Of a DNA stretch of 64,000 bases, positions 1 to 64,000 are shown in pieces. Within the stretch, counting starts at the first letter, position 1. Every line of letters starts with the position of its first letter. Source of the stretch: Armatimonadota bacterium (GTDB lineage Bacteria; Armatimonadota; SYMT01); NCBI GenBank assembly GCA_041690135.1, contig JAWLHY010000003.1:672001-736000 (forward strand). The letters run 5' to 3'. Made by a program: the position numbers and the translations under genes. Below the pieces are notes generated by a model. The model had not been told where the DNA came from. It saw only the letters and a program-made list of their open reading frames with translations, and did no database searches.

Positions 1-2
1 TG

Positions 3-653
3 GTGTTCTGGCCCAATACCGGAACCTGGGGCGGCGGCGGTCTCTTCGAGACGGAGAACCGGCTTTGCCTGAACCACCGCTCGTGGAGCTTCACACCGGC
101 GGAGGGGAGCGAGGTGCCGCGCGAACTGCGAGTCACCCCACTCGGATCCTACTCCGGCCACGGCGAGGATAGGCCGATCCTGGACCTCCGACTGAAGCGC
201 GACGGCTGGGTGCTGGTGCAGGAGGGCCGCGAGGTCCGGCAGCGGGACGGCGCGCCGCTCTGGATCGTCTACGCCCCGCCCACGATCTGGTCCCGGCCCC
301 AGCCGCAAGCAAAGCATCCCTGGGAGCTCCGGATGATCGAGCGAGGCTTGAAAGAGCGACAGGGGAGCTGGAACGTCGTCGAATACGCGCTTGCCCACCC
401 GGCCACGGGGGCAGAGATCCCGCTCGGGCGGCTGGATTGGGCCGATTGGTGCCGTTCCGGCGATCTGGTGTTCGCTAGGGACGGCGGCGTCTGGCGTCTC
501 CCCACGGGAGAGATCGGGCGCGATGCCCCTCTGGAGAAGGCCCGCCTGCTCGTGGACCTGAGCCCGCTGACATTCCGGGAACTGGCGCCACCGCCCCAGG
601 CGCGGGAATGGTCCGCCAAGGTCCCGCTCCCGGAACCGTATCCCGTGGGATAG
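3..653 (+). CDS. Hypothetical protein, 5' end truncated by the window edge
   Basis: Open frame from the window start to TAG at 651-653. Trp/Gly-rich protein-like composition (WGGGGLF, LDWADW); followed by a terminator-like hairpin. Confidence 0.7.
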   Translation: MFWPNTGTWGGGGLFETENRLCLNHRSWSFTPAEGSEVPRELRVTPLGSYSGHGEDRPILDLRLKRDGWVLVQEGREVRQRDGAPLWIVYAPPTIWSRPQPQAKHPWELRMIERGLKERQGSWNVVEYALAHPATGAEIPLGRLDWADWCRSGDLVFARDGGVWRLPTGEIGRDAPLEKARLLVDLSPLTFRELAPPPQAREWSAKVPLPEPYPVG

Positions 654-678
654 GGAGGTCTGCGCGACCCTGTTTCAT

Positions 679-728
679 GAAGAAAGGGAGAACGGAACGC
701 CCGTAGGGCTCCCGTTCCCCCTTTCTTC
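679..728. terminator. Probable bidirectional terminator hairpin between convergent genes
   Basis: GAAGAAAGGGAGAACGG...CCGTTCCCCCTTTCTTC inverted repeat lies between the stop codons of 3..653(+) and 766..1530(-). Confidence 0.6.
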
Positions 729-765
729 CATTCGTTCGGATCCCCGGACCCGGCTTGCCGGGCAA

Positions 766-1530
766 CTACGGGGCGGCTTCGCTCATCGCCTCGCGCATCA
801 TCTTGAGGGCGCTGCGCTCCAGCCGGCTCACCTGCATCTGGGAAACGCCCAGCACGTCCGCCACTTCCTGCTGGCTGTGGCCGTCGAAGAAGCGCATGCG
901 GAGCACCTGCTGACGACGGTCGTCCAGCGACTCCATGGCGCGGTAGAGCGGGGCCTGCTCGATCATGGTGTCGAGGTGCGGGTCTTCCTGACCCACCGCT
1001 TCGTAAAGCGGCATCCCTTCGGAACCGCTGTTCAGCTCGTAGCGGTCGTCCAGCCCCAGCGGCTGGTAGGCGGCGCCCACTTCCATTGCTTCCAGCAGCG
1101 TCTCTTCCGAGATGCCGAAGGCCTGGGCCATCTCCGGCACCGTCGGCTCGCGCTCCAGGCGGGCATACAGGTCATCCTGCATGCGGCCCAGGTTGGCGGC
1201 GATCTCCTGGAGTTGCCGCGGGACCTTGATGCTCCAGGTGCGGTCGCGGAAGTAGCGCTTGATCTCCCCGACCATGCAGTGCACCGCGTAGGTGCTGAAG
1301 CGGGTGGCGCGCTCCGGATCGAAACGGTCCAGCGCGCCGATCAGCGCGATCCAGGCGGCTTGGACCAGGTCTTCCACGGGCACGCCGGGGCGCGTGAACT
1401 TGTGCGCCACGGAGCGGACCAGGTTCTCATGTCGTTCGATGATCCGGGTGCGAAGCTCCGGATCGCGGGTACGGAGGTAGGTCTCCACCAACTTCTCCGT
1501 CTCGGAGTGGTGCAGAGCAGTGTTTTCCAT
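766..1530 (-). CDS. RNA polymerase sigma factor, SigB/SigF/SigG family
   Basis: Region 2 motifs (EDLVQ, DRFDPERATRFSTYA, GEIKRYFRD, IKVPR) and region 4 HTH (SQQEVADVLGVSQMQVSRLERSAL). Confidence 0.93.
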   Translation of the reverse strand: MENTALHHSETEKLVETYLRTRDPELRTRIIERHENLVRSVAHKFTRPGVPVEDLVQAAWIALIGALDRFDPERATRFSTYAVHCMVGEIKRYFRDRTWSIKVPRQLQEIAANLGRMQDDLYARLEREPTVPEMAQAFGISEETLLEAMEVGAAYQPLGLDDRYELNSGSEGMPLYEAVGQEDPHLDTMIEQAPLYRAMESLDDRRQQVLRMRFFDGHSQQEVADVLGVSQMQVSRLERSALKMMREAMSEAAP

Positions 1531-1850
1531 GGGTGTAATCTATAAGCCCGTGCCGGCTAGCGGCTGTGGGCCGGTATTTGAGCCGGCCTCGCCTCTCGGC
1601 GGTTCGACCGGTAATCGTCGTGAGTGAACGGGGTCCGCATGAGTGCGGGCTCCGTGTGCGATGTATACCCAACGCTGTTCGCCGAACAAACGTGACCCGT
1701 CGCCAGGTGTGACTGATTTCACAGCGAAGGCGAGATTCCGGGTCGAATCTCCGGTTCGGGCCCGTGTAGCCGGTGTCCCTCCCGGGGTAAGTCCCTCCGG
1801 TCGTACCTCCCGGACGTTCGAGATCCGGGGCCGGGCCGGCCGGGTGGTGA

Positions 1851-3998
1851 ATGGCGACACTCTCCGAACACGAGATCTTACTGGGCCTGCTTGCCCTTGC
1901 CCTGATCCTGGTGGTGGGGCGCGGGGCGGCGGAAGTCGCGCGGCGCCTGGGTCAACCGGAAGTCCTGGGCGAGCTGATCGGGGGGTTCTTGTTAGGCCCC
2001 TCTGTCCTGGGGGCGATGCTGCCCCATTTGCACCACGAGCTCTTCCTGGGAGAGGGGGTGGGGCAGGCGCTCTCCATGCTCTCCTGGATCGGCGCGGTGC
2101 TGCTCCTGTTGATCGCCGGTCTGGAGGCGGATCTGGACATCCTCCGGGAGAAGGTCCGACCCGGGAGTATGGCCGCGGCCTTTGCCATCATCCCCTCGAT
2201 CGTGGCGGGGACGCTCTTCGGGATGGGGGTACTGGGGCGACCCGCGGCCGACGGCTTCTTCCTGGGGCTGGTCCTCTCCGTCACCGCCGTCAGCGTGGCG
2301 GCCAAGATCCTGATCGAGCGTGGCACCCTGCGACGGGGCTACGCGCAGGTGATCCTGGCGGCGGGGATCGCCAGTGAAGTGATCATATGGCCGCTCATCT
2401 CCATGGTGGGCTCTCTGCAGAGCGGCAACCCCGTGGCGGCGGGGCTCCGGAGCGCCCTGTTTGCTGCCTTCTTCTTTGTGCTGATGATGACTGCGGGGCG
2501 CCGTTTCACCTTCTGGGCGATGCGGCGCATGGCGGATATGACGCAGGTAGTCAACGGACAACTCTCCCTGGTGCTGGTGCTGGCCTTCCTTTCCGCCGGG
2601 ATCACGCAGGCGCTGGGCCTGCACGCGCTGTTGGGAGCGTTCGTGTTCGGCGTGCTGCTGGGCCAGGCCCCGCGCGCGACGGTGCAGCTCCGGGAGAAGG
2701 TCCAGACTCTCACCGTGGGCCTGTTCGCACCCGTGTTCTTTGTGCTCGCCGGCATGCGGGTGGACATCTACCGGCTCGAGGACCCGCTTGCGGCGGTTAC
2801 CGTGCTGCAGCTCTTCGTGGTGGCGAGCGTGGTGAAGGTGGGACTCGGGGCGCTGGGAGCGCGGTTGGGCGGCCTGCGCGGCTGGGAGCCGGCCCTGGTG
2901 GGCATCGGGGTGAACCTGAAGGGCGGAACGGATGTGATCGTGGCGATCCTGGGTGCCGAGCTCGGCCTGTTCTCGGACACGGCCTACACCCTGTATGCGG
3001 TGGTGGCGATCCTGACCGTGCTCGTTTCCCCGCCGCTGCTCAACCTTCTGGAGAGCCGCGTTCCCCCCTCGGAAGAGGAACGGCAGCGCCTGGATCGGGA
3101 GGAAGCCCGCCGCCGCGCCTACCTCACCGGCATCGAGCGGGTGCTGGTGCCGGTGGTACCGGAGCTGCTGCCGACTGCGGCCGCCCGGCTGGTCGAGACC
3201 CTGTCGGTCGCCAAGCAGAACCAGGGGGAGACCTTCGACATCACCGAGTTGATCCCGAGCGGCGAGCGGGCCATCGTCGAGAAGGCGCCGCAGGTGCTGG
3301 AACGAACCGAGAAGCGCCTCACCGCCGCGAGCGTGCACGAAAAGGTGGAGCTGACGGCGGAGCGGACGGCGGCCCGCGGCCCGGTGGAAGCGGTGCTCGA
3401 AGGGGCGAAGACCCATCAACTCCTGGTGATCGGCGCCCATGCCCCGGAACCCCGCCCGCTGCTTTCCCTGGGCGAGCTGCAGGACCGGATCATCGATGGT
3501 ACCGACAGCGACGTGCTGGTGGCGATTCAGGATGGTCGCCCCCTGCCGCGCCGCGTCCGCCGGATTCTCCTCCCGGTCAACGGGCAGGACTACTCCCTGG
3601 CGGCCGGCGACGTCGCTGCGTACCTGGCGATGGTCCACCAGGCGGAGCTGGTCCTGTTCACCGTGGTGCGGTCGCAGTTGGGGCCGTACCAGTGGCGCGC
3701 TCGCGAATACCGGGACCTGCTGGAAGCCGGGCACCGGAGCCTGAACGAGCTGCGCTTCCGAATCGGCTGCCTGGGAGTCCGCCTCACCGAGCGAGTGCGC
3801 GTCGGCGGCGACGCGGGCCAGGCGATCCTGCGGGAGTTGGACGACCGATCGTACCAGATGGTCGTCCTCGGCGCCTTCGACCGCAGCGGCGACGACCGGT
3901 TGAGCCTGGGGGGCACGGTGCAGTCGGTGCTCACACACGCCCGCACCCCCTCCGTGGTGCTCATCTCCCACAAGCAGGCCGGCCGGGAGGACGGATAG
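1851..3998 (+). CDS. Cation:proton antiporter (CPA2) with C-terminal universal-stress-protein-like domains
   Basis: N-terminal multi-TM region (LGQPEVLGELIGGFLLGPS, LGAFVFG, FAPVFFVLAG). C-terminal RVLVPV / RRILLPVNG USP-like repeats. Confidence 0.88.
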   Translation: MATLSEHEILLGLLALALILVVGRGAAEVARRLGQPEVLGELIGGFLLGPSVLGAMLPHLHHELFLGEGVGQALSMLSWIGAVLLLLIAGLEADLDILREKVRPGSMAAAFAIIPSIVAGTLFGMGVLGRPAADGFFLGLVLSVTAVSVAAKILIERGTLRRGYAQVILAAGIASEVIIWPLISMVGSLQSGNPVAAGLRSALFAAFFFVLMMTAGRRFTFWAMRRMADMTQVVNGQLSLVLVLAFLSAGITQALGLHALLGAFVFGVLLGQAPRATVQLREKVQTLTVGLFAPVFFVLAGMRVDIYRLEDPLAAVTVLQLFVVASVVKVGLGALGARLGGLRGWEPALVGIGVNLKGGTDVIVAILGAELGLFSDTAYTLYAVVAILTVLVSPPLLNLLESRVPPSEEERQRLDREEARRRAYLTGIERVLVPVVPELLPTAAARLVETLSVAKQNQGETFDITELIPSGERAIVEKAPQVLERTEKRLTAASVHEKVELTAERTAARGPVEAVLEGAKTHQLLVIGAHAPEPRPLLSLGELQDRIIDGTDSDVLVAIQDGRPLPRRVRRILLPVNGQDYSLAAGDVAAYLAMVHQAELVLFTVVRSQLGPYQWRAREYRDLLEAGHRSLNELRFRIGCLGVRLTERVRVGGDAGQAILRELDDRSYQMVVLGAFDRSGDDRLSLGGTVQSVLTHARTPSVVLISHKQAGREDG

Positions 3999-4587
3999 TT
4001 CCTTGCCCCTCACCGGCGTGGGGGCGATGCGGGGCGGGTCCGGACGCCGTATACTAAGGGTACCCTGTTCCCGCGCCGGGTACCCACCTGCGGGTGTGGG
4101 CGTGGGCGCGTACCTGTTGGCCCAACGACCAGGGACCCGGGGTTCTCCGCAGGGGACGGGGGACTCCGTTCGCAGCCGGGGTACCCGCAGGGTGGGTCGA
4201 TAGGCCGCTCTTCCACTTCTCAGACCGGCTCTTACGCTGCGCTCGGGCTCGCCGCCCCGCGACGCACCACTTGGAGCGCCGGACGCCGAGGAGCACCGGA
4301 AAGCCGCCTCCCCGTACCTCCCCGCCGTTCCGGGAAAGCCCATCGGCTCTCCCAACTCGCTGAAACCAACCGGGGACCTGCCCGCGTAGGGTCTTCCGGA
4401 CACGACAGCGGCAAACCGTGCCGGTCGAGCAGCGTGGAGAGAACACGCCATGCACGCAGTACTGAATCGGACCTCTCCACGCGGGAACCCGCCGGGAGAG
4501 GAGCGAAACCGCCGCGGCGCCGGGGCACGGACCGGGCAGAATGGAATGAGGGAAAGAGACGGGGAATGGATATAGGGGGAGCTTAGG

Positions 4588-6300
4588 GTGCACGATCACG
4601 AGTTGCTGACCAACCTCGCGATCGCCTTGCTGGCTGCCGCCGTGGGTGGGTTCGTGGCCCGCCTGTTGCGGCTGCCGCTGCTGGTGGGTTACCTGCTGGC
4701 CGGAGTGGCGGTCGGGCCGCACACGCCCGGGATCACGGCCAGCGCCGACGCGGTGCACGCGGTGGCAAAGCTGGGAGTCGCGCTGCTGATGTTCGCGGTG
4801 GGCGTCCAGTTCCACCTGGAAGAAATGCTGGCAGTCCGCCGCATTGCGCTGCTCGGGGGAGCGGTGCAGATCGGGGGGACCGTCCTGCTCGGCTGGGGCG
4901 CGGGCCTGGCGCTGGGCTGGGGCCATTACGGCGGAATCTTCCTGGGGTGTGCCCTGGCGCTCTCCTCCACGGCCGTGATGATGCGCATCCTGGAAGAGCG
5001 GGGGGAGCTGGGGACCAGTCACGCCTCGGCAATGCTCGGGATCCTGGTGGTGCAAGACCTCTCCCTGGTGCTGATGGTCACTCTGCTGCCCTCCCTCGCC
5101 ACGGTGGCGGCGGAGGGGCCGCGAGCGCTCACCGACCTGGGGCTTTCCCTGCTCCGGGCCACTGCGCTGGTCACCGTAACGCTGCTGCTGGCCCGCCGGT
5201 GGATCCCGGCGCTGCTGGAGCGAGCGGCCCGTGTCAACTCCCAGGAGTTGTTCCTGATTCTGGTGGTCTGTGTCTGCCTGGGCGCCGCGTACCTGGCGCA
5301 GGTGGCCGGGCTCTCCCTGGAGATCGGCGCGTTCCTGGCCGGTCTGGTCATCTCGGAGAGCGACTATGCCCACGAAGTCTTCTCCCAGATTCGGCCGGTC
5401 CGGGACATCTTCGCCTCCCTCTTCTTCGTTTCGGTAGGGATGCTTCTCGAGCCGGCGTTCTTCGCCCAACACCTGGGCACGATCGGCATCGTGGTGGCGG
5501 TGATCCTGCTGGGTAAGCCGATCCTGGCGGCGCTGCCGGTCTTCCTGCTGGGGTCTCACGGCCGCACCGCCATGCTGGTCGGCCTGGGACTGGGGCAGAT
5601 CGGGGAGTTTTCCTTCGTACTCGCCTCCGTGGGCAGCGAGCAGGGCCTGATCCCGGAAGTGGAGGCCGGCGTCATCCTCGCCGCCGCCCTGGTCACCATC
5701 CTGCTCACGCCGGCCGTTTACGGCTCGGCGAGCCCGGTGTACGGCGCGCTGAACACGGTTCCGGCGTTTTCCCGCATCCTGAACCGGCACGTCGGGAAAG
5801 AGGGGCTGACCCCGGCGCACGCACAGGAAGCTCGGGTGCTGATTGTGGGCTGCGGGCGGGTCGGGAAGCATGTTTCCCAGGCCCTGAGCACGCGGGGGAT
5901 CCCCCACATCGTGGTGGAGTACAATGCCGAAGTAATCGCCCGGCTCCGCTCGGTAGGCATTCCCGTCATTTACGGAGATGCGAGCTCCGAAGTCGTGTTG
6001 AGCAAGGCACTCTCCGCCAGGATCGAGATGGCGGTGGTGGCCCTGCCCGAAGCGGGGATGACCCCGATTGTGGTCCGACTGCTGAAGCAGCTCAATCCAG
6101 GTCTGCCCGTGATCGCGCGCGTGCACCACGGCGCCTACATTCCGCGGGTGCGCGCCGCGGGGGCGGACGAGGTCATCCACGCGGAGTTCGAAGCTTCCAC
6201 CGCCATCATCCGGCACGGCCTCGCGCGCCTGGGCTGTCCCGAGGAAGAAACGGAACAGTATCTGGAGGAAATCCGGCGAGTCCGCTACCGTATGGAGTGA
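4588..6300 (+). CDS. Kef-type K+/H+ antiporter (CPA2, YbaL/KefC-like) with TrkA-N (KTN) domain
   Basis: GYLLAGVAVGP, LALSSTAV, GILVVQD, GAFLAG, RDIFASLFFVSVG, QIGEFSF motifs; C-terminal IVGCGRVG and YGDAS. Confidence 0.92.
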   Translation: MHDHELLTNLAIALLAAAVGGFVARLLRLPLLVGYLLAGVAVGPHTPGITASADAVHAVAKLGVALLMFAVGVQFHLEEMLAVRRIALLGGAVQIGGTVLLGWGAGLALGWGHYGGIFLGCALALSSTAVMMRILEERGELGTSHASAMLGILVVQDLSLVLMVTLLPSLATVAAEGPRALTDLGLSLLRATALVTVTLLLARRWIPALLERAARVNSQELFLILVVCVCLGAAYLAQVAGLSLEIGAFLAGLVISESDYAHEVFSQIRPVRDIFASLFFVSVGMLLEPAFFAQHLGTIGIVVAVILLGKPILAALPVFLLGSHGRTAMLVGLGLGQIGEFSFVLASVGSEQGLIPEVEAGVILAAALVTILLTPAVYGSASPVYGALNTVPAFSRILNRHVGKEGLTPAHAQEARVLIVGCGRVGKHVSQALSTRGIPHIVVEYNAEVIARLRSVGIPVIYGDASSEVVLSKALSARIEMAVVALPEAGMTPIVVRLLKQLNPGLPVIARVHHGAYIPRVRAAGADEVIHAEFEASTAIIRHGLARLGCPEEETEQYLEEIRRVRYRME

Positions 6301-6363
6301 GCCCCCGTTCTGTAATGCACCCCGTCGTGGACGTCCGAAAACGGGCGTAGGAAGGCCCCTTGC

Positions 6364-7410
6364 ATGCCGAATCCCCAGGCGCCTCAATCCGGTATCCTGC
6401 GGCTGCCGGAGCTCTCGCCGCTCCCCGCGCTGCTCCGGCGCGTGGCGCTGGCGGTCGGCCTCATCGTCGCGGTGGCGCTCATGCTGTGGCTCAACCGCGA
6501 GGGGCTGCGCGACAACACCCATCCCGACCGTCCCATCGGGCTGGTCGACGTCTTCTACTTCACCGTCGTCACCCTGACCACGGTCGGCTACGGGGATATC
6601 ATCCCGGTCACCGCCGAAGCGCGCCTGGTCAACGCGGTGCTGCTGACGCCGATCCGGGTCTTCCTCTGGGCCCTGTTCCTCGGGACTGCCTATGAGCTGG
6701 TGCTGCGGCAGTATCAGGAGAAGGTGCAAATGCAAAAGCTCCATCAGCGACTGAACGGCCACACCGTTCTCTGTGGCTACGGCGTGAAGGGCCGGACCAT
6801 CGTCTCCGAGCTGCTGTCACACGGTCATCTACCCTCCGAGATCGTCGTCATCGACCCGGATGAGGAGATGGCCCAGGAAGCGGCGGCGCAAGACCTTGTC
6901 GCACTCCGGGGTGATGCCTCCGCGGAGGCGATCCTCCGCGCGGCCGTGGTGGAACGGGCGGGGCACGTAGTGGTGGCTCCTAACCGCGACGACGCCAGCG
7001 TGCTGATCTGCCTGACGGTCCGCACCCTCGCGCCCCAGGTGCGCCTGGTCGCGGCGGCTCGAGAAGAGGAAAACATCAAGCTGCTCTATAAGGCGGGGGC
7101 CGACGTGGTGGTTGCCCCCTCCGTATCCGGAGGGCGGCTCATGGCCGCCGCCGTGCGCCAGCACGCCGTCACCGGCTTCCTGGAAGACCTGCTGGAATTC
7201 GGTGCGGGGGTAGACGCCGGGGAACGGTTGGTGCGGGCGGAGGAAGCGGGGCGTAACGTTTCCGATCTCCCGGATCTCCGCGGCAAACTCGTCATTGGCG
7301 TCAGTCGCGCCGGAGAGCGCTGCCCGTTCCACCGGCTGGGGGACTGGGTCCTGCAGCCCGGGGATGTGGTCGTCTACCTGACGGCTGCCCCGGAGTCGTC
7401 CCGGGGTTAG
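6364..7410 (+). CDS. Potassium channel protein (two-TM pore plus TrkA-N/RCK domain)
   Basis: K+ selectivity filter TLTTVGYGD; RCK motif LCGYGVKG...GDAS. Confidence 0.93.
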   Translation: MPNPQAPQSGILRLPELSPLPALLRRVALAVGLIVAVALMLWLNREGLRDNTHPDRPIGLVDVFYFTVVTLTTVGYGDIIPVTAEARLVNAVLLTPIRVFLWALFLGTAYELVLRQYQEKVQMQKLHQRLNGHTVLCGYGVKGRTIVSELLSHGHLPSEIVVIDPDEEMAQEAAAQDLVALRGDASAEAILRAAVVERAGHVVVAPNRDDASVLICLTVRTLAPQVRLVAAAREEENIKLLYKAGADVVVAPSVSGGRLMAAAVRQHAVTGFLEDLLEFGAGVDAGERLVRAEEAGRNVSDLPDLRGKLVIGVSRAGERCPFHRLGDWVLQPGDVVVYLTAAPESSRG

Positions 7411-7808
7411 GCTCTTCTCAATTCCACTCCCCGGTCGACTGATGAGCGCTACCCAGGGCTGCTGGAACCGGTTCCGGGGCACCACCATCTCCACCACCCC
7501 CGCGTCAGCCATAATCCCCGCAGTGGCTAAATAAAGCCCTTAATCTCACCGAGAGATCCCTTTCCACTTTCTAAATACCTCCGTTACCCGCTCCCTGGTT
7601 CGAGGTTCCGTTGCCCGGGGAACACACTGCCCTAAAACTCTGGAAATAGCGGCAGTGAAAGTCTGACCGGGAGGCGAACGATGTCAGAGCCGCAAGATTC
7701 GACCTCGTCTCGGACGCAGAGTACGCGAAATGCTTTTCGTGTCGATGAGCGACTTAAGTAGTTCTTTACGTTTTCTTAATTCCGACTACCCTCCCTCTCA
7801 CGGGCGCC

Positions 7809-9881
7809 ATGTCCTGCGAATCCTCCCCCTCGACCCAAGACCTGCGTGATGCTCTGCTCGAGGGCCTCCTCTTGATGACCCCGGAGGCCATTCTCAGCAC
7901 GGACCGCCATCAACGGATTCTTTCCTTCAATCCCGGCGCGGAGGCGATCTTCGGCTATCGAGCCCACGAAATCCTGGGGGAGTCCCTGGAACGTCTCATC
8001 CCACAGCGGTTCCGGGAATTCCACCGGGAGCATGTGCGGCGGTTCGGCGCGGGCGGAAAGCAAAGCCGGCCGATGGGCGAGCGCTCCGAAATCCTCGGTC
8101 TCCGCAAAAGTGGCGAGGAGTTTCCGGCCCAGGCGTCCATCTCTTACATCCCGCACAACGGGGGCATGTACACCGTAATCCTGCGGGACGTCAGCGAGCA
8201 ACGGAGAACACAGGCGGCGCTTGCCCAGGCGGAACACTTTGCCCGGGACGCCATCCGCTCCATCGCCGAGGGAATCTCCAACCTTACGGGAGAGCCCTTC
8301 TTCCGGGAGCTGGTCCAGCGGCTGTCCCGTGAGCTCCGGGTGGACTATGCCTTCATCGCAGAGTTGGATCGCGAAACCCAGAAGTCGGTGCGCACGGTCG
8401 CGGCGTGCGTGCGGGGCACCTTCGGTCCCACCTTCGACTATTCCCTCCCCGGAACTCCCTGCGAGGGCCTGCTGAGCGAGGACTGCTGTGTCTACCCGGC
8501 GGGGATTCGGCGGTACTTTCCGGGAGATGGCCTGCTTGCCCGGCTGCAAGTGGAGGCTTACCTCGGTGTGCCGCTCCGGGCGCAGGATGGAAGAGTCGTG
8601 GGGATCCTGGTGGCCATGCACTCTCAGCCCCTGGAGGAGACGGAGATCGCCGTCTCCACGCTGCGTATCTTCGCGTCCCGCGCGGCGGCCGAGTTGGAGC
8701 GGCTCCGCTCGGAGGCGGCTCTCCAGGAGAGCGAAGCGCAACTCCGCCAGATTCAGAAGATGGAAGCGATTGGGCGCCTGGCCGGCGGGATCGCGCATGA
8801 CTTCAACAACCTGCTCGCGGTGATCAACGGCTACAGCGAACTCGCTCTGCAACGGACCGACCTTCCGTCCGGACTGCCGGAGCTTCTCGGGGACATCCGG
8901 GCCGCCGGAGATCGTGCCGCCATCCTCACCCGGCAACTCCTGTCGTTCAGCCGGAGACAGGTCGGCCAGCCCGTTCTTGTCGATCTGAACGAATCGGTGA
9001 CGCACCTGGAGCGGATTCTGCGCCGTTTGATCGGCGAGGATATCGAACTGCGGATCCAGCCGGCGGCCGAGCCAGCGCCGGTGTGGGCGGACGCCGGGCA
9101 GCTCGCCCAGGTGGTCATGAACCTGGTGGTCAACGCGCGGGATGCGATGCCGCTGGGCGGCCTGATCGAGGTTTCGGTGGAGTTCTGTGAAACGCCGCCG
9201 CCCGATGCGCCACCCTCCCGTTCCTCGCCGCCCGGCTGGGCCAGGTTGACGGTGCGGGATACCGGCTGCGGGATCGATACGGAAACGCAGGGGCGTATTT
9301 TCGAGCCGTTCTTCACCACCAAGCGGGAAGGGGAGGGAACCGGGCTTGGGCTGGCCATTGTTTACGGGATCGTCCAGCGCGCCGGGGGAACCATCGAGCT
9401 GGAAAGCGAGGTGGGGAAGGGCACAACTTTCCGTGTCCTTCTGCCGCTCGGTGTCAGGGATGACTGCGTGCTTCCCGAGAAGCAGAGGGCCGAACCCGCT
9501 ACCGGTAGTGAGACGGTGCTGGTTCTGGAGGACGAGGAGCTCCTACGGAACCTGATCCGGGATGTGCTTCAGAGTGCGGGCTATCGGGTTTTGCTCGCCG
9601 AGAGTGCCGAGAAAGCACTGCGTGTTTGTGCCGAGGAAACGGGCCCCGTCCACCTCCTGGTGACCGATGTCGTCATGCCCGGCATGAACGGACGCGAGGC
9701 CGCCGAGCACCTTGCGGCGCTTCGACCGGGTATCCGGGTACTCTTTATCTCCGGGTACGCGGAAGATGAAGTGCTGCGCTATGGGATCTCCCTCCGCGAT
9801 GCCCTCTTCTTACCCAAGCCGTTTACCCCCGCGCAACTCACTCGCACCATTCGCGAGATACTCGACAATGGGCCGCGATGA
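7809..9881 (+). CDS. Hybrid sensor histidine kinase (PAS-GAF-HisKA-HATPase-REC)
   Basis: PAS (FNPGAEAIFGY), H-box AGGIAHDFNNLL, N-box NLVVNARDAM, G-boxes DTGCG, FEPFFTTK, GTGLGL; receiver LLVTDVVMPGMNG...KPF. Confidence 0.95.
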   Translation: MSCESSPSTQDLRDALLEGLLLMTPEAILSTDRHQRILSFNPGAEAIFGYRAHEILGESLERLIPQRFREFHREHVRRFGAGGKQSRPMGERSEILGLRKSGEEFPAQASISYIPHNGGMYTVILRDVSEQRRTQAALAQAEHFARDAIRSIAEGISNLTGEPFFRELVQRLSRELRVDYAFIAELDRETQKSVRTVAACVRGTFGPTFDYSLPGTPCEGLLSEDCCVYPAGIRRYFPGDGLLARLQVEAYLGVPLRAQDGRVVGILVAMHSQPLEETEIAVSTLRIFASRAAAELERLRSEAALQESEAQLRQIQKMEAIGRLAGGIAHDFNNLLAVINGYSELALQRTDLPSGLPELLGDIRAAGDRAAILTRQLLSFSRRQVGQPVLVDLNESVTHLERILRRLIGEDIELRIQPAAEPAPVWADAGQLAQVVMNLVVNARDAMPLGGLIEVSVEFCETPPPDAPPSRSSPPGWARLTVRDTGCGIDTETQGRIFEPFFTTKREGEGTGLGLAIVYGIVQRAGGTIELESEVGKGTTFRVLLPLGVRDDCVLPEKQRAEPATGSETVLVLEDEELLRNLIRDVLQSAGYRVLLAESAEKALRVCAEETGPVHLLVTDVVMPGMNGREAAEHLAALRPGIRVLFISGYAEDEVLRYGISLRDALFLPKPFTPAQLTRTIREILDNGPR

Positions 9882-10058
9882 TCTGGAGTGGGATGGCGCA
9901 CGCGTACATCAATCTGCGATGCGGATTGGCTCCTTCCGCTCTCCCGGGCGAGACACCGCGCGCCGAAGCTCAAATTTTTTTGCCTGAACCCAACAAAATG
10001 GGGGTCTGCAGGGATCTAAGCGGATGAACCTGCGGCGGGAGACCTTTACCGCGCTCGA

Positions 10059-10361
10059 GTGAACCCCCGTCCCGACGCAGTTCTTCAGGCGGCGATCGTG
10101 TTGGAACAGGCTACACAATCCAAGACTCGCGTCAGTGGTTACCAGCGTGGCGCCCACTTTGCCCTGGAGCCGGACGGCACCCCCGGTTGGGAAGAGATCA
10201 CCCTGGAACTGGAGCCACAGGTCCGTATCGAGCGGAGTGGTAGGGGACAGTTGTTGCTCTACCGCGGGTATCTCTCCTTCGGTATGGGTCTACCTACGGC
10301 ATTGAAGCTGGGGTGGTGCCGGGTAGTGGGAACCAAGGAGGGGGGTTGGGAGGGCGACTGA
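10059..10361 (+). CDS. Hypothetical protein
   Basis: 100-aa ORF with plausible composition in an otherwise empty interval; no motif recognised. Confidence 0.5.
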   Translation: MNPRPDAVLQAAIVLEQATQSKTRVSGYQRGAHFALEPDGTPGWEEITLELEPQVRIERSGRGQLLLYRGYLSFGMGLPTALKLGWCRVVGTKEGGWEGD

Positions 10362-10504
10362 TCTCACGTCTCCCGGTACCGTAGAGGGCTATCCCCAGGC
10401 CAAGGGACGATCGTCCGGGCGCTGGAGCCGTGGCGGGACGAACGTCCCGTTCACAGAAGGGGGTCTGCACCGAAAAGTGAATTAGAGGGTCCGGCGCCAC
10501 GGGT

Positions 10505-10834
10505 GTGTCCGGATCGCATGAGGTGCAGCAGATGATCCCACGGGGAGAGGTCCAGCGTTTCGCGCGTCGGCTGTTGAAGAGCCGGGAGTTCGCGCTCATT
10601 GGCGAGTTCGGCGCCGGCTACACGGAATTGCTGGACGGGTTCGAGACCGCCCAGGTCGAGGCCGCGGCCGACGTGCCGGGAGCGGCCGTTCTGGCCGCGG
10701 AATACCGGCTGGCGCTAGACATCTACTGCCAGGCCTTTGGCGTGCGGGAACTGCCGGAAGCGGCAGCGGAAACCCCACCCGTCCGGCGCCGCAAGTTACG
10801 ACGAGGCCCCTCCTGGCGCCTTCGAGGTAGATAG
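10505..10834 (+). CDS. Hypothetical protein
   Basis: 109-aa ORF with plausible helical composition; start uncertain; no motif recognised. Confidence 0.5.
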   Translation: MSGSHEVQQMIPRGEVQRFARRLLKSREFALIGEFGAGYTELLDGFETAQVEAAADVPGAAVLAAEYRLALDIYCQAFGVRELPEAAAETPPVRRRKLRRGPSWRLRGR

Positions 10835-11055
10835 TAGCGCCCGCCCAGCGCCACAGTGGGAATGATTCTGGAAAGAGGTGGCGGCCGCTGCCCCAGTACA
10901 GGCAAAAGTAGGGCGGGATCTCCGCCCCCGCGGGGCATTGGGCTAGCACCCGTCGTGCCGTTCCATTCCGCAGCCTGTAAAGCTGATCCCGTTCGGCCAA
11001 ACCGTGGGAGCTTCCAGACCGAAACCTCACCGTTTTGCCTGCCCGGATCGGCCCT

Positions 11056-11655
11056 TCAGGAGCCGTTGGCCTCGCGCCACCAACACTGCGCGGTTTGGAA
11101 GAACTCCTCGGCCGCTTCCGGAGAGGGAAAGGCCGACTTGGGAATGAGCGTGGTGGCGCCGGCCCGCCAGTAGATGAGGAGGTGCGAGCGGGTATTGCCC
11201 ACGTCCTGCACGTGTTGCCACACGATACGCGTGGTGCCCACGCCTTCCGTCCAGCCGCCCACCAGTTCGGGGGTAATCCAGGCGGTGTGCGGCCCGCGGA
11301 AGCGGGGGTTCTTCCGGGCCTGCCAGCGCACCAGCAGCGGCAGCATGAAGGCGATCCCGAAGATGACCGCCGCCATCAGCGCGATGCCCGCGGAAGGCCC
11401 GATGGTCAGGCCCAGGCCCACGTTCATCATCATGAAGAAAAAGAAGGCGAGCGGCATGCGCCGCCGGACGACCGGGTGACCGAGAAAGCCGTAGAAGTAA
11501 CCGGCCAGCGCGTCCCCCTCGTCCAGTTCGAACCGGACTTTCAGCCGTTCTTCCCCGTCAGCTTCCTCCGCGGCAGGCTCTGTCGCGGCGTCCGGCTCCC
11601 CCTGCCTCGCTTCCATCTCCGCCGAGCGTTCTTCCCTCAACTCTTCATCCGTCAT
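11056..11655 (-). CDS. YcxB-like membrane protein
   Basis: Two TM segments followed by 'W..V.DV....HLLIY.....LIPKSAFPSPEAAEEF', typical of YcxB-like proteins. ATG at 11655 chosen over the upstream GTG. Confidence 0.7.
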   Translation of the reverse strand: MTDEELREERSAEMEARQGEPDAATEPAAEEADGEERLKVRFELDEGDALAGYFYGFLGHPVVRRRMPLAFFFFMMMNVGLGLTIGPSAGIALMAAVIFGIAFMLPLLVRWQARKNPRFRGPHTAWITPELVGGWTEGVGTTRIVWQHVQDVGNTRSHLLIYWRAGATTLIPKSAFPSPEAAEEFFQTAQCWWREANGS

Positions 11656-11786
11656 CCCAATCCTCCAACCGGCGCGGGCGAGGCTCCGGTGAAGTGCCGG
11701 CCGCGGGGACACCTACTATCTCATCACAAGGAGTCGTTTTCGGCCGGTCGGAATGGCCGCGCGGGTAAACGGACGGGTGCGTATAA

Positions 11787-12086
11787 TTAGCCGGCGCGCC
11801 GATGCGCCAGACCGCCGGAGACAAGTGTCTTCAGGAACTCATCCACGTCGACACGCGCGGTCTCCGGTGACACGTCGTATTCCGCGCAGAGGGCGTTCAC
11901 CATTTCCGGGAGCGTGGGACGTTCGGCCAGCAAGGTCCAGAGGGTGGAACCGACCTCGTCGAGGGTGTAGATCGCTTCCAGGTCGCCGACCCGACCGCGT
12001 ACCGGAACGAGGATCGTCTCGCCGCCGATCCGGCGCATCACCAGGTTGGGATCCCGTTCGTAGCGGGCTTCTTCATTCATTGCCAT
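11787..12086 (-). CDS. PqqD-family RiPP recognition element (RRE)
   Basis: RRIGGETILVPV...IYTLDEVGSTLWTLL...LCAEYDVSPETARVDVDEFL is the canonical stand-alone PqqD pattern; overlaps the upstream NTase stop. Confidence 0.92.
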   Translation of the reverse strand: MAMNEEARYERDPNLVMRRIGGETILVPVRGRVGDLEAIYTLDEVGSTLWTLLAERPTLPEMVNALCAEYDVSPETARVDVDEFLKTLVSGGLAHRRAG

Positions 12087-13308
12087 TCCCCGTTGCTTCT
12101 CTCTTCCGCCGCATGGCCGCTTTGAAACTCCCCACGACGCCGTGCGCACGTCGCCGGAAAAAATGAGCTCGCCACGGGCCGATCGGCTCGGTGGGGGCCA
12201 GGGCGTAACGCCAGCGGAGGTGCGCCTCCGAAGGAAACGCCTGCCGGATCAGGTAGCGACCGCGTGCCGCCCATCCCCGGATCTCCCCCACCGCCGCCAG
12301 CCGGTCGCGACACGTCTCCCAGGCGCGCGCCTCTCGCCGTGCGGAGCCGGTTGCCAGGCGTTCCCACGCCCACTCCGGGGCTTGCTGCGGCCAATCGGGT
12401 CCGCTGACGCCGAGGTATGCCGCGAGCACCCTGCACACCTGGCCCAACTCTCGCTCGATACCCCAGCGCTCCGCGCACTGCCGGAGCTCGTTCCACGCCA
12501 CGGTTTCCGGGTGGCGCCGGGCTAAAAGCGCCAGATCGACCAGCCAGGCCAGCGGCGCGAAATCCTCTTCCAGGTGACGCACGTAGTGGACCGCTCCGTG
12601 GAGAAAGAAGTGCCGCCAGGCCAACCGGTGGACGGGTATTCCGTCCAGTTCGTCGGGCGTCGCCGCTCCCCACAGGTCCCGTAGAGCGGCCTCGCGGCGC
12701 CCGCGCGACCCGAGCACCTGGAGGTGCAGTTCCACCGGCAGGGACCCGGTGCGTACATAAGGGGGGAAGTGGGTCCGCCGCGCCTTGACCTGCTCCTCTT
12801 CAGGGGAGGTGCTGGAGGCCAGGGGCGCATAGCCCAGGTCGAGCAGCGTGCGGCACGCGGCTTCGGCCTGTTCCGGCCGTACGAGAAGATCGAGATCTCC
12901 CAGAGCCCGCTGCTCCAGCTCCGGGTAGAGCCACGTCAGCGCGGCCGCTCCCTTGAGTGGGAGCACCCGGATGCCGGCCTCCGCGGCGGTGCTGGCGATC
13001 TCGCGGGCCTGTTCCAGAGCCCGAAGGCTGCGGAGGTACTGCCCCTGCACGCAGCGGGTCCAGTCCGGAGGAAGCGAAGCTCCCAGGGCTTCCGCCGATA
13101 CCGCTCCCAACAGCCGGTGGTGCAGCACGGCGTGCCACAGCGCCACGGTGGGGGCGGTCGTCGGCAGGCCGGGAGAGGACGGCTCACCCGCCAGAGAGCG
13201 GCAGAGCCGGAGGAGGACGGCCGGAACACCGTCCTCCTCCGGCTCGTTCGCCGGTGTGTTTGTGTCAGCGCGGTCGTGACCGCCGCGGGTTTCCCTTCGC
13301 AGGTTCAC
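12073..13308 (-). CDS. Nucleotidyltransferase family protein (RiPP/lasso-cluster-associated type)
   Basis: LPLKGAA...YP....R.LGDLDLLV, VELH and WLVDL motifs of the uncharacterised nucleotidyltransferase family found in lasso and PqqD clusters. Confidence 0.88.
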   Translation of the reverse strand: MNLRRETRGGHDRADTNTPANEPEEDGVPAVLLRLCRSLAGEPSSPGLPTTAPTVALWHAVLHHRLLGAVSAEALGASLPPDWTRCVQGQYLRSLRALEQAREIASTAAEAGIRVLPLKGAAALTWLYPELEQRALGDLDLLVRPEQAEAACRTLLDLGYAPLASSTSPEEEQVKARRTHFPPYVRTGSLPVELHLQVLGSRGRREAALRDLWGAATPDELDGIPVHRLAWRHFFLHGAVHYVRHLEEDFAPLAWLVDLALLARRHPETVAWNELRQCAERWGIERELGQVCRVLAAYLGVSGPDWPQQAPEWAWERLATGSARREARAWETCRDRLAAVGEIRGWAARGRYLIRQAFPSEAHLRWRYALAPTEPIGPWRAHFFRRRAHGVVGSFKAAMRRKREATGNGNE

Positions 13309-13315
13309 GAGGCTG

Positions 13316-16300
13316 TTAGCGGATCCGCATGCTGGGGTCTCCGAAGAGCACCCAGGTCTTCCGCACGTCGGGATGTCCGGCGTCGTGCTTGGCGGCCAGC
13401 GCGGCCTCGCCCAGCGTGTACTGCCCCGCGAACAGATAACCGTAGAACTGCAGGTTCAGCTCCATCTGCGCCGTCGGCAGGCTGGTTCCGGAGGAGGTGA
13501 ACGCCGCCACGGCCCCGCCGTTCGGCGTGTTCACCAGCGCCTCGGCCAGGCAGTCCCGGAACACGTCGTTGAACAACCCGTTGAGGCAGGTCATGCTCAC
13601 GAATAGCGGCAGGCGGGTCCCGTTCCCCAGGCGGCCGGCATCCCCCGCGGTGAGCACGTCGCCGCGCCAGCCGTCGTCCGTGCCGTGGCCCAGGTAGTTC
13701 ACGATGAGCTGACCGCCGCCGAGGGCGGACAGCAACTGCGGACGGGTCGCACCGCCGCTCTCGCCACGCAGGATCTGCTGCGAGGAGAGCAGGTTGGGCA
13801 GGTAGGAAGAGAGGATCCCCACCCCCTCGGTGAAGCTGTAGCCGGCATCGTCGGCATCGCCCACCAGAAGCACCTGCTTCCGCCAGGCTTCCGCCTTGTT
13901 CCCCTGGTCGTAGCCCACGATCTTGCTGATCACCGCCGTGGCGGCCGCCGCCGTGCGGACCGGCAGTCGGCCGGTGGGGAGGTTGCCGACCCCGTCACCG
14001 TCCCAGTCCGTGAACCAGTCGTCCGAGGCCGTCTCGATCGTGCTGGTCGCCACGGTCATGGTCGGCAGGTAGTCGTGGTACCCCCGGCCCAGGTAGTTTC
14101 GCGGGTCGTAGCTCGCGTCGCCCACCAGCAGGACGAACCGGGGCGCTTTGCTCCAGTTCTGCTGGGTGAACGCCAGGAAGTCCCGGAGAGCGTGCGGGCT
14201 CTTATGGCCGAACGCGAACTCGTCGTAGACGTCTTCCACGTCCACCACCGCCACCGCCAGCCCCTGCGCCTGCCGCAGGTTCTTCAGTGCCGTGACGCTG
14301 CTCCGGAAGTCTCGGTGTGCCAGGATCACCAGATCGGCGCCGTTGCTCCCCTGGGTGAGGGCGGAAGGCTCATTCGCGGTCACCGCCACGGGGGCCAGCA
14401 GTTGGTCCTTCCGGAACGCCACGAGCACCCGGGTCTGGCCCAGGCCGCCGGGCACGGTGGCGGTAAAGGTGTACTCCCGGCGCTTCTTCCGGAACTTGCC
14501 CAGGACTTCGATGGGCGACTCGGGGTTCGTGACGTCGAAGACCCGCACCGTGGAGCGGGTGAAGCCGCCCACGCTGATCGCCTTTCCGCCCGGCGCCGTA
14601 AACACCAGGCTGTCGCCGCTGGCCTGGTAGGCACGGGTGTAGGTGAGGCGGAGGGTATCGACCAGGCTCACGTCCGAGGCGCCGCCCAGGGCCTGCAGGG
14701 TGACCGTGTTGGCGCCATCCTGCAGCAGGGCCGCCGCGACCGGGAAGAGCGCGGAGCGGTTCTCGTGGCCGTCGAAGGCAACCTCTCCCACCACCGTGCC
14801 GTTCAGGCGGACCTGGACGCGATGGTCCTCCGTGCCGGCGAGAGCGGTCACGCCCTGCAGCACCACCTGAAGCTGGGCGGGGTCGCTGGCGCCCGCCGCC
14901 ACGCCGGAGAGGGTGAGGGTCTGGTTCAGGGACTGGGAGTTCACCACGGGGCCGAAGAAGTTGTCGGTTTCACCGTTCAACAGCGCGGCGAACCGGATGG
15001 TGCGATCCTTCCGCTCGACCGTGGAGCGGAAGCTGGCCGGCACCTCGCCGGTGCCGGACCCGCGCACCTGCGGCACCCGGCCGCCCGCACCGGAGCCGGA
15101 GACCAGCCAGTAGGTGCGCACGTCCGTAAAGGCGGTGTCGAGGCCGCGCCCGTAGAACTCCACTGTATCGCGGGACTGGAAGCGGCCGTCCCGCTCGCCC
15201 ATCACCAGGAGCGGCACCTCCACCCCGTCCGCGAACAACCGGAAGGTGCGGGGATCGACGCGCTTGTTCACCCCGGCGGCCAGGAGCTGCTTGTAAGTCA
15301 GCTTGACCCAACCCTCGCCGCGGATCTGCACCTTCACCGCGGCCCCACCGGCGAGGCCCTTCTGCACGGAAGCCTGCCGGGTGCGCGGCACGCGCCGCCC
15401 GGGCACGGTTGCCAGCCGGATGGGTCCTTCGTAAACGCCCGGCTCCTCTCCCGCCTCCTGGGGCAGTTCACCCAGGGTCGGGGAAGCCTGGAGCGCCTGC
15501 CGAGAGGCCGGACCGTCCGTCACATAGAAGGGGCCATGCAGCGTGCGGTGACCGTTGAGGTCCACGTCTTCCAGGAAATACTGGCCGCCGGGCTTGGGGT
15601 CCCACCACGTATAGGAACGGCCGGCTTGCAGGGCCACCCCCCGGGCCAGGAGCGCGGAGCCGGCAATCAAGTTCCGGTTCACGCGGGTATCGGGGCCCAC
15701 GTCTTCACGGTAGAGGTTGAACCCGAGGTTATCCACCTCGTGGCCCGTCTTCCACTCCAGGGCCACGCCGCCCTGGGTGCGGGAGGCGCGGAACTCCTGC
15801 AGCCGGATGGCGCTGGGGGAGAAAGTGTAGGCCGGGTCCTGCGGGCCGAACTGCACCGGCGGGATATCCGCCAGGCCGAACACGCCGTAGATGTCCGGCC
15901 CCAGGTCGCCGGTCTGGGCCGAGATCCGCACGCCGACGATCGCCTGCACCGGGGTGACGTTGAAAAGGTCGCTAAGGTCGACCCCCATGGCCCCCAGTTG
16001 TTGGCCGCTGCCGATCTCGAAGGTGTCGATGTAGATGCCGGTGGCGTAGGAGGGCGTGCCGTTGGTATCTACCAGAAGCTGCACATCGCCCAGGATCGGG
16101 TTATCGAGCGTGCCGCCGGCAAGAATCGCCTCCACGTGCAGCATGGAGTTGCGGCCGCGCTCCAGGAACAGCAGCTCGGGAACGGCGTCCAGCGCCGCGG
16201 GGTTGTTGTCGCTGACGGTCTTGGTGAAATACAGGTCGTAGGCGAACCTGTCGGTCTCGCCGTCCGTCCCTTCCACCAGCGAGTAGCTGTTGTAGGCCGA

Positions 16301-16807
16301 CCGGATCGCCAGGTCCTGGTAGGGATAGGTGGTGGAGTCGTTCGCGGCCGTGCCCCCTTCCGCAACGAGCCCGGCCTTCACGAACGGGTTAGCGTTGCCG
16401 TCGTCATCCGTATCCTGATCCCCGTACTCCGCGTTCACATTGATCTCGGTGCCCGCATACACGCCGGTACGCCGGACCACCGCCTGCTGGGCATGGATTC
16501 CCTCGTTGGTCGCGTCGTCGCTGGTGACGGTGAAGACGGTGGCTCCAAAGGTGACCGTGCTCAGATAGACGTCGTCGACAAAGGGAAGTCCGGAAGTCCC
16601 GTCGCGGCCCAGCGCGGTGTTCCGGCTGCCGGAGGGCACAGTGACGGTCAGCCCCGTCGGGGCAAAGGGGGCCGCCTGGACGGGGGAACTCCCCAGCGTC
16701 AAGAGGGCGATGGAGGCCAGGGGGGCAAAGAGCGACACGGCCCGGGAAACTCCCGCGGTCTGTCTTCGGAGGAAGCGTGCGATCATTCCAGTGCGTACCT
16801 CATTCAT
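13316..16807 (-). CDS. Secreted C25 (gingipain/PorU-like) cysteine peptidase with N-terminal surface domain
   Basis: Signal peptide ending VQA. C25 motifs DVYDEFAFG, FVLLVGDASYDP, GRLPV, catalytic VNYLGHG (His) and SMTCLNG (Cys), terminal LFGDP. Confidence 0.9.
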   Translation of the reverse strand: MNEVRTGMIARFLRRQTAGVSRAVSLFAPLASIALLTLGSSPVQAAPFAPTGLTVTVPSGSRNTALGRDGTSGLPFVDDVYLSTVTFGATVFTVTSDDATNEGIHAQQAVVRRTGVYAGTEINVNAEYGDQDTDDDGNANPFVKAGLVAEGGTAANDSTTYPYQDLAIRSAYNSYSLVEGTDGETDRFAYDLYFTKTVSDNNPAALDAVPELLFLERGRNSMLHVEAILAGGTLDNPILGDVQLLVDTNGTPSYATGIYIDTFEIGSGQQLGAMGVDLSDLFNVTPVQAIVGVRISAQTGDLGPDIYGVFGLADIPPVQFGPQDPAYTFSPSAIRLQEFRASRTQGGVALEWKTGHEVDNLGFNLYREDVGPDTRVNRNLIAGSALLARGVALQAGRSYTWWDPKPGGQYFLEDVDLNGHRTLHGPFYVTDGPASRQALQASPTLGELPQEAGEEPGVYEGPIRLATVPGRRVPRTRQASVQKGLAGGAAVKVQIRGEGWVKLTYKQLLAAGVNKRVDPRTFRLFADGVEVPLLVMGERDGRFQSRDTVEFYGRGLDTAFTDVRTYWLVSGSGAGGRVPQVRGSGTGEVPASFRSTVERKDRTIRFAALLNGETDNFFGPVVNSQSLNQTLTLSGVAAGASDPAQLQVVLQGVTALAGTEDHRVQVRLNGTVVGEVAFDGHENRSALFPVAAALLQDGANTVTLQALGGASDVSLVDTLRLTYTRAYQASGDSLVFTAPGGKAISVGGFTRSTVRVFDVTNPESPIEVLGKFRKKRREYTFTATVPGGLGQTRVLVAFRKDQLLAPVAVTANEPSALTQGSNGADLVILAHRDFRSSVTALKNLRQAQGLAVAVVDVEDVYDEFAFGHKSPHALRDFLAFTQQNWSKAPRFVLLVGDASYDPRNYLGRGYHDYLPTMTVATSTIETASDDWFTDWDGDGVGNLPTGRLPVRTAAAATAVISKIVGYDQGNKAEAWRKQVLLVGDADDAGYSFTEGVGILSSYLPNLLSSQQILRGESGGATRPQLLSALGGGQLIVNYLGHGTDDGWRGDVLTAGDAGRLGNGTRLPLFVSMTCLNGLFNDVFRDCLAEALVNTPNGGAVAAFTSSGTSLPTAQMELNLQFYGYLFAGQYTLGEAALAAKHDAGHPDVRKTWVLFGDPSMRIR

Positions 16808-17305
16808 TTACTCGGCCGTGGCGAAACGGTCGGCCCGCTGCGGGCTGCCGACGCGGGCCAGGAGGGTGTTTCCGAACCGCCGGAGCGGCCGGAGGAGTGC
16901 CCGGAGCGAGCGAGGACACCGCGCCCGGATCACCCGCAAGTAGTTGGGGGAAGTCAGATCGAGCGGTTCGCCGTCCCGCTCAACGGCCGTAACCCGGCCC
17001 AGGACCGCCGAGGCGGGCACCGGAGCGTCCGGCTGGTCGGTGGCATCCCCGTGGAAGAGATAGCCGGTCTCCCCGGAGGGCAGCCTCACCCGCCCCACCA
17101 GGCGATGGGCCGTCAGCCAGTCCCGGCCCTGAAAGAGGAAGATTCGGCCGATCTGCGCCTCTTCGAGCGCTACCGGTTGAACCAGTAGGACCTCGCCGGA
17201 GCGGATCGCCGGCTCCATGCTGCCGCCTTCGGCCCGGAAGCGGATCTCGTAGCCGGCGCGGAGCAGTTCCGTGCTGATGCGGTCGAAACGAAGCAGTTGC
17301 TGCAT
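16808..17305 (-). CDS. S24/S26-family peptidase (signal-peptidase-like, soluble)
   Basis: FRAEGGSMEPAI (catalytic Ser), AHRLV (His), GD...D.PV....VLGRV; abuts both neighbours with no gap. Confidence 0.85.
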   Translation of the reverse strand: MQQLLRFDRISTELLRAGYEIRFRAEGGSMEPAIRSGEVLLVQPVALEEAQIGRIFLFQGRDWLTAHRLVGRVRLPSGETGYLFHGDATDQPDAPVPASAVLGRVTAVERDGEPLDLTSPNYLRVIRARCPRSLRALLRPLRRFGNTLLARVGSPQRADRFATAE

Positions 17306-18247
17306 CTAGGCGGCTCCATGCCAGGCCCGGACCGCCGCGATGGCGGAGTGGTCCGGAACGAAATGAAAATCGAGCGCGGGGACGGTCTCTGCCAGGTCCT
17401 GCAAGGAGTCCAGGGTGAGTTGCAAGCCCTCCGGGTCATAGAACGGAGGGAAGCTCGCCGCGAACAGCCGGGCCACCGCTTCCGTCACGGGCAGCAGCCG
17501 GAGCGTGTTGCCCGGCCCGTGGTGAAGGAAGAAGAGCCCATCCAACCGGGCGCTTCCCGGTTCGGCGGTGCCGGCGTCGCTCTGCCAGGGCGTTCCGTAG
17601 ACCCGCAACTCCTCTCCCCGCCTCCGGACGACCACCCGATCGTCCGCCAGGACGGTGGCGCCGCTCTCGCGAGTCCACAGCCGGGCCAGCGTGCTCTTCC
17701 CCTGGCCGGAGGCGCCCACGAACAACAGGCCCGCCCCGCATGTCAATCGCACCGCACACCCGTGCAGCTCCACTCCGCCCCGCCGGGCCAGCAGGCGCAG
17801 CAGCAGGAGCTCATCCAACGGGGACTGGAGGGGATGAACCGGTTCATCCGGAGGAAAGGCACTCCGGCGCAGGAGCACCTCTCCCCGGCAACCGTCCCGG
17901 TCCAGCCGCGCGACCGCGAAGGGCCGGCTGCCGTGCCGGGGCGCGGCTAGCCGGAACTCCAGGTCTTCTCCCCGGTCGTAGAGCTTCCACACGGCGCCGG
18001 AGTCGAAGCGGAGCGGCAGGTCCGGAAGGGGCGTGTCCGTTCCCCAGCAGGCCGTGATCCGGCAGTCGGGCCGGGTGCTCTCCTTCGGGGTCAACTGGAA
18101 CTTCCGGGCCGTGCCGGTGGCAGCGGGCGCCAGATCGGGGGAGCCCGAGCGGACTGCCACGACCAGACCGCCGAGACCGAGAGTAAACCCGGGCGTGGAG
18201 GAACCCGCGCCCGGTACTGGAGGAGCTGCCATCATACCGCTGGACAC
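17306..18247 (-). CDS. HPr-kinase-like P-loop protein (ScmC / lasso-peptide kinase-like)
   Basis: LHGCAV...LFVGASGQGKSTL (Walker A), VLADDR and YGTPW motifs. Confidence 0.85.
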   Translation of the reverse strand: MSSGMMAAPPVPGAGSSTPGFTLGLGGLVVAVRSGSPDLAPAATGTARKFQLTPKESTRPDCRITACWGTDTPLPDLPLRFDSGAVWKLYDRGEDLEFRLAAPRHGSRPFAVARLDRDGCRGEVLLRRSAFPPDEPVHPLQSPLDELLLLRLLARRGGVELHGCAVRLTCGAGLLFVGASGQGKSTLARLWTRESGATVLADDRVVVRRRGEELRVYGTPWQSDAGTAEPGSARLDGLFFLHHGPGNTLRLLPVTEAVARLFAASFPPFYDPEGLQLTLDSLQDLAETVPALDFHFVPDHSAIAAVRAWHGAA

Positions 18248-18259
18248 GGGTGGGATGGA

Positions 18260-18439
18260 TCAGGAGCCGATGGTCAGGCACGCGGCCGGGGTCAGGCAGT
18301 CCACCTGCACCGGGCCGGAAACGCCGACGTTGCGGCAGGCGCCCAGCACCGCCTGCTCGGGCCGCAGCTCGACTCGCTGGATCTGGGGCTTCCGGTAGAC
18401 CTTTTTGGAGCCCGCGGCCCCGGTGGTTTCGTGTTCCAT
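18260..18439 (-). CDS. Putative RiPP precursor peptide, 59 aa (absent from the supplied ORF track)
   Basis: Manual translation: MEHETTGAAGSKKVYRKPQIQRVELRPEQAVLGACRNVGVSGPVQVDCLTPAACLTIGS*. YxxPxI RRE-binding leader motif, three Cys in the core, C-terminal Ser; lies between the rSAM and kinase genes in the same orientation. Confidence 0.88.
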   Translation of the reverse strand: MEHETTGAAGSKKVYRKPQIQRVELRPEQAVLGACRNVGVSGPVQVDCLTPAACLTIGS

Positions 18440-18472
18440 CTTGATTGTTTCTGTTTCTTTACGGAGTGGGGT

Positions 18473-19690
18473 TCAGCTCGCCTGGAGCACGGGAAGCGCT
18501 ACCCAGGGTCGCGTTTCCGCCTGCTCGACGCGGGAATGGAGCCGGCGCGCCTCCTCGGTGACTTGCGGGTACCGGGAGCCGCCTGCGCAGTAGTCGCAGT
18601 CGCCGTGCGGAGGCACCTCCGCCCCCAGGGCATGGGCGCGGAGGTGGGCGACGTGACAGTGAAAATCGACGGGTTCCTCTTTGTCGCCGTGGTTCAGCTC
18701 GCCGTTGGCGGGGCACATCCCGCACAGGAGCTTCAGGCGGCAGTGGGTGCACTTCGTCTCCCGGGTCCGCCGGGCGTCGCGCACCCCGCGCAGGAAACTC
18801 TCCCACCCCTCCCGGAAGCTGCCCCGGCGCAGGTCGTAGTGGTCCTGGTGCGAGATTACGCAGGCGCTCATCCGCCCATAGGGGTCCACGGCGAAGGAGC
18901 TCACCCCCGCCCCGCAGCTATAGACCTCCTCGGCGTGCACCGTCACCGGGAGCGGCTCGCCGATCCGCGCCGCCGTGTCCCGCCAGCCGGCCCGCCGGAC
19001 CGGGTCCTCCAGGTCCAGCTCCACCGCGTCTTCCGGCGTGAGGCGGACGGCCAGCGGACTGCTGGAGCAGTCGATCCGCGGGTTGAGCAGCGCGTCGAAC
19101 TTGAACTCCACGCCCCGGGCCTTGGCGAACTGCTTCATGGCGGCCAGCTCGTGGCGGTTCTGACGGGTGACCGTGGTCTTCAACCGAAGCGGCAAGTTCC
19201 GCTCCAGCAGCAGGTCGATGCCGCGGAGGCAGCGATCGTAGGAGCCGGGAACACCCGTCACGGCCTCGTACACCTCCCGCGTGGCCCCGTAGAGGGTGAT
19301 CTCCATGCGGAAGGGCGGCCATTCCGCAAGGGTGTCCGCAATCCGCGGCGTGATCAGGGTGCCGTTGGTGAAGAGGGTGATGAAGAAGCCGTGCTGCTTG
19401 GCGAGGATGTGGATATCCAGGAAATCCGGCCGCGCGAAGATCTCTCCCCCGGTCAACAGCAGCCAGAGGGTGCCGGCCTCCGCCATCTCCGCCATCAAGC
19501 GCGCGTACTCGGCCGTGGAGAGTTCGCGCTCGCGCGCCGCGGCATCCGCCATGGGGAGATTGTTGTAGCACATCCGGCATTCGAGGGGACACCGCAGCGT
19601 CACCTCCAGCGTCCCGCTCACCGGGATCCTTCCGGGCTCCACCTGGGACTTGAGCCGGTGGCCCCAGTCCATGTAACCAAGCTGCTCCAT
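18473..19690 (-). CDS. Radical SAM/SPASM-domain peptide maturase
   Basis: CPLECRMC (CxxxCxxC), LTGGE; SPASM cysteines CGAG...DPYG...AC, CTHC...LCGMCP, HC, plus an extra C-terminal CDYC. Confidence 0.95.
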   Translation of the reverse strand: MEQLGYMDWGHRLKSQVEPGRIPVSGTLEVTLRCPLECRMCYNNLPMADAAARERELSTAEYARLMAEMAEAGTLWLLLTGGEIFARPDFLDIHILAKQHGFFITLFTNGTLITPRIADTLAEWPPFRMEITLYGATREVYEAVTGVPGSYDRCLRGIDLLLERNLPLRLKTTVTRQNRHELAAMKQFAKARGVEFKFDALLNPRIDCSSSPLAVRLTPEDAVELDLEDPVRRAGWRDTAARIGEPLPVTVHAEEVYSCGAGVSSFAVDPYGRMSACVISHQDHYDLRRGSFREGWESFLRGVRDARRTRETKCTHCRLKLLCGMCPANGELNHGDKEEPVDFHCHVAHLRAHALGAEVPPHGDCDYCAGGSRYPQVTEEARRLHSRVEQAETRPWVALPVLQAS

Positions 19691-20272
19691 GGGGTACTTC
19701 TATACGTTCGGCAGGGGAGGGCCCACGATCCGGGAGAGAACGGCCCAATTGCGGCGACGCCGGAGCGGACCCGGCGCTACAGGGCCCGCCCGACTTCGGT
19801 GTCTCAGCCCCAAATCATCTTCGGGATCGAGCTTGAGAACCCGCATGAACTACACAGGTAATCTTCTTTTCGAGGGGCATACTCCTGCATTAGGGATTAA
19901 AATCCCCAATTTCTATCAGTAGACAGGGACAAAAATCCTTGTTCGCCAGGCAAGCAAATAGCTGGAGGAGGTAGGGAACGGGTTAGCGGGAGTGAACCCC
20001 AGCGGTTGGAACCGTCAGATAGCGGGGGAGAGTACCGGAATACGGGACAAGCCTCTGCTCCGCATAGAAGCTGGTTGGTAGTCGGGAAAGAGAGGAAATG
20101 ATGTTCCATTCCAGCCTGGAGCTTAGCCGCGACGCCGGGGCGAAGCACGCCCGGTTTGGGTTCTGGAGCGATAACCAGGACACGCTTCGCCTGTCGCAGC
20201 GTTTTCACGCGCAGGTCGTCCGCACGCCGGTCCTGCTCGCGCGCGCCCTCTCCTCAACGGACGCGACCGCCC

Positions 20273-20860
20273 ATGCTTCCTCCTGAGCGGCAAGCCGAGA
20301 TCATCGTGGTCACCGGACTTCCGCGCTCCGGGACCTCCCTGGCCATGCAGATGCTGGCTGCCGGCGGATTACCCCTGCTCACGGACAACGTCCGGCCGCC
20401 GGACGACGACAACCCCCGCGGCTACTGCGAGTATGCTCCCGTGCTGCGGACCGCCAGGGATGCCTCCTGGGTCTCGCAGGCGGAAGGCCGGGCCGTTAAG
20501 GTGGTCCATGCGTTGATCGCCCACCTTCCGGCGGGCCACCGCTACCGGGTCATCCTGATGGACCGCCCGCTCCCGCAGGTTCTCGCGTCCCAGCGGAAGA
20601 TGCTTGCCCTCCTCGGCCGGCCGGGGGCCTCCTTAACGGAGGAACAGCTGGCCGCCGTGTTCGCGCGCCAGTTGGAGGAGATCGTGAACTGGATGGAGCA
20701 GTCGCCCGAGATTTCCTGGTTCCGCCTTCGCTACCCGGAGGTCGTTGCCGACCCGGCCTGGGCCGCGACGGCCCTCAACCGGTTCCTGGGGGGAGGCCTC
20801 AACGAGAAAGCGATGGCCTCCGTGGTGGACCCGTCGTTGTACCGGCAGAAGCATCCTTGA
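20273..20860 (+). CDS. Sulfotransferase-family protein
   Basis: PAPS-binding loop VVTGLPRSGTS, DDDNPRGY.E, R....VLASQ..M, VDPSLYRQ. ATG at 20273 is in frame with the track ORF. Confidence 0.85.
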   Translation: MLPPERQAEIIVVTGLPRSGTSLAMQMLAAGGLPLLTDNVRPPDDDNPRGYCEYAPVLRTARDASWVSQAEGRAVKVVHALIAHLPAGHRYRVILMDRPLPQVLASQRKMLALLGRPGASLTEEQLAAVFARQLEEIVNWMEQSPEISWFRLRYPEVVADPAWAATALNRFLGGGLNEKAMASVVDPSLYRQKHP

Positions 20861-20883
20861 CCCGTCACCAATTCCAATGCCCC

Positions 20884-21640
20884 GCCTGAATGGCGGCAAG
20901 TGCAGTTCGGCGACTCTGGATACTGGGAGCGAGACCGCCACGGGGTGAACCGTAGAGCGGTTGAGGCATGCCCGGAGTCCCGCTGCAAGGCGGGCCTTCG
21001 CGAGCGGGGGGTCCGGATCCCATGATGGAGAGCGGTGTGCTCCTGGTACCAGCGGGAGCCGTGGTAGACGAGGACGGGCACCCGCAATAACGGTTGCGGG
21101 AGGTCTGGATCCCGTGATGGAGAGCAGTGTGCTCCTGGTATCGGCGGGAACTAGGGTAGACGGTGACGGGCGCCCGTATCAGAAGTCGCGAAGGCCCGCC
21201 TCGCAGCGGGACTCCGTCAAGCACCATGAAAGGTTACTGATAACTGTGCCGGGCTTCTAATGCCCAACTCGCCAACCCGGACTCGAAGCTTTGAAGATTG
21301 ACCAAAGCTTCAGCGCCCCTGTGCTGAGCCTGGAAAGTTGCAAGAGCCGTTTGGCGCTTCCAGGTGCTGGAGGCGGGGCGGGCATGGGTTGTACCGTAGT
21401 ATGCACGGGCCATGCCCGGAGTCCCGCTGCAAGGCGGGTCTTCGCGAGCGGGGGATCCGGATCCCATGATGCAGAGCGGAGCGCGCCCAGGTACCAGCGG
21501 GAGCCGTAGTGGACGATGACGGGCACCCGTACCAGAAGTCGCGAAGGCCCGCCTCGCAGCGGGACTCCGTCAAGCACCATGAGCGGTGTGCGATCACTGT
21601 GCCAGGCTTCTAACGCTCAACTCGCTAATCCGGACTCGAA
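20884..21640. repeat. Two diverged tandem copies (about 20884-21287 and 21328-21640) of a non-coding element with 31-bp inverted repeats
   Basis: IR pairs 20973-21003/21186-21216 and 21417-21447/21539-21569 (CGGAGTCCCGCTGCAAGGCGGG(C/T)CTTCGCGA). Shared downstream tail TCAAGCACCATGA...CCGGACTCGAA. Confidence 0.85.
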
Positions 21641-21710
21641 ACCTCATTCCCTGGAAGCGTGCCCCTGCGGTACGTGACGAAGCCCATTTAGGCTGGAAAC
21701 CAGGGAGCGG

Positions 21711-23186
21711 TTATTCCTTGACGGAGCCATAACCTTGCTGGCTAGCCTGCCAGCCGGAGAGGCGCTTGAGGAGGGGGCGCAGTGCGGCGCGGTACATGGG
21801 GCTGTCGGGGTGGCGGCCCGCGAACTCGGCCAGCATCCGGTTCTCGCGGCGGAGCTCGGCGGCGGCCTCGGCTTGCAGGCGAGTGCGCTCCGCCTCGTCC
21901 ACGCCGGCCCAGAACTGGTCGAACTCCGCTTCCGCCCGGGCCTGCTGCTCCTCCCGGGTGGCCTGTTCCGCTTCCCGGGCTCGAACGCGCTCAGTACGGG
22001 CCTGGGCCTCCTGGGCCTGCATCCAGCCGGGAGGCGCCGACCATCCCTCCCGGATCGATTTCACCAGCACCCCGCCCGGGTTCTTCGCGTCCCGGTAGGG
22101 GAGGTAATCCAGTTGCCGGTCGCACTCCTCCGGGACCGACCGCGCAAGGTCGAGGGCATCCTTGCGCGAGACCCCCTGCTCCATCAGGCGACGGCTGCGC
22201 GACTGTATCTCTTCCGGCACCGAAGGCGGCGCAGGACTGGGGGCCGAAGCGGAGGCCGAAGGCGGTGCCGGAGCGGGGGATGGAGTGGCAGCCGGGGTTT
22301 TCTCCACCACGAGATCCGGCAAGGTAAGGCGGCCGTCGCGGGTGGGGAAGCGATAGATGACCATCAACTCGCCCGGCTGCGTCCGCATCTCCGCATACTC
22401 CGTGGCGAGCAGGAAGCCCCGGTCGATGAGCTCCTGGTGCGCGGGATCGAGCTTCCGCTTGATCTGGGAGGGGTAGTAGTTGCGGGAGAGCCCCAGGTGC
22501 TCGAACGCCAGCTTGCGCAGGCCGATGCGGTAGAGCGGCTTGCCGTCGTACCGTTTCGCGTCCAGGTAGCGGTAGAGCGCCTTGGCGATGGAGCTTTCCA
22601 GCGAAAGGAAGAGGTGCACGTCCAGGCTCTTCAGGTAGCCCGCCTGCATGTTCCGGTAGAGATAGGGGCTCCAGGTGATCCAGCTCGGAAAGAGCGCCGG
22701 CTCGTCGGTCCCCGCCTCGCGGCTGCCGGTGATGTCGAACTCCGCGATGATGCCGATCGATCGCTCCCGTTCCCACCGGCGCTTCTGGGCATCGAAGAAG
22801 GCGTTCTTGGCCGAGATGGAGATCCCGCGCAGGCGGTGCAGCCCCGTTACCAGCCGCTCGTAGCTGCGGCCGTGCTGGTCCCACCCCAAACGTTCGATCA
22901 ACTCGTAGCGCGAAAAGGTGACCCGCTCCGGGAAGGACTGCTCCCGCGTCAACTCCATCAGCACCACGTAGAGATCCACGTCCGCCGAGGTGGGCAGTCC
23001 GTACTTGGGGCTACCCTGAACGACCCATTCCTTCTCCCCGTCTCGAAACTCGATGACCAGGGGGCTTTCCTTGGACCCACGGCTCGCCAGGACGGCAAAC
23101 GGAAATTCCGTCAGGTTCAGTTCATCGCGACCCGTGCGAGGGGCTACAGGGGCAAGGTCCAGGGGAAGCTCATTCTGGCCCGGCAT
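21711..23186 (-). CDS. repA: Plasmid-type replication initiator protein A (RPA/RepA family)
   Basis: GRDELNLTEFPF, GLPT..D.D.Y..L, FSRYELI..LGW...G..Y, GYLKSLD, AKALYRYLDAKRY, KRKL.PA..EL...GFL; C-terminal NPGGVLVKSIREGW. Confidence 0.85.
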   Translation of the reverse strand: MPGQNELPLDLAPVAPRTGRDELNLTEFPFAVLASRGSKESPLVIEFRDGEKEWVVQGSPKYGLPTSADVDLYVVLMELTREQSFPERVTFSRYELIERLGWDQHGRSYERLVTGLHRLRGISISAKNAFFDAQKRRWERERSIGIIAEFDITGSREAGTDEPALFPSWITWSPYLYRNMQAGYLKSLDVHLFLSLESSIAKALYRYLDAKRYDGKPLYRIGLRKLAFEHLGLSRNYYPSQIKRKLDPAHQELIDRGFLLATEYAEMRTQPGELMVIYRFPTRDGRLTLPDLVVEKTPAATPSPAPAPPSASASAPSPAPPSVPEEIQSRSRRLMEQGVSRKDALDLARSVPEECDRQLDYLPYRDAKNPGGVLVKSIREGWSAPPGWMQAQEAQARTERVRAREAEQATREEQQARAEAEFDQFWAGVDEAERTRLQAEAAAELRRENRMLAEFAGRHPDSPMYRAALRPLLKRLSGWQASQQGYGSVKE

Positions 23187-23326
23187 ACAACAACAACTCC
23201 TCCAGCCGCTGCTCCGAACGTTTGACCGGCGGGCAGTCGCGTAGTTCCAGTAGTTCCAAACGGGTGTTCTAAGTATAGTTCCAGAGCCCGAGAATGCCCT
23301 GATTCGGCCGTAGATTCCGAATGCGG

Positions 23327-23941
23327 CTTGCCTCATCTTCCGGTACGGCTTGCCTCACCGTCCGGTACCCCTTGCTCCGTTTTCCGGTACCCCTTGTCCC
23401 GCATTCCGGGGGCCCTTGCCCCGGCGTCCGGGGATTTCTTGCTTCGCCGTCCGGTACCCGCTCGGGCGCTGCCGGTGCAAGGGAATCCTGCTTCGCCGTC
23501 CGATACGGGGTGTCGTTTTGGGTCAGGCGCCGGAAGGGGCGCAGACCCCGAGTACCGCGGCCATCAGGCACGGGCTCTTGCCCCGTGGTCCGGTACGGTT
23601 AAGAGTGGGGTAGCCGGCTTTGCTGCGTGAGGAACCCGATCCCAGGCACGAAACGAACGGAAAAGGGATTGCGCGTCTCGTGCCTGGGGGCTCGATTCCG
23701 GGTTTGTCTCGCGGTCCGGTACGGGGCGCGGAGGCGGAGCTTGCCCCGAGTTCCGGTAGGCCGGCGGAATCGCTCGAATCCATCCTTGCTCCGGTGTCCG
23801 GTACATGGCCCATCCGGCGCTCCGGATTCAGCCCTTGCCCCGGATTCCGGTACTTCCGTCGATCCGTTCCGATTCACTCCTTGCCCCGTTGTCCGTGATT
23901 CACCGCCAGGAAAGGCGTTCTTGCCCCGTTTTCCGGTACGG
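23327..23941. repeat. Iteron-like array upstream of repA: about 14 copies of 22-bp CTTGCYYCGNNDTCCGGTACSS
   Basis: Copies start at 23327, 23349, 23371, 23393, 23415, 23438 (spacing 22,22,22,22,23), then 23487, 23577, 23703, 23740, 23785, 23834, 23880 and 23920, all in the same orientation. Confidence 0.85.
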
Positions 23942-23966
23942 GAGGATCGGACCGGAAAACGGCGCG

Positions 23967-24749
23967 TCAGGGAACGATCTGGTGATCGGGGAAGTGCATG
24001 TGCCGGATCGTGGGGTACTTGCGCCAGGCGGCGTGGCCGTCGACAAAGGCGTAGTTCGTGCCGTCGTTATGCCGGCGGACGTTGAAGAGGGGCTCCACCG
24101 CGGCGAGACCGTTCCAGGCGTCGTAGTCGTCCTGGTTGTGGCCCTGGGCGGTGATGCCGCTCTCGCAGAAGAGGATCGTCTCCGCGGGGCTCACCATCCG
24201 GGGGTCGTCCTGCACGTACTTGTTGGCGGGCAGGGGATAGGTGGGATCGGCCGGCGGGGAGTTATGGGTGAAGTAGGCGTTGATGAGATAGCTGGGGCGC
24301 TCCACCCGGCCGGAGTTGGGGTTCACCAGGGCGGTGGCCGGGTCGCTGCGGCAGATGCCGATCCGGTCATTCTTCATGTAGGGCGCCAGCTCGTCTTTCC
24401 AGAAGATCTCCGCCAGGCCGGCGTGGTGGAAGTAGAGCTGCCCGTCGTGGTCCGCGAAGTACATCCCGGCCGCCAGCCCGATCTGGCGCAGGTTGGAGAG
24501 GCAGTCGATCGAGCGCGCCTTCTCCCGCACCTGCGCGAAGACGGGGAAGAGGATGGCGGCGAGGATGGCGATGATCGCTATCACCACGAGGAGCTCGATG
24601 AGCGTGAAAGCGCGGCGAGATCGATAAAGATAACGATAAGGATAAAGAGAAGAGTGGGAGGGAGCGAGTGGATAAGGGAGAGGATGAGGGGGGCGGGTGG
24701 AAAGGGGGTTCATACGATTCTCCGAATCCTCATACATGAGGTCTGACAA
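23967..24749 (-). CDS. Prepilin-type N-terminal cleavage/methylation domain protein with H-X9-DG motif (DUF1559-like)
   Basis: [35 protein letters not shown]...CLSNLRQIG...[15 protein letters not shown]; exact start uncertain. Confidence 0.9.
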
Positions 24750-24808
24750 TCGTATCTCGGCAACGGCCCCCCTGCCCGTCCTCCGAGGGATTTAAGCGAG
24801 CGGATCGG

Positions 24809-26566
24809 TCACGGCGCCGTGGTGCCTTCGCGCAGCAGCGGCACGGCCTCCGCGGCGTTGGGGCCCACCACCGCGGTGATACGGTCCCCCGCGTGGATGC
24901 GGGTGGCGGCCGTGGGGACCTCCTCCTTCACGCCCCGGCGCACGGTGACGAGCACGCAGCCCGGCGGCAGACCCAGGTCGCGGACGGCGCGCCCCTCGAA
25001 CGGCGCGCCCGGATACACGGGCAGTTCCAGTAACAGGGCCCCCTCCAGTTCCGGGTTCGCCTGGCCGCGCAGGAGGTCCCGCTCCAGCAGCGCCTCGTAG
25101 ATCGGGCGGTCTCCCAGGTAGTCCGCCACCCCGTAAGCGGTGAGACAGGCGACCAGCAGCGGCAGCACGAGGGAGTAGTTGCCGGTCATCTCCACGATCA
25201 GCACGATGCCGGTGAGCGGCGCCCGCACGACGGCGGTGAAGTAGGCGCCCATCCCGACCACCGCGAAGTGCTCCGCCGGGCCCATCCCCTGCGGAAAGAT
25301 CTTGAGGGAGAGGAGCCCCACCGCCAGGCCGAGCTGCGCGCCCAGCACCAGCAGCGGCGCGAAGATCCCGCCGGGGGCGCCGCACCCGTAGCTGGCCATG
25401 GTGAGGCCGAAGCGCAGCAGGAAGAAGGCGGGCAGTAGATCGAGCGGCTCGCGGGCGTGGAGGGCCCGCTCCACCAGGGAATGACCGCCGCCCAGGGCCT
25501 CCGGCCAGAACCAGCCGACCAACCCCACCGCGGCGCCGACCCCCGCAGCGAGCTGCCACGCCGGTCGCCGCCGGAAGCGGCCGAAGAAATCGAGGCTGGC
25601 CACCAGGGCCCGGTTGAACGCCACCCCTAGTAACGCGGCAGCCAGGCCCAGCACCAGGAACGCGGGCAGGGAGGACAGCGGCGGGATCGACTGACTGGCC
25701 GTGTGGAAGACCGGCAACTGCCCCAGCAGGAGGCGAGCGGTGACGTCCGCCACCACCGAGGCGATGAACGCGGCGGTGAACACGGTGGGAGAGAAGTCCC
25801 GCTGGACCTCCTCCAGCACGAACATCAGGCCGGCGAGCGGCGCGTTGAAGGCGGCGGCCACCCCCGCTCCCGCCCCCGCGGCGGTGAGGGTCTGTCGTTC
25901 CCGCGGGGTGCAGGCGAACCAGCGGCTGACCATCTCGCCCACCGCACCGCCCATTTGCACGGTCGGCCCCTCGCGTCCCAGCGCCAACCCACCGCCGATG
26001 CCCGCAACCCCTCCCAGGAACTTCACCGGGATGACGCGCTGCCACGGCATCCCCTTGAGGCGGTGCAGCACCGCCTTGAGATGCGGGATACCGCTGCCGG
26101 CGGCTTCCGGCGCGTAACGCCGCACCAGGAACACGGCCACCCCCGCTCCCAGCGCCCCCCACAGCACGGGAACCAGGATCCCACCGAACGGCAGGGTGTG
26201 GGACCACCGGATGAGGCCGGTGCGGAAATCGTCCCCCGCCCGCAGCACCAGTCGGAACGCCACGGCCAGCAGTCCGGCGAGGAGGCCCACCAGCACCGCC
26301 CGGGGAAACTGCCGCCGCCGCAACTCGTGGGTGTTAACGAAGTCCTGGATTTCGCCCTGGACGATCTCCGGGGTGATCCCGTCCGGCTCCGGTCCTTCCC
26401 CTTGTTGCTCGCCTGACGCCCGAGGGGCGTCGCGGGATAGCTGCTGGGGCGGGGGGACGGGGGCGGAAGAACCGGGGGTAGGATCGGTGTCGGTCGTGGG
26501 CGGCATACTGCTTTCAGGGATTGGGGTGGGTCCGACAGGGAACGGGGGAACGGGCTGTCCGGTCAT
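24809..26566 (-). CDS. clcA: ClC H+/Cl- exchange transporter with C-terminal TrkA-C domain
   Basis: ClC signatures GSGIP, GREGPTVQ, FNAPLAG..FVLEE, GGIFAP, EMTG, PIYEAL; C-terminal TrkA-C-like domain. Confidence 0.93.
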   Translation of the reverse strand: MTGQPVPPFPVGPTPIPESSMPPTTDTDPTPGSSAPVPPPQQLSRDAPRASGEQQGEGPEPDGITPEIVQGEIQDFVNTHELRRRQFPRAVLVGLLAGLLAVAFRLVLRAGDDFRTGLIRWSHTLPFGGILVPVLWGALGAGVAVFLVRRYAPEAAGSGIPHLKAVLHRLKGMPWQRVIPVKFLGGVAGIGGGLALGREGPTVQMGGAVGEMVSRWFACTPRERQTLTAAGAGAGVAAAFNAPLAGLMFVLEEVQRDFSPTVFTAAFIASVVADVTARLLLGQLPVFHTASQSIPPLSSLPAFLVLGLAAALLGVAFNRALVASLDFFGRFRRRPAWQLAAGVGAAVGLVGWFWPEALGGGHSLVERALHAREPLDLLPAFFLLRFGLTMASYGCGAPGGIFAPLLVLGAQLGLAVGLLSLKIFPQGMGPAEHFAVVGMGAYFTAVVRAPLTGIVLIVEMTGNYSLVLPLLVACLTAYGVADYLGDRPIYEALLERDLLRGQANPELEGALLLELPVYPGAPFEGRAVRDLGLPPGCVLVTVRRGVKEEVPTAATRIHAGDRITAVVGPNAAEAVPLLREGTTAP

Positions 26567-26629
26567 CCCGGCAAACCGCGTTCCCCCGCTGCGCTTCTGT
26601 GGACCGGTTGGTCCGGGTAAGGCCGGACG

Positions 26630-28573
26630 CTATTTGGGCTGGATCGTCAGCGTTTGGGCCGGCACGGCGACCAGCACGTTCTTGGCGTTCCCCTGGACGG
26701 TGATCGGGCCGGCGCCCACGGGCGCGGCGGCCGCGGCGGTGAGGGTGATCTTCCCTTCCGTCTGGGTGTCGTTGATCGTGAGGGCGCTGGCGGTCACGTT
26801 CGGCGGCAGCCCGGCCACGGTCACGGCGATGTTCTCCTTGTAGTCCTTGGAGCGGGTCGCCTTCACCGTAAGCTCCAGCTTCTGGCCCTGCTTCACCGCC
26901 ATGGCCGGGGCAGTGAACTCCAGCTTATAGGGAGGCTCGGGCCCCACCCCCGTCACGATCAACTCGGTATCGCGCTGCTGCTTCTGGTTCGCCGCGGCCA
27001 GTGGGGGAGACCACGTCTCCTGCCCGCGGGCCACCCGCTCCAGGGTGCGGTCCCCTACCTTGCCGGTTCCCACGATCCGGGGCAGCGCGGCCACCGGCTT
27101 CGTGCCCGGAGCGGCAGTGAGGGTGACGACCACGCTGTTCTTCCCCTTGGGCAGGTTCGCGGCGCTGGCGGTAACCCCGGCGGGCAGGTTCTCGATCCGC
27201 AGGCCGATCTCTTCGTTGTAACCGGCCCGCACGGCCGTCACCGTGACCACGGCGGAGGCCCCGGCAGGGATCGTCGGGTTGTCCGGCGTGACCTTCAACT
27301 GGAAGTCGGGCGCGGGCGGCTCCGAGATCCGCAGCCGGTAGAAGTAGTCGTCGCTGCCGAGCGAGCTTAGGCTGCGCACCTCCGCATAGAACGTGCCGTC
27401 CGCCGGGGCGGTGAAGGTGAGGCGGGCGTCCTTGCCCACGCCGTCGTCGTTGGCCGCCAGTTCCTTACCGGTCCCGTCCAGCACGCGGAGCACCGGGTCG
27501 AGCCGGGAGTCGATCCGCTTCGCCTCCACGTCCAGCAAGATCACCTGCTTCGCCTTGGCATCGAAGGCGACCACGTCGCGGTCGCCCCGCTTCTCGATCC
27601 AGCCGCTCACGTTCACCGGGAACTGGCCGCTGCGGGTGGCGCTCTTCACGTCGTCGTTCGGCTCGGCTTCCACCGCTTCCGGCAGATCGTCCACGAACAG
27701 ATCGATTGGGTTAGCCAGGCCCAGCGGAGTCTTCGGCACCACCCGGACGCGTTCTTCCTTCGGGTCCGCGGGGAGCGCCACCTGGAGCTCGCCCATGTTC
27801 CCCAGGTTGATCCCCTGGAGGGCCACCTTCACCGTGGCGCCCCGCTGGCCGCCCATCGGGCTGTAGCGCGTGACCACCGGCAGTTTGCCGACCGTGAGCC
27901 GGTAGGTGTGCGCGGGGCTGCCCTTGAACAGGGTGTCGCGGACCTGGAGCAGGTACTTGCCGCTCGTTTTGAAGGTGTGGACGAGGCGCGGGTCCCGCCC
28001 GAAGTTATCCGCCGCGTAGCTCTGGTGTCGGCCCCGCTCGTCCAGCAGGGTGAGGAAGCCGTCCATCTGCGAGAGGTGCGCCGCCGCGTTGATGGAGAAC
28101 ACCCACGTCTCGCCGGCCTGCGCGCTGAAACTGTAGGTATCGATGTCTTCCGCCTTGTCCGACCGGCCCAGGATGGAGATGGGGAGCTTCTCCAGCACTT
28201 GCGGTTGCGAGCGGGCATCGTTCGGCTCCTTTTCCAGCAGGTCCGGGTAACGGCCCACCCAGATCCGGCCCGCGTTCGAGGCGCCCTTGCCGGTCACCAC
28301 CCGCACCTCGCGCATCCCGATCTCCGCATTCGGGTCGATGGTCAGCTTGAGGGGCAGCGAGCCGGCATTGCCGCCCATGGCGGTTTCGGCCTTCACGCCG
28401 GTCCCGCTCACGTAAACAGCCTGGACGTCCGCCAGGTTGCCGCCGGACACGGTGGCGGTGACCGCCGTGCCGGCCTGACCGCCCGGCGGGAAGACCGCCG
28501 TGATCGAGGGCGCCTGCGCGGCGGCCGGAAGGGAAGGGGCCAGGATCGCGGCGGCCAGCAAGTAGCGCTTCAT
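26630..28573 (-). CDS. Secreted PPC (pre-peptidase C-terminal) repeat protein, planctomycete-type
   Basis: Signal peptide MKRYLLAAA...AQA; FPPGGQAG, two E.EPND repeats, D.D.Y.F, LDPVLRVLD..G..LA.NDD, D.RL.FTAP.DG.YY. No protease catalytic motif seen. Confidence 0.85.
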   Translation of the reverse strand: MKRYLLAAAILAPSLPAAAQAPSITAVFPPGGQAGTAVTATVSGGNLADVQAVYVSGTGVKAETAMGGNAGSLPLKLTIDPNAEIGMREVRVVTGKGASNAGRIWVGRYPDLLEKEPNDARSQPQVLEKLPISILGRSDKAEDIDTYSFSAQAGETWVFSINAAAHLSQMDGFLTLLDERGRHQSYAADNFGRDPRLVHTFKTSGKYLLQVRDTLFKGSPAHTYRLTVGKLPVVTRYSPMGGQRGATVKVALQGINLGNMGELQVALPADPKEERVRVVPKTPLGLANPIDLFVDDLPEAVEAEPNDDVKSATRSGQFPVNVSGWIEKRGDRDVVAFDAKAKQVILLDVEAKRIDSRLDPVLRVLDGTGKELAANDDGVGKDARLTFTAPADGTFYAEVRSLSSLGSDDYFYRLRISEPPAPDFQLKVTPDNPTIPAGASAVVTVTAVRAGYNEEIGLRIENLPAGVTASAANLPKGKNSVVVTLTAAPGTKPVAALPRIVGTGKVGDRTLERVARGQETWSPPLAAANQKQQRDTELIVTGVGPEPPYKLEFTAPAMAVKQGQKLELTVKATRSKDYKENIAVTVAGLPPNVTASALTINDTQTEGKITLTAAAAAPVGAGPITVQGNAKNVLVAVPAQTLTIQPK

Positions 28574-28709
28574 CGGGACCTCCGGAAGAGAGCGACGGGT
28601 TGAGCAGCAAAAGGGAAGAAGGGGCAACCTACCAGGTTGAATCTACCCCTTCCATGGTGTCCCGCCGGGGGGAAGAAGTGATCCACATCACATCCGATTG
28701 CCTGCGGCC

Positions 28710-28741
28710 GATCAGGATGAGGATGAGGATGAGGATAAGGA
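28710..28741 (+). repeat. Hexamer simple repeat (GATNAG)n
   Basis: GATCAG GATGAG GATGAG GATGAG GATAAG. Confidence 0.75.
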
Positions 28742-29099
28742 GAGTGTGGAGGCAGGCGTAGAGTTCATTTCGCAATTGTGGTCTTTTGACACGGAGGACA
28801 CGGATGGAACGGAGTGGCACGGAGGAAGGGAAGTGGAGGAGTTCGTTTCGCAGTGGGTGGTGGCCCGCTCGACACAGACGGACACAGAGGGGACAAGAGG
28901 GGACACAGAGTTGCGTGGATCGGGTGGATGGGTGAGGGGTGGAGGAGTGAAGCGGTGAGGGGTAGTAGCGTCGGGATCCGGGGAGTGGGAGGGGTTGGGA
29001 ACGGTGGCGTCGGAAGGAGCCCCGGATGCGGCGGCGGTGGGAGTGCGGGAAACGGCGCCCTTTTCCGGGGCTGGTGATCGACAGGGTGGAGGGCCGCCG

Positions 29100-29375
29100 T
29101 TATTGCCTCCGCTTGCGGTTCCTGGCCTTACTCCCGGAAGCTCCCTCGGGGTTCGGTTCGCCGGTGGGTTGCGGCCGGGCCCGGGGCGGCGGCTGGGGGG
29201 CCGGTGGGTTCCGCCGGCTCTCGAGGAAGCGGTTCAGGTCCTCTTCCTCCACGGCGAAGACTCCCGGGGAAAGGGTCACCAGCGGCACGCCCGCGGCAAT
29301 CAGCGCGCGCCGGATCGTGTTGGTGCTGCCCATCCGCGCGCGACGGGCAGCGGTGGCCATTTTGATGAGGGGCAT
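29100..29375 (-). CDS. Small putative DNA-binding protein (excisionase/HTH-like)
   Basis: 91 aa; AARRARMGSTNTIRRAL...FAVEEEDLNRFLESR resembles short winged-HTH/Xis-like proteins; basic Pro-rich tail. Confidence 0.5.
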   Translation of the reverse strand: MPLIKMATAARRARMGSTNTIRRALIAAGVPLVTLSPGVFAVEEEDLNRFLESRRNPPAPQPPPRARPQPTGEPNPEGASGSKARNRKRRQ

Positions 29376-29403
29376 CAGGGATACCGGGCCCTTTGCGTTC
29401 GCC

Positions 29404-29463
29404 GATTAGGATTAGGATTAGGATTAGGATTACGATAAGGATAAGGATAAAGACAAGGATAAG
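29404..29463 (+). repeat. Hexamer simple repeat, 10 units
   Basis: (GATTAG)x4 GATTAC (GATAAG)x2 GATAAA GACAAG GATAAG. Confidence 0.85.
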
Positions 29464-29830
29464 GAGCGACAAGTACAGGGGCAAGTATTCTCACACCCCA
29501 GTCGGCTGATGCCGTTATCGCCAACCCGGACACAACCCTGACTCTTGCCTCGGAGTCCGAGAGATATCTCGGTCCCGAACGCTGTCTTGTCCTCTTGCCG
29601 GCTGCCCTCTTGTACGATTCAACCGGCCCCGCACTCTCCCTCCCAGGGCCGGCCGGAGTGAACTCGCTTCCAAGGGCATTAAGTGCCCCCGAAGGCGAGT
29701 AGGACCAGGTCGCCGCATTCATCCTTCAGAAGAACCTCACCGCCCGTTATGGGCGCGGTTTTCCGAGCGGACTGCCCTCTCTCGCGATCAGGCGGCCTTG
29801 CTGCGGAAGGGCGCCTCACCCGATGCGTGG

Positions 29831-30408
29831 TCAATGATCCGTTCCGCTCACCTGCGAGAACATCTCCAGCATGACACGATCGTTCAACTCGGTGGCAATC
29901 TCCAGGGCTGTCTTGCAATGAAGTGCGCGAGCTCTTGGGTCGGCACCCCCTCGGAGTAGCACCCGAACTATCGGGTAGTTTTTGTGGGCTGCCGCGAGGG
30001 ACAGAGCTCGAGAGCCCGACCCGTCCAGATCGGCCCCGCGCCGGAGCAGGAGCTCGACGGTAGTCAGGTGACCCCCTCTACGGCGCCTACCACCGCACTG
30101 TCCGTCAAGAATGTCGAGTGATTGGGGTCGGCGCCATAGTCAAGAAGTAGCTCAACCATCCGGTCATCGCCGCGGGTCGCGGCGACCATCAGCAGAGACT
30201 TCCCCTTCACCTCGAATCGGTCTGGTTCCGTCTGACGCCGCAGAGCCCAGCGGGCACGACCCTCGTGCCCATCGACCACTCCCGAGACCAGCATCCAACC
30301 CGGATAGGAACGGTACGCCAGGCCCGCGCAGACGAGCGCCACAGCAAAGGAGAAGAACAGGGTGAGGTCTCGGCGCCACTGCCGCTGGACGGCGTTTCTT
30401 AGTTGCAT
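29831..30408 (-). pseudogene. Membrane-anchored ankyrin-repeat protein, frameshifted at a G5 run (or a sequencing indel)
   Basis: Frame 1 ends ...LLDYGADPN...GAVEGVT*. One extra G at the run (C5 at 30072-30076 on +) gives EGGHLTTVELLLRRGAD...ALSLAAAHKNYPIVRVLLRGGADP...KTALEIA...* with the stop at 29831. Confidence 0.82.
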
Positions 30409-30470
30409 CAGTTCATACGTCTATAGAAAGATCCGTTACAACCGATCTTTTCCAAACCATACAAACGTTT

Positions 30471-31052
30471 CTATCCCAACACGACCCATTCAACAAACTT
30501 GTATCCAGCCATTCCCGAGGTGATACCCAGCGTGATGCGGCCGAGATCTGATCTAGCGTTCTTGAATACAGCCAAACATCGTTCACTTGGGGGCTCTTTC
30601 ATGCCATTCCAAACAGAGACCCCCACAATCTCGGTGATCGAAATTGAAGAGATAACTGCAATAGCCTCGGAAAATAATACCAATCGTGCAAGATACGCAC
30701 CACACAATCCATCGGCAATCACCGCAGCGATAAGGAAGAGTGGACCTTTAGAAAGAAACCTGTCCCTAAACAAGACTGCCGACGACCATATAGTTGCGAA
30801 CTCTATCGCAAGTCGCAAGAATACCGCCTGCAGTAGCACGCCACCAATTGTTCCCACCTGGATCGAAAGCAGAAAACCGCTGAAGAGGACTATCGACAGG
30901 AATGCTGTCGTTGCGCGAATCTCTCGATATTTGAGACGCGCCAACTCATAGATTTCACCTGGTTCGCCACGCCGTTGTTGCAAGACTCGAACCTCGCCAG
31001 AAGTAATGATATCGGTATTGATCCAGCTACTATCTCTCAAGCCGAACGACAT
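30471..31052 (-). CDS. Hypothetical membrane protein in A+T-richer island
   Basis: 193-aa ORF with several hydrophobic segments and atypical codon usage; start uncertain. Confidence 0.55.
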   Translation of the reverse strand: MSFGLRDSSWINTDIITSGEVRVLQQRRGEPGEIYELARLKYREIRATTAFLSIVLFSGFLLSIQVGTIGGVLLQAVFLRLAIEFATIWSSAVLFRDRFLSKGPLFLIAAVIADGLCGAYLARLVLFSEAIAVISSISITEIVGVSVWNGMKEPPSERCLAVFKNARSDLGRITLGITSGMAGYKFVEWVVLG

Positions 31053-31431
31053 ATACTCGCCTACCCATCCGGAGACTCCAGAGATCTACAACCACATCAT
31101 CGCTGAGACCTGCCACAAAGTGCACATGATCTATCCCGGTTTCATAACCCTCAGCTGCTGCTGAACTAGTGGAGATGCAGGCAACACGCAACCAGTATCC
31201 CATGGAGAAACCAACAGGACCCTCCATTGGAACGAGTTGACATATTGCGAGACCTGCAATTGGACCGGCCAGTAGCATGATGAGGACGAGGGTTGGCATT
31301 GTTCTTCGCCAACGGCGAGCGCCCTGCTCTCGAGTCTGTTCCGATTGCTCTCGATGAAGAAACATGCGGAGGCTCCAGAGCGGTTTGTACCTCAATCGGT
31401 TAACCTGGTATCGCCCTGCCGGTGTGGTCAC
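31030..31431 (-). CDS. Hypothetical protein with one TM segment
   Basis: Hydrophobic stretch TLVLIMLLAGPIAGLAIC; start uncertain. Confidence 0.4.
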   Translation of the reverse strand: MTTPAGRYQVNRLRYKPLWSLRMFLHREQSEQTREQGARRWRRTMPTLVLIMLLAGPIAGLAICQLVPMEGPVGFSMGYWLRVACISTSSAAAEGYETGIDHVHFVAGLSDDVVVDLWSLRMGRRVYVVRLER

Positions 31432-31450
31432 GGAACGTGAGGATCGAACG

Positions 31451-31840
31451 CTATGCCTCTATTCTTTGGCCGAGGCAGTAGCACAGGCCCACGTCGTCGC
31501 GGAGGAAGAAGACCCGATAGCGGGCGCCGCCGTGGTCGTCGACCCGCAGCGGGCTGGGGCGCAGGCCCGCGGCTTCCGCTTCGGCGCGGGCGGCCTCGAC
31601 ATCGGAGACGGAAAGGTAGCAACTGGCCTGTTCCGGATCACCGCCGGTTTCGGCGAGTCCCAGGGTGATCTCGTCGCGCCGGATCAGGGCACGGTGCACG
31701 GGGCTCTCCTCGCGGGCCACGACCCCGAACTCGAGCCGGTCCGTGTAGTAGGGCAGGGCGCTTTCGATATCCGGCACGGGCAGGTTTGTGGGGTCCGTGT
31801 CGCCAATGGGATATACGGCAAGGTAAAGGGCGCGGTCCAT
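31451..31840 (-). CDS. VOC/glyoxalase-family protein
   Basis: LPVPDIESALPYYTDRLEF, SCYLSVSDVEA, FFLRDDVGLCY. Confidence 0.85.
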   Translation of the reverse strand: MDRALYLAVYPIGDTDPTNLPVPDIESALPYYTDRLEFGVVAREESPVHRALIRRDEITLGLAETGGDPEQASCYLSVSDVEAARAEAEAAGLRPSPLRVDDHGGARYRVFFLRDDVGLCYCLGQRIEA

Positions 31841-32528
31841 CAGGTCCTCCGGGTCCGAATGTGGAGTGGTCTGCGTTCAGTTCCACAAGAAGGGGTCGGC
31901 TCCCCTTTCTTAATCGATCAGGCGCTGTCCCCTTGCACGCTGTGGATAGATCGCCGTCATCGAGGGCAGGCACCGAACCCCCACGGCGGTTTACGCCCCG
32001 AGGGGGTGCTTGCGCCCCGAGGGGGTGTTGCTGGTGAATCCCGGAGTGCGCACGAGTTGGCCGAACGAGATCTACCTCGTGAGCAGCGGAATGGAACTGC
32101 GTCACATTCCCTACGGTACCGTCATCCGAGGCGGTTTCAATGTCCCAACAACGTCCAAGGGAGTGTGGGTAGAGTGCAGTACCGGAGCTCGACCATGCAG
32201 GGTCGTGACGGAGTTCGATGCAGCGTTAGGGTGGAGGTTTGGTATGCGTCTCTGGTTTTCCCATTTGACCTCACGGTGTTTCCGTGTTTCTCACGTCCGG
32301 TTGTCGGACAGACCAGACTCGGCTGCTCTGCCTCCTTCTTCCTGGCGGTTCAGTTTTCGCAGGTTCTGCACTCTGCCGCCCTTTCAGGGCTCTTTGTATG
32401 GGTGCAAAGCAGTCCGGGGGTTCGCACCCCCGGCTAATCCCTGTCGTCCCTTCCATACGGACGCATGCGCCGGGGCTGCCGATTCGACCGTGCCGAGAAC
32501 TGAACCACCCTGGCGTCCCATTCGGGGC

Positions 32529-34964
32529 ATGGGCCTTGGCGGTGAGATTGGGTTGCTGACCGGGATCCTCGTGTTGGGGCTGGCGGCCTGCGGCGCGCAG
32601 GCGCAGAAGCCGGCGGACCGCCCGGCCAACCGGCTGAGTAAGGAGACCAGCCCCTATCTCCTCCAGCACGCGCACAACCCGGTGGACTGGTACCCCTGGG
32701 GCGAGGAAGCGTTCGCCAAGGCGCGCCGGGAGAACAAGCCGGTCTTTCTCTCCGTCGGCTACTCCGCCTGCCACTGGTGCCACGTGATGGAGCGGGAGAG
32801 CTTCGAGGACGAGAGCGTCGGCAAGCTGCTCAACGACCACTTCGTCTCCATCAAGGTCGACCGGGAGGAGCGGCCGGACGTGGACGAGATCTACATGTCC
32901 GCGCTGCTGGCGATGCACGGGCGGGGCGGCTGGCCGATGTCCGTGTTCCTCACCCCGGAGGGCAAGCCGTTCTCCGGCGGCACGTATTTCCCGCGGGACG
33001 ACTTTGCCGAGCGATTGCGGCAGATCCAGGCGTTGTGGTCCGATCCGGAGCAGCGAAAGCGGGTCCTGGATGCGGGCGAACGGGCGGCGCAGGCGATCGG
33101 CCGGGGTGGGCTGCGCCTGCCGGGCGGGGAGGTGTCGCCGGCGCTGCTCACGGGCGGGGTGAAGAGCCTGCTGGAGCGGCTGGACCCGAAACACGGCGGC
33201 TTTGGCGGTGCGCCCAAGTTCCCGCCGTCGGTCCGGCTGGAGTTCCTGCTGGCCGAGCAGCGGCGGAAGCCGGACCCGCTGGCACTGAAGGCGATCACGC
33301 TCACCCTGGACCAGATGGCCCGCGGCGGGATGTACGACCAGGTAGGGGGCGGCTTCCACCGGTACAGCGTCGACGAGAAGTGGCTGGTCCCGCACTTCGA
33401 GAAGATGCTGTACGACAACGCCCTCCTGGCCGGAGTCTACCTGGAAGCAAACCGGATGACGGGCAACGCCTACTTCCGCCGGATCGGGAAGGAGACGCTC
33501 GATTTCGTCCTGCGCGAGCTGCGGGACCCCGCGCCCAAGAGCGACTCCGGCGGCGCCTTCTGGAGCGCTCTCGATGCGGACAGCGCGAACCCGGAGGGGG
33601 AGAAGGAAGAGGGCCGCTTCTACACCTGGACCCCGGCCGAGGTGAACCATGTGCTGGGAGAGGCAGACGGCGCGCTCTTCTGCCGGGTCTACGGAATCAC
33701 CGGGGCGGGCAACTTTGAAGGGCGCAACATCCCGAACCTGCTGCCCCGCCCGGTGGAGGCTTGGGCCGCGGAGTTGAAGACCAGGCCGGAGGCGCTCTGG
33801 GCGCGCCTGGACCGGATGCGCGCGAAACTGCGGGCTGCCCGCGCGAAGCGCCCGCGCCCGTTCCTGGACGACAAGGTGCTGGCGAATTGGAACGGCCTGA
33901 TGCTGCGGGCGCTCGCCACCGGCTACCAGGTCACGGGGGAGGCCCGCTACCGGGAAGCGGCGGAACAGGCGGCCGGGTTCGTCCTCGCCCGGATGCGGGG
34001 CCCGGTCCCCGCGGGCCCGGAGAAAGGACCGGAAGGCGTGCGGCCGCTGCGCCACTCCTACCGCGCCGGTAAGTCACCCGAGGTCGTGTTCCTGGAAGAT
34101 TACAGCTTCCTCTCCGCCGGGCTGCTGGACCTCCACGCCGCCACGGGCGAGAAGAAGTGGCTCACGGAGGCCCACGCCCTGGCCCGGCGGATGGTGGCGG
34201 ACTTCCGGGACGAAGAGGGCAAAACCCTCTACATGACGCCCGGCCGGCACGAGAAGCTCCTGTTCCGGCCCACCAGCGCCGAGGACAGCGCCACCCCGTC
34301 CGGGCAGGGCATGGCGGCCGGGGTCCTGGTCCGCCTCGGACGTCTCACCGGCGATACCGCGCTGGCCGCGTACGGGCGGACGCTCCTGGAAAGCCATGCC
34401 TCCAACATGCGCCTCACGCCCGATTTCCTGCCGGGGATGCTGGTGGCGGTGAATACCCTGCTCACCCCGTCCGAGGAGCCCGTCGTCGCGGCGGCCGGCG
34501 CGGACCCCCTCGCCCCCGGCGACCCGCTCCTCCCCGGAGACTTTCCGGGCGTGGGCGGCGAGAAGGAGGATCCGGTCACCCTCTCCCTCACCGGGATCCC
34601 GAAAACGGTGAAGCCGGGCCAGGTGTTCACGGTAAAGGTCGGCTTCACCATCGGGCGCGGCTGGCACATCAACGGCGAGAAGCCGGGCGATCGGTTCCTG
34701 CTGCCGACCCAGGTGAGCCTGGCCCCCGGACCGTTCAAGCAGCTTTCGGTGACCTTTCCGCCCCCGAAGAAGCTCAAGATCAGCTACGCGGAGAAACCTG
34801 TCTACCAGTACCTGGAGAGCATGGCGGTCACGCTTAAGGTGAAGGCGCTCCCCGGCGCGGAGAAGCCGGCGGCGGTGCGGGTGAACGTCCGCTACCAGCC
34901 CTGCGACGAGGAGAAATGCCTGCGGCCCGTGAACACGACCCTCTCCGCCCCGGTGAACCAGTAA
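32529..34964 (+). CDS. Thioredoxin-domain protein YyaL/DUF255 (SPATA20-like) fused to a C-terminal DsbD-N-like domain
   Basis: [60 protein letters not shown]; C-terminal GWHIN...[12 protein letters not shown]. Start approximate; a signal peptide precedes the domain. Confidence 0.92.
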
Positions 34965-35344
34965 GACCCGGGAAGATAAAGAGGACCGAGGATAAGGATA
35001 AAGAGGCCGGAAGATTAGGGAGACGAAGGGGTCGGGTCGTGCGAACGCATCCGTGGGGTAAACCCGATCTGTAGGGGCATCGGCTCTGGTTGCCCTCTCC
35101 TGAACGGGATGAGTGCTTGCAAAACCGTATCTACTGTTAGAGCCGGGACCAGCCTGGTGCCGGCCAGTATGCCGACCCCGCCGACCCCGGATCCACGGTC
35201 CTTCCGATCGCCAACGCAAAGTTAACGCACCTGGGCAAACCCCGGAATGCCGGATGCGCACAGAAGGAGTCCTGGAGGGGCGATGGGATCCAGCTTCAGT
35301 GACAACAGAGCACCGGGACGTGCATCAGGGTTGGAGGGGTGAAG

Positions 35345-36706
35345 ATGGAAGTCGTGACTGCTCGGATTGTCGGATTGGCCGGTCTGTCCTTCCTGTTGCT
35401 TGGCGTGCCCGCCAGGAACGCCGATACGGCCACCGCCCCAACGGAACGTCTTCGGCTGATCGTGGAGACGGATGCCGGCGGCGACCCGGATGACGAGCAG
35501 TCGCTCGTGCGGTTTCTCCTGTACGCCAATGAGTGGGACGTGGAGGGGATCATCGCCAACCGGCCCGTGGCCCGGGAGCGCGAGAACCTGAACTCGGAAC
35601 GCACCGGCCTGGGGATCGTGCAGCGGCAGCTCGCAGCCTACGCGGAGTGCTACCCGAAGCTGGTGCGGCACGACGGTCGCTACCCGAAACCGGAAGTCCT
35701 CCGGAAGCGGGCCGTGCCCGGCTATGCCGACACTCCGGCCGGGGTGGACCTGATCCTGAAGGCGGTGGACAGCCCGGACCCCCGCCCCGTCTGGTTCCTG
35801 AACTGGGGTACCGACAACGGCTCCGCCGAAAGCTGCCTCAAGCGGGCGCTGGACCAGGTGCTGCGGGAGCGGGGGCCGGAGGGCTATGCCCGGTTCAAGC
35901 GCCGGATCCGGCTCAGCTCGTCGGACAAGTTCGCGGAACACACCACTACCCAGGAGCCGTCCTTCCCGTTCTGGGTGGACACGTTCCGCCCGGAGATCGA
36001 CCGCAAGCGCTGGTACCACCGGTTCTCGGCCCTTACGGCGAAGGCCGGTGGGTTCGACATCCGGCGCGACTGCCTCACCGGCCACGGTCCGCTGGGGGCG
36101 CTCTACCCGCTGAACACCACGCACCCCCAGAAGGAAGGCGATACTCCGACCTTCCTCTACCTGGTCCCCACGGGCATGAACGACCCGGACCACCCCGAGT
36201 GGGGAAGCTGGGCCGGGCGGTACGGTCCCAATGAAACCTACCCCGGCAAGCCGTACTTCTGGGCCAACCAGGTCGACACCTGGCAGGGCACCACCGAGCG
36301 CGACCACACCCTGCGCCGGTGGGCCGCCCACCTGCAGAACGACTTCCGCGCCCGCCTCGACTGGTGCGTTACGGAGCCCGCCGCCGCCAACCACCCCCCA
36401 CAGCCAGGCGTGAAGGGGAAGCTCGTCCGGACCGTCCGCGCGGGAGAGAAGGTGACCCTGGACGCCTCCGGCTCGAAAGATCCGGACGGTCAGTCGCTCC
36501 GGTACGAGTGGACGTTCTACCCCGAGGCCGGGGGCTACCGCGGCCCCCTCCCGGAGTTCTCCGGCGCCACCGCCGCGAAGGCGACCTTCACCGCGCCCGC
36601 CGTGGAGAGCCCGCAGGCGCTGCACCTGATCCTTGCTGTTTCGGATACCGGCGAGCCGCCCCTCACGCGCTACCGGCGCGTGATCCTGCATGTAAAGCCT
36701 CGTTAG
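35345..36706 (+). CDS. DUF1593 / nucleoside-hydrolase-like secreted protein
   Basis: ETDAGGDPDDEQSLVRFLLYANEWDVEGII, HGPLGALYP, EGDTPTFL, WGSWAGRY, QNDFRARLDW, LDASGS.DPDG. Confidence 0.9.
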   Translation: MEVVTARIVGLAGLSFLLLGVPARNADTATAPTERLRLIVETDAGGDPDDEQSLVRFLLYANEWDVEGIIANRPVARERENLNSERTGLGIVQRQLAAYAECYPKLVRHDGRYPKPEVLRKRAVPGYADTPAGVDLILKAVDSPDPRPVWFLNWGTDNGSAESCLKRALDQVLRERGPEGYARFKRRIRLSSSDKFAEHTTTQEPSFPFWVDTFRPEIDRKRWYHRFSALTAKAGGFDIRRDCLTGHGPLGALYPLNTTHPQKEGDTPTFLYLVPTGMNDPDHPEWGSWAGRYGPNETYPGKPYFWANQVDTWQGTTERDHTLRRWAAHLQNDFRARLDWCVTEPAAANHPPQPGVKGKLVRTVRAGEKVTLDASGSKDPDGQSLRYEWTFYPEAGGYRGPLPEFSGATAAKATFTAPAVESPQALHLILAVSDTGEPPLTRYRRVILHVKPR

Positions 36707-36771
36707 CAAAACGGTTACCGCGTGCCTGGCCGGGTGCGTCGCCGCACGGGCCTTTTGACGGAGAACTTCCC

Positions 36772-38991
36772 ATGATCCCGCATCGAGCAGCGTGGGTGGT
36801 CGGGTTGATCTGTTTGCTCGGAAGCATCGCGACCCCGGTTGGCAGCGAGCCTCTTTCCACCGCGGTACGCCAGGAGGACGAGCGGCTCGAGAAGCAGGTT
36901 ACCCTGGCCGCGACCGCGGTGTACCTGGGCGAATTCCTGGAGCGCCTCTCCCGGGAGACGGGGATCTCCCTGGAGGCCGGTAGCAACGGCGACGGCGCCG
37001 GTGACCCTCGCATCTCCGTGTATCTTTCCCAGGTTCCGGTGGGCGATGCGATGAATGCCCTCTGGTCGCTGGTGAGCTATAAGAACGCCCGGTGGCATTG
37101 GAGCCGAACCGGGACCCGCGGCCAATACCGCTATCGCCTCCTCCGTACACGGCCGGCGCAGCTGTTCGGCGCGCTTCTCCAGCAACAGGCCCAGGCGGAT
37201 TTCGAGGCGCACGCGGGCACCATGCTATCGGCGGTGCAGATGAGCCCGGAGCAACAGCGGCAGATTGCCGCCCGGAATAAATTGGCCGGCGCGCTCCTTC
37301 CGGACAGCCAACTGCGCGCTGGGCTCTCCACCTTTGCGCAGGTCCTCTCTCCCACGCAGCGGGCAGCCGTGCTCCGTGGTGAAACCCAGGTTACGGTTCC
37401 TGTAAGCCAGCTACCACCGGAAGGCCAGGCGTTCATCAAGACTTTTCGTTCCCAGAGCCAGGTGGTGAACATCACTCCCGACGGGGAACGGCGTCCGGCT
37501 CCGGAGCCGACATGGGTTCGCTTTCGAGCCCGCCGGGTGACGGGGGACATTGCGCCCGTCTTGTTTATGGATGTGGAGCACCTGGGCGGATATGGCTGCC
37601 TGGGCGGCCAACCTTTCGAGCAGGAGTGGAAGAACCAACTGGGCGATCTCTGGATGCTTCCGGGCGATGAGAAGGCCAGCCGTACCGAGGAGCGACCTCT
37701 TCCGGACCTGCTGGACTCGGCCCCAGCCCCGGCCGTGGAAGATAAGGCGGAACCGGTATTGGAGAGGCGTCTGCGCCAGGCGGCGGAGCGCGTTCCATTT
37801 TCGGTGATGGCCCGATTGCCGGCGGGTGCGCGCGCGGATCCGGTCCTCGGCAATGGCAGGCAAGGGCACCCTCGGACCGTGCGGGAGTTCCTGGACCGCC
37901 TGCACGAGCCTACGCTCTACCTGCAGCGGAAGTGGCGCAGCGGCATTCTCCTGCTGACCTACCCCTCCTGGTTCCTGAGTGAGGGCGGAAATGCCGCCAT
38001 GCCTTACCAGGAAGTCCGTAAGCTGCGCGAAGCAGAGGCGAAGGGGAAGGGATTTCTAACACTCGATGCTCTTTGCGCCGCCGCGGCGACCTTAAGTGAA
38101 GGGCAGTTGCTGAAGCTGGCCGCGGAATTCCCGGTGATGTCGCAGGTGGCTTACTGGCGGGGTCTCCTGGGGCTGCGGCACCAGTCCAAGCGGACTGCCG
38201 AGAGGTTGGAGAGCACACGGGGCTTGCCGCTGGCGGACGTTGGTCCGTCCATCCGAGCCCTTTCCGAACCGCGTTTCGAGACATTCCTCGAGAATGGAGC
38301 AACGGCTATCCGGTTGTCCGAGAGATACCACCCCAAAACGGACCCTCCAACCCGGGAAGTGCGGATCGAGCTATTGTCCCACGATACGGTGGTGGCAAGT
38401 GCCGGCTTCACGCAGGCACGACGGGCTGCCCGAGAGGCCGTGCGAAACGGAGGGTTTGAGGTGGTTGAGTCTCACGAAGGGCTGACCCGCGCGGCCGGAT
38501 GGGCGGTCTTTGGTGGAGACCATCCGGCGGGGGGCCTCTCCCAGGAGGCTCACACCGGTCGGCGGTCCGGATGTCTGCGTAGCCCGGATGAGAAGGCGGC
38601 TGGGATGAACTACATCCTCGCTGGGTCCGCGAGTGGGGTCGTGCGGTTCTGGTACAAGGCACTTCGCTCGGAGGTGGAGGGCCGGAACCTGGTCGTCTAT
38701 CTGATCCCGATGGAAATGCCCCTGGGAGCCACCTCGGCGCGGGAGTTCGTGCCGCCGGGAAAGGCGACGGGCCGCGTCCGGTTTCCCATTCCGAAGGAAC
38801 ACGTGGGTGATGGCAAGTGGCACTCTGCCACGCTACCGTTTGACTTCCGCGGCCAGGGAACCGAGTACCTCCTGTTCGCTCCCCGGATCAACGAGCTGAC
38901 CCCAGCGGTGGGTGGAGGCGAGTTCCTGATCGATGACGTGGAATTGAAGGGAGCCGACCTGCAGGAGCGGGCTCGGGAACGGCCGGAGTAG
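36772..38991 (+). CDS. Secreted hypothetical protein (N-terminal STN-like segment, C-terminal jelly-roll/CBM-like domain)
   Basis: Signal peptide MIPHRAAWVVGLICLL; DERLEKQVTL....LGEFLERLSRETGISL; C-terminal NGGFE...W...FLIDDVEL. Confidence 0.65.
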   Translation: MIPHRAAWVVGLICLLGSIATPVGSEPLSTAVRQEDERLEKQVTLAATAVYLGEFLERLSRETGISLEAGSNGDGAGDPRISVYLSQVPVGDAMNALWSLVSYKNARWHWSRTGTRGQYRYRLLRTRPAQLFGALLQQQAQADFEAHAGTMLSAVQMSPEQQRQIAARNKLAGALLPDSQLRAGLSTFAQVLSPTQRAAVLRGETQVTVPVSQLPPEGQAFIKTFRSQSQVVNITPDGERRPAPEPTWVRFRARRVTGDIAPVLFMDVEHLGGYGCLGGQPFEQEWKNQLGDLWMLPGDEKASRTEERPLPDLLDSAPAPAVEDKAEPVLERRLRQAAERVPFSVMARLPAGARADPVLGNGRQGHPRTVREFLDRLHEPTLYLQRKWRSGILLLTYPSWFLSEGGNAAMPYQEVRKLREAEAKGKGFLTLDALCAAAATLSEGQLLKLAAEFPVMSQVAYWRGLLGLRHQSKRTAERLESTRGLPLADVGPSIRALSEPRFETFLENGATAIRLSERYHPKTDPPTREVRIELLSHDTVVASAGFTQARRAAREAVRNGGFEVVESHEGLTRAAGWAVFGGDHPAGGLSQEAHTGRRSGCLRSPDEKAAGMNYILAGSASGVVRFWYKALRSEVEGRNLVVYLIPMEMPLGATSAREFVPPGKATGRVRFPIPKEHVGDGKWHSATLPFDFRGQGTEYLLFAPRINELTPAVGGGEFLIDDVELKGADLQERARERPE

Positions 38992-39036
38992 GGCAGCTGG
39001 GCAGGGCCGGGACGGGAGCCTGCGGTGGGGACCGGT

Positions 39037-40644
39037 TCACACCGGCAGGTCTTCGGCCAGCCCCAGGCTGTGCTCGGCACCCCAGCGGAGCTCCGGCACG
39101 GTGGGCTGGTGTGCTGCCCAGCCGACGTACCCGTCCGGGCGGACCAGCGCGGCGAGGTGCCCATCGGCTTCCCACCGGCTCCAGCAGCCGGCGTCGAGCA
39201 GCCGGTGCGCGCCGGGCGGCGGGGTAACGGGCGTGGCCGGGCTCAGGAGGTGGACCACCTGCAGCCGGCCGATGGGGGAGACGGCGCTCCGGATCTCGTC
39301 CAGCGGCCAGCCGGGTAGCCGGCCGTCGTCGAACAGGAGCAGGGCAGCGCCGGGGCCGACCAGGTCCAGCAGCCGCATCGCCTGCCCGGTGGGGCTCTGC
39401 AGCGCTCCGTCCGGCGCGCGGCAGCCCACCAGACGGTCCTGGCCGGTGAGGAGCGCGGAGGACCGGTAGCGGGTGTCGAGCATCGCCATCCGGAGGACGG
39501 CCCGCTCCACCACTGCGGGGATGCCGAGGGCCACCCGGGCCACGGTGAGGAACGCCATGCGCACCCACGGGTGGGCCAGCAGGACGGCCCGGGTCAGGAA
39601 GTCCGTGTAGCGGTCCACCTCTTCCAGCACGGCGCCCTGCCGCTCCTGCTCGTAGGAGTGGAGCAGCGCGTCGGTGCCCCCTTCCAGCTTCCGCGCCAGC
39701 TTCCAGGCGAGGTTGTGGGCATCCTGGATGCCGGCGTTCATCCCCTGCCCGCCGGCGGGGCTGTTGATGTGGGCCGCGTCTCCCGCCAGCAGCACCCGCC
39801 CGCGGCGGAAATGGGGACTGGTGCGGCAGTGGATGTTGAAGACGCTCGACCAGCAAGTCTCGAACGGCCCCGCCCCGAAGAGGGTCGTCACGTGCGCCGC
39901 GATGGTCTCCGGGGCGGTGGCTTCCGCCTCCGAGCGTCCGGGGGCCACCGGATAGATGAGGCGCCAGAGCCGTGTGTCGAAGCGGAGCGCGCCGAGCACC
40001 TGCCCCTCCGCGGCGCTGAACCGCGGCCAGGGAAGGTCGTCGCGGGCATCGGGAAGGCTTACGTCGGCCAGGGCGATCCGCGAGGGGTAAGTCTTCCCTT
40101 CCAGCGACCAACCCAACTGCTCCCGCACGACGCTGTGTGCCCCGTCGCAGCCGACGAGGTAATCGCAGCGCGCCTGATAAGGGGTCTCACTCGCCGGAGC
40201 AACCTCCACGCTCACCCCTGCTGCTTCTTCTCGGAAACCGGTCACCAGATGACCCCACCGGACCTCGACGGCGCTCTCCTTTTCCAATGCCTGCTGCAGG
40301 AGCGTCTCCGTGCCGTACTGCGGCAGGATCAGGAGGCCCGGCACGGCGGTCACCCGGGCCAGGCTGCCCAGGTCGAGCGTGGCCGCGGGCTCGGTGCGCT
40401 GGGGAGTGTGGATCGGAATGCTCGTGCGGAACTGTCCCGCGGCCAGGAACTCCTCCAGGAGGCCCCACTCCCGGAAGATCTCGAGCGTCCGCGGCAGTAC
40501 GCCCAGCGCGCGGGAGAAGGGCGTGGGGGCCGGCTCCCGCTCCAACACCAGCGCGCGCACGCCGTGCCGCGCGAGCCCCAGGGCGAGGGAAAGGCCCACC
40601 GGTCCCGCTCCCACGATGATCACCGGATGCGCGTCCGTCGCCAT
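39037..40644 (-). CDS. FAD-dependent monooxygenase
   Basis: IVGAGPVG, LVGCDGAHSVVR, LAGDAAHINSPAGGQGMNAGIQDAHNLAWKL, LVRPDGYVGW. Confidence 0.95.
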   Translation of the reverse strand: MATDAHPVIIVGAGPVGLSLALGLARHGVRALVLEREPAPTPFSRALGVLPRTLEIFREWGLLEEFLAAGQFRTSIPIHTPQRTEPAATLDLGSLARVTAVPGLLILPQYGTETLLQQALEKESAVEVRWGHLVTGFREEAAGVSVEVAPASETPYQARCDYLVGCDGAHSVVREQLGWSLEGKTYPSRIALADVSLPDARDDLPWPRFSAAEGQVLGALRFDTRLWRLIYPVAPGRSEAEATAPETIAAHVTTLFGAGPFETCWSSVFNIHCRTSPHFRRGRVLLAGDAAHINSPAGGQGMNAGIQDAHNLAWKLARKLEGGTDALLHSYEQERQGAVLEEVDRYTDFLTRAVLLAHPWVRMAFLTVARVALGIPAVVERAVLRMAMLDTRYRSSALLTGQDRLVGCRAPDGALQSPTGQAMRLLDLVGPGAALLLFDDGRLPGWPLDEIRSAVSPIGRLQVVHLLSPATPVTPPPGAHRLLDAGCWSRWEADGHLAALVRPDGYVGWAAHQPTVPELRWGAEHSLGLAEDLPV

Positions 40645-40676
40645 GACCGGTCTCCGTTACGGGCTGGCCCCCGCTT

Positions 40677-40994
40677 TCAAAGCGTAGGTGCCGGGAATTG
40701 GGAGGTGCGCGCCACTTCGCACACGTGGATGGTGTACTCCTCGAAGAAGCGCGACCGGCCTAACTCCTGGGCCTCCCGGTGCTCCGGATGATCCCGCCAG
40801 GCGGCGACGTGCTCCAGCGTATCGAACTCGATGACCGATACGGTTTCCCCGTCCTCGGCCGCGAAGTCTTTGTACGACCGAAACCCGGGCATGGAGGATG
40901 CCAGCTCGTACATCCGCATCCCGACCCGGTTGAGCTCTTCTTCCACCCCCGATAGCCCCGGGCGCAGGCGCGCCCGGAATACGATCACCACCAT
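40677..40994 (-). CDS. Antibiotic biosynthesis monooxygenase (ABM) family protein
   Basis: MVVIVFRARLR...MPGF...AWRDHPEHREAQELGR..FFEEY; the C-terminal part of track ORF 40677..42395. Confidence 0.88.
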   Translation of the reverse strand: MVVIVFRARLRPGLSGVEEELNRVGMRMYELASSMPGFRSYKDFAAEDGETVSVIEFDTLEHVAAWRDHPEHREAQELGRSRFFEEYTIHVCEVARTSQFPAPTL

Positions 40995-41213
40995 TGCATG
41001 TCTCCTCCCGGCGGAGGGGAGCCGGAACCGCCTTCCCGGTCGTGTCCCCGAAGCTCCTGATACCTCACGGAGCAGGAATTGGCAAGGCGGGCGCCCAACC
41101 CGTTGAAAGATCTGTTTGCCGTTCTCTCGGCCCCACGGCGGGCGGATGGGCTCCGACGCCTGCCGCACCCGCGCTGCCTGGGCCTCCCATCTCGACTCTC
41201 TGGAGCTTTTGTT

Positions 41214-42533
41214 ATGAAACCAGAAGGTAACGACCTTTCCCGCCGGGACTTCCTGAAAACGACGTCCGGCGCCCTCGCGGCGACCACCCTCGGCGCCCCG
41301 ATGATCCTGCCCAGCGCGGCCCGCGGCGCCAATGAACGGATCCGCGTAGCCGTGCTGGGGGTCAACGGCCGCGGCCAGGACCACATCTCCGGCTACATGA
41401 ACCACAGCAAGGACAACGTGGAAGTCGCCGTGCTGTGCGATCCCGACCTGGAAGTGGCGGGCAAGCGCGCTAAGTCGTTTGAGTCGAAGTACGGAAAGCC
41501 GGTCCAGATCGTGCAGGACCTGCGGAAGGTGTTCGACGATAAGAGCATCGACGTGGTCAGCATCGCCACGCCGAACCACTGGCATGCCCTGGCGGCGATC
41601 TGGGCGATGCAGGCCGGCAAGGACGTCTACGTCGAGAAGCCGGGCTCGCACAACATCTTCGAGGGCCGCAAGATGGTCGAAGCGGCCGAGAAGTACAACC
41701 GCATCGTGCAGCACGGGGTCCAGCTCCGCAGCTCGCCGGCGCTGCAGGAGGCCGTCCAGCACCTGCGCAAGGGCACCATCGGCAACGTCTACATGGCGCG
41801 CGGCCTCGTGTTCCGCTGGCGGCCCAGTATCGGCAACAAGCCTACCGAGCCGGCGCCCGAGAGCCTGAACTACGACCTCTGGACCGGACCGGCCTCGATG
41901 CGCCCGTTTACCCGCAACCTGGTGCATTACAACTGGCACTGGCACTGGGACTACGGCAACGGCGACGTGGGCAACCAGGGCATCCACGAGACGGACATGT
42001 GCCTCTGGGGCCTGGGGGTCGGTCTGCCCGAGAAGATCACCGCCATGGGCGGGAAGTTCCTGTGGGACGACGCGAAGGAGACGCCGGAAGTTCTCAGCTC
42101 CGTCTACCACTACCCGAAAGAGAAGAAGATCATCGAATTCGAGGTCCGGCCGTGGGCCACGAACCTCGAAGACGGCGCCGGCGTGGGCAACCTCTTCTAC
42201 GGCAGCGAGGGCTACATGGTGATCAAGGGGTACGACACCTACGAGATCTACCTGGGCCAGAAGCGCGAGCCGGGACCGAAGGGCAAGGCCTCCGGCGACC
42301 ATTACGGTAACTTCCTGGAGGCGGTCCGCAGCCGTAAGAAGGAGCACCTCAACGGTCCCGTGGAGACGGCCCACACCTCCTCCGCGCTGGCGCACCTGGG
42401 CAACATCGCGTACCGCCTCGGCCGCGTGCTCACCTTCGACCCGGCGAAGGAGCGGTTCGTGGACGACAAGGAAGCGAACGGGATGCTCAGCCGCAAGTAC
42501 CGCGCGCCTTACGTCGTTCCGGACAAGGTGTAA
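41214..42533 (+). CDS. Tat-exported Gfo/Idh/MocA-family oxidoreductase
   Basis: Tat motif SRRDFLK; GVNGRG, IATPNHWH, KDVYVEKP, GNQGIHE. Confidence 0.95.
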   Translation: MKPEGNDLSRRDFLKTTSGALAATTLGAPMILPSAARGANERIRVAVLGVNGRGQDHISGYMNHSKDNVEVAVLCDPDLEVAGKRAKSFESKYGKPVQIVQDLRKVFDDKSIDVVSIATPNHWHALAAIWAMQAGKDVYVEKPGSHNIFEGRKMVEAAEKYNRIVQHGVQLRSSPALQEAVQHLRKGTIGNVYMARGLVFRWRPSIGNKPTEPAPESLNYDLWTGPASMRPFTRNLVHYNWHWHWDYGNGDVGNQGIHETDMCLWGLGVGLPEKITAMGGKFLWDDAKETPEVLSSVYHYPKEKKIIEFEVRPWATNLEDGAGVGNLFYGSEGYMVIKGYDTYEIYLGQKREPGPKGKASGDHYGNFLEAVRSRKKEHLNGPVETAHTSSALAHLGNIAYRLGRVLTFDPAKERFVDDKEANGMLSRKYRAPYVVPDKV

Positions 42534-42765
42534 GCCGGCCTTTAGCGGCCATCCGTTGTGTTGGTAGTGAGCGACGTGCCCTGACCAGGGGGCTGGCCAC
42601 GTCGCTCACCACAGCACGCCCATGGGGAGACGCTTCGACGAAAGGCTCTGCGCAATCGTGGAAGTTGCTGCGGATCCACCGCTCCTCGCCACGACGTGGT
42701 GAGCCTGTTCGGATGATGTGCCGCCTCACCTCATCTGGAGTCCTCCAGCACGGACCGGGCGGCGG

Positions 42766-43167
42766 TTAGCCGCCGGGTGTTTCGCTGTCGGGGCGGACGA
42801 GATCCCCGATGCGGTACGAGTCGTCCACGCCAATCAGGAGGTTCCAGAGGGAGAAGTCGACCTCGCTCTTCGGCACGTACCAGTGGTTGGGGCCGGCGAC
42901 CATGTACCCCATCGCCTGGAACTCGCCATGCTCCGGGTGCCGCAGGTCGATGTAGGTAGCCCCCTGCGCCAGCCGCTGCCCCTCTTCCAGGACCGGGATC
43001 GACTTCAACTGGTCGTCCCGCAGGAAGTCGTACAGGTCGTGCAGGTCCTTGATGTCGTAGGCACTGCGCACCTGGTAGTTCGGCTGATCATTCTCCCCCG
43101 CGCGGTACATGGGGTTCAGATCTTCCCGGTACTCCTCCGGATGTTGTTCAATTCGGTTCCTCGACAT
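42766..43167 (-). CDS. Hypothetical protein
   Basis: ATG preceded by GGAG; high-GC3 coding pattern; IPVLEEGQRLAQGATYIDL...YVPKSEVDFSLWN. Confidence 0.75.
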   Translation of the reverse strand: MSRNRIEQHPEEYREDLNPMYRAGENDQPNYQVRSAYDIKDLHDLYDFLRDDQLKSIPVLEEGQRLAQGATYIDLRHPEHGEFQAMGYMVAGPNHWYVPKSEVDFSLWNLLIGVDDSYRIGDLVRPDSETPGG

Positions 43168-43494
43168 TACCCCCACTCCTTTCCGGTGTAAGTTCCCCGG
43201 CGGAAGGCCGGCGCCAAACTTACCCCGGACCCTTCTGCTCCTGTTCTGCTTCTCTAGCCATCCGCGTCCCCTCGCTCCCCAGGGATCTCGGGCGGTAGGG
43301 GATCCCAGGGCCGGGTTCCATTCCGGAAAGCCTTCTCCATGCCGCCCCCTTTGCAGGCGTAAATTTTTATACACTGTGTTTAATTCCGTCATCCTGGTGG
43401 CATAGGGACGGCGCAGGGCGAAATGCTTACCGGGCAACTACCCGGATCATAACCCGCAATTCGACCCGCCCTAGGTCCCCTCCAGGAGTGCCCG

Positions 43495-44463
43495 ATGCTG
43501 TTATTGCGTCCCAAGCAAGCCCTCGTTTGGCTTGGTCCGAGATATACCTTCCCGCTCGCCCTTGCCCTATGCCTGGCCCCGGCCTCACCCGCGGCAGCAC
43601 TGACCTGGATCCGGCAGGCGGATGTCCCGGTGGTCACCAGCCGTTTCCCCGGGGAGACGCAATTCATGGTCGCGGAGAACCTGGCGGGGGGACCGGGCCA
43701 GACCGTGATCACGGTCGATACCGACGGCGCGCAGATCGTGGTGGAAGGTCGCGCCCTCACCGGGCCCGGAGACGGGAGCGGGACCGGGATCGCGGTGGGG
43801 GCGCCGGGCGTCGGTGTCCGGAAGGTCCGCATCCGCGGTGGCCAGATCACCGGATTCGAAGACGGCGTCCGTCTGACGGAAGCCGTAGGCTGTCAGGTTA
43901 CGGAGTCGGTCCTGGCGGGGAACTATCGGGGACTCCGTCTTCTGGCCTCGCAACGGAGCCTGATTCGCGGCAACGCGGTGCTGGGAAACAGCCTGGGCGG
44001 CATTGCGGTTTACGGTGGCGCTCGCAATACGCTGCACGAGAACCGTGTGCTCGTCAACGGCGACTGCGGCATCGAGCTCGAAGGCGGAGAACGGCAGGTA
44101 CTTCGCGGCAACTGGAGCAGCGGCAATGGGGTAGCCGGTATTGCGGTCCTCAACTCCCGCAGTGCGACTTTGCTCGGCAACCACTGCCATTCCAACGTGC
44201 TGGCGGGGATCGCGCTGGGACTGTTCGGTTCACCGGCCGCCGCGACCACGGTCCGGCGCAACACCACTCGGGAGAACCTGTTCTACGGGATCGTCGTGTA
44301 CGCGGGCAGCACGGGCAACGCGCTCCGGCAGAATATCGCGGAACGGAATGGCCCTCCCCCGGAGTTCGCCGACGCGGCGGATTTGAATCCGCCGGAAGCC
44401 CAGCCGGAGAATGTGTGGCGGGGAAACCGCTTTGGGAGCAGCGCCGGGCCCGGTCTGGAGTGA
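43495..44463 (+). CDS. Right-handed parallel beta-helix repeat protein (NosD-like), secreted
   Basis: Signal peptide and repeated N....N...GI motifs (NAVLGNSLGGIAV, NRVLVNGDCGIEL, NHCHSNVLAGIAL). Confidence 0.85.
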   Translation: MLLLRPKQALVWLGPRYTFPLALALCLAPASPAAALTWIRQADVPVVTSRFPGETQFMVAENLAGGPGQTVITVDTDGAQIVVEGRALTGPGDGSGTGIAVGAPGVGVRKVRIRGGQITGFEDGVRLTEAVGCQVTESVLAGNYRGLRLLASQRSLIRGNAVLGNSLGGIAVYGGARNTLHENRVLVNGDCGIELEGGERQVLRGNWSSGNGVAGIAVLNSRSATLLGNHCHSNVLAGIALGLFGSPAAATTVRRNTTRENLFYGIVVYAGSTGNALRQNIAERNGPPPEFADAADLNPPEAQPENVWRGNRFGSSAGPGLE

Positions 44464-44805
44464 GCGGTACATCCGTAAGAAGGTCGCAGTGTTCCGTGCG
44501 GGTCGTGCAAGGTGGGAACGGTCCGGGTCCAGGCCCGTGTCGGGTGATCGGGATGGTAGGGAATGCGACGCCGTTCCATTCCTCCATCGGTGAAGTTGAT
44601 CCGGTTGGGCCAAACCGGACCGGTCCTGGTCCGGGAAGGCTCCGAGTTGGCGGGCCGGGATCAGATCCAGTCCGGCGGAACGCTACGGCGAGACGTTCCC
44701 TACGGGTGCCGCTTTCGAAGGTTCGCCGGACGGAACTCGACTCACTCTGCCGAAAATATCCCGTCGACGTAAGATGCTGATTGCCACTTGCCGGATGCTT
44801 CCCCT

Positions 44806-46506
44806 CTAGGAGCGGCAGGCGGAGAGGATCGAGGGAAGCCATACGCGGCTGAACTCCGCGGGGATGGCGGGAGGGTTCTCGCCGGCGTTTACGGGCTGGA
44901 TTACGCGCACCAGGAGGGCCAGGGGTCGGCGGCGCTCGAGCTTCGACCGGAGGCGCAGGAGGCGCAGACGACTCCGGCTAGCCGTTACCTCGTGGCCATC
45001 GGTGAAGCACCAGGTCACCCAGATCTCTCGTCCCTGCAGACCGGGGTGGGTCATCCGGGCGCGCAGGGCGGGAACATCGCCCGTTGCCAGCGGGATGCGG
45101 ACCGGCTCCTGTGTGAGCACGCGCCAATCGGGGCCGGCGATGCCGTGGCCAGAAGAGTGGAGTGCTTCCTTTCGATGCCCTCCGATCACTGCCAACTCGG
45201 CTGTCCGACCCCCCGGGGTCCCGTTCGGGGCTCTATTCAGGGCCCCATCCTGGGCATGAAAGCGCACGATCCGGGCCACGTCGGGTTGCAGCAGTCCCTC
45301 CTCTTTCGCCGCGAGGGGGACCGTCTCCGTCTCCCAGCCGGGGAGGTGCAGGGGCAGTGCCTTCAGGCGCGTTAGCCTGGGATCGGCCCCGGCGGACCGC
45401 GGCACCTCCGCGCCTCCCCAGCGACTCCCCACGAGCGTAAGGGCCAGCACGGCAGTCAGGCTCCATAGCCTTGCCGGGGACAGACCGCGCCAGGACCGCA
45501 GATCGGGGCCGGCCGGCGCCCTTTCTGTCGCCTCTGCCGGACGGGTGAGCCGGCGCAGGAGGAGAGCCAGGCCGGCGCAGGTGACGAGGAACGGCAGCCA
45601 TCCCAGGTGGTCGTGGGCCCAGGCGGCAGCATGCGCCCCGGCATGGGCGCCCAGGCCCAGAATGAACAGGATGCGGAGCGCGTTACCCAACAGGGCCAGA
45701 GGGGCCGCCGCCAGCACGAGGAGTGCTCCACGGCCGGCGCCGAGCCCGCGGAAGTATGCCGCCAGATACGCCAGGGAAAGCAGGGCCAGCAGGTACTTCA
45801 TACCGGCACAACCGGGCCCCACGATTACCGTGTAGGGATCTTCCGCAACTCCCGCGCGGGCGGTAAGCGTCACGCCTTCCCGCAGGACCTCCAGCCTGGC
45901 GAGCGGGGCCAGGGCCACCGTGAGGTGAGTGCTGATCACCTGGATCGAGTAGGTCGCGCTCTTCACCAGGGTGGTGGGCCAGGGCAGGGCAAACAGCAGC
46001 AGACCCAGTGCCGGGGCTGCTGCCCGCAGGAAGGGGGCTCCCCCCAGCAGGTGAAGGGTCCCGGCCAGCAGCAGCAGCAACGCCGGCGGCCGGAGGGCTT
46101 CGACCTCCAGCCAGGCCGAGGCGGCATAGAGGACCGAACCTCCTGCCAGCGACAAACGACCCATTCCTACCCACTGCCGCGCTGGCTTGCCTTCGGACGG
46201 AAGTTTCTCGACATGAGGCTTTCCCAAAGCGCCCCGCACCGTCCGCAGAAGGAGGTAGGCGGCCACGAGGAGGATGAATGGGCCATGCGCGAAGCGGTAG
46301 TCCCGCAGCCAGACCGACCAGACGTCCAGGCCGACCGGTAGCATCAGAAACAGCATCAGGGCCGTGGCGGAAAGGCCGGGGACCCAGGTCCGGAGGCGCT
46401 CCCCCTTGCCGGTTGAAGGAGCCGGAACTTCGGGACGGTTTCCGACTCCTTCAACCGCGACAGCCGCAGTCGCTGGAAAACGAGGGCGATTCAGCCGAGC
46501 CCACAT
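44806..46506 (-). CDS. Exosortase fused to an EpsI-like C-terminal domain
   Basis: HGPFILL, multi-TM core with the catalytic triad C (GPGCAGMK), R (GNALRI), H (WAHDHLG); extracytoplasmic C-terminal domain. Confidence 0.88.
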   Translation of the reverse strand: MWARLNRPRFPATAAVAVEGVGNRPEVPAPSTGKGERLRTWVPGLSATALMLFLMLPVGLDVWSVWLRDYRFAHGPFILLVAAYLLLRTVRGALGKPHVEKLPSEGKPARQWVGMGRLSLAGGSVLYAASAWLEVEALRPPALLLLLAGTLHLLGGAPFLRAAAPALGLLLFALPWPTTLVKSATYSIQVISTHLTVALAPLARLEVLREGVTLTARAGVAEDPYTVIVGPGCAGMKYLLALLSLAYLAAYFRGLGAGRGALLVLAAAPLALLGNALRILFILGLGAHAGAHAAAWAHDHLGWLPFLVTCAGLALLLRRLTRPAEATERAPAGPDLRSWRGLSPARLWSLTAVLALTLVGSRWGGAEVPRSAGADPRLTRLKALPLHLPGWETETVPLAAKEEGLLQPDVARIVRFHAQDGALNRAPNGTPGGRTAELAVIGGHRKEALHSSGHGIAGPDWRVLTQEPVRIPLATGDVPALRARMTHPGLQGREIWVTWCFTDGHEVTASRSRLRLLRLRSKLERRRPLALLVRVIQPVNAGENPPAIPAEFSRVWLPSILSACRS

Positions 46507-46510
46507 GCGG

Positions 46511-47488
46511 TTAACGCCCGCGCTTGCGACTCAACAGCACCAGGGCGGCTCCCCCCGTGACAAACAGGGCGGCAGTGCTCGGCTCCGGCACGACGGGCGG
46601 GGGGACGACGGGCGGGCCGCCGTTGTCGTCATCATCATCGATAAATGCCAGGAAGCCGAGGCCGCCCAGCCACCACGGGAACCCGCCCCCACGCCGGCGT
46701 TCCTGGCGTACCCCCTGCACCACGCCGGGCGTCGACTCCACCGGTACAACCACGGGAGCGCCGCCTCCCACCACCGGGGCGAGGGCCACCAGTTCCTGGC
46801 GTTCCGGCCCGACCGGCAAAGGGCTGGTGGCCGGGGGGATGCCAGGCAGTTCTTCCCGGGTGCCCGCCACCGCTTCCGGTGGCGGCGCGACCGCCGCGGG
46901 TGCGGGGGGCAGCGGGGTCACCGCGGCCACGGGGGCCGGGCTGGGTACCGGCGGCAGGGTCGCCACCACCGGGTTGCCGCAGTTCGACTTCATCATCACG
47001 TACCCGTCCGGCAGACCGAAGACGAGCACGCCTTTCGGAATCCGCTGCGATACCCGGTAGCGGCGTCCCGCGCGGGTCACCGCGTAGACGTCCGTCTTCA
47101 GGTCTTCCTTCAGGTAGAAAAGCTTGACATTGTCGTCGACGTAATCGATCAACTGGCCTTCGCTGACGCCGAAGTGGCGGGCCAGGTTCTTCCGGAAGCG
47201 CGCATCTTCCCGCAGGCACCGGAGCAGCTTGGCCTTCGACTCCATCTTCGCCGGGCTGAAGGCATCTCGCCGCCCCATGCCACGGAGGCTGGCGGGGCGG
47301 GTGGCCTGCGCCATGCGGCGTGCCGGAGCCGAGTCGAGCGAGCGGATGGTGACGACGGGGCGAGTGGCGGCAGGCGTGCGGGCCGGCCGGGACGCGGGCC
47401 GCTTTGGGACGGCCAGGGCCGCAGTCTCACAACAGGCGGTCAGGGTTAAAGCGATCCCCAGCGCAGTCGGTAGGTCTCTTACTGCCAT
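46511..47488 (-). CDS. PEP-CTERM sorting-domain protein
   Basis: C-terminal VPEPSTAALFVTGGAALVLLSRKRGR; N-terminal signal; CGNP motif and Pro-rich linker. Confidence 0.9.
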   Translation of the reverse strand: MAVRDLPTALGIALTLTACCETAALAVPKRPASRPARTPAATRPVVTIRSLDSAPARRMAQATRPASLRGMGRRDAFSPAKMESKAKLLRCLREDARFRKNLARHFGVSEGQLIDYVDDNVKLFYLKEDLKTDVYAVTRAGRRYRVSQRIPKGVLVFGLPDGYVMMKSNCGNPVVATLPPVPSPAPVAAVTPLPPAPAAVAPPPEAVAGTREELPGIPPATSPLPVGPERQELVALAPVVGGGAPVVVPVESTPGVVQGVRQERRRGGGFPWWLGGLGFLAFIDDDDDNGGPPVVPPPVVPEPSTAALFVTGGAALVLLSRKRGR

Positions 47489-47650
47489 CTCGGATTACTC
47501 CTCCTCGAGCGGTGGGCAGTAGGTGATACCTGGGCACGCGCCTGTTGAAACGGCCAATAAGAGAAAATTGGTCAAACCGACATGGGCTACTCTTGCGGGG
47601 GCCTGCCCGGTCGTGGGGCTGGCCGGGATGTAGAGTCCGCTGTCGACGGC

Positions 47651-47968
47651 TCAAAGGTCAGGGAGATCCCCTAGTTCTGTGAGGATCGATCCTACATCCT
47701 GGGCACCGTGCAGAATGCGGAGCACACGGACGCTCTCGGCGTCCGTGTCATACACAATAAGGTAAGACCTGACAGGCCAGAAGCGCACCGGCTGGGGTGT
47801 GAGGTCCTCCCGGACATGCCCGATGTGAGGGTGTTCGCCAAGACGAACGGTAGCTCGCCGGATGTCCTCCAGGAGTCGGCGAGCAATAGCCGGACTGTAG
47901 CGGGTCACGTAGGCGCGAATGCCCTGGAGGTCATTCCGTGCCGCGGGGGTGATCCATACCCGCTTCAT
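47651..47968 (-). CDS. parE: Type II toxin, RelE/ParE family
   Basis: TPAARNDLQGI, HPHIGHVREDL, YLIVY, VLRILHGAQD; overlaps the antitoxin stop. Confidence 0.9.
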   Translation of the reverse strand: MKRVWITPAARNDLQGIRAYVTRYSPAIARRLLEDIRRATVRLGEHPHIGHVREDLTPQPVRFWPVRSYLIVYDTDAESVRVLRILHGAQDVGSILTELGDLPDL

Positions 47969-48246
47969 GGGGTATCGTCCGACTCGGGGAGGCCTTCCAA
48001 CAACTCACGGAAGACGGCTTCGCTATCCAGGAGTTCGCCCCGTCGGGCTTCTTCTAACCCTACGGAAATTTTTTCCCGAAGATCCGCTAGCGCTGCCTCG
48101 CGCCGCAACTCCCGTTCTTCCAGCAGCCGGAGTCCCTCGCGCACCACTTCGCTGGCGCTCTGATAACGCCCCGTCTCGATCCGGGCATCGATGAAACTCT
48201 GAAGTTCCGGCGTTAATGATACGTTGAGAGTAGTTCGAATGGCCAT
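47965..48246 (-). CDS. parD: Type II antitoxin, ParD family (RHH)
   Basis: LNVSLTPEL..FI...GRYQSASEVVREGLRLLEE. Confidence 0.92.
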   Translation of the reverse strand: MAIRTTLNVSLTPELQSFIDARIETGRYQSASEVVREGLRLLEERELRREAALADLREKISVGLEEARRGELLDSEAVFRELLEGLPESDDTP

Positions 48247-48291
48247 ACTCTCATTCTACCCGCTGTGGCGAAAATTGCCACAGCGGGTAGG

Positions 48292-48738
48292 TCAGGACTT
48301 CTTGGGAGCTGTTTTCCTGGGCGGGGTCTTCTTTGCGCCGGTGGCTTTGGGGGCGGGTTTGGCGGGCGGTTTGACTGCGGGCCTGGTGGTCTTACCCGCA
48401 GGGGCGCCAGCGGGCTTGGGCTTCCCGGGTGTTCCCGCGGCTTTCGCGACCGACTTTCCTTTCAGCTTCTGGCGCATCGCCTGGTCCACCGTGGGGGCCG
48501 TTTTGAGCAGCTTCGGATCGATCTTCTTCTGGTCCGGGTTGAGCTTCAGGATGCGCGCGGGCTGGCCGTAATCCTTCGCCTTGGGGTAGACCTTGCCCTT
48601 CTTGGGGGGCGGTGGAGGGGGTGGGGGCGACTTCTGCGCCTGGACCTGCCCCGCCACCATGGCGAGCACCGCACCCAGGAGCAGCGTGCTCCGGAGCGTG
48701 CCGGCTTCCACCCGTCGGTTGTTTCGCATGCTAAACAT
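48292..48738 (-). CDS. Lys/Pro-rich secreted hypothetical protein
   Basis: Signal peptide LLLGAVLAMVAGQVQA followed by a low-complexity basic tail. Confidence 0.65.
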   Translation of the reverse strand: MFSMRNNRRVEAGTLRSTLLLGAVLAMVAGQVQAQKSPPPPPPPPKKGKVYPKAKDYGQPARILKLNPDQKKIDPKLLKTAPTVDQAMRQKLKGKSVAKAAGTPGKPKPAGAPAGKTTRPAVKPPAKPAPKATGAKKTPPRKTAPKKS

Positions 48739-48891
48739 CCCTCGTTGCTCTCCTGACCGCTGATTCCAGTCCTACGCGTCCCACCACGCGAGCGGACACC
48801 CATACACTATACGCATGTCTCTCCACGAGAATTGCAGCGGAGTGATCGAGCTCTCACCCTGGTATCCCGTTCGCGGCGGCGCGATCGCTCG

Positions 48892-48936
48892 TTGACCCTG
48901 CGAACTCCCAGTGATAATATGTAACCGCGTTACATA
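48892..48936 (+). promoter_or_regulatory. Sigma70-type promoter with an overlapping palindromic operator upstream of the MarR-isc operon
   Basis: TTGACC (48892-48897), 17 bp, TAATAT (48915-48920). Perfect 8-3-8 palindrome TATGTAAC-CGC-GTTACATA at 48918-48936. Confidence 0.75.
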
Positions 48937-48987
48937 ACGGGATTGGGGAAGGCCTCGACCGGGGTAAGCTGGCGCGGGGACGACGTA

Positions 48988-49629
48988 ATGCGTGAGGAAT
49001 GCAGCAGTTTTGCGGAGAAGCTCACCGGGCTCTTTAGCGACATCGTGTACAAGACGATGACGGTCCAGCTTCTGCGCGAGTTGGACGAGCTGGACGTGAC
49101 GCTCTCGCAGCTGCAGGCGCTCACCTTCATTGCCGAGCGGCGCCGGTGCTCCGTGGGAGCCATCGCCGAGGGGCTGGGGGTCACTCACCCGGCGGCGGTG
49201 AAGCTGGTCGACAAGCTGGCCCGGAAGGAGCTGGTGACGCGTTCGGTGGCGGAGTCCGACCACCGCCAGGCCGAGATCTCGGTCACGGAGGCCGGGCGAG
49301 AACTGGTGGCACAGGTCCGCCGCGAGCGCACGCAGCGCCTGGAAGAGGTGCTGGACCGCATGGAGCCTCGGGAGCGGCATGCCCTCATCGATGGGCTCCA
49401 GGCGTTCGTCACCGCGGCGCTGCAGAACGAGGGGTGCCTGGATGCCCTGTGTGCGAGCTGCCAGGCCCTGCTCCCGACCGATTGCAACGATTTTCGCTTG
49501 ATTACGGAGGAGCAGGTCCGCTCCTCGACACCGGGTACGTTTTCCTGGCGCGAAGCCGGCCTGGAGGCCGGAGCTTCGAGCGAGGCTTCGATGACCGCCG
49601 GCCGCGGGCCGGATGGAGGCAGACGCTGA
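48988..49629 (+). CDS. MarR-family regulator with a C-terminal Cys cluster, first gene of the isc operon
   Basis: TLSQLQAL...[24 protein letters not shown].....D.R......TEAG wHTH; C-x4-C-x2-C-x7-C tail. Stop overlaps the iscS ATG (TGATG). Confidence 0.88.
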
Positions 49630-50849
49630 TGGCAATCAAGTTGCCCATCTATATGGATTACCACGCAACCACTCCGATGGACCCGCGCGTCCTGGAGACG
49701 ATGCTCCCGTACTTTACCGAGACCTTCGGCAACGCGGCCAGCCGCAGCCACCCGTTCGGCTGGGAAGCCGAGAAGGCGGTGGACCACGCCCGTGCGCAGA
49801 TCGCCGGCCTGATGAACGCCGATCCGAGAGAGATCATCTTCACCAGCGGCGCCACGGAGAGCGACAACCTCGCCCTCAAGGGCGTGGCGGAGATGTACCG
49901 GGAGAAGGGCAACCACATCATTACCTCCGTGGTCGAGCATAAGGCGGTGCTGGACAGCGCCAAGCGGCTCGAGCGGTGGGGCTTCGACGTGACCTACCTG
50001 CCGGTGGACGACACGGGGATGGTGCGACCGGAAGCCGTGGCCGAGGCAATCACGGACAAGACCATCCTCTGCTCGGTGATGTTCGCCAACAACGAGATCG
50101 GCACGGTCAACCCGCTCAAGGAGATCGGGGCGATCTGCCGGGAGCGCGGCGTGCTGTTCCACTCGGACGCGGTGCAGGGCTTCGGGAAGATCCCGTTCGA
50201 CGTCCAGGAGATGAACGTCGACCTGGCCTCCGTCACGGCGCACAAGCTCTACGGCCCGAAGGGTTGCGGTGCGCTCTACGTGCGGCGCCGGAACCCGCGG
50301 GTGCGCCTTGCGGCCCAGATGGACGGCGGCGGCCACGAGCGCGGGATGCGCAGCGGCACCCTCAACGTGCCGGGCATCGTCGGGTTCGGTCGGGCGTGCG
50401 AGATCGCGGCCGCGGAGATGGAAGAGGAAGGGCGGCGCCTGACGGCCTACCGCGAGCGGATGCGGGAGCAGATCGTCGGCGCGCTGGAAGAGACGTACCT
50501 CAACGGTCATCCCACCCAGCGCCTCCCCGGCAACCTGAACCTCAGCTACGCCTACGTAGAAGGCGAGAGCCTGCTGATGGGCCTGAAGGAGATTGCGCTC
50601 AGCTCCGGCTCCGCCTGCACCAGCGCCAGCCTGGAGCCGAGCTACGTGCTGAAGGCGCTCGGCGTCGGCGACGACCTGGCGCACTCCTCCATCCGCTACG
50701 GCCTCGGCCGGTTCACGACGGACGAGGAAGTGGAGTACGCCATCAAGAGCACCATCGACACGGTCACCCGCCTTCGGGAGATGAGCCCACTGTACGAGCT
50801 GGCCAAGGAAGGTGTAGACCTCAAGACGGTGCAGTGGGCTGTGGATTGA
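49629..50849 (+). CDS. iscS: Cysteine desulfurase IscS
   Basis: [36 protein letters not shown] (PLP Lys), [17 protein letters not shown]. Confidence 0.98.
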
Positions 50850-50868
50850 TCAATAACGGAGTAATAAA

Positions 50869-51297
50869 ATGCCATACAGTGATAAGGTCTTGGACCATTA
50901 CAACAACCCGCGGAACGTGGGTAGCCTGGACAAGGGCGATGAGAACGTCGGCACCGGCATCGTCGGCGCGCCGGAGTGCGGCGACGTGATGAAGCTGCAG
51001 ATCAAGGTGAACCCGGAGACGCAGGTCATCGAGGATGCCAAGTTCAAGACGTTCGGCTGCGGCAGCGCCATCGCGTCGTCGAGCCTCGCCACGGAGTGGG
51101 TGAAGGGGAAAACGCTGCAGGAAGCGCTCGAGATCAAGAACACCTCGATCGTGGAAGAGCTGGCCCTCCCGCCCGTGAAGATCCACTGCTCCGTGCTGGC
51201 CGAAGACGCCATCAAGGCCGCCATCGCCGACCTGAAGAAGAAGCAGGGCGACGAAGAGGGCGCCGAGGCGATCAAGGCCATGAGCGGCAGCCACTAG
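50869..51297 (+). CDS. iscU: Fe-S cluster scaffold IscU
   Basis: YSDKVLDHY.NPRNVG, APECGDVM, FGCGSAIASSS, LPPVKIHCS. Confidence 0.98.
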   Translation: MPYSDKVLDHYNNPRNVGSLDKGDENVGTGIVGAPECGDVMKLQIKVNPETQVIEDAKFKTFGCGSAIASSSLATEWVKGKTLQEALEIKNTSIVEELALPPVKIHCSVLAEDAIKAAIADLKKKQGDEEGAEAIKAMSGSH

Positions 51298-51308
51298 GGG
51301 AACGGTAG

Positions 51309-51662
51309 ATGCCTGAGACGATAACGGCGGGGTTGATCGACCTCTCCCCCGCCGCACTGAACAAGGTCAAGCAATTGCTGGCGCAGCAGGGCAACCCGGA
51401 GGATCTTTACCTCCGTCTGGGCGCCAAGGGCGGCGGCTGCGCGGGGTACTCTTACGTCCTGGAGTTCGACCGGGACGTGGATGAGAAGTACGACCGGTTC
51501 TTCGAGTTCGAGGGGGTGAAGGTGGTGGTGGACCGCAAGAGTCTGCTGCTCCTGGCCGGCACCACCCTGGATTACTCGGGGGACCTGCTGGGCCAGGGGT
51601 TCGAGTTCAAGAACCCCAACGTGAAGCGCGGCTGCGGCTGCGGCACCTCGTTCCAGGTTTGA
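51309..51662 (+). CDS. iscA: A-type Fe-S carrier IscA/HesB
   Basis: GGGCAGYSY...F.F.NPN....CGCGTSF. Confidence 0.95.
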   Translation: MPETITAGLIDLSPAALNKVKQLLAQQGNPEDLYLRLGAKGGGCAGYSYVLEFDRDVDEKYDRFFEFEGVKVVVDRKSLLLLAGTTLDYSGDLLGQGFEFKNPNVKRGCGCGTSFQV

Positions 51663-51720
51663 GACGCCACTGGTACCCCGGAGAATAGCGCAGGCGACCC
51701 GGCGGATCTATCCCGAAGGG

Positions 51721-52338
51721 TTGTGGGAAGGCCCGGAGGACCGTCGTTGGGTGGCGTTGACCTTCGACGACGGTCCGCATCCGGAGATCACGACGCAACT
51801 GCTGGACGCCCTGCGGCGGGCCGGCGCTCCGGGGACGTTCTTCCTGATCGGGGCGCTGGCGAAGCGGTATCCGGACCTGGTGCGCCGGATTCAGGACGAA
51901 GGCCACGTGGTGGGCAACCACACCTGGAACCACCGCGCGCTCTCCCTCGGCTGCTGCGTCTCGCCCGAGCGGCAGGTGGCGCACACCGAGGAACTGCTGG
52001 CCTGGCTCTGTCCCGGTTCGCCCCGGGTGTTCCGGCCGCCTTTCGGCGCGATCGGCCCGGGTGGTCGTCGCGTCCTGATCCGCCAGGGCCTGTTGCCGAT
52101 CTACTGGAGCGTGGTGCCCGCGGATTGGGACCCCCTCACGCCGGACGAGATCCGGCGGCGGGTGCTGGCGGAAGTGCATCCCGGCGCGGTGGTGGTGCTG
52201 CACGGCGGCCAGGTGAAACACCAGGGGACGGCGCGGGCGCTCGAGGAGCTGATCGACGACCTCCGGCAGAGAGAGTATGAGATCGTCTCCCTGCCTCGCA
52301 TGCTCGCCTCCGCTGGGTATACGGTGGGTACGAGATGA
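51721..52338 (+). CDS. Polysaccharide deacetylase (CE4/NodB family) inside the isc operon
   Basis: ALTFDDGP, GNHTWNH, FRPPFG, DW, VVLH. The frame stays open upstream to a CTG at 51670; the stop overlaps the hscB ATG. Confidence 0.88.
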   Translation: MWEGPEDRRWVALTFDDGPHPEITTQLLDALRRAGAPGTFFLIGALAKRYPDLVRRIQDEGHVVGNHTWNHRALSLGCCVSPERQVAHTEELLAWLCPGSPRVFRPPFGAIGPGGRRVLIRQGLLPIYWSVVPADWDPLTPDEIRRRVLAEVHPGAVVVLHGGQVKHQGTARALEELIDDLRQREYEIVSLPRMLASAGYTVGTR

Positions 52339-53039
52339 CGGAAGAACAAGCGACGAACGCGGTACTGGCCCATGCGGCCCGGGAAGGGCGCAGCCTGTGC
52401 TGGTACTGCAAAACCGAAGTGGGGGACGAACCGGCCTGCGGCAACTGCGTGAAGATCCAGCCGCTGGGCCGCAACTCCGACTACTTCAGCGTGATGGGGT
52501 TGCCCCGGAAGCTGGACATCGACCCGCGCGTGCTGGAGCCGGTGTACCACGCGCTCTCGCGGCGGTTCCACCCGGATATGTACCGCCTGGCGACGCAGCG
52601 GGAGCGGATGATCGCGCTCGAAAACTCCGCGGTACTGAACCAGGCCTACCGGACCCTTCGCGATCCGTTCGACCGCGCGGCCTATCTGATCCAACTGGAA
52701 CAGGGCCGCGGGACGGAGGTCCCGGCCAGCCCGCCCCAGGAGTTGTTCGAGGAGATCCTGGAAGTGCAGGAACTGCTGGGCGAGTACCGGTTCGCGGAGC
52801 CCGACGAGCAGGCGGAGCTGCGTCCCCAGTTGGAGCAGCAGCGGGCCCGGTTGCAGGCAGAGCAGGATGGCCGCGCCGACGCGTTGACGGGAGATCTCTT
52901 CCGCCGCTGGGATGCCGCCATCGAGGCGCAGGCCCCCGCCGAGCAGCGGGCGCCCCTGCTGGCCGAGATGCGGCGGATCATCGGAGAGCGCGCCTACCTG
53001 CGGCGCGTGCTGAACAGTTTGAAAGAAGCCCTCGGGTAA
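52335..53039 (+). CDS. hscB: Fe-S co-chaperone HscB with N-terminal tetracysteine domain
   Basis: CWYC...CGNC..IQP; J-domain DYF...FHPD, LNQAYRTLRDP..RA.YL. Confidence 0.93.
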   Translation: MTEEQATNAVLAHAAREGRSLCWYCKTEVGDEPACGNCVKIQPLGRNSDYFSVMGLPRKLDIDPRVLEPVYHALSRRFHPDMYRLATQRERMIALENSAVLNQAYRTLRDPFDRAAYLIQLEQGRGTEVPASPPQELFEEILEVQELLGEYRFAEPDEQAELRPQLEQQRARLQAEQDGRADALTGDLFRRWDAAIEAQAPAEQRAPLLAEMRRIIGERAYLRRVLNSLKEALG

Positions 53040-53071
53040 GCGGGTAAAGAGAGGCGCTCGGAACGCAAGTT

Positions 53072-54961
53072 ATGTCCAAGATACCCCTCCCCCTGGCGGG
53101 GGCACATCTCCATCGGGAGCCGCGGGTCGTCGGCATCGACCTGGGGACCACGAACAGCCTGGTGGGCACCATGCGGGACGGCACGGCGACCGTCATCCGC
53201 GACGCCGAGGGCGATGCCCTCGTTCCCTCCGTGGTCTACTTCGCCGAGGACGGCCAGGTCGTGGTCGGCAAGGCGGCGAAGGAGCACCAGTTCGAGCACC
53301 CGGAGCGGACCGTCTACTCCGTGAAGCGCCTGATGGGGCGCGGCCTGGAAGATGCTGCGGACGAGCGCGCGAATCTGCCCTACCGTCTCTCGGACGAGTA
53401 CCGCGAGGTGGTCCGCATCCGGATCGGCGACCGCCTCTACACTCCGCCGGAAGTGTCGGCGCAGATCCTGCGGGAGTTGAAGCGCCGCGCCGAGGAGCAC
53501 CTGGGCGAGCCGGTGGAGCAGGCCGTGATCACCGTGCCGGCCTACTTTAACGACAGCCAGCGCCAGGCCACCCGGGACGCGGGCCGGATCGCCGGTCTCG
53601 AAGTGCTGCGGATCGTCAACGAGCCCACCGCGGCCTGTCTCGCCTATGGGCTGGACCGGCGCCGCGAGGGGATGGTCGCCGTCTACGACCTGGGCGGCGG
53701 GACCTTCGACATCTCCATCTTGAAGCTGCGGGACGGGATCTTCGAGGTCCAGGCCACCAACGGCGACACCCACCTGGGCGGGGATGACATGGACCGGGTC
53801 CTGGCGGACCGCCTGATGGAGGAGCTAAAGGAGCGGTTCCCACAGGCCGATCCGGGCGACCCGGAGTTGATGGAGCGGGTCCGGGACGCGGCCGAGAGGG
53901 CCAAGCGCCAGTTGACCGACGGCGAAGAGGCGGACGTCATCGTGCCGGTGGGCAGCGAGGCGTTCACCCGCATCGTCACGCGGGAGGAGTTCGAGCGCCT
54001 GATCGAGCCGATCGTCGAGCGGACCCTGGAGCCGTGCCGCCAAGCCCTGGCCGACGCGGGGCTCACCGCGCAGGAGATCGATGAAGTGGTGCTGGTCGGG
54101 GGCTCCACGCGCGTGCCACTGGTCCGGCGGCGGGTCGGGGAGGTCTTTGGAAAGCAGCCGCACAGCGAGCTGAACCCGGACGAGGTGGTGGCGCTGGGAG
54201 CGGCCGTCCAGGCGGGGATCCTCTCCGGACAGGTCGAGGGCTTCCTGCTGCTCGACGTGAACCCGCTTTCGCTCGGGATCGAGACCTACGGCGGCACGGT
54301 GGAGAAGCTGATTCCGCGAAACAGCACCATCCCCACCAGCGCGCGCCAGATGTTCACCACCGGCGTGGACGGACAGACCGCCTTCGACATCCACGTGGTG
54401 CAGGGCGAGCGCGAGATGGCGGGAGACAACCGCAGCCTGGCGCGGTTCCAGATCCATGTCCCCCCGATGCCGGCGGGGTGGCCGAAGCTGGAAGTCACCT
54501 TCCTCGTCGACGAGAACGGCATCCTCAACGTGGCAGCCTACGAGCACCGCTCCGAAGCCGAAGCCAGCATCGAGGTGCGCCCCTCCTACGGGCTCACGGA
54601 CGATGAGGTCGAGCGGATGGTGATCGAATCGTTCGAGCACGCGGAGGAGGACATCCGGGCCCGGCAGCTCATCGAAGCGCGGGTCGAGGCGGACCAGGTG
54701 CTGCTGCACACGCAGAAGCAGCTTCCCGTGGCCGCGGAGTTCGTCCGCGCGGGCGATCTGACCCAGAAGGAGTACGACCGCATCAAAGCGGCGATCGCCG
54801 CCCTGAAGGAAGCGGTCGGCGGCGAGGACCACGAGCGGATCCGCCAGCGCATCGAAGACCTGGATCTTTCGGCGCGCAAGCTCGCGCAGATGATCATGGA
54901 CCAGGCCGTCGGCGAGATGCTCCGCGGCCGCAGCGTGGAAGAAGAACCGGTTAAGGAGTAG
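53072..54961 (+). CDS. hscA: Fe-S chaperone HscA (Hsp70 family)
   Basis: [44 protein letters not shown]; isc operon context. Confidence 0.95.
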
Positions 54962-54967
54962 ATCGTC

Positions 54968-55390
54968 ATGGCGGGCATCAATCCGTACATCACACAGGGG
55001 GAAGCGGAGCTTCCCAAGCAGAAATACCGGGTGACGTTCAAGATGATGGAGACGGGCGAGGAGCGCGTCATCGAGGTCGACCCGGAGCAGATTCCGTACG
55101 GGCGGACGGGGCGGCCGGGCAGCATCCTGGACATCGCCCTGGGCCACGACATCGAAATCGAGCACACCTGCGGCGGCGTGTGCGCCTGCTCCACCTGCCA
55201 CTCGATCATCCGGCTGGGCCTGGCCTCCTGCAACGAAGCCACCGATGACGAAGAGGATCAGCTCGAAGAAGCGCCGGGTCTCACGATCCAGTCCCGCCTG
55301 AGCTGCCAGTGCATCCCGGACGGAAGCATGGACGTGGTGGTGGAGATTCCCTCCTGGAACCGCAACGCGGTCAAGGAAACCCCGCACTAG
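54968..55390 (+). CDS. fdx: ISC-type 2Fe-2S ferredoxin
   Basis: EHTCGGVCACSTCH...SRLSCQ. Confidence 0.95.
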   Translation: MAGINPYITQGEAELPKQKYRVTFKMMETGEERVIEVDPEQIPYGRTGRPGSILDIALGHDIEIEHTCGGVCACSTCHSIIRLGLASCNEATDDEEDQLEEAPGLTIQSRLSCQCIPDGSMDVVVEIPSWNRNAVKETPH

Positions 55391-55392
55391 GG

Positions 55393-56106
55393 ATGCCCCA
55401 ACCCACCCAGACAACCAGAATTACGGCCATCCGCGAGGTGGCCCCGGAGGTCCGGGAGATTACCCTGGCGGCGCCGGCGGAACGGGTCGATTTCCAGCCC
55501 GGTCAGTGGCTTTCCCTGCACCTGCCGGTGGGGGAGAAGCCGCCCCTCGTGCGCGCATACTCGCTGGCGGCGCCGCCTTCCCCCGCTGGGGAGCTGGTCC
55601 TGTGCCTCGACCGGGTGCCGGACGGGCTCGGCTCCGAGTACCTGTTCAGCGTCCGGCCGGGGGATGAGATCACGTTCGCGGGACCCCTGGGCAACTTCGT
55701 CCTACCGGATACCCCCGCCGAGCTGCTCTGGCTGGCGCGCTACACGGGGATCGTCCCGTTCCGCGCGATGCTGCCGGTACTGGCGGCGCGGTCCGGCAGC
55801 GACCGCGCGCCGGTGACCCTGGTCTACAGCGCCCCGCGCCCAAAGGACCTGGCCTACCTGGAGGAGCTCCGCCGGGCCGCCGAGGATCTGCCCTGGTTCC
55901 GTCTCCACGCGCTGGTGGATGAGGCCGCGCCCGGTTGGGACGGCGAAGCGGGATCCGCGCTGGATCGGGTATCGGAACTGGTAGGGGACCGCACCGACCT
56001 GGTGCCGATGATCTGCGGCAAGAAAGAGTTCGTCCGTCCCCTCCGCGACCACTTTTACTCCCACGGCTACGAGCGAAAGGCCGTCAAGTGGGAGAATTAT
56101 GATTGA
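55393..56106 (+). CDS. FAD-binding ferredoxin-NAD(P) reductase-like oxidoreductase
   Basis: FQPGQW, RAYSLA (FAD-binding RxYS), GPLGNF, TGIVPF, ICG, terminal ENYD. Confidence 0.85.
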   Translation: MPQPTQTTRITAIREVAPEVREITLAAPAERVDFQPGQWLSLHLPVGEKPPLVRAYSLAAPPSPAGELVLCLDRVPDGLGSEYLFSVRPGDEITFAGPLGNFVLPDTPAELLWLARYTGIVPFRAMLPVLAARSGSDRAPVTLVYSAPRPKDLAYLEELRRAAEDLPWFRLHALVDEAAPGWDGEAGSALDRVSELVGDRTDLVPMICGKKEFVRPLRDHFYSHGYERKAVKWENYD

Positions 56107-56191
56107 TGGGGGTTGGGGGTTGGGGATTAGGCGTTGGGCTAACGCCTCTCCTAACGCCTAACGCCCTACCTAACGCCCAATTGCCCAACGC
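56107..56191. repeat. Heptamer tandem repeats in inverted arrangement (STRR-like)
   Basis: TGGGGGT TGGGGGT TGGGGAT TAGGCGT TGGG followed by CTAACGC/CCAACGC repeats complementary to the left arm. Confidence 0.75.
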
Positions 56192-56213
56192 CTCTCCGAA
56201 GGAGAACCCTGAA

Positions 56214-56423
56214 ATGAAGCTCACGTGGGAAGACGCCGAGGACATCGGCATCGAACTGGCCGACAAGTTTCCGGATCAGGACCCGCTCAAGGTCCGCTTC
56301 ACCGACCTGCACCGCTGGGTGACGGAGTTGAAGGACTTCGACGACGACCCCGCCGCCTCCAACGAGGGGAAACTCGAAGCGATCCAGATGGCGTGGCTGG
56401 AGGAATACAAGGACCGGCAGTAG
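56214..56423 (+). CDS. iscX: Fe-S assembly protein IscX
   Basis: MKLTWEDAEDIGIEL...DP..VRFTDL..WV..L..FDDDP..SNE..LEAIQMAW.EE. Confidence 0.95.
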   Translation: MKLTWEDAEDIGIELADKFPDQDPLKVRFTDLHRWVTELKDFDDDPAASNEGKLEAIQMAWLEEYKDRQ

Positions 56424-56750
56424 TTACATCGTGCCGCAGCCGGCAGTTCTCCAGAGCGCGGTCCGTTTTGCAGGCCAGACGCATGACCAGAGTCCCGGTC
56501 GGTGGCAGCGAGCCGACCCTACCCACGTACGGATGGTGGCATAAACGACAGCAGATCCGTCCTCGGGCCGGTGATGGATTATCCCGCACCTCGGTGAGGT
56601 GCAATTGTAGGGGAATGGTCGCCGGCCCTTCCCTTGAGCATGGTTTGGCACCCGTCCGCCCACCGTGCAGCCGCTAGCGGGTCGATCACCGCCGGGTACG
56701 GGCGTGGCAAATGAGCGTAGGATCTTGGATGGGGGCGGGCTATGCCGGCC

Positions 56751-57428
56751 TTACCCGGTGTACCCGCACACGCCGCACCGCGGGGAATTGACCACCGGCA
56801 GACAGCCTTCCTCGGCCTCCTCGTCCTCTTCGTAACAGTCCGGGCAGTAGGTGGCTTCTTTCCAGGTGTGCACGTAGGCCGCGGGTTGGCCGCACCGGCA
56901 CCGAATCTCGGGCGGATGGTTCCGAGCCATCAGCAGCACCCCCTTCTGGAGCGGCGGTCCGCTGCGGGAATCCACGACCTTGAGGGTCAGGTGCGTGGTG
57001 CTGCCGTAGTCATACTGGTATTCGAACTTGAGACCCTTCCGCAGCACCCGGTCGAGCTTCACGTTCATGCTCCGTTCTTCCACGCCCCAGCCCGGCTCCG
57101 GGTCCACTGAATAGTTCTCTCCTTCCAGGGTGAAACTGCTCAGATGACCGCAGCACTCCAGCCAGGTCCGGCGGAGGAAGCTGTCGAGGACCTCCAGCGT
57201 GGAGTTTCCCGGCACTTCCAGGTGCAGCCAGTAATCCTTGAGATACCGGCCTTCGACCAGCAGGTGGTACAGGTTCTGCGACTTCGCGGCAGAGTCTGCC
57301 TCGGCGATGCGCTGGCCGCGGACGGGGCACTTCGCCAGGTGGCGCGTGATGGCGTTCTTGGCGAACGTGCCATGGCAAAACTCGCACTCTCCGGTGGAGA
57401 CGCGGCGCTCGACGGCGGTTTCCGCCAT
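56751..57428 (-). CDS. Plasmid pRiA4b ORF-3-like protein with Cys-rich ends
   Basis: TL..LD.FLR.TWLECCGHLSSF, F.YQYDYGSTT.L, NSPRCGVCGY. Confidence 0.8.
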   Translation of the reverse strand: MAETAVERRVSTGECEFCHGTFAKNAITRHLAKCPVRGQRIAEADSAAKSQNLYHLLVEGRYLKDYWLHLEVPGNSTLEVLDSFLRRTWLECCGHLSSFTLEGENYSVDPEPGWGVEERSMNVKLDRVLRKGLKFEYQYDYGSTTHLTLKVVDSRSGPPLQKGVLLMARNHPPEIRCRCGQPAAYVHTWKEATYCPDCYEEDEEAEEGCLPVVNSPRCGVCGYTG

Positions 57429-57499
57429 CCGTTACCTCCCGATCTCACGATGCGTTTTTAACACTACACGTGGTATACCGCAACCGGGAGATGCTTCGC

Positions 57500-59116
57500 A
57501 TGCCTGCACTGGAAACCCGCACCGAGAAGGTGACCGTTTACAACGACCGGGCGCAAGTCACGCGCCACGGCCGGGTCCGGTTACCGGCGGGACAGCAGGA
57601 ACTCGTCATTGAAGACCTGCCCGTGGTGCTCCTCCCGGATTCGGTGCGGGCGGCGATCCGGGCCACGGAGCCGTGCCGCCTGCTCTCCACCGACGTAACC
57701 CGCACTTTCCATGCGGAGGCGCCGGAAACCCGGGTTTCCGAGCTGCAGGCCGAAGTAGAAGCCCTGCAGGACCGGGATGCCGAAGCGGTCCAGCGCCTGG
57801 AAGCGCTCACCACCCGCCGTACCTTCCTGCAAACCCTGGCCACTTCGGCCGGCTCGGAGCTGGCGCGGGGATTGGCCCTCGGGCGGATCTCGGTCGAAGT
57901 GGGGGCCACGCTTGGGGAGTTCCTGGCCGTGCAGTTGGCGGCCCTTGATGCCGACGCCCGTGCGGTCACCCAGGAAAGGCGCCGGCTGTCGAAGGAACTC
58001 CAGGCTACCCAGAGCCGCCTGCAGGCACTCCAGCGCCGCAAGCCGACCGAGCGGAACCGGGTGGTGGTGCTGGTCCACCTGGAAGCCGAAGCGGAGGTCT
58101 CCCTGGAGCTGAGCTATCAGGTGACCCAGGCATCCTGGCAACCCCTTTACGATCTACGGCTGTCCGAGAAGAACGGCTGCGCCGAACTGGAGGCGGCTTA
58201 TCAGGCGCAGGTAACCCAGCAGACCGGAGAGGCCTGGCAGAAAGTTGCTCTCACCCTCTCGACCGCCCGCCCCGGCCTGAGTTCGATTGCGCCGGAATTG
58301 AAGCCATGGTATCTGCGGGGGCACCGGCCGGTGGCCGCGGGTGCTCCCATGATGCGAGCGTGGTTGGCCGAGCCCGCTGCAGCGTCGGCAGCCGCACCTG
58401 CGCCACCAGCGATGGATGAAGACCTCCTCGAAGCTGCCCCGATGCTGATCGAAGCGGAGGTCGAAGTGGCCACGGTAGATGATACGGGCGCCACGCTGAC
58501 GTTCAACGTTTCCGGCGGCACCGATATTCCGGACGACGGCTCACCGCACAAGGTCACGTTGGGATTCCACGGATTCCCCGCTCGTCTCGATTACTTTGCG
58601 GCGCCGAAGCTGGTGACGCAGGCTTATCGGAGGGCGAAGGTGACGAACTCCGGGCCTTCCACGCTGCTGCCCGGCCCGGCGCAGATCTTCTACGAAGGCG
58701 AGTATATAGGCGCCACCTCCCTCAAGGCGATCGCTTCCGGACAGGAGTTCGAGCTGTTCCTCGGGATCGACGACCGTATCACGGTGGAGCGGAAGCTGAC
58801 CGCCGGCAGCGTGGACAAGAAGTTCATGCAGGATGTCCGCCGCCTCACCTACGCCTACGAGATCCGGGTCGCCAACCTGCGGGAAACGCTGGAGACCGTC
58901 ACGGTGGAGGACCAGGTCCCGGTATCCCGGCACGAACTGGTGAAGATCCGTCGCCAGGAGGTTCAGCCCGCCCCTACTCGAGAAGACGATCTGGGGAAGC
59001 TGACCTGGGAGCTGCGCCTGGCGCCCGGTCGCTCCGCGACGGTCCGGTTCGGTTTCACCGTGGAGGCCCCTCGCGATCTCCAGTTGGAAGGGCTCCCGCC
59101 CATCTCGGGGGAGTAG
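57500..59116 (+). CDS. DUF4139/DUF4140 (MuiA-like) protein
   Basis: VTVYNDRAQVTR, ASWQPLYDLR, QQTGEAW..V.LTLSTARP, LLPG, F.LGIDDRI.V.R, DQVPVS. Confidence 0.9.
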   Translation: MPALETRTEKVTVYNDRAQVTRHGRVRLPAGQQELVIEDLPVVLLPDSVRAAIRATEPCRLLSTDVTRTFHAEAPETRVSELQAEVEALQDRDAEAVQRLEALTTRRTFLQTLATSAGSELARGLALGRISVEVGATLGEFLAVQLAALDADARAVTQERRRLSKELQATQSRLQALQRRKPTERNRVVVLVHLEAEAEVSLELSYQVTQASWQPLYDLRLSEKNGCAELEAAYQAQVTQQTGEAWQKVALTLSTARPGLSSIAPELKPWYLRGHRPVAAGAPMMRAWLAEPAAASAAAPAPPAMDEDLLEAAPMLIEAEVEVATVDDTGATLTFNVSGGTDIPDDGSPHKVTLGFHGFPARLDYFAAPKLVTQAYRRAKVTNSGPSTLLPGPAQIFYEGEYIGATSLKAIASGQEFELFLGIDDRITVERKLTAGSVDKKFMQDVRRLTYAYEIRVANLRETLETVTVEDQVPVSRHELVKIRRQEVQPAPTREDDLGKLTWELRLAPGRSATVRFGFTVEAPRDLQLEGLPPISGE

Positions 59117-59168
59117 ATCGGCCTCTCCGGAAGGTGACATGTCCCCTGCGGATGGCCGGCATGCCGGC

Positions 59169-59483
59169 CTATTCCTCGGAAGGAAAGCTCAGCCGGCAGC
59201 AGCCGAGGTCCAGTTCCTTTCCGGCCTCCGTCCCTTCCACTCCCGGAATGAGGCGGTAGAGGACGGCCTTCCCATCACGGATTCCTTCTACCAGCCCCGC
59301 GTCCCGGAGCGTGCGGAGATGGTGCGAGAGGAGACTCTGGTCGAGGTTCAGCACCTCGTTCAATTCCCCCACATGGCGGGGCCGCTCCAGGAGTAACTGA
59401 AGAACGGCCAGGCGCGTGGGATCGGATAGCGCCTTTAGCTTCTGCGCGCAGAAACTTGCGGATTCTTCGGGTTTCTCTTCCAC
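59169..59483 (-). CDS. ArsR/SmtB-family transcriptional regulator
   Basis: LKALSDPTRL.VL..L...P..VGEL...L...QS.LSHHL..LRDAGLV...RDG..V.Y; C-terminal LGCC. GTG start with GGAGG upstream. Confidence 0.9.
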   Translation of the reverse strand: MEEKPEESASFCAQKLKALSDPTRLAVLQLLLERPRHVGELNEVLNLDQSLLSHHLRTLRDAGLVEGIRDGKAVLYRLIPGVEGTEAGKELDLGCCRLSFPSEE

Positions 59484-59735
59484 GGGTCGCACCCCTCCGG
59501 CCGTGAGTGGGGGAGCCACCTGACTCCGGCTCCCCACGCACACCGCTCTCTAAGGTTACCCGACGGGGGCGGGGAATGCCTACTGCGGGAGCAAGGCGCG
59601 GTGGTCCGTCAGCAAAGCTCGCGATGCAGTTGCCGTTGTGGCGCGCCTGCAGGTGAAGTGATCGGCGATAACTGATAGGGACATGGCTGGCGCGACCGCC
59701 GTCCGGGCGAGGGCCGCAGCCGAAAGGAGTGCGAG

Positions 59736-60209
59736 GTGAGAAGAACGACTTGCTTGATGCTCGCGGCCGGCCTGATCGCGTCGGGGTTGTGCCTCGACCG
59801 CGCCGTCCGCGCCCAGGGTGCTGCCCGGAAGGCTCCGAACGTGGTGGGCGCCTGGACCGGGGAATGGCAGGACTACAAGCCGGCGCCGCCGGGCAAGGCT
59901 GACGGTGACAGGAAGAAGGGGAAGTCGGCCTATCCCCCGATGAACCTGCAGTGTGCCGTGACCGCGCTGGGCGACGGCAAGTACGAGGCGGTGTTCGAGG
60001 GCGACTGCGGACGCCCGTACAAGTACAAGATCAAGATGCAGGGCCGGGAAGTCGGGAACACCGTGCTCTTCAGCGGCACCGTGGATCTCGGGCCGATGGA
60101 CGGGGGCGTCTACGACTGGATCGGCAAGGCTAATGACAAGGAGTTCGTCGGCTTCTACACCAGCCAGGGGCACACGGGCAACTTCTCACTGGTACGAGCG
60201 CAGAAGTAA
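59736..60209 (+). CDS. Secreted hypothetical protein
   Basis: Signal peptide; high-GC3 coding pattern; W.GEW...GGVYDWIG...F.GFYTS. Confidence 0.75.
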   Translation: MRRTTCLMLAAGLIASGLCLDRAVRAQGAARKAPNVVGAWTGEWQDYKPAPPGKADGDRKKGKSAYPPMNLQCAVTALGDGKYEAVFEGDCGRPYKYKIKMQGREVGNTVLFSGTVDLGPMDGGVYDWIGKANDKEFVGFYTSQGHTGNFSLVRAQK

Positions 60210-60316
60210 GCTCTCACGTTCAACCGGCTCGATTCTGCTGCGGCTGGGTGTGCGTGGCTCTCGCTTCCCCGGCGACGGCGGTCACGCTGCCCGGCCGTAA
60301 TTGCTCCAGAAGCGTA

Positions 60317-63300
60317 CTACTCCAGTAAGAGCACGTCCACGCTCTTGAGGGGGAGCGTGAGCTTCACGGTGTCGCCCTCGGCGGCGCCGGTGATGGGGGA
60401 GCGCTCCACCGAGGTCACCTTCCGGATCCCCGGAACCCGGGGCACGGTGATGGTGACCTTATCCAGCGGGCGATCGGTCCAGTTGAGGAGCACCAGGGCC
60501 ACCCCTTTCTCGGACTGCAGCCGGCACACCTCCACCCCCTGCACGCTGGCCCAGGCCGGGCGCGAGGTCCGGGCCAGCCGGGCAGGCGCCACCGCCACGT
60601 GCCGCTGCCATTCCCCCCATCCCCGCGGCAGGCGGGACCGGTCGGAGCGGTCCGGGCTCACCCAATACTGCCAGCCGGGGAAGAAGGCGTAGAGCAGAAC
60701 GGACCCTTTCTCGTAACCTCGGGCCACCACGCCGGCCGCGCCGGAGCGGAAGCGGGCCACTGGTCGGCCCGCTTCCACGTCCAGGGGGATTACCGGTCCG
60801 TAGATCGGCATCGGCGGCGCCTGTCCGCGCGGGGTGCCGGCTTCTCCCGTGGGGATCGCCTCAGCCGCGACCTGGAGGAGATCGACCGGCGCCAGGTTTT
60901 CGGAGAGCTGGGGCGCCGTCTCGCGCACGGCGCGCCGCTCCTTCATGCCGACCACCGGATCGAGCAGGTCGGTGGGAGTGTTGTACTCGTCGGCAACGGC
61001 GGCTCCCGGCAGCACGGCGAGATGACCGCCCCCGGCCACCCAACCCCGCACCTGTTCCTGGGCCTTGCGGGCCAGGTTAGGGCCGGTGAGGTAGAGCACG
61101 GAGTAATTCTGGGTCGCCAGCGCGTCCCCGGCGAGATCATCGTCATCGACGAAGTCGACGGTGTACCCGGCGTGCGCCAGGGCATGGTGCAGCGACCAGA
61201 CCTCCTGGTGGTAGTGGGGCATCCGGGAGTCGTCGTCCCAGAGGCTGCTCGCGCTGGGGAGGTGGACCGCCACCTTCCCCCGCTCCGGCCGGCCGGGGTA
61301 GAGCAGCCGCTCCCCGCGCCCCACCAGGCGCAACGCCTCCGCGAGCGGGCGGTACACGTCCAGCCGCTCCGACCAGCAGTTGCCGGGGAAGAGGAACTCC
61401 GGCCCCCAGGTGAAGAAGTCGACCGTCTTCGCTCCGTGCCCGATCAGGGAGAGGATCTTGTACTTCGCGCCTTCCGGGTGCGCGCCCAGGGTCCGGCCGA
61501 TGACGTACCCCCCGAACGACTGCCGGCCCTGCATCGCGCCGGAGCGGAGAAGATCCGCTTTGGCGGACCACTGCTGCGCGTCCTGGTCCCCAAACCAGTC
61601 CTCGCTCCAGAGCATGTGCGCGTTGGCCCGCCCCGACTCGAACCAGTGGAAGCTGCCGTAGGCCGAGTCCGGATCGACCACCGGGTTATTGGCGATCTTC
61701 CGGTTCGGGGACGGGACGTACCACCGGCTGCCCCAGTTATTCCAGTTGACCGCGGCGTTCACGGGGCGCCCGAACGCCCGCTCCAGCGCCTCCCGCGCCA
61801 GGGCATGCCCCCGCACCGCGGCATCCGGAAAGAAGCGCATCGTCCAGTAGAACAGCTTCCGCCGCGGCAGGTCGGAGGCCACGCTCGCCCCGAGAGGGTA
61901 GACGTCGCTCCAGCCCTTCCGCCCCAACTCCTCCGGGGTCAGGCCCTGCTCTCGCAGGTAGGCGCGGAAGGTCTCCAGCCACACCGGGTTCCGCCGGATC
62001 TCCTGGAGCATGGTGGGGTAGTACCAGCCCGGCTCGTCCGCCAGCTTGAAATCGACCACGTCGGCGGGGGTACCGCCGTTCGTGTGGGAGATGCCCGCCA
62101 CGAGCTCTTTCGCCCAGCGGTCCAGCGTCTCTCGGCTCATCTTCGCGCTATCGAAATGGAAGTAGGAGGGCGGCGAATACACAGCCAGGGCTCGCCGGCT
62201 CAGCCCGAAGCTGTCCAGCACCCCATCGACCTGTTCCGGAGGGAGCGCCCCCCAGTTGTAGGCGTTAACGGTGTTGATCCCCAGCAGCGACAGCGCTTCG
62301 GCCTGGGTCTTCAACTGGCCCAGGTGCCCCTGCCCGCCCATGAGGTGGTAGGCGGCGATCACAAACTCCCGGGGTCGCTCTTCCGGCTTCAGCCCCCCGG
62401 CGCGGGCCGCCGCCAGGTACTTCCGGGCGTGCTCGCTGAGGAGCTCGATTGCGCCCACCCGCGCCGCCACCGGTTCGAAGGCGTAGCCGGGCAGGAAGAA
62501 CCCGACCGCGCTGCCCTGCACCTCCTCTTCCAGGGCCTTGAGAGTTTTCGTTCCCGGACCATCCGCCACTTCCAGCCGGACCCGCAGCCGCGCGAGGGGC
62601 GCTCCCTCGACGTGCAGGCGCAGGAAAACCGCTCCCAGACGATCGCGGAGGAGGCCGTCCAGGTTCTCCCAGGCGCCGGCCTGCTGGAGGGGCTGGGCGG
62701 CCAGCTTCTTCCGCCGATCTCCCGCCTCTATCGTCACCGGGAGCTGCGGAGGCAGAGTGCCCATGGCCGGCTCCGCTTCCAGGACCGTCACCCGGAGATG
62801 GGACCCGCTGAACCGGTTCCCTAGCGGGCCTCCGGGGAGAGGCTGCGTGAGGAGTACCGCCCGACCGCCGGCGCCGGCGGTAATACGGACCGCCGCCTGG
62901 CGGAAGCGGGATCCGGTGGGGCGGACCACCGGAAAGTCCCGGCCGGTGGGGCGCAGGGGCAGCGGTACATAGGCCGGACCCACTCCCTCCGGAATCGTCT
63001 TGCCGATCAGCGCATCCCGGAAGGTGGTGGGGAGACCCCACCAGAGGCGCCCGCCGCGCGGATCGACCGCATAGGGAGCCGTGCCGATCTCCGGACGCAC
63101 ATGGACCGCGCCCGCCGGGTTGCCGTCCGGCCCCAGCGGCCACTCGGCCATGGCGGCCTTCTCCCCCTCGCCGCGGCGCAGGTAAAGCGCGCGCGGGGTG
63201 TAGTCGAAGCGGAGGTAGCTCTGCTCCACTCCCGCCGCGTAGACCCGGGGCTGGCCCACCGGCTCTCCGGCTTTATTGAGGTCCAGGATCTCCAGGCGGT

Positions 63301-64000
63301 CCGGGTAGGTGCCGAGATAGAGGCGCTCCCCGCCCGGGCTGAACGCCAGGGTGTACTTGCCGTGCCCGCCCACGGGAAAGGCGCGCGGCTCTCCTCGCGG
63401 CTCCCCCTTGGAGTCCAGTTCATAGGAGTACACGGCGTTGCCGCCCCAGCCGACCATGTAGAGCCGGTCCAGCCGGGGGTGGCGCGCCATGGCCAGGAGC
63501 GACCGGTGGGGGTTTCCGCAGGCGTAGCTGCGCGGGCGGCCCCGGGGCTCGCCGTTGGCGTCCAGGTCGTAGACCGTGAGTAGCTGGTCGATCTCGGGCG
63601 TCTTCGCGGCGCCCAGGGTGCCGGTGAGATAGAGTTTACGCCGGTGGGAATCGACGAGGAGGCTGGTTACCGTCGCGTGCGTTTGATCGGGGAGGGGCAC
63701 GGGGCTATCCAGATAGCGGCGCGCGGCTCCCACGACGCTCCCATCCGGCGCGGGGGTGACGACGATCAGGTTCAGGCGTCTCCGGTCGTAGGAATGCTGC
63801 CGGCCCAGGTAGACCCGGTGCCCGTCGTCGCTGACCGCCATCGCTCCGGCGGTGCCGGGGATGCCCAGCGCCTCCAACGAGAGGACCACGGGCGCGGGCA
63901 CCGGGGGCGGGACAGGCTTTTTGCCCGGCGCGGGCTTGCGGGCGCCCGGCCGGGGGGCAGCGGGTTTGGCCGGCGCCGCCGCACCGAGGACGGCGGGGAC
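60317..64000 (-). CDS. Large secreted protein: N-terminal beta-propeller plus GH42-like catalytic and beta-galactosidase trimerisation domains (5' truncated)
   Basis: Frame is open to the window end (VPAVLGAAAPAKP...). Propeller-like repeats, LADEPGW, WSEDW, LAHAGYTVDFVDDDDL...YSVLYL...VRGWVAGGG. Confidence 0.7.
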   Translation of the reverse strand, partial: VPAVLGAAAPAKPAAPRPGARKPAPGKKPVPPPVPAPVVLSLEALGIPGTAGAMAVSDDGHRVYLGRQHSYDRRRLNLIVVTPAPDGSVVGAARRYLDSPVPLPDQTHATVTSLLVDSHRRKLYLTGTLGAAKTPEIDQLLTVYDLDANGEPRGRPRSYACGNPHRSLLAMARHPRLDRLYMVGWGGNAVYSYELDSKGEPRGEPRAFPVGGHGKYTLAFSPGGERLYLGTYPDRLEILDLNKAGEPVGQPRVYAAGVEQSYLRFDYTPRALYLRRGEGEKAAMAEWPLGPDGNPAGAVHVRPEIGTAPYAVDPRGGRLWWGLPTTFRDALIGKTIPEGVGPAYVPLPLRPTGRDFPVVRPTGSRFRQAAVRITAGAGGRAVLLTQPLPGGPLGNRFSGSHLRVTVLEAEPAMGTLPPQLPVTIEAGDRRKKLAAQPLQQAGAWENLDGLLRDRLGAVFLRLHVEGAPLARLRVRLEVADGPGTKTLKALEEEVQGSAVGFFLPGYAFEPVAARVGAIELLSEHARKYLAAARAGGLKPEERPREFVIAAYHLMGGQGHLGQLKTQAEALSLLGINTVNAYNWGALPPEQVDGVLDSFGLSRRALAVYSPPSYFHFDSAKMSRETLDRWAKELVAGISHTNGGTPADVVDFKLADEPGWYYPTMLQEIRRNPVWLETFRAYLREQGLTPEELGRKGWSDVYPLGASVASDLPRRKLFYWTMRFFPDAAVRGHALAREALERAFGRPVNAAVNWNNWGSRWYVPSPNRKIANNPVVDPDSAYGSFHWFESGRANAHMLWSEDWFGDQDAQQWSAKADLLRSGAMQGRQSFGGYVIGRTLGAHPEGAKYKILSLIGHGAKTVDFFTWGPEFLFPGNCWSERLDVYRPLAEALRLVGRGERLLYPGRPERGKVAVHLPSASSLWDDDSRMPHYHQEVWSLHHALAHAGYTVDFVDDDDLAGDALATQNYSVLYLTGPNLARKAQEQVRGWVAGGGHLAVLPGAAVADEYNTPTDLLDPVVGMKERRAVRETAPQLSENLAPVDLLQVAAEAIPTGEAGTPRGQAPPMPIYGPVIPLDVEAGRPVARFRSGAAGVVARGYEKGSVLLYAFFPGWQYWVSPDRSDRSRLPRGWGEWQRHVAVAPARLARTSRPAWASVQGVEVCRLQSEKGVALVLLNWTDRPLDKVTITVPRVPGIRKVTSVERSPITGAAEGDTVKLTLPLKSVDVLLLE

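Follow-up and report, generated by a model that had tools for sequence, protein, structure and literature searches.

The window analysed here, a 64,000-nt stretch of an Armatimonadota genome, contains an operon that probably (probability about 0.7) makes a ribosomal peptide natural product through a radical SAM-containing relative of the pathways that tailor linear polyphosphorylated peptides (LPP) and the phosphorylated lasso peptides, with a chemistry that we infer from gene content and from comparison with those pathways. Among characterised systems it comes nearest to the Bacillota LPP pathway, lppA-K-B-S-D-N (Popov et al., Nat Commun 2026, PMC13381572), which is cited throughout from the part of that paper available to us.

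Gene organization of the operon

Seven co-oriented genes are present on the minus strand, as the first-pass annotation had described, in the order radical SAM (rSAM)/SPASM enzyme, 59-aa peptide, HPr-kinase-like protein, SipW/S26-like peptidase, 1163-aa C25 protein, PF14907 nucleotidyltransferase-fold protein (NTase) and PqqD-type protein, with neighbouring genes either overlapping or spaced by 0-33 nt. The features are as follows.

18473..19690, minus strand: radical SAM/SPASM peptide maturase, 405 aa (PF04055, 75.9 bits)
18260..18439, minus strand: precursor peptide, 59 aa, with YxxP leader, LRPEQAVLG junction, core C-x12-C-x5-C-x5 and GS end
17306..18247, minus strand: HPr-kinase-like putative peptide kinase, 313 aa (Hpr_kinase_C, 24.1 bits; TIGR04355, 32.2 bits; both below cut-off)
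16808..17305, minus strand: soluble SipW/archaeal-type signal-peptidase-I-like protein, 165 aa, likely leader peptidase (TIGR02228, 40.5 bits; PF00717, 19 bits)
13316..16807, minus strand: secreted 1163-aa protein with signal peptide, XDP2-like N-terminal domain and PorU/gingipain-like C25 module (PF01364, 272.5 bits)
12073..13308, minus strand: PF14907 nucleotidyltransferase-fold protein (NTP_transf_5), 411 aa, candidate accessory tailoring enzyme (137.4 bits)
11787..12149, minus strand: PqqD-type RiPP recognition element, RRE (PF05402, 62.3 bits)
20156..20860, plus strand: sulfotransferase, a neighbour whose membership of the pathway is unsupported (PF13469, 40.5 bits)

By coordinates, the intergenic gaps from the rSAM gene to the NTase gene are 33, 12, 0, 0 and 7 nt, and the PqqD and NTase genes overlap by 77 nt with the GTG start of the former or by 14 or 8 nt with an internal ATG at 12086 or 12080, one of which is probably the true start. 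Recurrence of the gene set in 80 related loci rules out a chance arrangement. The earlier reading of the operon as RiPP-type stands, since the operon pairs a conserved precursor with an RRE, an rSAM/SPASM enzyme and tailoring genes of lasso type but has no lasso cyclase: neither an Asn-synthetase-like cyclase (C) nor a transglutaminase-like protease (B2) was found among the 29 window ORFs scanned. The same 29 ORFs, smaller ones lying outside the scan, contain no ABC transporter domain, which bears out for that set the earlier remark that the window has no ABC exporter.

Conservation and distribution

The set of 80 loci was built on the rSAM, which is present in 80 of 80 by construction, and tblastn searches recovered relatives of the kinase in 77, the PqqD protein in 75, the peptide in 74, the peptidase (S24) in 63, the C25 protein in 41, the NTase in 11 and the sulfotransferase in none. 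The first-pass annotation had staked its reading beforehand on homologous loci keeping the gene set and the small peptide, and both are kept across these 80 loci, which span several phyla and in which the commonest order is PqqD-rSAM-peptide-kinase-S24-giant C25 protein. On a larger scale, 5833 of the 8000 candidate rSAM proteins scored reach E<=0.001, and an rSAM relative is encoded in at least 589 of 598 candidate stretches from one-genome-per-species contigs. Soil Acidobacteriota, which are seldom cultured, are the dominant hosts of the family. The spread is patchy (2 of 40 relatives). An AI-2E transporter is confined to one clade (a 14-ORF cluster with one ORF per locus, one ORF having been checked against Pfam).

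The precursor matched no Pfam or NCBIfam family, and no second copy was found in its own genome. Across the related loci the precursors have a common YxxP leader within the family consensus KKPYxKPxxxxVxLRPEEAVLGxCK, three Cys residues in 72 of 75 cases, and a terminal Ser in 73 (GS in 71) or Thr in 2. The spacing C-x12-C-x5-C-x5 is found in 39 of 75; the first Cys (Cys1) is followed by Lys in 74 of 75, the window peptide having Arg instead; and Y15, P18, A30, V31, G33, C35, C48, C54 and G58 are invariant in 24 of 24.

The core and junction are highly conserved, with 51% mean column identity across phyla, and this favours a different view of the product, namely that it is a conserved physiological molecule and not of antibiotic type, such as a signalling molecule, a peptide with a cofactor-like function, or a part of the surface or matrix (exopolysaccharide/biofilm). 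This view, which we place not far short of even odds, is also favoured by EPS-type neighbours at some related loci (a Wza-like exporter, a sugar transferase and a GT2), by the XDP2 exosortase-associated domain of the window C25 protein, and by the location of LPP and paeninodin clusters in capsule loci, for which a biofilm role was raised by the authors (PMC13381572, available part). Against it stands the patchy spread, as expected of accessory or conflict genes.

Radical SAM/SPASM enzyme

The CX3CX2C motif (C34/C38/C41) and seven SPASM-type Cys residues (C259, C277, C314, C317, C323, C326 and C345) are invariant in 20 of 20 aligned homologues, although a Pfam search of the enzyme did not match the SPASM domain; homologues show 57-64% identity. 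The best NCBIfam matches lie far under their cut-offs (AhbD 115 against 500 bits, MftC 100 against 265 bits). A Cys-rich C-terminal tail, present in 74 of 77 homologues, is absent from the window enzyme, which for that reason could be impaired. The rSAM gene adjoins the peptide gene in related loci, and the core of the 59-aa peptide is very probably the substrate of the enzyme, the likeliest product being thioether cross-links from the three conserved Cys residues, with chances for thioethers specifically that we judge evenly balanced.

Thioether formation is common among SPASM enzymes whose substrates have Cys-rich cores, and the most conserved feature of the core is its three Cys residues at nearly fixed spacing. 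Both points weigh against a non-thioether change, in which the enzyme would install a C-C or C-O link, epimerise a residue, or oxidise Cys or the conserved Lys/Arg that follows Cys1, leaving the Cys residues to form disulfides or bind metal. Such a change is possible, if clearly short of an even bet: the sacti-/ranthipeptide maturase models all score far under cut-off (StsB 63.8/625, PapB 52.5/340, AlbA 46.1/850 bits), the nearest solved structures, PqqE and SkfB, match in the core domain only, and the basic residue after Cys1 is almost always Lys.

Kinase, leader peptidase, RRE and nucleotidyltransferase

Of 57 kinase sequences, 55-57 keep H162, the P-loop G178-T186 (with K184) and D202 unchanged, and the window protein aligns with L. 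casei HPrK/P over the His, the P-loop and the ADD. Its AF2 model (pLDDT 90.5) resembles PEPCK as a whole protein (Z 13.5) and HPrK/P structures over the C-terminal domain (Z 10.2-10.6, rmsd 2.8-3.2 A, 119-122 residues). On balance, the kinase would phosphorylate Ser, the leading candidate being Ser59 at the nearly invariant C-terminal position, in the manner of paeninodin-type precursors, and possibly repeatedly. PadeK, ThcoK and PsmK phosphorylate the C-terminal Ser of the precursor (PMC9266682, available part). LppK polyphosphorylates LppA, its target being Ser3 of the core and not a C-terminal Ser, and Thr is not accepted (PMC13381572, available part).

In the peptidase, S29, H67, D87 and D93 are invariant in 17 of 17 sequences; the catalytic residues of LppS are S29, H68 and D93, and LppS cleaves the leader only with the RRE LppB (PMC13381572, available part). 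The soluble SipW-like Ser/His/Asp peptidase of the window, assisted by the RRE, probably removes the leader, with the cut expected after A30 should the Tyr-to-cut distance known from LPP apply here, and after G33 otherwise. The earlier proposal that the rSAM replaces both the lasso cyclase and B2 is therefore retained in part: the cyclase is indeed absent, and the role of B2 most likely falls to this peptidase, by comparison with LppS. The PqqD protein, whose homologue in 75 of the 80 loci is almost always directly upstream of the rSAM, also matches the lasso PqqD model NF033536 (38 bits, cut-off 80), and it would with high likelihood bind the YxxP motif in the leader of the 59-aa precursor.

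The NTase had been put forward as a tailoring gene of the pathway, and it is present in the window with a clear PF14907 match; among the related loci it is accessory, with relatives in 25 of 80 by profile search (profile from 18 sequences) against the 11 recovered by tblastn. LppN is taken here to be a member of the same family. We tentatively suggest that the protein may decorate the phosphate added by the kinase. For the nucleotidylation proposed earlier, the published precedents give no proof: activity of LppN was not detected (PMC13381572), and PsmN adds hexoses (PMC9266682), according to the available parts of these papers.

Giant C25 protein and adjacent sulfotransferase

The signal peptide of the C25 protein was judged by eye from the translation. 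Residues 78-309 match XDP2 (NF041929, 85.8 bits, above the cut-off of 75), and similarity to PorU spans about 680 residues (NF033707, 269.7 bits against a cut-off of 420, model positions 2-732 of 1095), with PDB matches to PorU 6za2 (E 6e-15) and RgpB 1cvr (E 3e-11). H1041 and C1074, invariant in 18 of 18, align with the RgpB catalytic pair as we presume it to be numbered. Among the 50 long loci, defined as those with at least 9 kb downstream, C25 is present in 37, usually directly after the peptidase gene, and absent from 13; the link to the RiPP operon is real, not universal. The secreted PorU/gingipain-like protein is likely to be linked to the pathway as a functional partner of the exported peptide, in its processing, attachment or regulation.

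On a rather unlikely view, the C25 protein would be a surface protease or adhesin with an independent role that simply turns up often next to the operon, and PqqD, rSAM, peptide, kinase and peptidase would make up the whole RiPP pathway. This would fit the 13 long loci without C25, the full-length C25 relatives in four genomes (G001, G002, G006 and G038) where neither rSAM nor peptide was found, the variable, surface-type N-terminal modules (DUF11, LTD, DUF7948 and XDP2), and the secretion of this protein while the other enzymes are apparently cytoplasmic. It fits poorly with the 37 long loci in which C25 mostly follows the peptidase gene, and with the place of the window gene inside the operon at gaps of 0 and 7 nt. 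Two further genomes also speak against it: in G003, PqqD-rSAM-peptide-C25-C25 lie on one contig (kinase and S24 on another), with C25 directly following the peptide gene, and in G007 the sole precursor gene found lies apart from the rSAM operon and immediately precedes a C25 paralogue.

More speculatively, and at low odds, the modified peptide, instead of being a free antibiotic, may serve the giant PorU-like surface protein as its dedicated partner. As one option, C25 would cleave the cross-linked, phosphorylated and perhaps glycosylated peptide at the invariant basic residue after Cys1; other options are that it transfers the peptide in sortase fashion onto the cell surface or matrix, or that the peptide gates the protease. 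If true, such a partnership would establish a new type of RiPP-protease system that spans several phyla.

Some paeninodin-type clusters are accompanied by sulfotransferases, and the sulfotransferase gene here lies next to the operon, transcribed divergently with 465 nt to the rSAM start, but its membership of the pathway, with a product that is sulfated too, is very unlikely, since tblastn found no relative in the 80 related loci, none was seen in the G003 and G007 loci, and nothing ties the gene to the pathway, to which it is probably unrelated. Sulfotransferases go unmentioned in the available text of PMC9266682, PMC5067487 and PMC13381572.

Evaluation and significance

Several observations count against the pathway reading. 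The NTase and C25 genes are missing from many of the related loci, the kinase and peptidase HMM scores are under curated cut-offs (51.85 bits for TIGR02228), and no conserved exporter was found across the related loci or the 29 window ORFs scanned. RiPPs of antibiotic type seldom show core conservation of this degree across phyla. LppK, as described in the available part of the LPP paper, acts on Ser3 and not on a C-terminal Ser and refuses Thr, and 2 of 75 precursors here end in Thr.

The operon would represent a very large family, with the rSAM relative in at least 589 species-level genomes, that unites two RiPP chemistries, radical SAM cross-linking and Ser (poly)phosphorylation, which a literature search did not find described together. 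It would also extend the module of SipW-like leader peptidase and HprK kinase beyond Bacillota, the stated limit of LPP (PMC13381572, available part). That a gingipain/PorU-type protease so often accompanies these genes could point to a new role for a modified peptide, and the system is compact enough for heterologous expression.

Comparison with known systems

The C25 protein shares its fold and the catalytic His/Cys pair with PorU, the type IX secretion sortase, and the gingipains (family C25), but differs from PorU in scoring below the equivalog cut-off (269.7 against 420), in its RiPP-operon setting and in its variable, adhesin-like N-terminal part. Sacti- and ranthipeptide systems (AlbA, SkfB, PapB, StsB) likewise combine a SPASM rSAM and an RRE with a Cys-containing core, whereas in the window the RRE is a separate protein and no maturase model reaches its cut-off. 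To our knowledge, these classes have no kinase, S26-like peptidase or C25 partners.

SynChlorMet (Scm) and GeoRSP cassettes combine rSAM/SPASM, PqqD-like and HPrK-related proteins, as the window does. SynChlorMet-type membership, which the first-pass annotation had brought up, is not borne out, all Scm models scoring far under their cut-offs (ScmC 18.4/125, ScmD 28.4/100, ScmE 80.6/400 bits, with ScmF also far under), and GeoRSP membership was likewise rejected (GeoRSP rSAM 50.4/400, GeoRSP PqqD 18.9/100, HprK_rel_B 32.2/200 bits). By these scores the window operon belongs to a different family.

Phosphorylated lasso peptides (paeninodin, the ThcoA/SyanA products and pseudomycoidin; PMC9266682, available part) involve an HPrK-like kinase acting on a linear precursor, as proposed here, and have in common with the window a conserved C-terminal Ser (the lasso phospho-acceptor), an NTase-fold partner (PsmN) and a PqqD/B1 RRE with a [Y/W]xxP leader. 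Unlike them, the window has no Asn-synthetase-like cyclase and no B2 cysteine protease, hence no lariat, and cross-linking would presumably proceed by radical chemistry instead.

LPP, as described in the available part of PMC13381572, resembles the window in that the PqqD-type RRE stands as a discrete protein, the kinase is HprK-like, the NTase is PF14907-type, the leader carries YxxP, no lasso cyclase is encoded, and the leader peptidase is of SipW/archaeal type with a Ser/His/Asp triad at nearly equal residue numbers. The LPP product is linear, with no further core-modifying enzyme, and an MsbA-like exporter (LppD) is encoded; the window family has an rSAM/SPASM gene, a three-Cys core and usually an attached giant C25 protein, with no such exporter among the 29 window ORFs scanned. 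The leaders agree in YxxP only, continuing as LRPEEAVLGxCK in the window family and, within the LPP consensus YxxPxVLxHQxIxFETxxS, as VLxHQxIxFETxxS; the candidate phospho-site is the C-terminal Ser as against the phosphorylated Ser3 of the LPP core; and the hosts are Acidobacteriota, Armatimonadota and others as against Bacillota only. The earlier description of the pathway as uncharacterised is thereby narrowed, the kinase/RRE/peptidase/NTase module matching LPP and only the rSAM-plus-C25 version being unstudied. As LPP has neither rSAM nor C25, the window operon would constitute an uncharacterised radical SAM variant of the LPP pathway.

Organisation of the operon

The operon lies on the minus strand, and the first-pass description of seven co-oriented, tightly packed genes was borne out by the gene calls and by the following Pfam and NCBIfam assignments.

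Features of the operon and its divergent neighbour
11787-19690 (-): seven-gene operon, tightly packed
In operon (-): radical SAM enzyme (rSAM), PF04055, 75.9 bits
Between the rSAM and kinase genes (-): precursor peptide, 59-codon ORF
In operon (-): HPr-kinase-like P-loop protein, weak scores of 24-32 bits
In operon (-): S24/S26 peptidase; nearest model archaeal-type signal peptidase I, 40.5 bits
In operon (-): C25 peptidase, 1163 aa, 272.5 bits; PorU-like across ~680 residues; XDP2 domain, above cut-off, at the N-terminus
In operon (-): nucleotidyltransferase (NTase), PF14907, 137.4 bits
In operon (-): PqqD protein, 62.3 bits
465 nt upstream of the operon, divergent (+): sulfotransferase, PF13469, 40.5 bits

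Intergenic gaps were 33, 12, 0, 0 and 7 nt, with the PqqD ORF overlapping the NTase gene. GC3 periodicity backed six of the seven operon genes as well as the sulfotransferase, in a listing that did not cover the ORFs for the peptide and PqqD. No SPASM domain was reported by Pfam for the window rSAM; a seven-Cys SPASM pattern is present and was invariant in all 20 homologues compared. No tRNAs or Rfam matches were found within the window, and a scan for sigma-70 promoters and terminators around the operon gave no usable signal. Elsewhere in the window, two large minus-strand ORFs with coding-type GC3 (60317-63901, 1194 aa; 46511-47488, 325 aa) had no Pfam match at E<=0.001, and the product of 23967-24749 (-) has an N-terminal methylation motif plus a DUF1559 domain, a type abundant in Planctomycetota and allied phyla.

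Conservation of the gene set

Relatives of the rSAM number in the thousands at 57-64% identity, with E<=0.001 in 5833 among 8000 candidates scored. When one-genome-per-species contigs were scanned, a single rSAM protein as query matched no relative; a pattern scan built from an alignment was used instead, and at least 589 of 598 candidate stretches were confirmed as rSAM relatives. The best 80 of these at least 589 loci were analysed, 30 of which have under 9 kb of sequence on the downstream side of the rSAM match. Many of the 80 record titles are Acidobacteriota, with others from Armatimonadetes (L001), Nitrospirae (L007), Myxococcales (L015, L054), Binatia (L025, L032) and a delta proteobacterium (L047). 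Gene presence was scored by tblastn with the window proteins as queries.

Matches to window proteins among the best 80 loci (tblastn)
Kinase: 77/80
PqqD: 75/80
Peptide: 74/80
S24: 63/80
C25: 41/80
NTase: 11/80
Sulfotransferase: 0/80
YcxB-like neighbour: 0/80
Replication initiator protein A (RPA) neighbour: 0/80

The comparison of gene neighbourhoods proposed in the first-pass annotation found the set conserved, with kinase, PqqD and peptide the most frequent members, and the sulfotransferase, which had been listed with the cluster, is dropped as a pathway member given the lack of any relative across the 80 loci. With a profile of 18 NTase sequences, the number of loci with an NTase-like ORF rose to 25 of 80. 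The commonest gene order was PqqD-rSAM-peptide-kinase-S24, followed by a giant C25-bearing protein. Flanking ORFs were labelled by best match, since fused ORF calls had led single-linkage clustering to lump kinase, S24, C25 and NTase together.

Several loci carry further genes beside the cassette. L019, L031 and L073 each hold a second, divergent cassette a few kb away from the main one. Those of L019 (147-2756) and L031 (18914-21120) match S24, kinase and rSAM (29-35% identity), that of L073 (5845-7579) kinase and rSAM only (34-36%), and thus paralogous systems co-reside. In Thermoanaerobaculia-labelled loci an AI-2E family transporter gene adjoins the cassette (L028 8473-9564, PF01594, 70.2 bits; 13 further ORFs in the same cluster, e.g. 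L030, L038, L040, L041 and L044), and is a candidate for the exporter of these loci; no such gene was seen in the window. Some loci have exopolysaccharide-type genes directly after the cassette (L067 12738-15665; L004 20583-21191), encoding a Wza-like exporter, a Bac_transf sugar transferase and GT2.

Precursor peptide

The window peptide matched no Pfam or NCBIfam model, nor did any Pfam model match the 24 aligned precursors. Across 75 precursors (74 from the loci plus the window peptide), the C-terminal residues were GS in 71, GT in two, and TS and LS in one each, and exactly three Cys followed the junction in 72. The commonest Cys spacing, C-x12-C-x5-C-x5, was shared by 39 of the 75, the window peptide among them. 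Invariant positions in the 24-row alignment were Y15, P18, L25, A30, V31, G33, C35, G42, C48, C54 and G58.

Kinase and peptidase

Kinase conservation was read from the 57 kinase-labelled ORFs of 250-350 aa, a set without fused or odd calls: H162, D202 and the P-loop (G178 to T186, including K184) are conserved in 55-57 of them. The window kinase aligns with L. casei HPrK/P over the His, the P-loop and the ADD (E 0.022). Residues 156-313 of its AF2 model (pLDDT 90.5) matched four HPrK/P structures at Z 10.2-10.6 and rmsd 2.8-3.2 A over 119-122 residues. The whole model matched a PEP carboxykinase at Z 13.5 (rmsd 5.9 A over 250 residues), a second PEP carboxykinase at Z 11.8 and, at Z 11.2, a subunit of respiratory complex I; these whole-model matches aside, unrelated P-loop proteins scored Z <7. 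Motif and structure matches both fit the His-Lys-Asp-Asp motif described for lasso-tailoring kinases (PMC9266682).

In the peptidase, G27, S29, M30, P32, H67, R68, G86, D87 and D93 were invariant in the 17 cleanly called ORFs aligned, and an N-terminal membrane helix is absent, as judged by eye from the sequence. In LppS, the SipW-like peptidase of the linear polyphosphorylated peptide (LPP) pathway, S29A, H68A or D93A each abolishes activity (PMC13381572).

The C25 protein

The final ~830 residues of the giant protein found in the loci match residues 330-1163 of the window C25 protein, while the N-terminal region is of variable length (about 270 to 2200 residues) and includes the surface-type modules DUF11, LTD and DUF7948. 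By phmmer, H1041 and C1074 align to the catalytic pair of gingipain R, assuming the RgpB residue numbers by which that pair was placed, and both are invariant in 18 of 18 sequences. A complex prediction of C25 residues 330-1163 with the precursor scored 0.01 (mark 0.32), a result that lends a complex no support and does not weigh on binding either way.

A real link between C25 and the pathway is backed by its position in the operon, by its presence in 37 of the 50 loci that offer 9 kb or more of downstream sequence, and by two relatives. In G003 the order is PqqD-rSAM-peptide-C25-C25, with C25 directly after the peptide gene and the kinase and S24 on another contig; in G007 the PqqD-rSAM-kinase-S24-NTase operon has no peptide gene, and the sole precursor found is on another contig, immediately upstream of a C25 paralogue. 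Against a strict link, C25 is absent from the other 13 long loci, and four related genomes (completeness 95, 80, 94 and 93%) carry full-length relatives yet yielded neither rSAM nor peptide. Within one of these genomes, G006, locus L088 (7850-13117) holds a weak PqqD-like ORF (23.9 bits) followed by a full-length XDP2-C25 relative and a PF14907 NTase, adjoined by a phage terminase large subunit gene; the G006 genome yielded no rSAM and no precursor.

Divergence of the window cassette and its possible horizontal acquisition

The window cassette departs from its family in several respects. Its PqqD gene comes last, behind the NTase, where the family has it before the rSAM; the NTase is within the operon and the C25 protein bears an XDP2 domain, both unlike the family pattern; and Arg follows Cys1 of the core, a position occupied by Lys in the other 74 of the 75 precursors. 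The rSAM ends in ...LPVLQAS (gene 3' end, 18473-18600) and lacks the Cys-rich C-terminal tail (at least two Cys, consensus GGCxSC) kept in 74 of 77 homologues, the other exceptions being L031 and L073.

Present once in the 9.1 Mb genome, the cassette was found in only two of 40 sampled relatives and adjoins a replication-initiator gene and a repeat block, which together suggest horizontal acquisition.

Features adjoining the cassette
20884-21640: repeat block; direct repeats (~154-160 nt, 77-84% identity) plus a 31-nt inverted-repeat arm present four times
21711-23336: RPA gene, PF10134, 56.2 bits, directly beside the repeat block

A plasmid location, raised by the RPA gene, was rejected, as the window lies inside a ~1 Mb contig of the 9.1 Mb assembly. 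The repeat block looks like the iterons of an integrated plasmid-like element, though on a contig of this length, and the locus possibly lies within such an element.

Proposed pathway and comparison with known systems

The steps proposed here draw on homology, conservation and the LPP and paeninodin-type precedents. For paeninodin-type lasso peptides, the kinase targets the linear precursor at its C-terminal Ser, and PsmN attaches hexoses to the phospho-Ser (PMC9266682). The preferred candidate for the site phosphorylated by the window kinase is the C-terminal Ser, because this is the only near-invariant Ser and the choice mirrors the paeninodin rule; LPP, however, is phosphorylated on Ser3. 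In the LPP consensus, YxxPxVLxHQxIxFET with the cut after T, the last leader residue lies 15 positions past the Tyr (PMC13381572). Were this spacing to apply, the leader would be cut after the invariant A30. Signal peptidases follow a small-residue rule, by which G33 would be an alternative site.

LPP clusters were described in Bacillota by Popov et al. 2026 (PMC13381572), the one relevant account that a literature search on LPP retrieved, and comprise the precursor LppA, HprK-like LppK, RRE LppB, LppS, MsbA-like LppD and the NTase LppN. According to the same source, LppK adds up to four phosphates to core Ser3, leader removal by LppS requires LppB and favours the phosphorylated precursor, no activity was seen for LppN, and LPP and paeninodins are restricted to Bacillota; its main text has no mention of radical SAM, rSAM, SPASM, C25 or Acidobacteri. 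No literature linking an HprK-type kinase with both a RiPP and a radical SAM enzyme was found in a search whose coverage excludes most subscription journals, and bioRxiv 10.1101/467670 was rejected as the same family, its subject being streptococcal WGK clusters.

The first-pass reading of a hybrid RiPP operon is largely upheld, apart from the membership of the sulfotransferase and the proposal that the rSAM stands in for the B2 protease, which is likewise abandoned. The exopolysaccharide genes beside some cassettes recall the capsule-locus setting reported for LPP, and the operon is a conserved, experimentally untouched radical-SAM variant of the LPP/phosphorylated-lasso tailoring logic, with a PorU-like protease frequently attached.
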